The notes beneath the pieces are model-generated. The model did no database searches, was not told the DNA's origin, and was given only the letters and a program-made list of their open reading frames with translations. Both the position numbers and the translations under genes were made by a program. This document shows positions 1 through 64,000 of a DNA stretch of 64,000 nt, in pieces (the stretch's first letter is position 1; every line of letters begins with the position of its first letter). Where the stretch lies: the NCBI GenBank assembly GCA_020051075.1, contig JAGVJP010000012.1, positions 9,575-73,574 on the forward strand, written 5' to 3'. This stretch comes from Parachlamydiales bacterium (lineage in GTDB: Bacteria; Chlamydiota; Chlamydiia; Chlamydiales; Parachlamydiaceae).

Positions 1-98
1 CGGCTTTTCAGCTCATTTTTTACGGTTTGAATTGTTTCGATCCAATCTTTCTTTTCCGTATAGTCAAGGAAACCTTTAACGATTTCATCTCCGTCTGT

Positions 99-350
99 CT
101 AGTTCATGGATAAGAAAGAGGGATGTTCCTTCCACCGGTATCCTTCCGGAAAATTTTTCTCTAGCTCTCGAATCAATTTGATTATTGCTTTTCCAAGAAT
201 AATTTTATCGTTTGTATTTGCCTCAAAAATATGATGACATTGAGACTCACAATGTTCTAGAGATCTACATTCTTCTGCCGATTGATCAATCTCTGGATTG
301 AATTCTGCCACATATCTTGTTGGGATAACTGGTCCACTTGGGCTTGCCAT
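99..350 (-). CDS. hypothetical small protein (83 aa) with Cys/His cluster
   Basis: ATG ORF on the same strand as the giant STAND gene and 126 nt downstream of it. CRSLEHCESQCHH (C-x5-C-x3-C-H-H) could be a metal site. No family recognised. Confidence 0.35.
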   Translation of the reverse strand: MASPSGPVIPTRYVAEFNPEIDQSAEECRSLEHCESQCHHIFEANTNDKIILGKAIIKLIRELEKNFPEGYRWKEHPSFLSMN

Positions 351-476
351 TATCGCTCCTTATTGAAAGGCTGTTATAGTCAAAGGAATTCCCGGTTTGA
401 TTTTATGAGTTTACTTGTTCAACGGGAACGATTCTTCTTTGATATTTAATGTTGATGAGTTCTTATCATCAGTCCG

Positions 477-3400
477 TTAAGGGTCGTTTTTTTTGTTTTT
501 TATAATTTTTTCCCATAGATGATTCACGTAAGACGAATTTTCATTGTGTTTTAATCCCAATAATTCAATAAATAATTTTTGAAAATTTTCCAGGTATCCT
601 TCCTTTTCATTCCATTCACCAATCTTTGTTGTTAAAAATGTTCGATCTGGTGAGGGGGTTCTAATCAACTTATAGAGATGGTTTACCCACCCTTTTTTTT
701 GTTCTATTGATTGGGATGAGATTAAAACGGTTTTACCATTCATTTTTCTTAATTCTTCTTCTAAATTCCCGCTTAGAGGTGCTAATTGGATATCAATATC
801 AACATTAAGAAATCCTACCTGATTAAGCTGTTCTTTGAGTGTTCCTAGCACTGTTCTTTGCTGGCTGGCTATTTCATCGTTTTGTTCCTGAATTGTGACG
901 AAGTACACGATGTGAACTCGTTCCTTTTCGAGTCTTGCAGTTTTCTTTGCTAATACTTGAAGGAAATTGCAAAATGGATTTTCTGCTTTTTTCAAATCTT
1001 TTTGAAGTTCTTCTAATTGTGCAAGAACTTTTCTCTCTGGTTCATATGAAATGATTTCCGAAGTTTGACTTTCAATAAAGGTAGAAAGTGTTGATTTAAG
1101 TCTCTGATAAGTTTTTGGGATTGAGTTCAAGAATACCGCTAGTTTCTCGGTAGAGTCTTTGAAGGAAAAAGTAGTTGGATTTTCACAAATTTTCTCGATT
1201 CTTTCAATACTCTGAATGATGTTATCCGCATTTTTTAGATCTTCTGGATTATCCATTAATTGAGTAACGATATGACTATGGAATCCTCTTATTTGATCCA
1301 GTCTCTCTTTTAAGTTATTTCGATTTCTGACACTTTTGAAAATCAGGTCGATTTCTGATTGATAAACAGAGAGATCTATGTTAATGGATTGAATCAAGAA
1401 GTCGATCATTGAAGCATAGACCATTGTTTCAAATGGTTTAACGGTTTGCCTACTCTCAACAATTTGTCTAGATGAGATACTTGAGCTCAGTAAAGGGTGG
1501 AAATGACTATCCAAGGAAAAATGGCTAGGCGAGAACAAATTTAACAGCTGGTCTTCTTTAGGTTCAACAGCTAAAACTGGAAGGTGTTTGATATTAACTA
1601 GTTTGCAAACCGTTTTTATCGGGATTTCTCTGTCAGTCTCGGATATATCTAGCTTAGACCAGGTTAGAGGGCTAGGTAGTAATACATGATCATTGTATAT
1701 TTGGAAGAGTTGTTTTTGAATTTGAATCACTTTTTCTTGATCTGGCCCCCTATCGTAAATTTGAGATAATAGACTGAGTCCCTGAATGCAACTGACTACA
1801 CCATCACCTGTTGAGCCTTGTTTTTCTGCTACAGACAATCCTCTTTCAACCCATTGCGGAGTTTGTGAGGGCTGTTGAAGATTGCCTATTTGGTAGCAGA
1901 TTTCGGCGTAGTATTCATGAGGACCTTCGAGAAGACTCTCTATATAATCCAAGGATTGAAGAAAATGAGATAGTGCTGAATCCTTTTTTTTCTCGATATT
2001 CAGATGATATAACCCCAAGTAATAACTAACGGTTATAAGGTGGGATAAAGATTCTTTGTCAACTAAGTCCTTTTTTTCAAGGTGAGTCAGGTTTCGAGCT
2101 GAACTCACATCTTCAGTAGAACTAGAACTGCTTGAAAAGGCACCAGTTAGAGTGTTCTCTTGCCCAAGCAACAAATTTTCGAAACGTTTTTTCGAATCAG
2201 TCAGACAATTGTGAGCTTCTTCTTTTAATTCTGATTTTTCCTTAGCTTTTTTTGCGTGAGTTTCTAATTTTAGCGCAAGGAATCCGACTGACTTAAGACT
2301 TTCTGCTATGCTTGGATGATTCGCGCAGTAGCATTTTTTTCTTATTTTAAGAGCAATTTTTTGATTTTTAAGTGCTTCTTCATATTGGCCCACTTTTTCA
2401 TAAAGAATGCCAAAATGCTCGTAAATAATTGCCATATCGGGGTGTTTATCATACAAATCCTCTGACGCAAGTTTGAATGCAAGATTTAAATGAATGAAGG
2501 CGGACTGGTAACGTTTTAATTTCATTTCAACTGCTGCGATGTAAGTCAGGTTTTTAGCAAGGTCGAAATAATTTGCTTTCAAGTTGATGGGCCATTGGTC
2601 TAATAAGGCGATTCTCATCTGATAAGAATATTTTTGAGCTCCTAACGCTTTTGTATAACATCCCAGTTTTGCATTTGCTAGTCCAAGGCGCTCATAAAAA
2701 GTTGCTAATTTGAGATGATTGAGTTTGACATTATCCTCCAAGAAAGACACTTCAACATGTTCCTCTCCAAACGGAATCAACTTCTCTAATCCTAGAATTT
2801 GATACTGCAATTTAAGGGCCTCCATTTGATATTCAACGGCTATGTTATATTCGCCAAGTTGCATGCATGATAGGCCTAAGTCACTAAAGCAGACTGCCCG
2901 GAAACTTGTATCCTTTTGATTTGATCTTTTCAAAGCAGTGCCTTGGAAATCCCATGCTTTTTTGTATTCTCCCTTGCAAAAGTAGAGATTCCCAAAAGCG
3001 TGGAGGGTTCGAGCTTCTTCAAGCCCTTGCTTATATCGGGGGATGTTTGATAGAATTTGAAATGCTCTTGCTAGGGTTATTTTTGAGAGATTGCAGGCAG
3101 TCTGCGAGTAGCTCAGGTTATGTTGCAGCGTTCCTATGCGAAGGGAGTTGCGGACAACTGCTAAAGTATTTGGATGTTTTAGAAGGTTCAGTATTTGCGC
3201 CGCTCTTTGAAAGTAAGCAAAGGCTTTTCGGTAATTCCTACTATCATGGTAAAGGCTTCCTATGTTCTCGTAGCCTTGAGCCAAACCTATCTTTTCAATA
3301 TCTTGAAGATTATTCATATCTTTTCCTCGAGACATCGATAATCTAAGATCTAGACATTTTTGATAATTCTTGTAAGCTTTGTTGTATTCACCAACTGTTC

Positions 3401-6400
3401 TGTAGTTGTGACCAAGCCGTTGGCGATATTTTGCAATCCTTTGGTGATTTGAAGCTTGGTGCTTTTTGCTGAGCTTTAAAGCTTTGTTATATGATTCGAT
3501 AGCTTTTTGATACTGTTCCAAAACCTCTTGGCAACATCCAATGTTGTAATACTCGTCTATAGTGAATGAGTGGTTTTCTCTTAAGGTGACTTCCCATATC
3601 TTTTGTGCTGATAAATGAAAAGTGAGCGCTTGTTTTATTTTTCCCATTTCTTGCAACGAGAGAGCAACATTGTGAGCGCAATAGGCAATTCCTGCTAATT
3701 TGAGTTTTAGCTTAGATTGTTCTGATGTTGGAGAGTGAGTTGAGCTGGTTGCGCTACTTTGATCAAGCATCTCAGTATTATTTTCTAATCGTTCGAAGAT
3801 ATTTATTAAGCATTCTCCAATGATTTCGTTGGAACGATTAATTTCAGCTTCAGAAAGTTTTATTGATGGCTCGGAAATCTCGGAATCAGAATCTCTTCTG
3901 TTTGTGAATGCGTTGATTTCCTCTATAGAGCTTTCGGAAAGAAACTCGGCAGCCCTGATACAGAAGGCACTATATTTAGCATTCAATGCTTGGAATCTAT
4001 ATTTCTCAGTTTCTGAAGCGCTATTTAGAGGGTTATCGCTTAAGGCTTGATAAGTAAAGCCTAAGTTATTAAGGCTTCTTGCCACTTCTTCGCTGTCTGG
4101 CGTAAGATTTGATCTAATTTTTAACGCTCGCTCCTTACGGTCTTTTCCTTTCTCATGTTTTCCTAAACGATCATAACTAAGTCCAAGCAAGTCGAGGAAT
4201 AGTGCCTTTTCGTTTGAGTTATTTGGTAGAATTGTCACTAGATTCTTTGCGATTCCTTTAGCATTACTAAATCTTCCTTCGAAGAAATGGTGACGCCAAA
4301 CCAGTTTTGGTGCAAGAAGTTCTAGGGAAGTAGATCCTTTTTTATGCTCTCGAAAGCGTGTTTGAATTGTAAAATTAATCATTGCATTGATGTGAATCTT
4401 GTGTTTTTGGGGGAACTCGTCTCTACTATCTAATAAATTGTCCGGTTCGAACCCTTTGAATGAATTTTGAAGGTAATCATCTATTGTAGATAAGATTGCT
4501 GGTACCATCCTGTCTCTAAAAGAACTGAGTGTTTTACTAGATTCATGAATTAAACTTGCTAATACTGGGTTCATCAAGTATTTTTTCTCCGGTTTCCCCC
4601 CTTCTTCCTCTTCAATTGGTTGGCTTAGTCCTGTAAAGATAGGACGATTTTTCTCGATAAAGCCGTAATCTTGAAGCTCTGCGAGCATGTGAGCGAGCTT
4701 CTCTCGAGGATAAAATAGCTCAAGAAATTCTTCTGATATTGACGCAGGGCTTAAGATCGCTAGAAAAAGGGGTAAGTCACTTAAGAAATACTCTGCATTT
4801 TCTCCTTTGATTCGATCAATAGCAATTCGAATCATCCAAACTATCGCCTGCTCTTGAAGAAGAGCGTCTCGGCTCCTGGATTGGGGGTGTTCAAGGGGTG
4901 GATCGATTGAACTTGAAGATGAAAAACTTGAAGAAGATGAAGAACTAGAGGATGAGGGGCTAGATAATAATTCTACCGGAAGAGAGAGGCTGCTAGCCTC
5001 ACCTGTAGGCATGCCAGAGAGTCTTTTTTTTAAAAATGTTAAGGCATCAATGACTTGGTCCAAGACCCTTCCATCGGAACTAGGATCGATTGTTTGGTTA
5101 GGGGAAAGATTGCAGAATTTTAAAATAAAATTTCTCGCAAGACGTATTGCAAGGGGATTGTGCTCTATTTTGGTGATAATGTCCTTTTGCAATTTTACTA
5201 ATTCTCTTCTTGAAGAAGGAGGGATAGAGAGCAGGGAGTTTGTCAACTTTTCTAACGATAAAGAGTGGAATAAGTACTTTTCTTCTTTTTTGGAGTAACG
5301 CTCTAAGGTAATCAAATCTGGAGGATATAGATTGTTATTACAGATGGAAGGATCAATTGTAGTGATAATAAAGGGCAAAGAGGTTTCATTGATTTTTAAT
5401 GTCTTGGTGATAAATTCCCAGGTCTCTTTGCTATCCAATCGGTCAAAAATGAGCAAATCATTTCCTTCTCGACGAAGATAACTTCGAAATCGCAGAACTC
5501 CCTCATCTTCTAATTCGTCTTTGATTTGTTCATCTGGTAGTGGGAGATTTAGTTTATCTGAAATTGTTTTACATCCTTCTGCAACAGCCAATCGTGTTTG
5601 AGAAGGGATAAAAAAGCAACGTTGATACTCAGACTGATGTTGTCTGACAAACTCACGAATGAGGATTGACTTTCCTACTCCTCTAACGCCTGTGACGATG
5701 CACCTTCTATACTGAGTCATTTTTTCTGAGAGTTCTTTGATTGCTTCCGGCCTTGAGATAAACTCCGGGTCTAGGGACGAAGGATTAGAAGTTGGGATAT
5801 CTAATATCTGAGGAACTCTGCTAACTAAACGGCTTTCATTTAGAGAATGAACTCCTCTTCTCAGAGAAAATCGAAATGTTCCTTTGTTTGGGCAAGCAAA
5901 GGTGATTTGGTTAACAATTTTTAGAAAGCACCTACTGCTCTGCTCGATCCCCCTATTGTAATCGAATCTCTCTTTAAGAGCTGTGAGGTATGCCTCTCTA
6001 TCTTGGACGGTCATTGCTTCTAGGGGAGAGCTTGCGTAAAATTCCATTAGAGCTTTGTATGTTCTGAAGTCTTTTAAATGAATCGCCCATTCGGGTGAAT
6101 GAGCCGCCCATTCGTCGGTGTAGTCATTTTCATAATCTCCTTGTTTAATGCTGCAAATCATCTTTTCAATCTCTTGAGTAAGCGGAGGAAAGTATAAATG
6201 ACTCTCTTTAACGACAGCTTGAACTGCAAATCCTTGTTCTTGCAATTTTTTCTGAACATGAGATCGAATGTTAGAAAAAGAAAATCCTCTAATAAAGGAG
6301 GGGTGTTGTTTTGCTAACACAACACCATCTGTCTCTTCTTCATTATGGACGAAAACGACCATAGCGTTCTCATCACACCAATATTTTAGTTGATTTAAGA

Positions 6401-7265
6401 GAATGTCCATATTGGGTTGGTTAAGGTAGACATGAGAAAGAACAACAATTTGGGCTTTCTCTCTAATCGAGGGAGGGGGGGATTCCATGATGCTGTGAAT
6501 AACGAATTTAGAGCGAATATGACTGGTGGCTTGGCTGGCAAAAAGGGGTTGTTGTCTGCATTCAGCAATACAATCAGGCATGTTGTCAACACCGATGATT
6601 TGTAATTGTTCAGTTAAGTGCTTCGAATGCAATTCAATGGCTAATTCTGCAGATTGACGACCATTTCCACAACCTAAGTCAATTAATATTAGTGGATGAT
6701 TTCCAAACAGTTTTTCTTCAGAATATCGATGAAACAGTTCAATGCAGCTCGCAACAGTTTCTGCAATTTCTTTTTTTTCCGTTGTTTGTTGTTCAAAAAA
6801 CTTGAATATCTCCCCATATCCCTTAGCGGATCTTTGATCTTTGGAAATGGCTAATTGAGGAGATGGAGCTGGGCCGGGTCGATAGGCTTTATATCTGTCG
6901 AGAAGTAAACCACCTTCCACTGTTGCAGCGCGGATAGTTTCAGCAAGGGCAGGAAAAGGATTGAATTGGAATCTTCTGAATCGTTCGATTGTATGAGGAT
7001 TCTTAGAAATTCCATAGCCCATTTCATTTAAGCGAGATTCATCTTCGCGTGAGATCGCAACTCCTTCATTCAACTGTCTCTGAATGGCTAATTCAGATTC
7101 CCATCTTTCTTGTTGCTCTTGTCGGCTCTCAAGATTTAATACACGCAAGCGCTCTAATCGCATAATCAAATCTGACAACGTATGTTTTAAGATAGGCTCT
7201 CCTTCAATAAAGATTGAGGGGGTGATTCTTGAAGAACTGGATGAAATTGAGCTCATAGGATTCAC
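477..7265 (-). CDS. giant multidomain STAND protein: class I SAM-methyltransferase + NB-ARC-type P-loop NTPase + TPR array + uncharacterised C-terminal module
   Basis: Uninterrupted 2,262-codon ORF. MTase motif I ILIDLGCGNG (aa 192-201, nt 6663-6692), then IIGVD and QIVVLSHVY. Walker A TGVRGVGKS (aa 525-533, nt 5667-5693), Walker B LLIFDRLD (aa 604-611), NB-ARC-like EHNPLAIRLA (aa 701-710). TPR-like repeats over aa ~1020-1800 (nt ~1866-4208). Mixed-codon poly-Ser linkers. Confidence 0.8.
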   Translation of the reverse strand: MNPMSSISSSSSRITPSIFIEGEPILKHTLSDLIMRLERLRVLNLESRQEQQERWESELAIQRQLNEGVAISREDESRLNEMGYGISKNPHTIERFRRFQFNPFPALAETIRAATVEGGLLLDRYKAYRPGPAPSPQLAISKDQRSAKGYGEIFKFFEQQTTEKKEIAETVASCIELFHRYSEEKLFGNHPLILIDLGCGNGRQSAELAIELHSKHLTEQLQIIGVDNMPDCIAECRQQPLFASQATSHIRSKFVIHSIMESPPPSIREKAQIVVLSHVYLNQPNMDILLNQLKYWCDENAMVVFVHNEEETDGVVLAKQHPSFIRGFSFSNIRSHVQKKLQEQGFAVQAVVKESHLYFPPLTQEIEKMICSIKQGDYENDYTDEWAAHSPEWAIHLKDFRTYKALMEFYASSPLEAMTVQDREAYLTALKERFDYNRGIEQSSRCFLKIVNQITFACPNKGTFRFSLRRGVHSLNESRLVSRVPQILDIPTSNPSSLDPEFISRPEAIKELSEKMTQYRRCIVTGVRGVGKSILIREFVRQHQSEYQRCFFIPSQTRLAVAEGCKTISDKLNLPLPDEQIKDELEDEGVLRFRSYLRREGNDLLIFDRLDSKETWEFITKTLKINETSLPFIITTIDPSICNNNLYPPDLITLERYSKKEEKYLFHSLSLEKLTNSLLSIPPSSRRELVKLQKDIITKIEHNPLAIRLARNFILKFCNLSPNQTIDPSSDGRVLDQVIDALTFLKKRLSGMPTGEASSLSLPVELLSSPSSSSSSSSSSFSSSSSIDPPLEHPQSRSRDALLQEQAIVWMIRIAIDRIKGENAEYFLSDLPLFLAILSPASISEEFLELFYPREKLAHMLAELQDYGFIEKNRPIFTGLSQPIEEEEGGKPEKKYLMNPVLASLIHESSKTLSSFRDRMVPAILSTIDDYLQNSFKGFEPDNLLDSRDEFPQKHKIHINAMINFTIQTRFREHKKGSTSLELLAPKLVWRHHFFEGRFSNAKGIAKNLVTILPNNSNEKALFLDLLGLSYDRLGKHEKGKDRKERALKIRSNLTPDSEEVARSLNNLGFTYQALSDNPLNSASETEKYRFQALNAKYSAFCIRAAEFLSESSIEEINAFTNRRDSDSEISEPSIKLSEAEINRSNEIIGECLINIFERLENNTEMLDQSSATSSTHSPTSEQSKLKLKLAGIAYCAHNVALSLQEMGKIKQALTFHLSAQKIWEVTLRENHSFTIDEYYNIGCCQEVLEQYQKAIESYNKALKLSKKHQASNHQRIAKYRQRLGHNYRTVGEYNKAYKNYQKCLDLRLSMSRGKDMNNLQDIEKIGLAQGYENIGSLYHDSRNYRKAFAYFQRAAQILNLLKHPNTLAVVRNSLRIGTLQHNLSYSQTACNLSKITLARAFQILSNIPRYKQGLEEARTLHAFGNLYFCKGEYKKAWDFQGTALKRSNQKDTSFRAVCFSDLGLSCMQLGEYNIAVEYQMEALKLQYQILGLEKLIPFGEEHVEVSFLEDNVKLNHLKLATFYERLGLANAKLGCYTKALGAQKYSYQMRIALLDQWPINLKANYFDLAKNLTYIAAVEMKLKRYQSAFIHLNLAFKLASEDLYDKHPDMAIIYEHFGILYEKVGQYEEALKNQKIALKIRKKCYCANHPSIAESLKSVGFLALKLETHAKKAKEKSELKEEAHNCLTDSKKRFENLLLGQENTLTGAFSSSSSSTEDVSSARNLTHLEKKDLVDKESLSHLITVSYYLGLYHLNIEKKKDSALSHFLQSLDYIESLLEGPHEYYAEICYQIGNLQQPSQTPQWVERGLSVAEKQGSTGDGVVSCIQGLSLLSQIYDRGPDQEKVIQIQKQLFQIYNDHVLLPSPLTWSKLDISETDREIPIKTVCKLVNIKHLPVLAVEPKEDQLLNLFSPSHFSLDSHFHPLLSSSISSRQIVESRQTVKPFETMVYASMIDFLIQSINIDLSVYQSEIDLIFKSVRNRNNLKERLDQIRGFHSHIVTQLMDNPEDLKNADNIIQSIERIEKICENPTTFSFKDSTEKLAVFLNSIPKTYQRLKSTLSTFIESQTSEIISYEPERKVLAQLEELQKDLKKAENPFCNFLQVLAKKTARLEKERVHIVYFVTIQEQNDEIASQQRTVLGTLKEQLNQVGFLNVDIDIQLAPLSGNLEEELRKMNGKTVLISSQSIEQKKGWVNHLYKLIRTPSPDRTFLTTKIGEWNEKEGYLENFQKLFIELLGLKHNENSSYVNHLWEKIIKNKKNDP

Positions 7266-7350
7266 CTTGTTGTGTTATTTTAAAAAATTATGATAAAGAT
7301 AAACGTTGTCCACTAGTAAAAAGTTTATGATGGGATTTTTTTTGTAAAGC

Positions 7351-7379
7351 AAAAAGTATCCGTTCACAGGATACTTTTT
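7351..7379 (-). terminator. hairpin terminator downstream of smc (bidirectional type)
   Basis: Perfect 11-bp stem aaaaagtatcc / ggatacttttt with a 7-nt loop, 42 nt after the smc stop. A- and T-tracts are part of the stem. Confidence 0.5.
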
Positions 7380-7420
7380 CCCCCGTTAATTCGAGGGCCA
7401 TGTTGTTAAGATGAGGGTTT

Positions 7421-10400
7421 TTAAATTAGCGATGCCTCCGGGGTCCCTCGATGAGAGAATGAGAGGGAAAGGAGTTTTGAAACTCCCTTCTCTTCCATTG
7501 TCACACCAAACAAAACGTCTCCGATGGCCATTGTTCGCTTGTTATGTGTGATGATGATAAACTGGCAACGGTCTGTATAGTGTTTAACAACGTTGACAAA
7601 TCTTTCGATGTTTGTGTCGTCGAGCGGAGCATCGATCTCATCTAAGATGCAGAATGGAGCGGGTTTAACTTCAAAAATGGCAAAAAGGAGAGCGACAGCA
7701 GTCAGGCATTTTTCTCCACCCGAAAGAAGGCTGATCGACCGCATGTGTTTGCCTGGCGGTTTGGCTGAGATTTCAATACCGGCCGATAAAATATCATCCG
7801 TTTTTTCAGTCAACTGCAAGTCTGCTTCCCCTCCATTGAACAGGATCTGGAAATTCTTTTTGAAGTTTTGTCTGACAGCTTCAAAAGTCTCTGTGAAGAG
7901 CTTCCGACTTTCTCCGTCTAACTGCTGAATAATGTCCATTAGCTCTATCTTAGCACTCTGCAAATCTTCAATTTGTGATTTGAGAAATTGGGATCTTACC
8001 TGATGTTTTTCCAGTTCTTCGATGGCAGTCATATTGACATCGCCTGCATCCTGCAACAGTTGACGTAGTGTACGTATCTGTTTTTCAATATCCTCTAAGG
8101 GGCGGTCGATGGGCAATGGCAGGTCCAAGGCTGCTTGGATTGTTAAGTTAAAGCGTTCGGAAAGGCCATCGGCTACAATGCGGAGAGCTTCTTCTTGATT
8201 TGAGAGCTGCATGGACAGCTGAAAACCCTCGTTTTCGATTTTTTTGCATTCTTCATGGCAAACGGCATACTGTCTTTCAGATTGTTGTAGGAGATGGGAT
8301 AATACCCTGCCTTCTTTTTCGAACTCTCCTAAATCGGTAGATTGGGAGACAAGCTGTTCTTCCAAAGTTTTTAAACGAGATTGTCCTGCTGCTTCTTCCT
8401 TCTGCAAAGCCGTTTGATTGTCGTTAATGTCGGCTATCTCACTTAAAATCCTTTTGAGATGCTTATCATGATCTTTCTCTTTTTCTTCGAGTAAGTTCAG
8501 GCGATGCAAGAGCTGCTGACGATCATTGGCTAATTGCTGATAATGAGCACCTTTTTCTTTTTGTTCGTGCTGTTGAATCCTCAGAGCCCCTTCTTGCCTT
8601 TGAAGCTCTTGTTGGAAAACATCAAGCTCTTCCTGGAGACGAACGAAGCTCAGTCTTGCCTCTTCTTTTCGCTGATCCAAAAGAACCAGCGCCTCTTTTT
8701 GCTGAACAATTTCAGCTTGCAGTTTTCCTGATTCATTTTCGCATTTGGTTTGTTCAAATTGGTTTTTCTCTAAATCGGAGACCGTCCTCTGTAGTGAATA
8801 GTTGACTTCAACAAGCTTCATCTCATCTTTTCGGAGGATTTTGTCTAGTTCGGTTCTTTCTTTTTGACAGTTTGACCTTTTGCTGGTGATCTGTTGAATC
8901 TTTTCTTCGAGGACAAGCAAGCTTTTTTCTTTGATTAGAAGCTCTTCTTCCAATTGTTTGAGTTCGGCTTCCCTCATAAAAAGATGGTTTTCGTTTGGCT
9001 TCAGGATGAATAACACACCTCGATGGTCGATGTAAGCACCTTGAGAAGACCATCCTTCAGCGCAATTTTTTGCCGTCCATGCGTTAAACAACTCTTCTTG
9101 CGATTCAACCATTGCAACGTCATGGAAGAAATGCTTCAACAGAGGGGAGGCTGCAACAGACCCTTGAAGGGCATTAGAAAGGAGAGAATCTATAGAGATA
9201 AGATCTTTTGATAGCCACTCCAAACAAACTAGAGAGTAATCTTGCAGCTGTTTTTTTTCTGCAAAGTCTAGCACAAGATAGAGATCCGCTTCTTTCTCGA
9301 CAACGAGAGTGTGAGTATAAGCACGTAAGATCACTGCTAAAGCCTCTGGATTGCATTCTGAATCAGGAAAATATTCATAGAGCGGTTTTAATTTGGAATA
9401 GAGGATGCTTTGAGGGGTGTTGGCTTCTTCTAACAGCAGCTTGCTGCTTGGGGAAAATCCTTCAAATTCTTCACGCAGGCGAATCAAGACTTTCTGACGC
9501 GCCTTAGCTTCGATTGCTTTTCCCCGCTCTTTTTCTAAAGCTCTTTGTGTCTCTTCCCCATCGGTATTCAGCTGTTGGATTTCCTCTTCAATGTCTTTTA
9601 GATGGTTCTTATGTTGATCGACAATGTTGGAGATCTCTTGGAGATCCTGCTTTCTGTCTTTCAATTTTTCTGAAAGCAGGGATTGGTCTTGAATCAGTTG
9701 TTGATGGCGTTGAGAGACCTGTATGCTCCGCTCTTCCTGATTTTCGCATCTGATTTCTGCTTGTTTTAGATCACTTTGCAGCTGATTGAAAATCTGCATG
9801 CTCTTGAGATGGGCATGATGTTTTGCGGCCAAGTCGCTTCTGAGAACTTCTACCTCTTTTTCTTTGAATCTGACTTTATCCTGGTGGCTCATCCATTCAG
9901 ATTCTGCTTGGTTCCAGTCTCCTTCGAGGGCCTCCCGTTTTTTCTCTATTTCTGCTAGCATGGCTTGTCGAGCTTGCTTCGCAACAGAAAGGTCTTCAAT
10001 CTCTTGCTTCATTCGCTTCTCGCGCTGTTCGCTTTCTCGCAGACGCTGCTGTAAAGAGCGGCATTCCTGAGTTTGCATTTCAAACTGGCCGCGCATGGTG
10101 AGATGTTCAGCTGTTTTAGCCTTTAACACTTCATTGTGTTGCTGAACCAGCTGTTTTGCTTCGATCACTCGAGACTCGAAGGTTTCGTTAGCGGCAAAAG
10201 CTTCCTCAAGGCGGCCTTCTTGAGAGAGTTTTTTCTTCTGTAAGTCAGAACATTTTTTTTCTACTCCTTGCCAACGGAGCACAAACCCCGTTTTTTCAAA
10301 GATCTCCAGGCGGTTCTTATTTTCTTTATAGATTCGTGCTTTCTGAGCCTGCTCTTCAAGGGTACCGATCTGCTTTTCAACTTCTCGATGAATGTCTGCA

Positions 10401-10972
10401 ACGCGAGAAAGATTGATCTCCGACTGCTCCAGCCGTTTTAAAGCCTCTTTTTTTCTTTGAAGAAACCGGAGTATCCCTGCTGCCTCCTCAAAGATGTATC
10501 TCCGCTCCATTGGTGAATAGTTGATCACTTGATCGAGCTTCCCTTGTTCGAAGATAGAAAAGGCGTTGCGGCCGATTCCTGAATCGAGGAAGAGGGATTG
10601 GAGATCTTTCAGCCGAACAGAGTTTCCATTGATGAAATACTCTGATTCACCGCTTCGATGGAGCCGGCGAGTCAGGGTAACTTCTTCATAATCGACGGGG
10701 AGCGAGCCTTGTATGTCTGTTAAGGTCAGTGAGACTTCTGCATAATTGAGGGGTTTTCGGTGGTTTGTTCCTGCAAAAATCACATCGGGCATCTTAGCTC
10801 CGCGAAGAGATTTTGCTGACTGCTCTCCTAAAACCCAGCGGAAGGCGTCGGCGATGTTGGACTTCCCACACCCGTTAGGTCCGACAATACAGGTCAATCC
10901 CGCATCAAAGTGAAACGTGGTTTTATCTGCAAATGACTTAAACCCAAAAATGGTGATTTTCTTTAAACGCAC
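7421..10972 (-). CDS. smc: chromosome segregation protein SMC
   Basis: 1,183 aa. N-terminal FKSFADKT...IVGPNGCGKSNI Walker A head, long coiled coils, central hinge. C-terminal LSGGEK signature and FCILDEIDAPLD Walker B. Confidence 0.95.
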   Translation of the reverse strand: MRLKKITIFGFKSFADKTTFHFDAGLTCIVGPNGCGKSNIADAFRWVLGEQSAKSLRGAKMPDVIFAGTNHRKPLNYAEVSLTLTDIQGSLPVDYEEVTLTRRLHRSGESEYFINGNSVRLKDLQSLFLDSGIGRNAFSIFEQGKLDQVINYSPMERRYIFEEAAGILRFLQRKKEALKRLEQSEINLSRVADIHREVEKQIGTLEEQAQKARIYKENKNRLEIFEKTGFVLRWQGVEKKCSDLQKKKLSQEGRLEEAFAANETFESRVIEAKQLVQQHNEVLKAKTAEHLTMRGQFEMQTQECRSLQQRLRESEQREKRMKQEIEDLSVAKQARQAMLAEIEKKREALEGDWNQAESEWMSHQDKVRFKEKEVEVLRSDLAAKHHAHLKSMQIFNQLQSDLKQAEIRCENQEERSIQVSQRHQQLIQDQSLLSEKLKDRKQDLQEISNIVDQHKNHLKDIEEEIQQLNTDGEETQRALEKERGKAIEAKARQKVLIRLREEFEGFSPSSKLLLEEANTPQSILYSKLKPLYEYFPDSECNPEALAVILRAYTHTLVVEKEADLYLVLDFAEKKQLQDYSLVCLEWLSKDLISIDSLLSNALQGSVAASPLLKHFFHDVAMVESQEELFNAWTAKNCAEGWSSQGAYIDHRGVLFILKPNENHLFMREAELKQLEEELLIKEKSLLVLEEKIQQITSKRSNCQKERTELDKILRKDEMKLVEVNYSLQRTVSDLEKNQFEQTKCENESGKLQAEIVQQKEALVLLDQRKEEARLSFVRLQEELDVFQQELQRQEGALRIQQHEQKEKGAHYQQLANDRQQLLHRLNLLEEKEKDHDKHLKRILSEIADINDNQTALQKEEAAGQSRLKTLEEQLVSQSTDLGEFEKEGRVLSHLLQQSERQYAVCHEECKKIENEGFQLSMQLSNQEEALRIVADGLSERFNLTIQAALDLPLPIDRPLEDIEKQIRTLRQLLQDAGDVNMTAIEELEKHQVRSQFLKSQIEDLQSAKIELMDIIQQLDGESRKLFTETFEAVRQNFKKNFQILFNGGEADLQLTEKTDDILSAGIEISAKPPGKHMRSISLLSGGEKCLTAVALLFAIFEVKPAPFCILDEIDAPLDDTNIERFVNVVKHYTDRCQFIIITHNKRTMAIGDVLFGVTMEEKGVSKLLSLSFSHRGTPEASLI

Positions 10973-11053
10973 AACTTCCTCCAGGAAAAGCAGATCAAAA
11001 TGAAGGGGAGATTATACCCTGGTTGGGTGAATTTCTGCCATTTTCTTTTGAGG

Positions 11054-12265
11054 TCAATAGAGAAACCCAAAAAGGAAGAGTGGGATTTCCCCTTTCATGG
11101 GGTGAAGGATATCGTCCTTAACCAAATAGGCTGTTTCCAAAACACCCTTGAGTTGGTCTTTAGTTTTGTTCTTTCCTCCAATCTCAAATACAACGTCTGA
11201 TGTTCTGTAATCAGCCTGTTTGGAATAAAATAGTTCGATCCCAATATTCTGGAGAGATTGAACAAAAAATAGCCCTCTTATCATTTCTTTCGAGATCGAT
11301 TGACCTAGATATTGATGAAGTGTGTAAATCAAATTGGTATTATTGAGAATTATTTTCATGGGTTTGCGCAATCCAGGACTACCTCCTTCAAATGGCCGCA
11401 TCTCACGAATCAGACCCACAGAACCTAAGATCGTTAAATAATGTTCGACCGTTTTGTGATCGATCATCAAACTTTTAGCTAAATTGTGTACATTAAGATC
11501 TCCAGGAGGAATAGAGGCTAAATAAGATAGTATTTTTTTGAAATAGTGAAGATTGGGTGTTTTTAAATTATAAAAATTAGCGATATCTTCAAATATTGTT
11601 TTGTCGATCACTCTGGAAATTTTTTCATAGTAAGAATGAGGGTCTTCGAAAACAAAGGGGTAATATCCTTGTGTGAGATATTCCTCAAAGTGAGGAAGTA
11701 TTCTTTCGACCCCCTGCAATTTTTTCAGAGCTGTTTTAGGATCATCTAATATTTCTTGAAACGGGATGACTGGGAGTTTAAAGTTGAAAGCAAAGTTGAG
11801 ATATTCTCTGAAAGATAGTCCATGAAGTCTAAATAGTTTGGCTCGACGAGATAGATCATGGCTTCCCTCAATGAGATCGAGCATTGAGCTGCCTGAGAAG
11901 ATGATCTTTAAATTTGGAAAAGCATCATAGATATTTTTTAGTTCCTGATTCCATCCTTGGTATTTATGGATTTCATCGATGAATATAATCTGATATCCCT
12001 CGATGAGGTGAAGGTCGCTTACAAATTCAAGGAGTTTGGATTGTTGAAAATAAATCAAATCTGCAGAAAAATAAAAACATTTTGGATTTTGAAGAAGCTC
12101 GTTTTTAATATATTGCAGCATTAACGTTGTCTTTCCCACTCCTCTTGGGCCGATAAGCCCTGTCAGACGATTTGTTAAATTAAATGTCGAATAAAGATAT
12201 CTTGTATGAGTCAAGGAAATCCCCTCAACGAGACGGTGAAAAGTTTCTGAAATAAATCGAAACAT
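11054..12265 (-). CDS. AAA+ ATPase of the COG1373/DUF4143 type
   Basis: Walker A GPRGVGKTTL and Walker B IIFIDEIHKY. I place the start at the internal ATG (MFRFISETF, 12265). The ORF-track start at 12391 would overlap the snf2 3' end. Confidence 0.75.
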   Translation of the reverse strand: MFRFISETFHRLVEGISLTHTRYLYSTFNLTNRLTGLIGPRGVGKTTLMLQYIKNELLQNPKCFYFSADLIYFQQSKLLEFVSDLHLIEGYQIIFIDEIHKYQGWNQELKNIYDAFPNLKIIFSGSSMLDLIEGSHDLSRRAKLFRLHGLSFREYLNFAFNFKLPVIPFQEILDDPKTALKKLQGVERILPHFEEYLTQGYYPFVFEDPHSYYEKISRVIDKTIFEDIANFYNLKTPNLHYFKKILSYLASIPPGDLNVHNLAKSLMIDHKTVEHYLTILGSVGLIREMRPFEGGSPGLRKPMKIILNNTNLIYTLHQYLGQSISKEMIRGLFFVQSLQNIGIELFYSKQADYRTSDVVFEIGGKNKTKDQLKGVLETAYLVKDDILHPMKGEIPLFLFGFLY

Positions 12266-12344
12266 ATTTGGAATGGACTCCAGTATTTTGGCTAAAAATC
12301 TGGAGTATACTCCAAAAAAATCGGAAACGCAAGATAATTTGTTA

Positions 12345-15300
12345 CTATTCTTGCTGCAGTTCTGAGATCGACAGAAGCTGCATGAGGTCATCGCGTGAGA
12401 ACGTTTTTAATAGGTTTTGATCATCGACACCGATGATGTCTTCCATGAGCCGCCCCTTTCTTAAGATCATCTGATCGATTTTCTCTTCGAAGGTGTCTTT
12501 GCTTACGAGTTTAAACACTTGCACCCCGCGCGTTTGGCCGATGCGATGAACACGGTCAGTCGCTTGATTTTCCCTTGCAGCATTCCACCAGCGGTCGTAG
12601 TGGATCACAACAGAACCTGCGGTGAGGTCGATGCCAAGCCCTGCCGCTTGCAGAGACCCGACGAAGACTTCGCAGGAAGCTTCTTGATTAAACTTCTGCA
12701 GCTGTTCTTTGCGGTTAGTTGTAGAACCTCGCAGAGAGGCGAAGCCAATTTTATGTTCTGTTAAGTATGCCTCAATGATGTCAAGCATCCCCAAATATTG
12801 GGAGAAGACGACAACTTTTTGTTTGCTCTGTTGAGCCTCGCTGAGGAGTTCAACGAATAGATTCCATTTGCCAGATGAAAAATTTTTGTATTGATCAACC
12901 TTCTTTAAGTAGACAGCGGGATGGTCGCAAATTTGCTTGAGGCTGGATAACAAAGCAAAAATATGCATGTAAGGGATAGGCGAAGCTGCATCTTGTAAGT
13001 TTTCGATGAGATGCCTTCGCCGCATTTCAAGCACTTCTCGATAGAGTTGATGCTGTTCTTGAGTCAGATCGCAGTAAGACACCTCTTCAGTTTTTTCCGG
13101 AAGGTCTTTCAAGACATCGCTTTTCTTTCTCCGCAGGGTGAATGGATGGATCAAGCGGTTAAGGATGACCTTGCGGTTTTCATTGTACTCCTTCTCAATA
13201 GGTTTGATGAAGAGTTCCCGGTACTCTTTTTCTCCGGGAAAGTAATTTGGGAGGACAATATCAAAAAGCGACTTCAACTCTCGCAAATAGTTTTCAATCG
13301 GAGTACCCGTCAACCCGACCTTCATTCTGACATTCACCCTTTTCAATGCAGCATAAATGCGGCTGGATTGGTTTTTAGCGATTTGTATTTCATCAAAAAT
13401 CGCTGCTTCGAAAGTGAGTTTGGAAATCGAGTCGCTTTCGTTGCGCAAGACTCCATAAGAGGTCAGGAGAACATCATATTCTTCGTGGAAATCTTCTAAA
13501 CGTCTCTTTGTTCCGTGGAATGTGCAAACATTCAAACTAGGGAGAAATTGTTTGAGTTTATCTTCCCAGTGATAAATCACTGAGGTTGGACAGACGATTA
13601 AGAAATGAAACGGCATCCCTTCAGCGTAGGTGTGGAAAAAATTGGCGATGCTTGTGAGAAGAGCCATCGCTTGGTGCGTTTTCCCCAATCCCATATCGTC
13701 GCATAGCAATCCAGACAGCTGCTGCCGATAGAGAAACCAAAGCCATTGCAACCCGATCTCCTGATATGGACGCAGATGGCTCTGCAATCCTGTAATGTCA
13801 GGTTGATCGGGAGTGCGCAATTGGGTCAGGTTATTGAGGACCTCAATGGTAGAGGCGGAGACATCTCCTTCGGCTTGTGTTGGATAGGAGATGGGATCAA
13901 AAGCATTGAGTCGCATGAATTCGAGTGTAGAGAGGAGAATCGTCTCATTTTTTTTGTCGAAGCGGTCTTTAAGCAACCCTCTCAGCCAATCAAAACGACT
14001 ATCAGAGACGTTGAGCAACCCTGCTTCAGTGAAAGCAAAAGGGAACTTCTTGTTTATCCTTTGTTTAAGAGTCAATGCTGAGACTGTTCCTAACTCTGTG
14101 TTGTAAAAGATTTTAAAGCGATACCATCCACGCCCTCTATCATCAGCCGGTTCAGCAAACGTTGTGGTGAGTTGTAAAGATTGGGGTTTCATGAGTTGAG
14201 GGTCTATGCGGAGAGAATATTCTTTTAATTGATCAATTTCATATTGAAGAAACAGCTGTACTTCCTCTCCTTCTATGATAGAGGTGTGTCTGAATTTCTC
14301 AGGGAGGCGTAAGTGTGGGGGAAGCTCTGAGAATCCTTCCCCAGCTACGTAGACGTAGTCATCGAAGACGTCAATGGATTTCTCTTGATATTCAGGAAGG
14401 AGATCAAAGACAGGAGAGATCTTGAGTTTGATTTTCTCAACCAGTTCGACTTGCAAAGTGATTTTCTTGATGGGGCATTTAGAACTGAAAAATCGAGAAA
14501 TTAAAGAGAGCTCCTCCTGGTTGATATGGATGAACAGAGGAATCTGTTCTGGACTGATTGAGAGGTTACCTTTGAGGAGGTAGTTGAAGGATCCCGCTGT
14601 TTTAGAATAGAATCCATGTTCTCCTAGATAAATCCATGCCCCAAAATCTTGAAGGTGGCTGCTCTCTTCGGAGTCAGCAAGCACGCGCGTGAAGGTCAAT
14701 CGCTTCTGAGGACTGACTTGGTAGGTCATTTGATATTCGATGCTTCTCAGGTGAGTGTGGAATCCTTCTATCGTATTTAGCCATAAACGGTTTTGAGTGA
14801 CGAATTCGGATACTTTTTGAATAGGGATCACCGTTTCAACTTCTTCAAAGCGGACATTGTCAAGTGGATAAAATCCATCGCTATCTAAATAAGCCCATTT
14901 GCCAATGAGCCACGAGTCTCCGGAGGAGAGGTCGCCAGGTTCGAATAGGTATGCTTCGACATGTAGATTCCAATGCTCATCAAAATGAAGATGGTAAGAC
15001 AAAGGGATTTCATCTCGATAGAGCGTGCAGTTAGACAATAGGCTGGCGATGAGGCGTGGGTACTCTGTCAACACATAAGCGATTTCGTCTCCATAGATCT
15101 CTTGATTTTGTAGCAGGTCGTGTTGGTTTTCGGCATAGAATCCTACCCCTGGAACATAGACCCAACCGTTTATTTTGATCGTTTGGGCTAATTTTGTCTT
15201 AGAAGGCTGATAAGTTTTTCGATTTTTTATGGGGTGGACGTGTAAAACATGACTCTTTTTATCATAAGAGATGCTTTCAATGTTTGTTTGGATGTTGTTG

Positions 15301-16109
15301 TGGACCTTGAGTGGAGAAGATACGGTTGAAAGAGACTCGACAATCAGCGGGAGATTTGCTTCGGAGAGATAAAATCCTACTTTAAGATCGGAAAAATCGA
15401 TTTGGATCCAATTTGGGAGGTCAGTTTTAGCATATTGAAAAGAGATGGCATAGAGTTCACCAGCTTCCTGTTTCTTCATGAGCCATTTTGCGATGTCGCA
15501 CCAGAATGAAAGTTGATAACGGAGCTGGGGATTGGGCTTTCCTTGACGCCAAGAGAGGATTTCTTCGGAAGATAAATTTGAAAACTTCAAAGAGGTCTCT
15601 TCAGTTTCAGTCTGTCTGTCATGAAGGATCTGCTTGATTTCTTGTTCTGCCTCAGCTGTTGTGGGGTTAAGAGAAAAGATCACTTTCCCCATTTTCGAGT
15701 GGCAGGAATAGCCACTTTGGCTCGATTTTTGGAGAATGTCCAGCCTGTCGCCCAAGCGGTCTTCGAAGAGGGAACAGAGGGTATTCCATAATGAGCGACT
15801 AAAACGCTGATGGAGTGGGTGTTCAGATTTGTGAAATAAGCTCAAATAGGCGATTGCCAGGTGTAAGCAGCCCAAGGTGTCGTGGATCTCTTCTTTAGAG
15901 CAGAAGGCATCTTTGATTTCTCCTTGGTTTTTTAGCTGTAGAAATACCCAGAACTCTTCGTGAGAGGCAGGATCTTCGATCAATATTTGATAAGTCGGAC
16001 CTGAAAACTCTATATCTTTGACCAGTCCATCTTCAATCGCTTTTTCAGCGTCGCGGTGGAATGGGAGCAGATAATCCGGAAGAGATACACTCACAAAATC
16101 GATCTCCAA
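12345..16109 (-). CDS. SWI2/SNF2-family helicase with long N-terminal extension
   Basis: 1,254 aa. Helicase motif I DDMGLGKTHQ, motif II FDEIQIAKN, C-terminal HYDRWWNAARENQATDRVHRIGQ. About 750 aa of N-terminal region with a degenerate SWIM-like CSK...GCLH. Confidence 0.9.
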   Translation of the reverse strand: MEIDFVSVSLPDYLLPFHRDAEKAIEDGLVKDIEFSGPTYQILIEDPASHEEFWVFLQLKNQGEIKDAFCSKEEIHDTLGCLHLAIAYLSLFHKSEHPLHQRFSRSLWNTLCSLFEDRLGDRLDILQKSSQSGYSCHSKMGKVIFSLNPTTAEAEQEIKQILHDRQTETEETSLKFSNLSSEEILSWRQGKPNPQLRYQLSFWCDIAKWLMKKQEAGELYAISFQYAKTDLPNWIQIDFSDLKVGFYLSEANLPLIVESLSTVSSPLKVHNNIQTNIESISYDKKSHVLHVHPIKNRKTYQPSKTKLAQTIKINGWVYVPGVGFYAENQHDLLQNQEIYGDEIAYVLTEYPRLIASLLSNCTLYRDEIPLSYHLHFDEHWNLHVEAYLFEPGDLSSGDSWLIGKWAYLDSDGFYPLDNVRFEEVETVIPIQKVSEFVTQNRLWLNTIEGFHTHLRSIEYQMTYQVSPQKRLTFTRVLADSEESSHLQDFGAWIYLGEHGFYSKTAGSFNYLLKGNLSISPEQIPLFIHINQEELSLISRFFSSKCPIKKITLQVELVEKIKLKISPVFDLLPEYQEKSIDVFDDYVYVAGEGFSELPPHLRLPEKFRHTSIIEGEEVQLFLQYEIDQLKEYSLRIDPQLMKPQSLQLTTTFAEPADDRGRGWYRFKIFYNTELGTVSALTLKQRINKKFPFAFTEAGLLNVSDSRFDWLRGLLKDRFDKKNETILLSTLEFMRLNAFDPISYPTQAEGDVSASTIEVLNNLTQLRTPDQPDITGLQSHLRPYQEIGLQWLWFLYRQQLSGLLCDDMGLGKTHQAMALLTSIANFFHTYAEGMPFHFLIVCPTSVIYHWEDKLKQFLPSLNVCTFHGTKRRLEDFHEEYDVLLTSYGVLRNESDSISKLTFEAAIFDEIQIAKNQSSRIYAALKRVNVRMKVGLTGTPIENYLRELKSLFDIVLPNYFPGEKEYRELFIKPIEKEYNENRKVILNRLIHPFTLRRKKSDVLKDLPEKTEEVSYCDLTQEQHQLYREVLEMRRRHLIENLQDAASPIPYMHIFALLSSLKQICDHPAVYLKKVDQYKNFSSGKWNLFVELLSEAQQSKQKVVVFSQYLGMLDIIEAYLTEHKIGFASLRGSTTNRKEQLQKFNQEASCEVFVGSLQAAGLGIDLTAGSVVIHYDRWWNAARENQATDRVHRIGQTRGVQVFKLVSKDTFEEKIDQMILRKGRLMEDIIGVDDQNLLKTFSRDDLMQLLSISELQQE

Positions 16110-16178
16110 AATTAATAACGAAAAGGGAAAGGGGTTCTTGGAAGAATAGCATTTTGTGCGATTAAATCTCTAATAAAA

Positions 16179-17384
16179 CTAATTTACCCGAAGCCAGTTA
16201 TCTAATGCCGCACGGTGTCCTGCCTGCGCACTGGGCTCATTAGGAGAAGAGGGCCGTGCAGCGCCATACCACAGTTCACCACGATCTTCTGGGATTTCGA
16301 ACCCTTCTGGGAGGTTTCCGTTAGTACTGAAATCAACATCCTCTAAAATTCTCTTACCTACAGAGTGGTGTATATGCTCCACATCAACTTCCAAATGGGT
16401 AAATCGATAGAAATTCGGTTGATTGTTGATGACTTCTTGAGTAATGGTAGGAGTGATGTCTTGAGCTCCTTTGACAATCATGCATCGTCCTCTGAGCTCG
16501 GGGAGCCGAGATAACGTGTCAAATTTTGTGATGCGGTTATACACGGCTTGTGCAATGCGACGGAGGAATTTAAAGATTCTCATCTCTTTCAGACGGACAT
16601 TGGCAACGTCCGATGCTTTAGTGAAGGTTCGGTCAAGGACGATGTCAACGTTACGTTCTGTTGCCAGATAGGCTGCTGCAGCACCCCCTAAGGAGTAGCC
16701 GATGGCTTTGGTTCTAGCTGGTGGGATGCCTCTCGTTCCTGCTTGTCGTTGCATTTCGTCGAAAGCATTCACCGTATCTTCATAGACATGGTGTTCTGTA
16801 CGGCTGCCTTCACTTCGACCGAAACCAGAGTAATTAAACACCATCACATCGTGTCCCATTTCTGTTAAAGATTGAATCATGGGCAAAGCATAATTTTCGT
16901 AAGACTGATGGCTTCCCGTGCAGAGAAGGATCGCTTGTTTTGTGCTTGCTTCCGAGGCTGACCTCGGATGTGTGCTGCTAAAATAAATTCCTTCCAACGC
17001 CCTTGCTGGGGTTCCACTGGAAAATTGAATTTCAGAGGCTTCCCAATGGAAGAAATTTTGATTGATTCGAAGACCTAAGGTTTCAATAGGATCTAACATG
17101 ATGCTGCGAATATAGTTGTTGCGCTGGCGAGCTGTTTCATCACCGATCGCCACCCGATTGGTAATTCTCTCGAGGAAGCTCATGAATTTCCCTCTCGGGG
17201 ATACGCGTGTGGTGTGAAGTTGCCGAGGCTGAACAGCTGCTGGTTGTTCGTTTATTTGAAGTGCTGCTTGCCCGATTAGGGGGATATTCGCTTCAATAGT
17301 TGGTGTGGTTCTGGGATGAGTGTCATCTGGCGTTAGGGGGGATGTTGTCACCGGTGGATTAATATTATTACTATCTGTTTGCAT
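16179..17384 (-). CDS. alpha/beta-fold hydrolase with disordered Pro/Thr-rich N-terminus
   Basis: Nucleophile elbow GYSLGGAAAA, upstream FNYSGFGRSEG, about 70 aa low-complexity N-terminus. AT-rich 5' flank. Confidence 0.7.
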   Translation of the reverse strand: MQTDSNNINPPVTTSPLTPDDTHPRTTPTIEANIPLIGQAALQINEQPAAVQPRQLHTTRVSPRGKFMSFLERITNRVAIGDETARQRNNYIRSIMLDPIETLGLRINQNFFHWEASEIQFSSGTPARALEGIYFSSTHPRSASEASTKQAILLCTGSHQSYENYALPMIQSLTEMGHDVMVFNYSGFGRSEGSRTEHHVYEDTVNAFDEMQRQAGTRGIPPARTKAIGYSLGGAAAAYLATERNVDIVLDRTFTKASDVANVRLKEMRIFKFLRRIAQAVYNRITKFDTLSRLPELRGRCMIVKGAQDITPTITQEVINNQPNFYRFTHLEVDVEHIHHSVGKRILEDVDFSTNGNLPEGFEIPEDRGELWYGAARPSSPNEPSAQAGHRAALDNWLRVN

Positions 17385-17721
17385 ATAAAACCAATAACTA
17401 TGTGTTTGTTTAAATATTACATAGTAATTATATATTATAAGTTGTTAATTTATAATTAAGAAAGTGTTGTGTTATATAAATAAAAACATCTTAGCGAATT
17501 GGTTCGTTGCAAAAGCGGAAGATGACTGAGTAACACACTATCCTCCCCATCCTGTCAATTTTACAGAATGGGATGGTTGGGAAATTGCTTTAGCCAGTGT
17601 TACTTTATGAGTGACGATGTCGTTTGGATGCTCCAAAGGCTTAGCGAAGCCACATTTGGGTTAAGAGAACGTTTGAAGTGGGGGAATTCTCTTATCCGCG
17701 GCATAGGAAAATATTGACATG

Positions 17722-17753
17722 AAAAAAGCCCTCTCAGTTTACCGAGAGGGCTT
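17722..17753 (-). terminator. rho-independent terminator of the Pmp-like gene
   Basis: On the minus strand, a 10-bp GC-rich stem (aagccctctc / gagagggctt) is followed by TTTTTT, 32 nt after the stop. Confidence 0.75.
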
Positions 17754-17784
17754 GTTGTATAGAAGATAATTCGATGAATTCTTA

Positions 17785-19449
17785 CTATTTTACGAAGGGA
17801 CTTGTCGAATCGCCATTGATGATCGAATTGATCGCATAGATCGAGTTACCTAACGAGGCTCGATTGCGTATGAAACGATCTTTCTCAAGAGTTGCAGTGG
17901 TAAGATTAAGATAAATTGCTCCACCATTGAGACCAGCTTGATTGGATGCAAAAGTCGATCTTTCAGCAACCAAGACAGTGCTATCCACTGTGATAGGCAA
18001 GGGTGTTGGGAAAGGGTAAGTGCTTGGTAAAGAAGCAATAGCCCCACCGTTTTCTGTGTTAGAACGATTTTTTCTGAAAATGCTTCTAGTGACTTTTGTT
18101 TCTGCAATGAAGCCATCAGCTCCGCTGCCGATGATATTTTCACCTGCTGAGTTTCCGTTCAAGATTGCGCCACCAGGACTATTTTGAGCTTCATTCCCAA
18201 TGAATCTGGATCTGTACACATCAAGGTAGCCATTGGTATAGACAGCGATGGCCCCTCCACCAAATGGGAAGTCAATCCCAGAAAGCACTGGTCCTCCAAA
18301 CAGGATATCATGTAAAAATTTATTGCCTCGAGCCTCATTTTGGATAAATTTACACTTTGTGATTGTTGTTGTAAAGGGTGTAAATTGACTTTGAGCAAAG
18401 GCCGTAACAAAGGTGTTTACGACGTTTGTTGTTGATAAAGCACCACCTGCAACAGAAGCAAAATTCTCTTCAAAAGAGGAATTTAAGACATTCACTTTTA
18501 AACTATCTATTGCTACAGCCCCGCCAACTTGAGCAGAATTAGATTTGAATGTACATCCTTTAATTTCTGCAAAAGATTCGCTATGCCCTATAGAGCCTTC
18601 AGCCACAACAGCCCCTCCAAAAAGAGTTGCGTGATTTCCTTCAAAGAAGCTTGATTCGATGGTTGCGGTGTGTGGAGAAGTTTCAAATGAATTTAAGACT
18701 TGAATAGCACCTCCATTTGGGCCTGAAGTGGAGTTGCTGATAAATCGAGATTTTTCAATATGCACCACTGAATTGTTGGAAAATAAAGCCCCACCAAAAT
18801 CCGCTGCTTTGTTATTTATGAACAGAACATTTCTGATTCTAACCTTGGAATCAAAAATAGCGTAGACACCACCGCCACTGGAATGATCAAAAGTGAATGG
18901 GGAAAAGAGAGGATTAGATCCTATCGGTCCATTGGCATTGCCTTCATTGATGACCAATCCATCTAGTTTGACGTTGACTCCAGTTTGAGTAATGTCATTT
19001 CCTAAGGTCACAACGTGCCAACTTGTGCTGCCTCCGTTCAATACCGTTTGGTTCTTCTTTGGGTTACGTTGTCTTAAATTCGTTTCCGTTCCGTTGAAGC
19101 CACCAAAAATGGAAACGTTATTAGGAATGTCGAATGTCACTAAGCCAGGGTTAGAAAGACCGAGAGCACCTCCCACAACTCCGCTTGGTGAATAGATTAC
19201 TGATGGGAAGTAGCTCCCCTTGGCCACCCAAATTGAATGGCATCTGGAGGAAGAGATTGCTGCTTCGTCAAGAGCGCTCTGGAGGCTTACAAAAGCTGTA
19301 TTCCATGATGTGCCATCTTGGACTGGATTCAAGTTATTTACATTGACATAGATCACTTCAGCTTTTGCTGACCCAGCAACAAACAGCATTCCAAGAAAGA
19401 GCATAAAGGTCAAGAGGCCCCGCATTCTAGTGGGGAGTAAATTTCTCAT
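17785..19449 (-). CDS. polymorphic-membrane-protein (Pmp)-like beta-helix repeat protein, no autotransporter barrel
   Basis: About 10 GGA[ILV] motifs and about 10 FxxN motifs (FISNST, FEGNHA, FKSNSA, FIGNEA, FASNQA...). Signal peptide MRNLLPTRMRGLLTFMLFLGMLFVAGSAKA if the start is the ATG at 19449 (ORF track starts at 19518). Confidence 0.8.
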   Translation of the reverse strand: MRNLLPTRMRGLLTFMLFLGMLFVAGSAKAEVIYVNVNNLNPVQDGTSWNTAFVSLQSALDEAAISSSRCHSIWVAKGSYFPSVIYSPSGVVGGALGLSNPGLVTFDIPNNVSIFGGFNGTETNLRQRNPKKNQTVLNGGSTSWHVVTLGNDITQTGVNVKLDGLVINEGNANGPIGSNPLFSPFTFDHSSGGGVYAIFDSKVRIRNVLFINNKAADFGGALFSNNSVVHIEKSRFISNSTSGPNGGAIQVLNSFETSPHTATIESSFFEGNHATLFGGAVVAEGSIGHSESFAEIKGCTFKSNSAQVGGAVAIDSLKVNVLNSSFEENFASVAGGALSTTNVVNTFVTAFAQSQFTPFTTTITKCKFIQNEARGNKFLHDILFGGPVLSGIDFPFGGGAIAVYTNGYLDVYRSRFIGNEAQNSPGGAILNGNSAGENIIGSGADGFIAETKVTRSIFRKNRSNTENGGAIASLPSTYPFPTPLPITVDSTVLVAERSTFASNQAGLNGGAIYLNLTTATLEKDRFIRNRASLGNSIYAINSIINGDSTSPFVK

Positions 19450-19847
19450 GTAAACGCCAAAATCAGATAGGTTAAAAAACTTCTGGCCCTGGCTCGATTC
19501 GTAGCAATTTTTTCTCATAAAAATGTCCTAACTATTCGCGTTAATAAACAAAGAAACTCTCTTCGTTCAGTTGATGATCCAATGAACGTTTCATAGGATG
19601 TATGCTGGATGAATAATAGAGTTCGTTGGTTAAAGTCAAATAAAATTTTTAACCCTTTCCTTTAGGTCCCTTGTCCTTTCTATAAAGTTCGCTTAACCTG
19701 TTTTTTTTGAAATGAGTGACGAGGGGCGTGGGCTTTTCTACATCATAGTAGCTGGATTACCTTCTTCGTTATGGATGATTACCTCCAAATAGCTGTAGAG
19801 CTTCTAACCCAAATGATGGCTAGGAAGTTATTTATTGTCTGTAGATA

Positions 19848-22622
19848 TTAAATCTCTAATATCAATCCTGTGGGAAGCTTATCTCCATAGACCTCTTCTT
19901 GTTCTTCTTTTGTCAGCACATGCTCTTCTGTTAAGAGCTGTCTGAGGTGGGGATTGGGGTAAAGATCTAAGATTCTGTTGACGAGCTGTTCGGAGATGTT
20001 GAGCTCACGCTGGCCGACTTTTCGTCCGAGCTGTCCGAGGAGAAATTGGATCGATTCCAAAAGTTCCGGGCGGAAGGAAACGCGTAAGATTGATTCAATC
20101 CATTGCATGCAAACCTCTTTTGGAATTACCTGTCCCACAGAGCCATAGAGAAGATGGCGAGCGCCAATCCTTCCTAATGCCCAACATTCGTACCCTTCAG
20201 GCGACTCTTTAGTGACTTCGTCGATCAACCCTTGGCCAAGACGGATTTTCATCGCCAGGTCGAGCCTTTCAAACGAAGCCAGCATCCTGATTTGTTCTGC
20301 ATAGAGATAGAGCTTCCCTTTTTTCTTAACCTCAAATCGTCCTGTTTTCTTATCTAAGATGCTGGGGAGGACGTCGCTGGCTATTTGCGCTTGTTGCCCT
20401 TTGCTGAGGCCTGCTGCGATCCGTCTGAAACAGATCCATTGCTGAATTTGGCAATCTGAAGAAGCAGGAGTTTTGATGTCAGCTAGAGCGATCTTCCAGA
20501 GTTCTTTCACCCGGAAGTCATCTAAGGGATAGCCTAAACCTGGGCGCAAGAAAAACCCAGCAAGATTCCACCACCTAGCTTCGAGTTCGGAGGATAATTT
20601 CCTTTGCGCCGCAGCTTTGAGAAGAGAGGAGAAAAGCTCTCGCAGAATATTGGGTCCCCAATCGCGACGAGGTCGACCAATTTGAGCCTCTAGCAGCTCC
20701 ATGATTTGTCCTGATTTGATCGAAGAGCCCCTTTGAAATAGCTGTTGGATGAGCTGCTGCGAGCTCTCCAATTCCCCTTGCGAAAATATCTCTTCGGAAC
20801 GGGGTTTTTGGCTGTCCAAGGGGGTCTCAGCCTGGCCAGAGGCTGAGCGGACTTGAAACTCCAGGATCCATTGATGGCTGCTCTTCTGTGATTCAAGCCA
20901 CAATTCCAGGGTGCCGATGGCCGTCAGCCTCACAGCGAGGAATGCGGGAATTGTCTCTGATTCACTCGTTGTCTCAGTTTTTTTTCCGAAGCGCAGGATT
21001 GTCTGTATGGGGGGGAGCGACTGCATTTCTTGAGGGTCTATTTCTACCAGATCTCCTTGACTATCATTTAAGCGCACATGCGAAGTGAGAAGATGAAAGG
21101 CAATCGGTTGATTTGGCCGCAGCTGAAAAGGGTGCTCATAGCGAAAATGGTATCCCTCTTCAGCTTTTCTTGGAACGAGTGTGATTGCTTTTGAAGAGAA
21201 TCCGGAAGCTTCTTTGACATCGATTTTAAGGTAATAGGAGCGGGGCAATCCACCGTTGATCGATATCCCATGGCCGCGGCTAGCTTTGCCATAATAGGCA
21301 GCTCCTCTAGAGACGGCGAGGTCTAAGCTTGTTGAGGAGAGGCGCTGAAGTGGATGACCTGGAAACCATTTCTTGATAGCGTTTTGAATAGCTTTTTGAA
21401 AAGATTCCGGCTTGATCGCCCCTCCATTGAAAAGGATATAGTCAATCCCTTTTTCTTTTTCTAAGAAATGCGACTGCTGAAGGAAGAGGGCGAGATGCTT
21501 AGTGATTGATGGTTCATCTTCATATGGAAGACCCATTGTGCGAAATCCGCGGCTTCGATGGATTTGAAGTGCTTCTTCGAGAGGGTAGTCCTTAAAGAAT
21601 CCATTGAGAAGCAGGTCTTCAACCTCTTTTCTTGAAATCGATGTCGAAGAACTGCCTTTGATGACCGACGACCCCTTGCCTTGGATAACGATGGGATGGC
21701 GTTGTTCAGGGGAGGATTGAGGGCTTAATAAGAATTCTTTAGCTTCACGGGTCTGCGCAAGCAATTGCTGCCATTGACCCGACTCCAGCACAGGTGCTCC
21801 TTGTCCTTCTAATTGTTTCTCCAAATAGTGTGCGAGGGTTGCATCCATGTTGTCGCCTCCTAATAGGAGGTGATTGCCAACAGCATTTCGTTGGAATGAT
21901 AGGGTTCCATCATCCTCTTCTATCTGAATCAGGCTGAAGTCTGTTGTTCCTCCTCCAATATCGCATATAAGGACAACGTCGCCAGGGCGGAAAAGCTTTA
22001 TCCATTCTGCTTCATGCTCTGAGATCCAGCTGTAAAATGCTGCTTGAGGTTCTTCTAATAGAGTGACATGTCTGAATCCTGCTTGAGTGGCTGCTTCAAC
22101 GGTTAAATGGCGGGCGATTTCATCGAATGAAGCCGGCACCGTTAAAATGATCTCTTGCTCTTCTAACTCCTCTTCAGGGTTTCCTTTAGCGATGGAGGTA
22201 TTCCACGCTTCTTTCAAGTGGATGAGATAGCGAGCAGAAACTTCAACTGGACTCATTCGTTGAGAGAGGTCTGCAGCTTCGATAGGGAGGATTTTGTCTC
22301 TTCTATTCGCAGCGACATTGCAGAGCCAGCTTTTTGCCGACTGGATTAAGCGGGTGGGAACTTTAGCTCCTTCCGTTTTAGCTAGCCGTCCAACAAAATG
22401 GAAGGTTTCTTCTTTCCAGGGCAGTCTAAGGGTGTTTGCCGCCCACTCACCGGTTCCGATGAGATAGCAGAATGAAGGGAGGGTTGTGGAATATTCTACT
22501 CTCCCTTCAGCAGCAAGTTGAGGAATCGCAAATTGTTGGATGGAAAGGGAAGGTTGTTGAGTATCTACGAAGGATAAAGCGCTATTTGTTGTCCCTAAGT
22601 CGATCCCAATCACATAGCGCAT
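19848..22622 (-). CDS. atypical Hsp70-family ATPase (924 aa) with about 500-aa C-terminal extension
   Basis: Actin-fold motifs IGIDLGTTNS, CDIGGGTTDFS and LFNGGAIKP. The C-terminal half is not a canonical DnaK substrate-binding domain. Confidence 0.8.
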   Translation of the reverse strand: MRYVIGIDLGTTNSALSFVDTQQPSLSIQQFAIPQLAAEGRVEYSTTLPSFCYLIGTGEWAANTLRLPWKEETFHFVGRLAKTEGAKVPTRLIQSAKSWLCNVAANRRDKILPIEAADLSQRMSPVEVSARYLIHLKEAWNTSIAKGNPEEELEEQEIILTVPASFDEIARHLTVEAATQAGFRHVTLLEEPQAAFYSWISEHEAEWIKLFRPGDVVLICDIGGGTTDFSLIQIEEDDGTLSFQRNAVGNHLLLGGDNMDATLAHYLEKQLEGQGAPVLESGQWQQLLAQTREAKEFLLSPQSSPEQRHPIVIQGKGSSVIKGSSSTSISRKEVEDLLLNGFFKDYPLEEALQIHRSRGFRTMGLPYEDEPSITKHLALFLQQSHFLEKEKGIDYILFNGGAIKPESFQKAIQNAIKKWFPGHPLQRLSSTSLDLAVSRGAAYYGKASRGHGISINGGLPRSYYLKIDVKEASGFSSKAITLVPRKAEEGYHFRYEHPFQLRPNQPIAFHLLTSHVRLNDSQGDLVEIDPQEMQSLPPIQTILRFGKKTETTSESETIPAFLAVRLTAIGTLELWLESQKSSHQWILEFQVRSASGQAETPLDSQKPRSEEIFSQGELESSQQLIQQLFQRGSSIKSGQIMELLEAQIGRPRRDWGPNILRELFSSLLKAAAQRKLSSELEARWWNLAGFFLRPGLGYPLDDFRVKELWKIALADIKTPASSDCQIQQWICFRRIAAGLSKGQQAQIASDVLPSILDKKTGRFEVKKKGKLYLYAEQIRMLASFERLDLAMKIRLGQGLIDEVTKESPEGYECWALGRIGARHLLYGSVGQVIPKEVCMQWIESILRVSFRPELLESIQFLLGQLGRKVGQRELNISEQLVNRILDLYPNPHLRQLLTEEHVLTKEEQEEVYGDKLPTGLILEI

Positions 22623-22628
22623 AGGAGG

Positions 22629-23741
22629 TTATCCCAGTACCGTTTCAGGGGGAACGTAAGGGTAGCCGAGATCATCGGCGACAGGTTCATTGGTCAATTG
22701 CCCTAAGCAGACATTTAGACCTTTCCTTAAGCCTTGATGGTCGATTAAAGCTTTTTTCCACCCTTTATTGGCGATCATCAAAGCGTAATTGCCGGTTGCA
22801 TTTGTCAACGCTTGTGTAGAAGTGCGTGCACAAGCCCCTGGGATGTTTGTCACACAATAATGGATGATGCCGTCAACGACATAGGTTGGGTCTGTGTGTG
22901 TAGTGGGACGTGAAGTCTCAAAGCACCCGCCTTGATCAATGGAGATGTCGACGATGAGAGAACCTGGAGCCATTTTTTTTAACATTGGACGAGAAACAAG
23001 TTTTGGAGCGGTTTTCCCAGGTATTAACACCGAACCTACCACTAAGTCAGACCTTTCAATCGATTCTTCGATCGACGTCGCAGAAGAGTAGAGCGTTTTA
23101 AGGGAAGGGCCAAAGAGAGAATCGAGGGTGCGTAATCGGTTGAGATCCCTGTCTAGTATTGTGACGTCAGCGCCAAGTCCTAGAGCCATTCGAGCAGATT
23201 CAGTCCCTGCAACGCCCCCTCCAATGATAGTGACACGGGCGGGAGCGACGCCGGGGACTCCCCCAAGGAGAACCCCTTTGCCATTATTATTGAGCTGCAA
23301 ATAAGTCGCTCCAATCTGGATGGCGAGGCGTCCTGCAATTTCACTCATCGGAATAAGGAGAGGGAGGCGCCCGCATTCATCGGTGACAGTCTCGTAGGCA
23401 ATGGCGACGACCTGCGATTCAATGAGATGTTTAGTTTGTATGGGATCTGGAGCAAGGTGAAGATAGCAGAATAAGATTTGTCCTTTCTTGAGCAAAGAAA
23501 ACTCGCTTTCTTGAGGTTCTTTAACTTTGATGATCATCTCAGCTTCATAGAGTTCTTTAGCTGTTTCGACAATTTTAGCCCCTACAGATAAGAACATCTC
23601 ATTATCAAAGCCACTCTTCTCTCCAGCATTGGCCTGCACCCAGACTTCATGGCCTGCTTCAACAAATTGGCGCACAAGACTTGGTGTGGCTCCCACACGA
23701 TATTCGTGGTTTTTTATTTCTTTTGGAATTCCGATAATCAT
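22629..23741 (-). CDS. ald: alanine dehydrogenase
   Basis: 370 aa. MIIGIPKEIKNHEYRVGATP N-terminus and Rossmann motif IIGGGVAGTESA. Typical Ald length. Confidence 0.9.
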   Translation of the reverse strand: MIIGIPKEIKNHEYRVGATPSLVRQFVEAGHEVWVQANAGEKSGFDNEMFLSVGAKIVETAKELYEAEMIIKVKEPQESEFSLLKKGQILFCYLHLAPDPIQTKHLIESQVVAIAYETVTDECGRLPLLIPMSEIAGRLAIQIGATYLQLNNNGKGVLLGGVPGVAPARVTIIGGGVAGTESARMALGLGADVTILDRDLNRLRTLDSLFGPSLKTLYSSATSIEESIERSDLVVGSVLIPGKTAPKLVSRPMLKKMAPGSLIVDISIDQGGCFETSRPTTHTDPTYVVDGIIHYCVTNIPGACARTSTQALTNATGNYALMIANKGWKKALIDHQGLRKGLNVCLGQLTNEPVADDLGYPYVPPETVLG

Positions 23742-25024
23742 GGCTTCACTTCAACTAAACGTCTATATTCTTTGTCGGGGTGGTGGAAGAGAACCACGAC
23801 GACCACTGCAATCATCGAAAAGCCACCCAGAAGTAAGAACGGCATTTGGAAGCTTTGCGTGACATCGATGAGCCAACCTGTCACTAGGGGAGCCAAGATT
23901 CCTGCCAAGGAAAGGCAGCTTGAGGTGACTCCCTGTGCAGATGCCGAAGCATGTTTGGCGACATCAACATTAATGCTAAAGAATGCAGGCTGCGGCATGA
24001 AGCCGAAGCCGAGCCCTAAACTTAAGAAAAAAATGGATAACCCTAGGGAGTCAGTGAAGCTTAAAAGCACAAAGCAAATGCCGGCGAGAAGTTGACTGAC
24101 CCATATGACATGGGAGCGTGAGATTCTCATACTCCCAGTCTTTTTGTAGAGCCAGTCGCAAAGGAAGCCGCCAGCTTTTAGAAAAATGGAGGCGACGAGC
24201 CAGGGGATCACCAGATACCAGCCGACGCTTTTAAGATCGAGGTTATGCTGAGTAAGGAAGTAACCAGGCAGCCATAGCGTAGCGAAGAAAAGCATATACC
24301 CGAAAGCAAAATAGGAAATATTGTTGGCGATCAGGGTCGGGTGAGTCAGGATAAAATGCCAATCAATGGGAGTTTTGGCATTTTTTCGGTTTTCTGTGCA
24401 TGATTTCGCTAAAAGCTGCTTTTCTGCAGGGCTGACGTTGGGGGAATCTTCAGGGTAGTCTCTAAAAAGAAAATACCAGGCAACGGCCCAGAGAATCCCT
24501 ATCCCACTAATAATGAAAAACATGTTCCTCCATCCGAAATCGCTGACGAGGTAAGAAGTCAGGGGAGAGCCGATGACAGAAGAGAGGGGAATGGCCACTA
24601 GTCCAAAGGAGAAAGCTCGGCCTCGTTCGGAAGGAGGAAGCCATCGATTGATCGTATGGGACATCGCAGGGAAGTGAGGGCCTTCCGCGACTCCAAGAAG
24701 AAAGCGGAGAGCGATGAAGCCTCCAAAGCCGCCCGCAAAACCGAGAAGAGCGACACAAAGAGACCAGGAGATTGCTGCCGCACACCATGCGTATCTGGCA
24801 CCCCAAACGTCGACGAGCCATCCACCAAAAGCAGTCAGTAGAACATACCCCAATCCAAAGGCTGAGAGGATCATCCCAAATTGTGTATCGGTGAAATGAA
24901 ATTCCTGCTTGAGAGATTCAATCACAAAAGAGATGGCTGAACGATCGATGAAATTGACTAATGTAATAAAGAAGACAAGAGCTGTAACAACCCAACGGTA
25001 ATGATTTTTTAAGATATTCTTCAT
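23738..25024 (-). CDS. MFS transporter (anion:cation symporter-like)
   Basis: 428 aa, about 12 hydrophobic segments, NFIDRSAISF and PPSERGRA loop motifs. Its stop overlaps the ald start by 4 nt (ATGA). Confidence 0.85.
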   Translation of the reverse strand: MKNILKNHYRWVVTALVFFITLVNFIDRSAISFVIESLKQEFHFTDTQFGMILSAFGLGYVLLTAFGGWLVDVWGARYAWCAAAISWSLCVALLGFAGGFGGFIALRFLLGVAEGPHFPAMSHTINRWLPPSERGRAFSFGLVAIPLSSVIGSPLTSYLVSDFGWRNMFFIISGIGILWAVAWYFLFRDYPEDSPNVSPAEKQLLAKSCTENRKNAKTPIDWHFILTHPTLIANNISYFAFGYMLFFATLWLPGYFLTQHNLDLKSVGWYLVIPWLVASIFLKAGGFLCDWLYKKTGSMRISRSHVIWVSQLLAGICFVLLSFTDSLGLSIFFLSLGLGFGFMPQPAFFSINVDVAKHASASAQGVTSSCLSLAGILAPLVTGWLIDVTQSFQMPFLLLGGFSMIAVVVVVLFHHPDKEYRRLVEVKP

Positions 25025-25097
25025 GCACCTTCTCCTCGATGATTAAAAAGATGAATGATAGTTGATTGCAGAGAAAAATGCAAGGGAAAGGGGGTGA

Positions 25098-25334
25098 CAA
25101 CACGGATGGACAGGATAGCAAAAGGACAAAAACAGGATAAGCAGGATCGCTTCGCGGCAGGATGGGCAGGATAAGAAAGATGGAATTGGAAAAACAAATT
25201 TAGAAAAATTAAATAGAAATCTACTCTAAAATCTACTTCTACTAATTATCATCATTATCTTTCCTATCCTGCCCATCCTGCCGCGAAGCGATCCTGCTCA
25301 TCCTGTTCTTTGTTTATCCTGTCCATCTGTGTTG
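25098..25334. repeat. large imperfect palindrome, repeat family A (AGGAT-unit arms)
   Basis: Left arm about 25098-25182 (..acaggataagcaggatcgcttcgcggcaggatgggcaggataagaaagatgg). It is the reverse complement of the right arm about 25256-25334. AT-rich loop of about 70 nt. Confidence 0.85.
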
Positions 25335-25364
25335 TAATTTTTTTGTGGATTTGTATTGGAGTAG

Positions 25365-26249
25365 TTAATTTACTTTTTCGATATCTATATGAATTCTAAT
25401 TGTACTTGCTGTGAGATTTGAGTGCCTAGGATCGCGTGCGCTGATCGGTTCAATGCAGACAAAAGACGCTCCTTTGGGATGATAGAGCTGCCAGCTATTT
25501 TCTGCACATGGACAGTCATAGTTCACGTGAAGCTTATAGGTTTCAGCATCGAGAACGATCTTTCCTTTCAGACTATCAGGGTGAGAATGAAAATTATAGT
25601 CAGCTTCTTCTTTCAAATCGAAGACAAGCCGGTGATGAATGGTATCATATCCCCATTCTGCTGGAATGGGCTCTTCTTTTCCTTCCTTTATCAGCGAGTT
25701 TTGCACTTCGCTGGTCACTGTCCCTTTTCCAGAAGGAAGATGGTAGTAATAATGCGTCCCCACTAAAGATGCAGTGTCACTCACGACTGAGAGGGTGAGG
25801 AATAGGCCGGTTTCTTCTAAATGCCCTACAAAGTTCATCGCAAAGTTTTGTCCCTCTAGGGAAGCGAGGGAAACTTCATTCCAGAGGTCTTTCCCAGATA
25901 ATTGTCCTTTGAAGCTGTTCTTGGTCGTTTCGACTTTCCAGGGGGCATAGCGGGCGATTCCATGAGAAAACGGTTCTTTGATCCCCTTAGCTTTTAAACG
26001 GGCGATGTGGGGAAAGCGCTCTTCATGGTCAATTTTGGGGATCACCTCTTCTTTTCGATGGTGGAAATGGGGACCGATCAGTGCCCCTAATCCGGCAAAT
26101 CGTTCGTCGAATAAGGATCGGGTGGACTGGTCGATGACTTCGATATCCCCTTTTTTGTAGCTGATCATGTTCATTCCTCGATCGGGCAAAAAGGTGGCTT
26201 GGAGAAGTTCACCATTTTTCAGCTGGTGTTCTAAAATGATTGGGGACAT
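25365..26249 (-). CDS. aldose 1-epimerase-like (mutarotase-fold) protein
   Basis: SHGIARYAPWKV, THYYYHL and FVCIEP match the HG..W / H.YF / .EP pattern of the family. Confidence 0.6.
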   Translation of the reverse strand: MSPIILEHQLKNGELLQATFLPDRGMNMISYKKGDIEVIDQSTRSLFDERFAGLGALIGPHFHHRKEEVIPKIDHEERFPHIARLKAKGIKEPFSHGIARYAPWKVETTKNSFKGQLSGKDLWNEVSLASLEGQNFAMNFVGHLEETGLFLTLSVVSDTASLVGTHYYYHLPSGKGTVTSEVQNSLIKEGKEEPIPAEWGYDTIHHRLVFDLKEEADYNFHSHPDSLKGKIVLDAETYKLHVNYDCPCAENSWQLYHPKGASFVCIEPISARDPRHSNLTASTIRIHIDIEKVN

Positions 26250-26263
26250 AAAACCTGCCTATG

Positions 26264-26665
26264 TTAAAAATGTCTGTGCGTGGGTATTCCTAAAGCGCGG
26301 AGATGTGAGATTGTATTGGGCATAGAAATCCAGTCTGCAATATCCAAAGGAAGTGAAACACGTTTTTTTTGTTCTTTCTTTGTTCCTTCCGGTCTTCCGG
26401 CTCCTTTTCTTTTGCCTCCTCGTCCAATTGTTTTCTTTTTTGTCAATTCACTTAAATTATCGTTCAGTCTTTCTTCGATAAAATCTTGAAGATAGAGAGG
26501 ATAATTTTTAATGACTTCTTCTCTTGTATCCCCCGAATATTCAACAGGATATGCAGGATGACTGAACACCCAACTTTTATAGCTTTTATCATACCAAGGT
26601 TCAATTTGTCCTAATTCTTCTAATGCTATTATTAAATGTTCTTTTATTTCTTTCTTGGTGGCCAT
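26264..26665 (-). CDS. HicB-like antitoxin with basic C-terminal DNA-binding tail
   Basis: Start at the internal ATG (MATKKEIKEH). KSWVFSHPAYPVEYSGDTREEVIKNYPLYLQDFIEERL fits the HicB/UPF0150 fold pattern. C-terminal tail is GRGGKRKGAGRPEG..KKRVSLPLDIADWI. Confidence 0.5.
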   Translation of the reverse strand: MATKKEIKEHLIIALEELGQIEPWYDKSYKSWVFSHPAYPVEYSGDTREEVIKNYPLYLQDFIEERLNDNLSELTKKKTIGRGGKRKGAGRPEGTKKEQKKRVSLPLDIADWISMPNTISHLRALGIPTHRHF

Positions 26666-26880
26666 ACTAACCCTCTTTCCTTGAATTCCTTCGCTGTTTT
26701 GTGGACACTCATTGCCACAACTTCTTCTTTTGTGTTTTTTCCATGACTTATCTTTATAGCACAAACAAATTGTTGCTTATCATCATAAAGCTTATAGTCG
26801 ATAGAACCTTTCTTTATGCTCCATCCAACGATTTTCAAATATTTCAGATAAATTTTTTCGTCGAGGGGTTTGAATCCCAT
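26644..26880 (-). CDS. HicA-like toxin candidate (78 aa)
   Basis: Small basic protein, GW..KKGS...ISHGKN..V.K..KEF.ERGL pattern. Overlaps the downstream HicB-like ORF by 22 nt. Confidence 0.4.
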   Translation of the reverse strand: MGFKPLDEKIYLKYLKIVGWSIKKGSIDYKLYDDKQQFVCAIKISHGKNTKEEVVAMSVHKTAKEFKERGLVWPPRKK

Positions 26881-26983
26881 GTCGGTTCCTTTATTTTCAT
26901 ATTAGATTATTTTGGTAAAAAAATCAAACGCTTTCCATAGCATTTATCTATTTTTTGCCAAAAAATGGGTATTGGATTTTCAT

Positions 26984-27844
26984 TCATTTCTTAGGGGCAG
27001 TTTGTGTGGAAACCAAACGGAGAAATTCAGCGGGAGGAGGGGATTCAAATCGGAGGAGCTTTTTCTTAGTCGGGTGTTTAAAAGCAAGCAAGTGGGCATG
27101 GAGGCAGAGCCTTTTAATAGGATTTGTCCTCGCGCCGTATTTTCTGTCTCCAGCAACTGGGTGTCCAACCGATTGACAATGAACGCGAATTTGGTTTTTC
27201 CTCCCTGTTTCAAGAGTCAGTTCTAAGAGGGAATACCTTCTTGAGGAAGCTTTTGTTTTGAAATGGGTGATGGCTAAGCGGCCAAAAGATTCATCTTCTG
27301 TTTCGTGAACAACATATTGTTTATCCTCATACTGATAGCTTTGCCAGGTCCCTCCCTTTTTGACAACATTTCCTTCAACAACGGCAGTGTATGCCCGTTC
27401 AATCGAATGTTTTTCAAATTGTTCTTTGAGAGCTTCGCAAGTTTCTCGGTTGAGGGCGAACATCATTACGCCGGAGGTATCTTGGTCTAGGCGATGGACG
27501 ACGTAGATTCTTTTCGGCAGATAATAGGCTCTAAGCCAAGCATGAGCAGTTTCCCCTTGCTCGAAAGCAGCAGAAACACTCAATAGCCCAGAAGGTTTGT
27601 TGATGACAACAAGATCTTGGTCGTCGTAGAGGATTTCGATTCCGCATGGCAACAGCTTTTTTCGCTGTCCAATCACAACGTTTTGGCCTTCAAGCAGCTG
27701 AGCGCTCAAATTTTTTATCGGTATTCCATCAATGAGGACTCTTCCCTCTTTAATCCAAGAGCGAAGTGTATTTCGTGAGCTCGAAGGAAAAGATTTTATG
27801 AGGAAATCGAACAGGTTCGACTCTTCGGTAGCAGTAAATTTCAT
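26984..27844 (-). CDS. RluA-family 23S rRNA pseudouridine synthase with S4 domain
   Basis: Catalytic HRLDQDTSGVMMFA and an N-terminal S4-like LRSWIKEGRVLIDG. Start placed at the ATG MKFTATEE (27844), because the rpsT promoter lies inside the longer ORF (to 27931). Confidence 0.85.
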   Translation of the reverse strand: MKFTATEESNLFDFLIKSFPSSSRNTLRSWIKEGRVLIDGIPIKNLSAQLLEGQNVVIGQRKKLLPCGIEILYDDQDLVVINKPSGLLSVSAAFEQGETAHAWLRAYYLPKRIYVVHRLDQDTSGVMMFALNRETCEALKEQFEKHSIERAYTAVVEGNVVKKGGTWQSYQYEDKQYVVHETEDESFGRLAITHFKTKASSRRYSLLELTLETGRKNQIRVHCQSVGHPVAGDRKYGARTNPIKRLCLHAHLLAFKHPTKKKLLRFESPPPAEFLRLVSTQTAPKK

Positions 27845-27886
27845 GGCTGTATTTTGCTGTAAATGAAAGTTTTTTTCAAGTACAAA

Positions 27887-27916
27887 TTGACGAATTAAAC
27901 GGTTCTGCATTATAAT
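27887..27916 (+). promoter_or_regulatory. sigma70/66-like promoter of rpsT
   Basis: TTGACG (27887-27892), 18-nt spacer, TATAAT (27911-27916). GAGGA RBS at 27941, ATG at 27949. Confidence 0.55.
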
Positions 27917-27948
27917 CGGCACTTTCAACATTAAACCCTAGAGGAACA

Positions 27949-28233
27949 ATGGCAAAAGAAGCTCCAAAGAAAGTTAAACGTCCGACTCCTGAGAAGCGGA
28001 ATCTTCAAAATATCAAAGCACGTTTGAACAATAAGATCTACAAATCTCGAGTACGCACGGCTATCCGGGCCTTTGATGACGCAATAAGCAAAGGGGATCA
28101 AGAAGCGACGACTGCAAAATTGAATGAAACTTACAGCATATTGGATAAATGTGTGAAAGTGGGTGTCTATAAAATCAACAAAGCAAGTCGAACAAAATCG
28201 CGTTTAGCTGCGCGTGCTGTCGCTAAAGCATAA
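27949..28233 (+). CDS. rpsT: 30S ribosomal protein S20
   Basis: 94 aa, basic. KRNLQNIKARLNNKIYKSRVRTAIR pattern. Confidence 0.9.
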   Translation: MAKEAPKKVKRPTPEKRNLQNIKARLNNKIYKSRVRTAIRAFDDAISKGDQEATTAKLNETYSILDKCVKVGVYKINKASRTKSRLAARAVAKA

Positions 28234-28242
28234 TTTTCTGGG

Positions 28243-54846: not shown

Positions 54847-55079
54847 TATTAAACGCAAAGGCGCAAAGACACGAAGACGCAAAGGAGAAAAAAACAGGAT
54901 AGAAACACAGAGGCACAGAGAACACAGAGGGGGAGAAAATATCCTGATCTCTGTGTCCTCTGTGCCTCTGTGTTTCAATTGTACTCTAGCAATTTGGAGG
55001 AGAAAGAGGAGTTAACCGATGCGTATGCCTGTCTATCCTATTTTTTCTCCTTTGCGTCTTCGTGTCTTTGCGTTTAATA
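54847..55079. repeat. nested composite palindrome (families B + A-like + C)
   Basis: Outer arms 54847-54902 and 55033-55079 (tandem 8-mers acgcaaag gcgcaaag acacgaag acgcaaag). Inner arms 54903-54932 and 54948-54975 (acacagag gcacagag aacacagag). Begins 4 nt after the trmL stop. Confidence 0.85.
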
Positions 55080-55192
55080 AAAGCTATGGACCGCGCTGGA
55101 TATGGGGCGTAATAGGGATAAAAATTTGCACGTCGAGGTGCTTTTGCGTTTATTAAAGCAAAAAATCATCCAATGTGATACAATGATTTTAA

Positions 55193-56395
55193 ATGAAACG
55201 ATGTAAAATAATGAATTTAATTAAATCACTCCTTTTTTTAATTATTGCTCTTTTTCATGCCCATGAAGGTTTTGCTCTATCTGCTCCGTTATCTACAGAG
55301 GGAAACCAGATCGTTGATGCCGAACGAACTCCCGTTCGGATTCAAGGGATCAGTTGGTTTGGATTTGAAACCGATCATTATGTTCCCCAAGGATTAGACA
55401 TCCGCTCCTATCGTTCGATGCTCGATCAGATGAAATCTCTCGGGTTTAATACCGTCAGGATTCCCTATAGCAATCAGATGTTCGATGAGGGAAGCCTTCC
55501 TGTCGGGATTGACTTTGAGAAAAATCCTGATCTGGAGGGACTGACACCTCTTGAAATCTTAGATAAGATTGTTTCCTATGCGGGCGAGATCAATCTTGCG
55601 ATCATCCTCGATCACCACCGGAGTGAAGCAGGCGTCGGCGCTGCAGAGAATGGTTTATGGTATACAGAAAATTATCCTGAAGAACGCTTCATCGAAGATT
55701 GGGCCATGTTAGCAGAGCGTTACCGAGAGTCTCCTGCTGTTATCGGCGCCGACCTTCACAACGAACCGCATGGAGAAGCCTCCTGGGGTGAGGGCGAGGA
55801 AGAAACTGATTGGAAAAGTGCTGCAGAGAAGGTCGGCAATACTATTCTTTCTATCCATCCTCATTGGCTGATAATCGTAGAAGGAATTGAATTCTACCAA
55901 GGTGAAGAGTATTGGTGGGGCGGTAACCTCATTGGGGTTAGAAATGCCCCGATCATCCTTGAAGTGCCGAATCAACTTGTCTATTCTCCTCACGACTACC
56001 CCAAATCCATCCACGAAAAACCTTGGCATAACGACATGTACTATCCTGATAACTTGCCAGCACACTTTAGCAATGGCTGGGGCTATCTCTTTGAAACGGA
56101 GTCCTATCCTGTGTTGTTAGGTGAATTCGGCAGCAAATTTACAGAGATGGACGACCAGTTATGGATGTCGGCAATCACAAACTACTTAAACGGTGATTTC
56201 GACGGAGCCGGAAATGTTACCCCACTAGAGGGAAAACAGGGGATAAGCTGGATATGGTGGGCCTGGAATCCGAATCTAGGCGATTCGGGAGGCATCCTTC
56301 TCGACGACTGGCAAACACCTGATGAAAACAAACTTCCATTTTTAGAGCCTTTAAAAACTTATACCGAATCTGGAAATGGGCTGTTGCATGAATAA
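55193..56395 (+). CDS. secreted glycoside hydrolase family 5 (endoglucanase/cellulase-like)
   Basis: Signal peptide. FNTVRIPY, ILDHH, acid/base DLHNEPHG, nucleophile LLGEFG, WWAWNPN. Confidence 0.85.
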   Translation: MKRCKIMNLIKSLLFLIIALFHAHEGFALSAPLSTEGNQIVDAERTPVRIQGISWFGFETDHYVPQGLDIRSYRSMLDQMKSLGFNTVRIPYSNQMFDEGSLPVGIDFEKNPDLEGLTPLEILDKIVSYAGEINLAIILDHHRSEAGVGAAENGLWYTENYPEERFIEDWAMLAERYRESPAVIGADLHNEPHGEASWGEGEEETDWKSAAEKVGNTILSIHPHWLIIVEGIEFYQGEEYWWGGNLIGVRNAPIILEVPNQLVYSPHDYPKSIHEKPWHNDMYYPDNLPAHFSNGWGYLFETESYPVLLGEFGSKFTEMDDQLWMSAITNYLNGDFDGAGNVTPLEGKQGISWIWWAWNPNLGDSGGILLDDWQTPDENKLPFLEPLKTYTESGNGLLHE

Positions 56396-56438
56396 CCACA
56401 GAGGCAGTGAGATCAGTGGCTCAGTGGTGATGTAGTAT

Positions 56439-57113
56439 CTAAAGTTCTGGAAACGCATTTTCTGATGAGCATTGAGGGGGAATGGTACGCATGATTTCTC
56501 TCTCTATCGTTCGATCGATCTCATAGGCATATTCTAAAGAGATGCCAGCGTGCATCATCACATCATTGACATGTTTCTCCTTATTATTTTCATCATAAGA
56601 GCCAATGGCTTTGGCAAGATAATAGAGCTCTCCGATTCGAGACTGCAACATTCGTCCGAGGCGCTCTCTATTAATGTGAGGAAACAGCCTCGCCAACGCG
56701 CGGTAGATGCGGTAGTTGGCATGATTCCACCTTGTTAAAAGGGCTTGGGTCTTTTTGTTGATTGTTCCCTTAGAGCCCACAAAAGCGATCGCGATATCAA
56801 TGGCATAGTTGGCATCGGCATTCAAAGCCTCAATAAGCTTTTGGCGTTCGTTGAGATTTTTTGTCTTGATTTGTTCGGTGATCTTGCCGACTGCTAGAGG
56901 AATCTCTCGTTGTTGAAAATGATGAAATTCACTGAAATTACCTTTGTTATTATTGATCTGAAGCACAACATTTTGTAAAAGCTGCTCTAATTCAGTAAAA
57001 GACACCCATGGAGGCACTCCAGGATCGCCAACCAACTCGGTCGCATCGACGATATTGCCAAGGAGAATGAGGAAGATCCCGCATAATAGAGGAAGTGATT
57101 TTTTCATTTTCAT
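56439..57113 (-). CDS. hypothetical secreted helical protein (224 aa)
   Basis: ATG ORF with signal peptide MKMKKSLPLLCGIFLILLGNIVDA. No family recognised. Confidence 0.5.
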   Translation of the reverse strand: MKMKKSLPLLCGIFLILLGNIVDATELVGDPGVPPWVSFTELEQLLQNVVLQINNNKGNFSEFHHFQQREIPLAVGKITEQIKTKNLNERQKLIEALNADANYAIDIAIAFVGSKGTINKKTQALLTRWNHANYRIYRALARLFPHINRERLGRMLQSRIGELYYLAKAIGSYDENNKEKHVNDVMMHAGISLEYAYEIDRTIEREIMRTIPPQCSSENAFPEL

Positions 57114-57144
57114 TGATTCATCCTAAAAAGTACTATCTTTTATC

Positions 57145-57216
57145 ATTCTTCATTATCTTTCATATCCTGCCCATCCTGTTAATTGTACAGGATAGGAAAG
57201 ATGAGAAGGATAAGGG
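57145..57216. repeat. short family A hairpin module
   Basis: ..catatcctgcccatcctgttaattgtacaggataggaaagatgagaaggataag. Contains the conserved CCCATCCTGT-loop-ACAGGAT core. Confidence 0.7.
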
Positions 57217-57274
57217 CAACCTACTCATCATTGAAGATGGTTATAAGATCTCAAAGATATATAGTCAATCATTG

Positions 57275-58360
57275 TCAGAAGCCTAATAAGGCTTTGATGG
57301 CGTGGGTTTTAAGTTGTATCTCAAACCACTCCTTCTCATATAGGCTTTCTTTGACCACGCCTCCCCCTGCACCGATAGACAGGCCGTTATGATCCCACTG
57401 CACATTCCGGATTGCAACAAAACAGGTGGAGAGACGTTCTTCAGGGGATGCAAAACCAACAGGCGACCCATAGAATCGGCGTGGGAGAATTCGATCTAAT
57501 TCTTTCAGCCATTTTTTTCCTGAAGCCTTCGGAAACGTTCCCAAAGCAGGGGTGGGATGAAGAGCTTCAACCCAATCCTGAAAGGTAAAAGGTGTTCTTA
57601 AGTTGACGGTAATCGGGGTCATGAGATGGGAAAGCTTTGGAAGGGAGATTATTTTCACTTCGGTGGGGCAGACCTCACCAAATTTTGAGCAGGCCTCTTT
57701 GATGCCATTGACAACAAGGTTGTGTTCATGCAGAATTGTCTGATTTTGCATCAATTCATGGTTGGATTCTGCTGCTGCACATGTTCCTGCCAGAGCCATC
57801 GTCCGTACGATTTGGGGTTCTTGTGTCGAATGGGTGAAAAGAATTTCAGGAGTGACTCCCGCAACCCCAAAATGAGCGTTCCAATATCCATAGAGGTAAT
57901 TCGAATAGGGTTTGAAGCCTTTCAAACTGGTCGAGATGATCCTGCACAGCCTCTCTTTGGTCATCTGGGCTTTTGATCGACTGAAAACATAAGGAACTCC
58001 CTTATGGAGATCTCCTGATTCCAGCATCTCCTTCAGCTGGTAAAAACTTTTTTGGTAAGTTTGTTGAGAGTCTATCGTCCAATCAAAGAGGAGGTGTGCA
58101 GGAGGGTGGCCAATTAAGCTGGCAAAAGCATTAACTGGTAGTGTCATCCAATGCTCAAACTGAATCCATGGGGCATCTGCGTTTAAGAAAAAATCGTTGA
58201 TGTAGAAATAGGGAGCCTTGCGGTTGCTGCACAACGTAGAAAAACAGGCAGTGCTTCCCCATCCGACGAGAAGATGCGTCGGCGACATTTGCATATATGC
58301 CCCGGAAATGAGAAATTGTTCGAGAGAAAATTGGTCCATTTGCCCTACAATAAAACACAT
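57275..58360 (-). CDS. menF: isochorismate synthase (MenF-like chorismate-binding enzyme)
   Basis: LAGTCAA, HPTPALGTFP, FYGSPVGF, IRNVQW...GAGGGVVKES. Confidence 0.7.
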   Translation of the reverse strand: MCFIVGQMDQFSLEQFLISGAYMQMSPTHLLVGWGSTACFSTLCSNRKAPYFYINDFFLNADAPWIQFEHWMTLPVNAFASLIGHPPAHLLFDWTIDSQQTYQKSFYQLKEMLESGDLHKGVPYVFSRSKAQMTKERLCRIISTSLKGFKPYSNYLYGYWNAHFGVAGVTPEILFTHSTQEPQIVRTMALAGTCAAAESNHELMQNQTILHEHNLVVNGIKEACSKFGEVCPTEVKIISLPKLSHLMTPITVNLRTPFTFQDWVEALHPTPALGTFPKASGKKWLKELDRILPRRFYGSPVGFASPEERLSTCFVAIRNVQWDHNGLSIGAGGGVVKESLYEKEWFEIQLKTHAIKALLGF

Positions 58361-58520
58361 GTTAGTAAAATGATGTATAATACCTTAAACAGGGAAATTA
58401 AATAAAATTTTAATTTTATCGTGTGTTAATTTTTTTATGTATTACTCGATAAGTGGAATTTGTTTGACCAAAACTCTTCTTTGAGATAAAAAAGAAGAAG
58501 AAAGTCAGAGAGGTAAACTT

Positions 58521-59609
58521 ATGAATCGTCTTGGAGAATCACCAGTGCTTGTTGTTGCACCAAGCCCGATGTCCTTACAACAGGTGATCGTTAATGCACG
58601 GGAATTATCTTCTAGTTTTGACGAAGTCGTAGCAAAACAGCCTCATTCATTCGATGTAGATAAACTGGCATCCTCCTCCTCTTCATCTCAGATCGTTCAT
58701 TGGTTGGGCATCTTAGGACAAGTGATAGAGAAATGTTCGAGTAATGAAGCGATATCAAATGCAAGTTATCAAAGGTTATTACAAACACATTCTGAACACC
58801 AACAACAGACTCGTCTTTTAAGGCAGCAATATCAGACCTTGCAAGGGGAACAGCAACAGTCCTCTGCGGCTATTTCAGCTTTACATCAACAAATTGAAGC
58901 GATTGAAGTACAACTCCGCGATAGCCAAGGGCAACATCAGGAGCTTTCTGCTCAACACGAAGCATTGCAACAGTTAAGTGCAAACTTGCAAACACATTTG
59001 GATCAAATAGAAACTGAAAAAACAAGAATTGAAGAATCTTTAGAGGCCTCTAACGCACGTATAGAAAGCTTGAGAGAAGAAGTTCAAGCGCTTGTCGAAC
59101 AGCTCGAAACGGAAAGACAACGAGCGACTGCGTTGGAGGGAAACCTCAGCCAAGCCAAAGACAAGTATAGACGTTCGAAAGGGGATTTACGGCGTTCAGT
59201 GGCTGATGTCGATGCGCTCCGGACAAGGCTTGATTCTGCCCAAGAACAATTAACCAACACAGAGCAGTCTTTAACACAAGCTCAAACGTCTTTGGCTGAC
59301 AATCGGACTCGAGAAGAGCATTTATTTCAATTTATCCCTTCTCTAGACAACAAAATATGGGCGAATATCATTTCAAAACCATGCCACGACATCGAGCGGC
59401 CTGTCTTGCGTGCAGCCTATTTAGTTTCAGCCATTGCTCGCTATACGATTTACAAATTATATTCTCTGTTCTCATTAAGAAACGAGCTCGAACGAGTCTA
59501 TCGCTCAAACCGGAATGATGCAGATTTTCAGCAGGCAGCTTCATTGATTGAAAATAGAGTGTTTCAAAAGTTTGCCAATAAGCCCCTGACAGTTCAAAGG
59601 GTGTTATAG
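58521..59609 (+). CDS. Gln/Glu-rich coiled-coil protein (362 aa)
   Basis: ATG with GAGAGG RBS. About 200 aa of heptad-rich sequence (QQYQTLQGEQQQ...LETERQRATALEG). Amphipathic/hydrophobic C-terminal helix. Confidence 0.6.
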   Translation: MNRLGESPVLVVAPSPMSLQQVIVNARELSSSFDEVVAKQPHSFDVDKLASSSSSSQIVHWLGILGQVIEKCSSNEAISNASYQRLLQTHSEHQQQTRLLRQQYQTLQGEQQQSSAAISALHQQIEAIEVQLRDSQGQHQELSAQHEALQQLSANLQTHLDQIETEKTRIEESLEASNARIESLREEVQALVEQLETERQRATALEGNLSQAKDKYRRSKGDLRRSVADVDALRTRLDSAQEQLTNTEQSLTQAQTSLADNRTREEHLFQFIPSLDNKIWANIISKPCHDIERPVLRAAYLVSAIARYTIYKLYSLFSLRNELERVYRSNRNDADFQQAASLIENRVFQKFANKPLTVQRVL

Positions 59610-59616
59610 AAAATTA

Positions 59617-60906
59617 ATGAAGCAGTCAACACCGATCATTTCAAGCACCGCTGTTTTCGATACTCTCTTGCAAAGATTAGATCAGCTAGACGGTGAACTC
59701 TCTGTTTGGAAAGTAAATTTTTCAGACGAGCGCATCGACGATATCGTTGAAGAGGTTTTTCAGGCTCTAGAAGAAGCAACTTCATCACTTCAAAACATAT
59801 CTCCCTCGTTTGAACGGGCATCTTTGATAAATCCTTTTTCACCTCTTCAATCACAGTTACCCAGACCAGTTCTAAATTCTCAGCAAGTAAGAAATAGATT
59901 ATTTAAAACAAAGATTTATCTTAGTGATCTAACTAGAAATATTAGAGATCTATCAAGCAGACTTGTTTCTCAAGAAGATGCTCAAACATTTGCTGAAATC
60001 AATACGATTTTTGAAACTGTCAGAGATCAGATTCAAAGAGATAGGGAACGGACTGAAAGCGTGGCAAGACAGCAAGAGGATATTCAGTCTAAAGTTGGAT
60101 TATTGAACCAACAAGCCGCTGCATTGCATACCTTGCAAGGCGAGTGCACCCAGCTATTAGTGCAAATGGGCCACAGGGCAGATCAAGTAGGGACGAGTTT
60201 GAGCCAGCTCGCTGCTCAGTCAGATGTCAATGACAGACGAATTGCAACGAATGCTGAAGAAATTTCTCGTATGTTGGAGCAGGTGAACGCTCACATAGAG
60301 CAGCTTTCCACCCTTGAGGTTGAATTACAGGGCTATACGAGAGATGTTGATCAACACAATGTGGAAGTGGATGAAACCACGGCTGCCATTTCTGGGTTAA
60401 CTGAAGAGGTCGTTCGTCATCTTGAAGGGGTAAGCGCTGTTCAGCAGGGGTATTCGAGGTTGCAAACATCCTTGCGGGAGGTGCAACGAACTTTGACGGA
60501 ACCTCCTCCGCCCTCTAGCAATCCTGCCGCACCTGCGGTCGTGCCAAGAGCGCAGCAGCAAGTTCATGAGCTCTCTGAATCGACAAAAAATAAACACGTT
60601 GTGGCCCATAAGTTGTTTTCTTGGATGTTCCATGCGCTGGTGTGGTACAAAGAAGCTTATGATCAGACGTCGGCGGAAGTGTCGACAGCGATGAATGGCG
60701 CCTCGCAATATCTAAGACCTAAATTAGCTTCTTGCTTTGGAGAGAATAAGGCGGCGATCATCACCCACCCAAAAGTGTGGGTGACGGCAGGCCTTGTTAT
60801 CCTGCTTTGGAAAGGGAAGTTGAGGAAGGCGATGATGTGCTATGCCTTAGTGTGTGCAGTCTTCCATACTGTTTACAAACCCACCAAAAACCTGTCCTCT
60901 CATTGA
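59617..60906 (+). CDS. coiled-coil protein with C-terminal bilobed hydrophobic segment (Inc-like?)
   Basis: Starts 8 nt after the upstream stop. Central coiled coil. C-terminal VWVTAGLVILLW-KGKLRK-AMMCYALVCAVFHTV. Confidence 0.6.
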   Translation: MKQSTPIISSTAVFDTLLQRLDQLDGELSVWKVNFSDERIDDIVEEVFQALEEATSSLQNISPSFERASLINPFSPLQSQLPRPVLNSQQVRNRLFKTKIYLSDLTRNIRDLSSRLVSQEDAQTFAEINTIFETVRDQIQRDRERTESVARQQEDIQSKVGLLNQQAAALHTLQGECTQLLVQMGHRADQVGTSLSQLAAQSDVNDRRIATNAEEISRMLEQVNAHIEQLSTLEVELQGYTRDVDQHNVEVDETTAAISGLTEEVVRHLEGVSAVQQGYSRLQTSLREVQRTLTEPPPPSSNPAAPAVVPRAQQQVHELSESTKNKHVVAHKLFSWMFHALVWYKEAYDQTSAEVSTAMNGASQYLRPKLASCFGENKAAIITHPKVWVTAGLVILLWKGKLRKAMMCYALVCAVFHTVYKPTKNLSSH

Positions 60907-60907
60907 A

Positions 60908-61234
60908 CAAGATGAACAGGATATGCAAAAAAAGACAAAACAGGATAGGCAGGATCGCAAGCGGCAGGATAAGCAAGATAGAGCAAAAAACAATTTTACA
61001 GGATGGGAAAGATAGGAAAGATATTGATGATAAAAGAGATAAGCTTTTCTTTCATTATCCTCATCTTTCCTATCTTTCCCATCCTGTCAATTTTTAGCAG
61101 TATGGGCATGAAAGGAAAGATAGAGGGTTTTTCTTTTATTTTTTATTCTAGGCTTGTACGTAGTTTCTTATTATCTTGCTTATCCTGCCGCTTGCGATCC
61201 TGCCTATCCTGTTTTGTCCTTTTTGTCTATCCTG
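60908..61234. repeat. nested family A palindrome between convergent genes
   Basis: Outer arms 60917-60980 and 61172-61234 (..ggataggcaggatcgcaagcggcaggataag..). Inner arms 60997-61022 and 61063-61090. Confidence 0.85.
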
Positions 61235-61251
61235 GGTCATATTGCTGTGAA

Positions 61252-62361
61252 TTACACGACATTTAATTTGAGTAAGAGGGTTTCAAAGCAATGTGTGAAT
61301 CCTGTCGACCGTCTAAGGGTTAATAGTGCTTCTTCAACAGCTACCTGAACCTGTTTGAGAGGTTTGCAAGCTCCCCGTTGAACAGCTTGCTCAAGGACAT
61401 GGGAGTGGTCTCCATTGATCAGGCCGGAGGTGTCGCCTCCTGCCAGCAGAAGCTCCATATCGCGATACCAAGACAGCACAGACTCAAACACATCTTGAGC
61501 TTCTTGCATAAACGCTAAGGAGACTAACCCTTCGAGTTCTTTTTCCAATATCTGCTGTTGCGCGGCGGAGACTTGATCTACAGGGATTTTATAGAGTTCT
61601 TCTTTTGCTGATTCTTCCGCCTGTTTTTTCACAGATTCAACCTGTTCGCCGATTTTCTGTACTATCGTTTGGAGGGTTCGGTAACAGCCTATTGGCGCTG
61701 CGGACAGTAATTTTAATAATTCAACGCGATAAGATTCCCCTTTTTCTTCTGCTAACCGTTTAGCTCTCCCTATCGATCCTTGGGCTTGCCTCGCTATTGT
61801 AGCGCAGATGCCATCGTCGAGTTGGTAATGTAGTTTTAAATAGCCGTTGATGGCAGCGTCGTCAACAGGGTGAAAATGCAGCGTGCGGCACCGTGAGAGT
61901 ATTGTAGGGAGCAGAGCCGCTTTAGAGTGGCTTGTCAAAATGATCATCGTCCTGGGAGGGGGTTCTTCGAATGTCTTCAACAGAGCGTTAGCGCTATAAC
62001 TTAACATCCGCTCAGCTTCCTGGATGACAAAAACCTTCCAGCTCGACTCATAGGGAGGCAGATAGACCTCTTCGCTAAGCTGTCGTAACGCTGCAATGCT
62101 GTGGAGACCCAATTTTCCTTCCGGACGATAGAGATGCACATCGGGGTGGAGCCCTAATTGTATTTTGGAGAGGTGCCGCTCGGTTTGATCAAATGCTGTC
62201 ATCACTTCCGCAGCAAGGGCCCAAGCAAAGAGCCCTTTTCCGATGCCATCGGGTCCGGCAAATAAGAGGGCGTGGCCAACCGCCTGTTTGGCAATCATGC
62301 ATTGGAGCTGTCTTTTGATGTGGTCATTGCCAAGGATTTCATTGAAAGAGACGGGATACAT
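61252..62361 (-). CDS. holB: DNA polymerase III delta' subunit
   Basis: HALLFAGPDGIGKGLFA, LLKTFEEPP, SRC motif ILSRCRTLHF. Directly downstream of tmk. Confidence 0.85.
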   Translation of the reverse strand: MYPVSFNEILGNDHIKRQLQCMIAKQAVGHALLFAGPDGIGKGLFAWALAAEVMTAFDQTERHLSKIQLGLHPDVHLYRPEGKLGLHSIAALRQLSEEVYLPPYESSWKVFVIQEAERMLSYSANALLKTFEEPPPRTMIILTSHSKAALLPTILSRCRTLHFHPVDDAAINGYLKLHYQLDDGICATIARQAQGSIGRAKRLAEEKGESYRVELLKLLSAAPIGCYRTLQTIVQKIGEQVESVKKQAEESAKEELYKIPVDQVSAAQQQILEKELEGLVSLAFMQEAQDVFESVLSWYRDMELLLAGGDTSGLINGDHSHVLEQAVQRGACKPLKQVQVAVEEALLTLRRSTGFTHCFETLLLKLNVV

Positions 62362-62373
62362 CGGCCGATACCC

Positions 62374-63054
62374 CTATGATTTTTCTTTGGAGATTTCGTC
62401 GGGAAGGAGAACGAGTTCGTCAATAGCTCGTACAGCTTCTTTAAAGACATCGGCAGCTGGTCTGGCAGCATCAATGGTGTATATTCTGAAAGGTTCTCTT
62501 TTTGCTAGCAAAACAAAGCCTTGTTGGATCTTCTCATGAAAGTGTAAGTGTTCCGATTCGATGCGGTCGAGTTCGCCGGAGGGAGATTGCTCCTTATGAA
62601 CCTGTTTAGACCTCTCTAATCCGGCGGCAGGGGAGAGGTTGAGAAAGAGTGTCAACTCAGGAATTGCCTTGCCCGAGATGAGCGCGCAAAGTTTTCCGAC
62701 ATGGTCCATCCCAAGCCCTCTTGCATATCCTTGATAAGCAATTGTGGAGTCGTTGAAGCGGTCGCATAGGACTATCTTCCCGGCTTCGAGAGAGGGTAGA
62801 ATCACCTCATGGATGTGTTGAGCGCGATCAGCGAGGAAGAGAAGAAGTTCTGCTTCTGGAAAAACTTGCTCAGACTGGTGTTGACCGAGGAGCCATTCGC
62901 GTATCGTTCGCCCTAGATGCGTCCCTCCTGGCTCGCGAGTCGTGATGACATCGTATCCCCGTTGAGTCAGCTCTGTTGATAAACTTTGCATCAGGGTGGA
63001 CTTCCCAGCCCCTTCCCCTCCCTCGAGGGTGATGAAATGCCCTTTAAATGGCAT
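62374..63054 (-). CDS. tmk: thymidylate kinase
   Basis: FITLEGGEGAGKST, TREPGGT, DRF.DST.AYQG. Confidence 0.92.
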   Translation of the reverse strand: MPFKGHFITLEGGEGAGKSTLMQSLSTELTQRGYDVITTREPGGTHLGRTIREWLLGQHQSEQVFPEAELLLFLADRAQHIHEVILPSLEAGKIVLCDRFNDSTIAYQGYARGLGMDHVGKLCALISGKAIPELTLFLNLSPAAGLERSKQVHKEQSPSGELDRIESEHLHFHEKIQQGFVLLAKREPFRIYTIDAARPAADVFKEAVRAIDELVLLPDEISKEKS

Positions 63055-63277
63055 ATAACTCCTGATTGGATAGATGAAAAAAAATAGATGCCGGTTCCAT
63101 CATAATCGAATCATTGTTATCCAACAATAGCTATCCCTAAAGCTAAAGAAAATCTCTGGGACAATGGACATCACTTTTTTTGGCTATTTTCATAACTTCG
63201 TCAAGTAACTAACTTTGGAGACCCTAAGCGATGTTGTCTCTCATTTCAAAAAAGTAACGCTTCGAGAGCCATTTCTT

Positions 63278-63350
63278 ACCATCCCTCTTATCCTTCCCAT
63301 CCTGTCAATTTTTACAAGATAGGGAGGATAGGAAAGATGGGACAGGATAG
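63278..63350. repeat. family A hairpin module
   Basis: ..ccttcccatcctgtcaatttttacaagatagggaggataggaaagatgggacaggatag. Confidence 0.7.
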
Positions 63351-63395
63351 TTTGTTATTCAGGGGGTAGTGCTTTGACGAAATTATGAAAATAAC

Positions 63396-63446
63396 CCTTT
63401 TTTTAACGCAAAGGAGCAAAAGAGGCGCAAAGACGCAAAGAAAAGT
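63396..63446. repeat. repeat family B half-element
   Basis: tttttttaacgcaaaggagcaaaagaggcgcaaagacgcaaagaaaag. Near-copy of 43203-43262. Confidence 0.8.
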
Positions 63447-63489
63447 CGTCCATAAAGTCCATCAAGTCCATCAAGTCCATCAAGTCCAT
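63447..63489. repeat. 9-bp tandem repeat (CATCAAGTC, about 4.3 copies)
   Basis: cataaagtc catcaagtc catcaagtc catcaagtc cat, immediately following the family B element. Confidence 0.9.
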
Positions 63490-63676
63490 TATTTTCGTTC
63501 ATAGTCGACAAGTTGAGTAAAATTTGTTTAAAAATAATATTTGTTTAAAAAACAAACTTAATTATAACCATAAATTTAATAATAATTTTATACTATCTTA
63601 ACAATGATTTGGTATCTCTAAGCATTGTTTTTTTTATTAAAAATTTAAGAAATTTATTTAAATTGGAGTGTTAATT

Positions 63677-64000
63677 TTGCAACCAATCTCACAAACAAAT
63701 TTTGCTCTTGATGGCTACTCAGATCTTTCTTTAAAAGATAAATTAGACACTGTTTATCTCTTTGCGATAGATTTTTTCAATCAAACGGTTGAGCCTTCTT
63801 ACGATCGTGAGCCTTCTATTGATAAGGAATTGAAATGGCTCAAACACGAAATGCTCTATCTAAAACGATGGTTTGCACATCAAGATAAAATGGCTACTAT
63901 CAGATCGATAGTTAAAACATTAGAAACCCATGAGTTCCCTCGGTACAATTCGCAGAGCGATAACGAACTTTATTCTTATGACGATGACGACATAGATACT
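63677..64000 (+). CDS. 5' part of an unidentified ORF running off the window
   Basis: 108 stop-free codons from TTG 63677 (GGAG 9 nt upstream) to the window edge: LQPISQTNFALDGYSDL...YSYDDDDIDT. No family recognised. Confidence 0.4.
   Translation, partial: MQPISQTNFALDGYSDLSLKDKLDTVYLFAIDFFNQTVEPSYDREPSIDKELKWLKHEMLYLKRWFAHQDKMATIRSIVKTLETHEFPRYNSQSDNELYSYDDDDIDT

Follow-up and report, generated by a model that had tools for sequence, protein, structure and literature searches.

The window analysed here, a 64,000-nucleotide stretch of DNA from a Parachlamydiales bacterium, encodes a giant protein whose N-terminal ~460 residues are a discrete conserved module, a methyltransferase head. The head is joined to an NB-ARC nucleotide-binding domain, a tetratricopeptide (TPR) array and a long C-terminal tail. 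The whole is tentatively interpreted as a lineage-specific, fast-evolving giant modular host-interaction protein of the kind found in environmental chlamydiae, possibly an effector with a STAND scaffold, in which TPRs would bring a target to a methyltransferase controlled by a nucleotide switch. This methyltransferase–NB-ARC–TPR protein has no earlier study, and it is unusual for a STAND protein to begin with a methyltransferase. The anatomy of enzyme head, STAND NTPase, repeat array and extra tail proposed in the preliminary description is borne out by Pfam and by motifs, with the NB-ARC and methyltransferase profile matches both above their Pfam cutoffs. The features are as follows.

7351..7379, minus strand: hairpin, then T-run TTTTTGCTTT (RNAfold -14 kcal/mol)
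477..7256, minus strand: coding sequence of the giant protein, ATG start, 2,259 aa plus stop (the mechanical reading frame from a GTG reaches 7265)
7188..7256, minus strand: Ser-rich N-terminus (MSSISSSSSRITPSIF...), predicted disordered, candidate type III secretion signal (AF2 pLDDT ~30, residues 1-23)
6822..7187, minus strand: family-specific extension before the methyltransferase, aa ~27-148 (alignments A1 and A2)
5889..6821, minus strand: HNMT-like class I SAM methyltransferase core and C-terminal lid or substrate domain, aa ~149-459 (Pfam, Foldseek, profile)
5139..5741, minus strand: NB-ARC (AP-ATPase-type STAND) nucleotide-binding domain (Pfam, NCBIfam, NRC1 alignment)
4908..4970, minus strand: poly-Ser linker of mixed codons, aa 766-786 (codon reading)
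4206..4883, minus strand: post-NB-ARC region, aa ~795-1020, presumed helical or winged-helix STAND arm (no family match)
1866..4205, minus strand: degenerate TPR array of the TPR_12 / kinesin-light-chain type (Pfam and a 42-aa unit HMM)
480..1865, minus strand: orphan C-terminal region, aa ~1801-2262, ~460 residues (no match anywhere searched)

Gene structure and context

As originally reported, the reading frame at 477..7265 on the minus strand is uninterrupted and comprises 2,262 codons when counted from the GTG. Translation probably begins at the ATG at 7256, 6 nt downstream of an SD-like AAGGTG. The resulting 2,259-aa product is identical to the public protein P0005, the sole annotation of which is 'tetratricopeptide (TPR) repeat protein', and the gene is present in one assembly only. 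The 155 nt that separate the giant gene from smc contain the hairpin. This is a probable smc terminator, and the giant gene therefore probably forms its own transcription unit. GC3 is 0.30-0.35 in every segment of the gene and 0.42-0.51 in the housekeeping neighbours; such a low, internally homogeneous GC3 suggests that the gene is accessory. The poly-Ser tracts are of mixed codons, as previously noted, with TCA, TCC, TCT, AGT and AGC all used.

The neighbouring genes encode a canonical Smc (E 1.9e-130 against the B. subtilis Smc head), an SNF2 helicase and other housekeeping proteins, and the Chlam_PMP and DUF818 (CHLPS) genes also found among them support a chlamydial origin of the DNA. MADS-like PADLOC matches on the neighbours were rejected as generic fold matches.

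The methyltransferase head

The N-terminus has a polar (S/T/P/Q/N) fraction of 0.44, against a mean of 0.28 in the other genes of the window, by a heuristic measure with a wide background range. The extension that follows is confined to the close (tier-1) family and contains an invariant GLLxD..K.YRPGPA motif. Its AF2 pLDDT is 67-88, except for a loop at residues 124-146.

The methyltransferase assignment made in the preliminary description is upheld by Pfam, in which Methyltransf_31 matches aa 194-296 with 27.4 bits against a cutoff of 27 (30.4 bits for the segment alone), and Methyltransf_23 and Methyltransf_25 also match the core. Motif I (ILIDLGCGNG, aa 193-202) is real but lies at nt 6660-6689, a 3-nt offset from the 6663-6692 first given. 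The two strands said to follow it are present, IIGVD at aa 223 (the motif II Asp falling in IIGVDN) and QIVVLSHVY at aa 272, where an SH.Y motif ends strand 4. Conservation of motif I, which had been put forward for checking, was confirmed in that the catalytic motifs are invariant in 5/5 close relatives.

Foldseek with the predicted fold gave human histamine N-methyltransferase (HNMT) as best match (E 2.4e-10, TM 0.66-0.68), and HNMT is also the top match of profile A3 against the PDB (E 5.7e-14). As judged by sequence profile and predicted fold, the enzyme core belongs to the HNMT family. The head and human HNMT (PDB 1jqd/1jqe/2aou) have in common motif I, the two-domain layout and an N-terminal helix, Y...F..F...T.E(K/H), which lines the substrate pocket in HNMT. 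However, the two are only 11-12% identical, and the window family has a conserved Ser-His at the end of strand 4 where HNMT has Ile-Gln143. The head also differs in its ~110-aa N-terminal extension, in a distinct C-terminal lid and in being embedded in 2,259 residues. The junction between head and scaffold is sharp, at aa ~459.

The NB-ARC domain, TPR array and C-terminal tail

The NB-ARC identity proposed earlier holds, with a Pfam match over aa 509-709 of 40.4 bits (E 2.6e-10, cutoff 23.5); NCBIfam FxSxx_TPR scores 106 bits, under its cutoff. Walker A (TGVRGVGKS) lies exactly at the reported nt 5667-5693 and the P-loop is intact. Walker B (LLIFDRLD) and the GLPL-like HNPLAI motif (EHNPLAIRLA) were likewise located, at aa 604-611 (nt 5433-5456) and aa 701-710 (nt 5136-5165) respectively. 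Alignment to the NB-ARC of plant NRC1 reveals that the second Walker B acid is replaced by Arg and the sensor-I Arg by Ile (TTR to TTI). No relatives of the NB-ARC part were detected, and the region at aa ~795-1020 is likewise without Pfam match or homologues.

The long TPR_12-like run described previously is a genuine array, degenerate and interrupted. TPR_12 scores 143.9 bits over 7 stretches in Pfam, and with a home-made HMM of the 42-aa unit, 12 TPR units could be recognised within aa 1021-1671; TPR-like helices go on to aa ~1800. The array is broken by a low-complexity insert of ~115 aa (aa ~1076-1190; nt 3696-4040) and by a poly-Ser run at aa 1711-1716. Of the extra C-terminal domain that had been proposed, the sequence exists but has no match in Pfam (E<=10), PHROGs, the PDB or a word search of 5.8 billion proteins, and the TIR domain for which a Pfam scan had been suggested was not detected in it. 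The tail is predicted to be helical and then to form a beta-alpha-beta-alpha-beta-alpha segment. Its GC3 of 0.30 is the lowest within the gene, and a single-sequence AF2 model (pLDDT 42) was unusable.

Relatives of the head and comparison with known systems

An exhaustive HMMER search with the head found 17 proteins at E<1e-30. Of the close relatives, 11 continue beyond the head (P0001-P0004, P0007-P0009, P0013, P0014, L001 and L002), and all of these have a DUF294 nucleotidyltransferase in the place of NB-ARC, identified with Pfam or from the NTase motif as read in the sequence. TPRs follow in 7/11, the remaining proteins having few or none or ending before them. These MTase-DUF294-TPR proteins share the head over aa ~40-459 with 36-40% identity, and the likeness between TPR arrays is generic only (21-25% identity). 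The relatives come from Parachlamydiaceae-type MAGs, those named being Parachlamydiaceae. The paralogous P0013 and P0014 have lost both methyltransferase and nucleotidyltransferase motifs. More distant relatives fuse the methyltransferase to Ank and OTU (deubiquitinase), to Ank and TPR, once to Ank and NB-ARC, or to TPR and a C-terminal hydrophobic segment, a candidate Inc-like element read by eye. U-box-TPR, NACHT-Ank and ankyrin proteins occur in the relatives' neighbourhoods. No orthologue of the full architecture was found, the giant protein being a singleton even among related chlamydiae.

In the Neochlamydia NEX2 proteins, putative type III effectors, the head varies (an F-box, in some cases accompanied by OTU), DUF294 occupies the middle and TPRs the C-terminal part (Domman et al. 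2014, PMC4209131). In an assay in Shigella, the type III secretion signal of a tested member was functional, and only 2/50 members are computationally predicted to be secreted (PMC4209131). The MTase-DUF294-TPR proteins match NEX2 in architecture only, and an F-box was not found in the adjacent paralogue. The window protein resembles NEX2 as a giant modular Parachlamydiaceae-type protein in which a variable head is followed by a nucleotide-handling centre and, C-terminally, by a TPR_12-type array. In contrast to both groups, its centre is an NB-ARC P-loop NTPase rather than a DUF294 pol-beta-type nucleotidyltransferase, it has no F-box and it carries the extra ~460-aa orphan tail.

With NB-ARC/AP-ATPase STANDs (Apaf-1, plant NLRs, bacterial NB-ARC-TPR proteins, Avs) the protein shares the NB-ARC, P-loop and GLPL-like motif, and also an N-terminal enzyme head and C-terminal repeat array. 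Their heads, however, are nuclease, protease, TIR, SIR2 or CARD domains whereas this one is an HNMT-like methyltransferase. The replaced Walker B acid and sensor-I Arg, the orphan tail, the lack of a matching Avs/NLR defence model and the obligate intracellular host bacterium set it further apart. The only other methyltransferase-STAND fusion found was P0095, a metagenomic protein of 1,234 aa whose methyltransferase is of the same family and matches the head profile with E 7.4e-6. It has ankyrin repeats where the window protein has TPRs, together with NB-ARC/NACHT and a hydrophobic C-terminus. The heads are 20% identical, BLASTP gave no alignment of the two NB-ARC domains, and both Walker B (FDD) and sensor-I (TTR) are canonical in P0095, which probably arose as a separate fusion.

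Possible functions

The preliminary description considered the gene the best candidate in the window for an undescribed sensing or defence system. In an intrabacterial immune STAND of the Avs or bacterial-NLR type, a protein of a phage or mobile element would be detected by the TPRs and tail; the NB-ARC would then oligomerise and activate the methyltransferase, whose action on a molecule of the cell or the virus would abort the infection. The effector-NTPase-repeat order would fit this, as would an atypical composition and lack of orthologues, both common for defence genes. STAND fusions to the HNMT-like family have arisen at least twice, and an AAA_14/DUF4143 gene two genes upstream, beyond smc, scores 115 bits with PDC-S01, an unvalidated PADLOC candidate. 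The architecture is unusual, in keeping with the preliminary description, with no methyltransferase effector mentioned in two papers that deal with bacterial STAND and NLR-like systems and no matching PADLOC model. However, no Avs, bNACHT or NLR model of PADLOC matches the protein, its sole match there being a generic one of the methyltransferase to mad2 (31 bits), and neither PADLOC nor the largely housekeeping neighbours revealed a defence system or island at the locus. Phage and plasmid collections yielded no similarity. HNMT-type enzymes act on small molecules, and this one is neither a DNA methyltransferase nor a known toxic or abortive-infection effector. Moreover, its family sits on effector-like scaffolds with eukaryote-directed partners (OTU, Ank, a U-box neighbour) in sister proteins and distant relatives. 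A defence role is on these grounds unlikely.

That the enzyme is of a small-molecule type and its gene lies among chromosomal housekeeping genes would also suit a cytoplasmic MalT/AfsR-like signalling STAND, in which a bacterial metabolite or protein bound to the TPR region would turn on methylation of a bacterial small molecule, for example in the developmental cycle. The FxSxx_TPR score and a weak match of the NB-ARC-TPR part to a Bacillus plasmid TPR protein agree with this. The singleton architecture, unconserved in related chlamydiae, the NB-ARC and tail without homologues, the accessory status indicated by GC3 and the association of the head family with Ank, OTU and DUF294-TPR scaffolds all argue against it, making it quite improbable. 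A recent non-working mosaic or assembly chimera, with a dead NTPase, an eroding tail and a frame open by chance or for the head only, could explain the missing Walker B acid and sensor-I Arg, the degenerate array, the orphan NB-ARC and tail, the pseudo-enzymes P0013 and P0014 and the single assembly. We regard it as very improbable. A 6.8-kb frame at ~38% GC, AT-rich and thus prone to stop codons, would be very unlikely to stay open in the absence of selection; the P-loop is intact, as are all methyltransferase motifs, and GC and GC3 are uniform over the junctions, which opposes an assembly chimera. Walker B variants of the form hhhhD-x-x-D are common in bacterial NB-ARC-TPR proteins, which counts against decay.

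The reading as a host-interaction effector has difficulties of its own. The argument from N-terminal composition is weak given the wide background range, a type III substrate of 250 kDa would be unusually large, and the head-NTPase-repeat order is also that of Avs and NLR immune sensors. An effector of this kind may have originated by recombination of a mobile enzyme head onto an NB-ARC-TPR scaffold. It would be exported by the type III system via its disordered N-terminus, and the TPR array and orphan tail may bind a protein partner of host or, possibly, bacterial origin. The NB-ARC would bind ATP/ADP as a slow-hydrolysing conformational or oligomerisation switch, a role that the DUF294 module would fill in the sister proteins. 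The substrate of the HNMT-like head could then be a metabolite of the small-amine or imidazole type, or else a residue in the partner thus recruited.

The discrete head, the DUF294-TPR layout, the Ank/OTU fusions, the low GC3, the Ser-rich N-terminus and the lack of a defence context suggest such an effector. The occurrence of the head with DUF294-TPR scaffolds, Ank, OTU and U-box is a signature of the host-directed effector pools of amoeba-associated bacteria (PMC4209131), and the giant protein looks more like the modular proteins that environmental chlamydiae inject into hosts than like anti-phage defence.

Domain layout of the giant protein

The giant protein is encoded on the minus strand of the window by one unbroken ORF (477..7265) of 2,262 codons counted from a GTG, as the preliminary description had claimed. 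An ATG at nt 7256 lies three codons inside this GTG and has an SD-like AAGGTG 6 nt 5' of it. The same ATG begins P0005, a public protein of 2,259 aa that is identical to the giant protein and whose source name is only 'tetratricopeptide (TPR) repeat protein'. Residues are numbered here from the GTG at 7265; numbering from the ATG, as in P0005, is 3 lower.

The chain consists of an N-terminal head of ~460 aa containing a methyltransferase, an NB-ARC domain, a TPR array and a C-terminal tail. The motifs from which these modules had originally been recognized are present in the translation, including IIGVD and QIVVLSHVY of the methyltransferase and LLIFDRLD and EHNPLAIRLA of the NB-ARC. The Walker A motif TGVRGVGKS lies exactly where it had been placed (nt 5667-5693); motif I of the methyltransferase (ILIDLGCGNG, aa 193-202) is also present, at nt 6660-6689, 3 nt from the position first reported. 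Pfam matched NB-ARC, Methyltransf_31 and TPR_12, and the poly-Ser runs are indeed written in mixed codons. The run of TPR_12-like repeats scores 143.9 bits over 7 stretches, and a 42-residue TPR-unit HMM made from relatives delimits 12 units (aa 1021-1671), broken by a low-complexity insert of ~115 aa. The resemblance of this array to those of the relatives is generic only.

The last ~460 aa form the tail, for which no homologue was found by database search or among the retrieved family proteins. A TIR or TIR_2 domain had been considered for the C-terminus; neither TIR nor any other Pfam family matched aa 1800-2262 or its sub-segments at E<=10, and there was no match in PDB (by sequence) or PHROG, on which grounds a C-terminal TIR domain is rejected as unsupported. 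Secondary structure only hints at helices first and then a beta-alpha-beta-alpha-beta-alpha segment, and the single-sequence AF2 model (pLDDT 42) is too poor for fold testing.

The methyltransferase head

Methyltransf_31 matches aa 194-296 with 27.4 bits (cutoff 27), or 30.4 bits when the sub-segment is searched alone, and the head has both the motif I pattern (D/E)xGxGxG and the motif II acidic residue of class I SAM methyltransferases. Searching the database with aa 4-1020 yielded just four proteins, two of them bearing Parachlamydiaceae names, all of which aligned to aa ~1-430 only (35-38% identity). In alignment the head is a module with sharp boundaries (aa ~40-459). The close family keeps DLGCGNG and IIGVD without variation, and the invariant residues of the head comprise D-x-x-C-G-N-G at motif I, G-x-D-N at motif II and S-H-x-Y after strand 4, together with a family-specific GLLxD..K.YRPGPA stretch upstream of the methyltransferase core. 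When 1.84 billion representatives were searched exhaustively for the head with HMMER, 455 matched at E<1e-3, of which 17, the giant protein included, fall at E<1e-30; the methyltransferase module has ~50 relatives at E<1e-10.

The AlphaFold2 model of the head, built on a 5-sequence alignment, has a pLDDT of 75 and a pTM of 0.66, with residues 1-23 disordered. Its best fold match in PDB (Foldseek) is human histamine N-methyltransferase, HNMT (1jqd, 1jqe, 2aou; E 2.4e-10, TM 0.66-0.68), followed by GtmA, TmtA, OxaG and other small-molecule methyltransferases. HNMT also ranks first by sequence alone (E 5.7e-14, 55.5 bits) when PDB is searched with a profile of 24 family members (A3), and this alignment begins at the N-terminal helix Y...F..F...T.EK. 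Since HNMT tops both the fold and the profile search, the head is predicted to be an HNMT-like enzyme of the kind that modifies small molecules or side chains. It is a conserved module, and a mobile one, within the HNMT family. A DNA or RNA methyltransferase is ruled out, as fold and profile indicate small-molecule N-methyltransferases. A viral structure library yielded only generic class I methyltransferases.

The NB-ARC domain

The NB-ARC domain (PF00931) spans aa 509-709 and scores 40.4 bits (E 2.6e-10), well over the Pfam cutoff of 23.5. When aligned to the NB-ARC domain of plant NRC1, it contains the P-loop GxxxxGK[ST] (GVRGVGKS, aa 526-533) and, within the Pfam match, the GLPL (ARC1) motif (EHNPLAIRLA, aa 701-710). 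The canonical Walker B hhhhDD/DE is absent, LLIFDR lying opposite LIVLDD of NRC1 with Arg in place of the catalytic second acid, and so is the sensor-I Arg (TTR), where IITTID lies opposite LLTTRD and Ile occupies the Arg site. The domain is thus like those of STAND scaffold proteins in its NB-ARC profile, P-loop and GLPL, but unlike them in Walker B and sensor-I. Walker B variants like DRLD occur in bacterial NB-ARC-TPR proteins. It is possible that the Asp at +3 of this motif compensates for the lost second acid, and the motif states suggest that the domain would bind nucleotide but hydrolyse it slowly or in an altered way.

The NB-ARC and post-NB-ARC segment had no relatives in a word-index search (E<=0.01), or in JGI metagenomes, the retrieved family proteins or phages. 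Beyond the profiles, its sole similarity is a marginal P-loop match (24% identity) on a Bacillus plasmid.

Relatives of the head

Eleven close relatives reach past the head (P0001-P0004, P0007-P0009, P0013, P0014 and the proteins of genomic loci L001 and L002). At the place of the NB-ARC of the giant protein these contain a DUF294 nucleotidyltransferase of the pol-beta type, called mostly by Pfam, from a degenerate nucleotidyltransferase motif in P0013 and P0014, and by assumption in P0008, which has no DUF294 match at E<1e-4. A TPR_12 array is found in 7 of the 11 (P0002, P0007, P0008, P0013, P0014, L001, L002). The head of the giant protein is 36-40% identical to those of the MTase-DUF294-TPR proteins; DUF294 itself has no Pfam match in the giant protein. 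In P0013 and P0014 motif I of the methyltransferase and the Asp/Glu motif of the nucleotidyltransferase are both degenerate, from which it follows that pseudo-enzyme paralogues exist in the family. Locus L002 also holds a head-less tandem duplicate of P0002 (3083-7351) that starts with a hydrophobic segment; an F-box was looked for in this adjoining paralogue and not found.

Further out in the methyltransferase family (E 1e-22 to 1e-5), the same enzyme stands beside other modules.

Architectures of distant methyltransferase-family members
P0049: methyltransferase, Ank, OTU
P0053: methyltransferase, Ank, TPR_12
P0077: methyltransferase, TPR, C-terminal hydrophobic segment (candidate Inc-like by eye)
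P0030: methyltransferase, GNAT
P0044: N-terminal region without assignment, methyltransferase, adenosine deaminase
P0095: methyltransferase, Ank, NB-ARC/NACHT with canonical motifs

A shared origin for the methyltransferase-NB-ARC fusions of P0095 and the giant protein is not supported, as P0095 is too distant.

In the neighbourhood of the relative P0007, in locus L005 (2148-3558 and 16868-22576), lie a diversity-generating retroelement (the pair bAvd + RVT_1), a U-box-TPR protein and a 1,902-aa NACHT-ankyrin protein, and these genes indicate that giant STAND proteins with eukaryote-like repeats recur in the lineage. P0007 itself has ~17 near-identical 42-aa TPR units, a pattern that suggests recent expansion. 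An ankyrin protein is found in L004, the neighbourhood of another relative. F-box, U-box and OTU domains target eukaryotic ubiquitin systems; because the relatives keep company with such domains, a host-directed function is favoured.

The layout of the MTase-DUF294-TPR relatives, with a head, a mid-protein DUF294 and C-terminal TPRs, is that of the NEX2 family of Neochlamydia, the match being one of architecture. NEX2 has 50 members with F-box heads, sometimes plus OTU, and is read by its authors as type III effectors; the secretion signal of a tested member was functional in Shigella (PMC4209131). The giant protein has the C-terminal TPR_12 array and family-shared variable head of NEX2-like proteins, and shares head and logic with the MTase-DUF294-TPR set, without the defining DUF294.

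Genomic setting

Upstream of the giant gene lies a canonical smc (E 1.9e-130 against the B. subtilis Smc head). Positions 7351-7379 form a hairpin (-14 kcal/mol) with a T-run, the likely terminator of smc, so the giant gene probably has a promoter of its own. Further neighbours encode an AAA_14/DUF4143 ATPase, SNF2 helicase, DUF818 hydrolase, PMP-like protein, Hsp70-DUF3731, AlaDH, MFS, PBP and HisRS; the Chlam_PMP repeats and DUF818/CHLPS among them support the chlamydial placement of the window. Other features of the window are as follows.

99-350, minus strand: 83-aa ORF immediately downstream of the giant gene, with RBS-like AAGGAG before its ATG; no Pfam, PHROG or PADLOC match
11054-12391, minus strand: AAA_14 + DUF4143 ATPase gene, between SNF2 helicase and smc
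17785-19518, minus strand: PMP-repeat protein, 577 aa, adjoining the Hsp70-DUF3731 gene
19848-22622, minus strand: Hsp70-like protein, 924 aa, with C-terminal DUF3731 ('DnaK-related')
34654-37518, plus strand: 954-aa ORF without Pfam match, GC3 0.346
37807-37877, 41200-41274 and 41278-41351, plus strand: three tRNA genes (Rfam RF00005), the only Rfam family at gathering score in the window
55193-56395, plus strand: GH5 cellulase (Pfam Cellulase, E 3.6e-45)

The mechanical ORF of the AAA_14/DUF4143 gene overlaps that of SNF2 by 47 nt and, like the giant gene, has a low GC3 (0.345); this accessory gene may have been inserted here. The composition of the 954-aa ORF is near that of the giant gene, and its product may likewise be an orphan of effector type. 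One could speculate that the cellulase acts on cellulose-containing amoebal cyst walls.

Relation to defence systems

The giant gene had been put forward as an undescribed sensing or defence system, a framing that is not supported. No known Avs (antiviral STAND) or bNACHT family model in PADLOC matches the giant protein, which is therefore not a recognised member of either; neither a defence island nor a mobile context was found among its neighbours (Smc, SNF2 helicase, hydrolase, PMP, AlaDH, PBP, HisRS). In PADLOC the whole protein matches only mad2, with 31 bits on the methyltransferase, and the NB-ARC segment gives only marginal P-loop matches to PDC-S01. The only candidate defence-like neighbour is the AAA_14/DUF4143 gene, which scores 115 bits against PDC-S01, an unvalidated candidate family. 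The matches among the neighbours (mad3, LmuB, DpdE/ZorD, mad8, PDC-S01) are fold-level resemblances of ordinary ATPases and helicases.

The mad2, mad3 and mad8 matches might suggest a methylation-associated defence system (MADS) or BREX-like island. All three are generic, mad3 falling on the canonical Smc and mad8 scoring 25.6 bits. MADS requires MAD6, MAD7 and MAD8 together with the DNA methyltransferase MAD2 (10.1101/2023.03.30.534895), whereas MAD6-8 are absent from the neighbourhood of the giant gene and its methyltransferase is HNMT-like; such an island is rejected. One part of the original proposal is upheld, in that no methyltransferase effector on a STAND or NLR protein was described in the literature searched, bacterial STAND/NLR work included.

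Possible functions of the giant protein

The giant protein is a real, unusual architecture within a known phenomenon, the lineage-specific expansions of modular effectors in amoeba-associated bacteria. We tentatively place it among the giant modular proteins of effector type that environmental chlamydiae share as a pool, a reading to which we give a little under an even chance. Such a protein would be exported via its disordered, Ser-rich N-terminus, as composition and disorder heuristics suggest, and the TPR array and tail would bind a partner. The NB-ARC, at the place of DUF294 in the sister proteins, could serve as a slow nucleotide switch or oligomerisation module, and the HNMT-like head could methylate a metabolite, either a small amine or one of imidazole type, or else a residue of the partner that is recruited. 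The identities of the domains, the boundary of the head module, the states of the motifs, the relatives' architectures and the genomic setting are observed, whereas export, partner, switch behaviour and substrate are inferred.

An Avs-like immune sensor would fit the architecture, but is unsupported by model, context or effector type and is considered unlikely. A cytoplasmic regulatory STAND appears rather less probable still. It is also conceivable, with the same low probability, that the protein is an NLR-like machine with methylation as its output, in which a ligand on the TPR array and tail would lead to NB-ARC-dependent assembly and so turn on the HNMT-like methyltransferase. Such a machine could serve as an immune sensor within the bacterium, or it could be a bacterial 'NLR' that is secreted and assembles in the cytosol of the amoeba. 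Among the typical hosts of environmental chlamydiae, Acanthamoeba castellanii itself has a gene for an NB-ARC-TPR protein, proposed in its genome paper to be a pattern-recognition receptor (PMC4053784). A decaying mosaic or assembly chimera is very improbable. GC3 is 0.30-0.35 in every segment of the giant gene versus 0.42-0.51 in housekeeping neighbours, and this atypical yet internally uniform value argues for an accessory, fast-evolving gene and against a chimera, which is disfavoured by the uniformity of GC and GC3 across the module junctions. About as little weight is left for any reading beyond effector, Avs-like sensor, regulatory STAND and mosaic or chimera.

At present the giant gene is a single unusual and uncharacterised member of a class already known, that of lineage-specific expansions; its HNMT-like effector head and the exchange of NB-ARC for DUF294 are the points worth following. 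The unstudied head recurs on giant modular proteins of amoeba-associated intracellular bacteria, beside typical marks of host manipulation such as Ank, OTU and U-box neighbours. Its presence on NB-ARC-TPR here and on DUF294 in the closest relatives is a natural domain swap that could reveal the role of the central module; were the NLR-like reading true, NB-ARC and DUF294, unrelated nucleotide-dependent modules, would be equivalent switches for one effector chemistry. Should an immune role be confirmed, this would be the first case of a methyltransferase as the output of a STAND sensor. If the effector role is true, HNMT-type methylation would be a new enzymatic activity in the repertoire directed against eukaryotic hosts.
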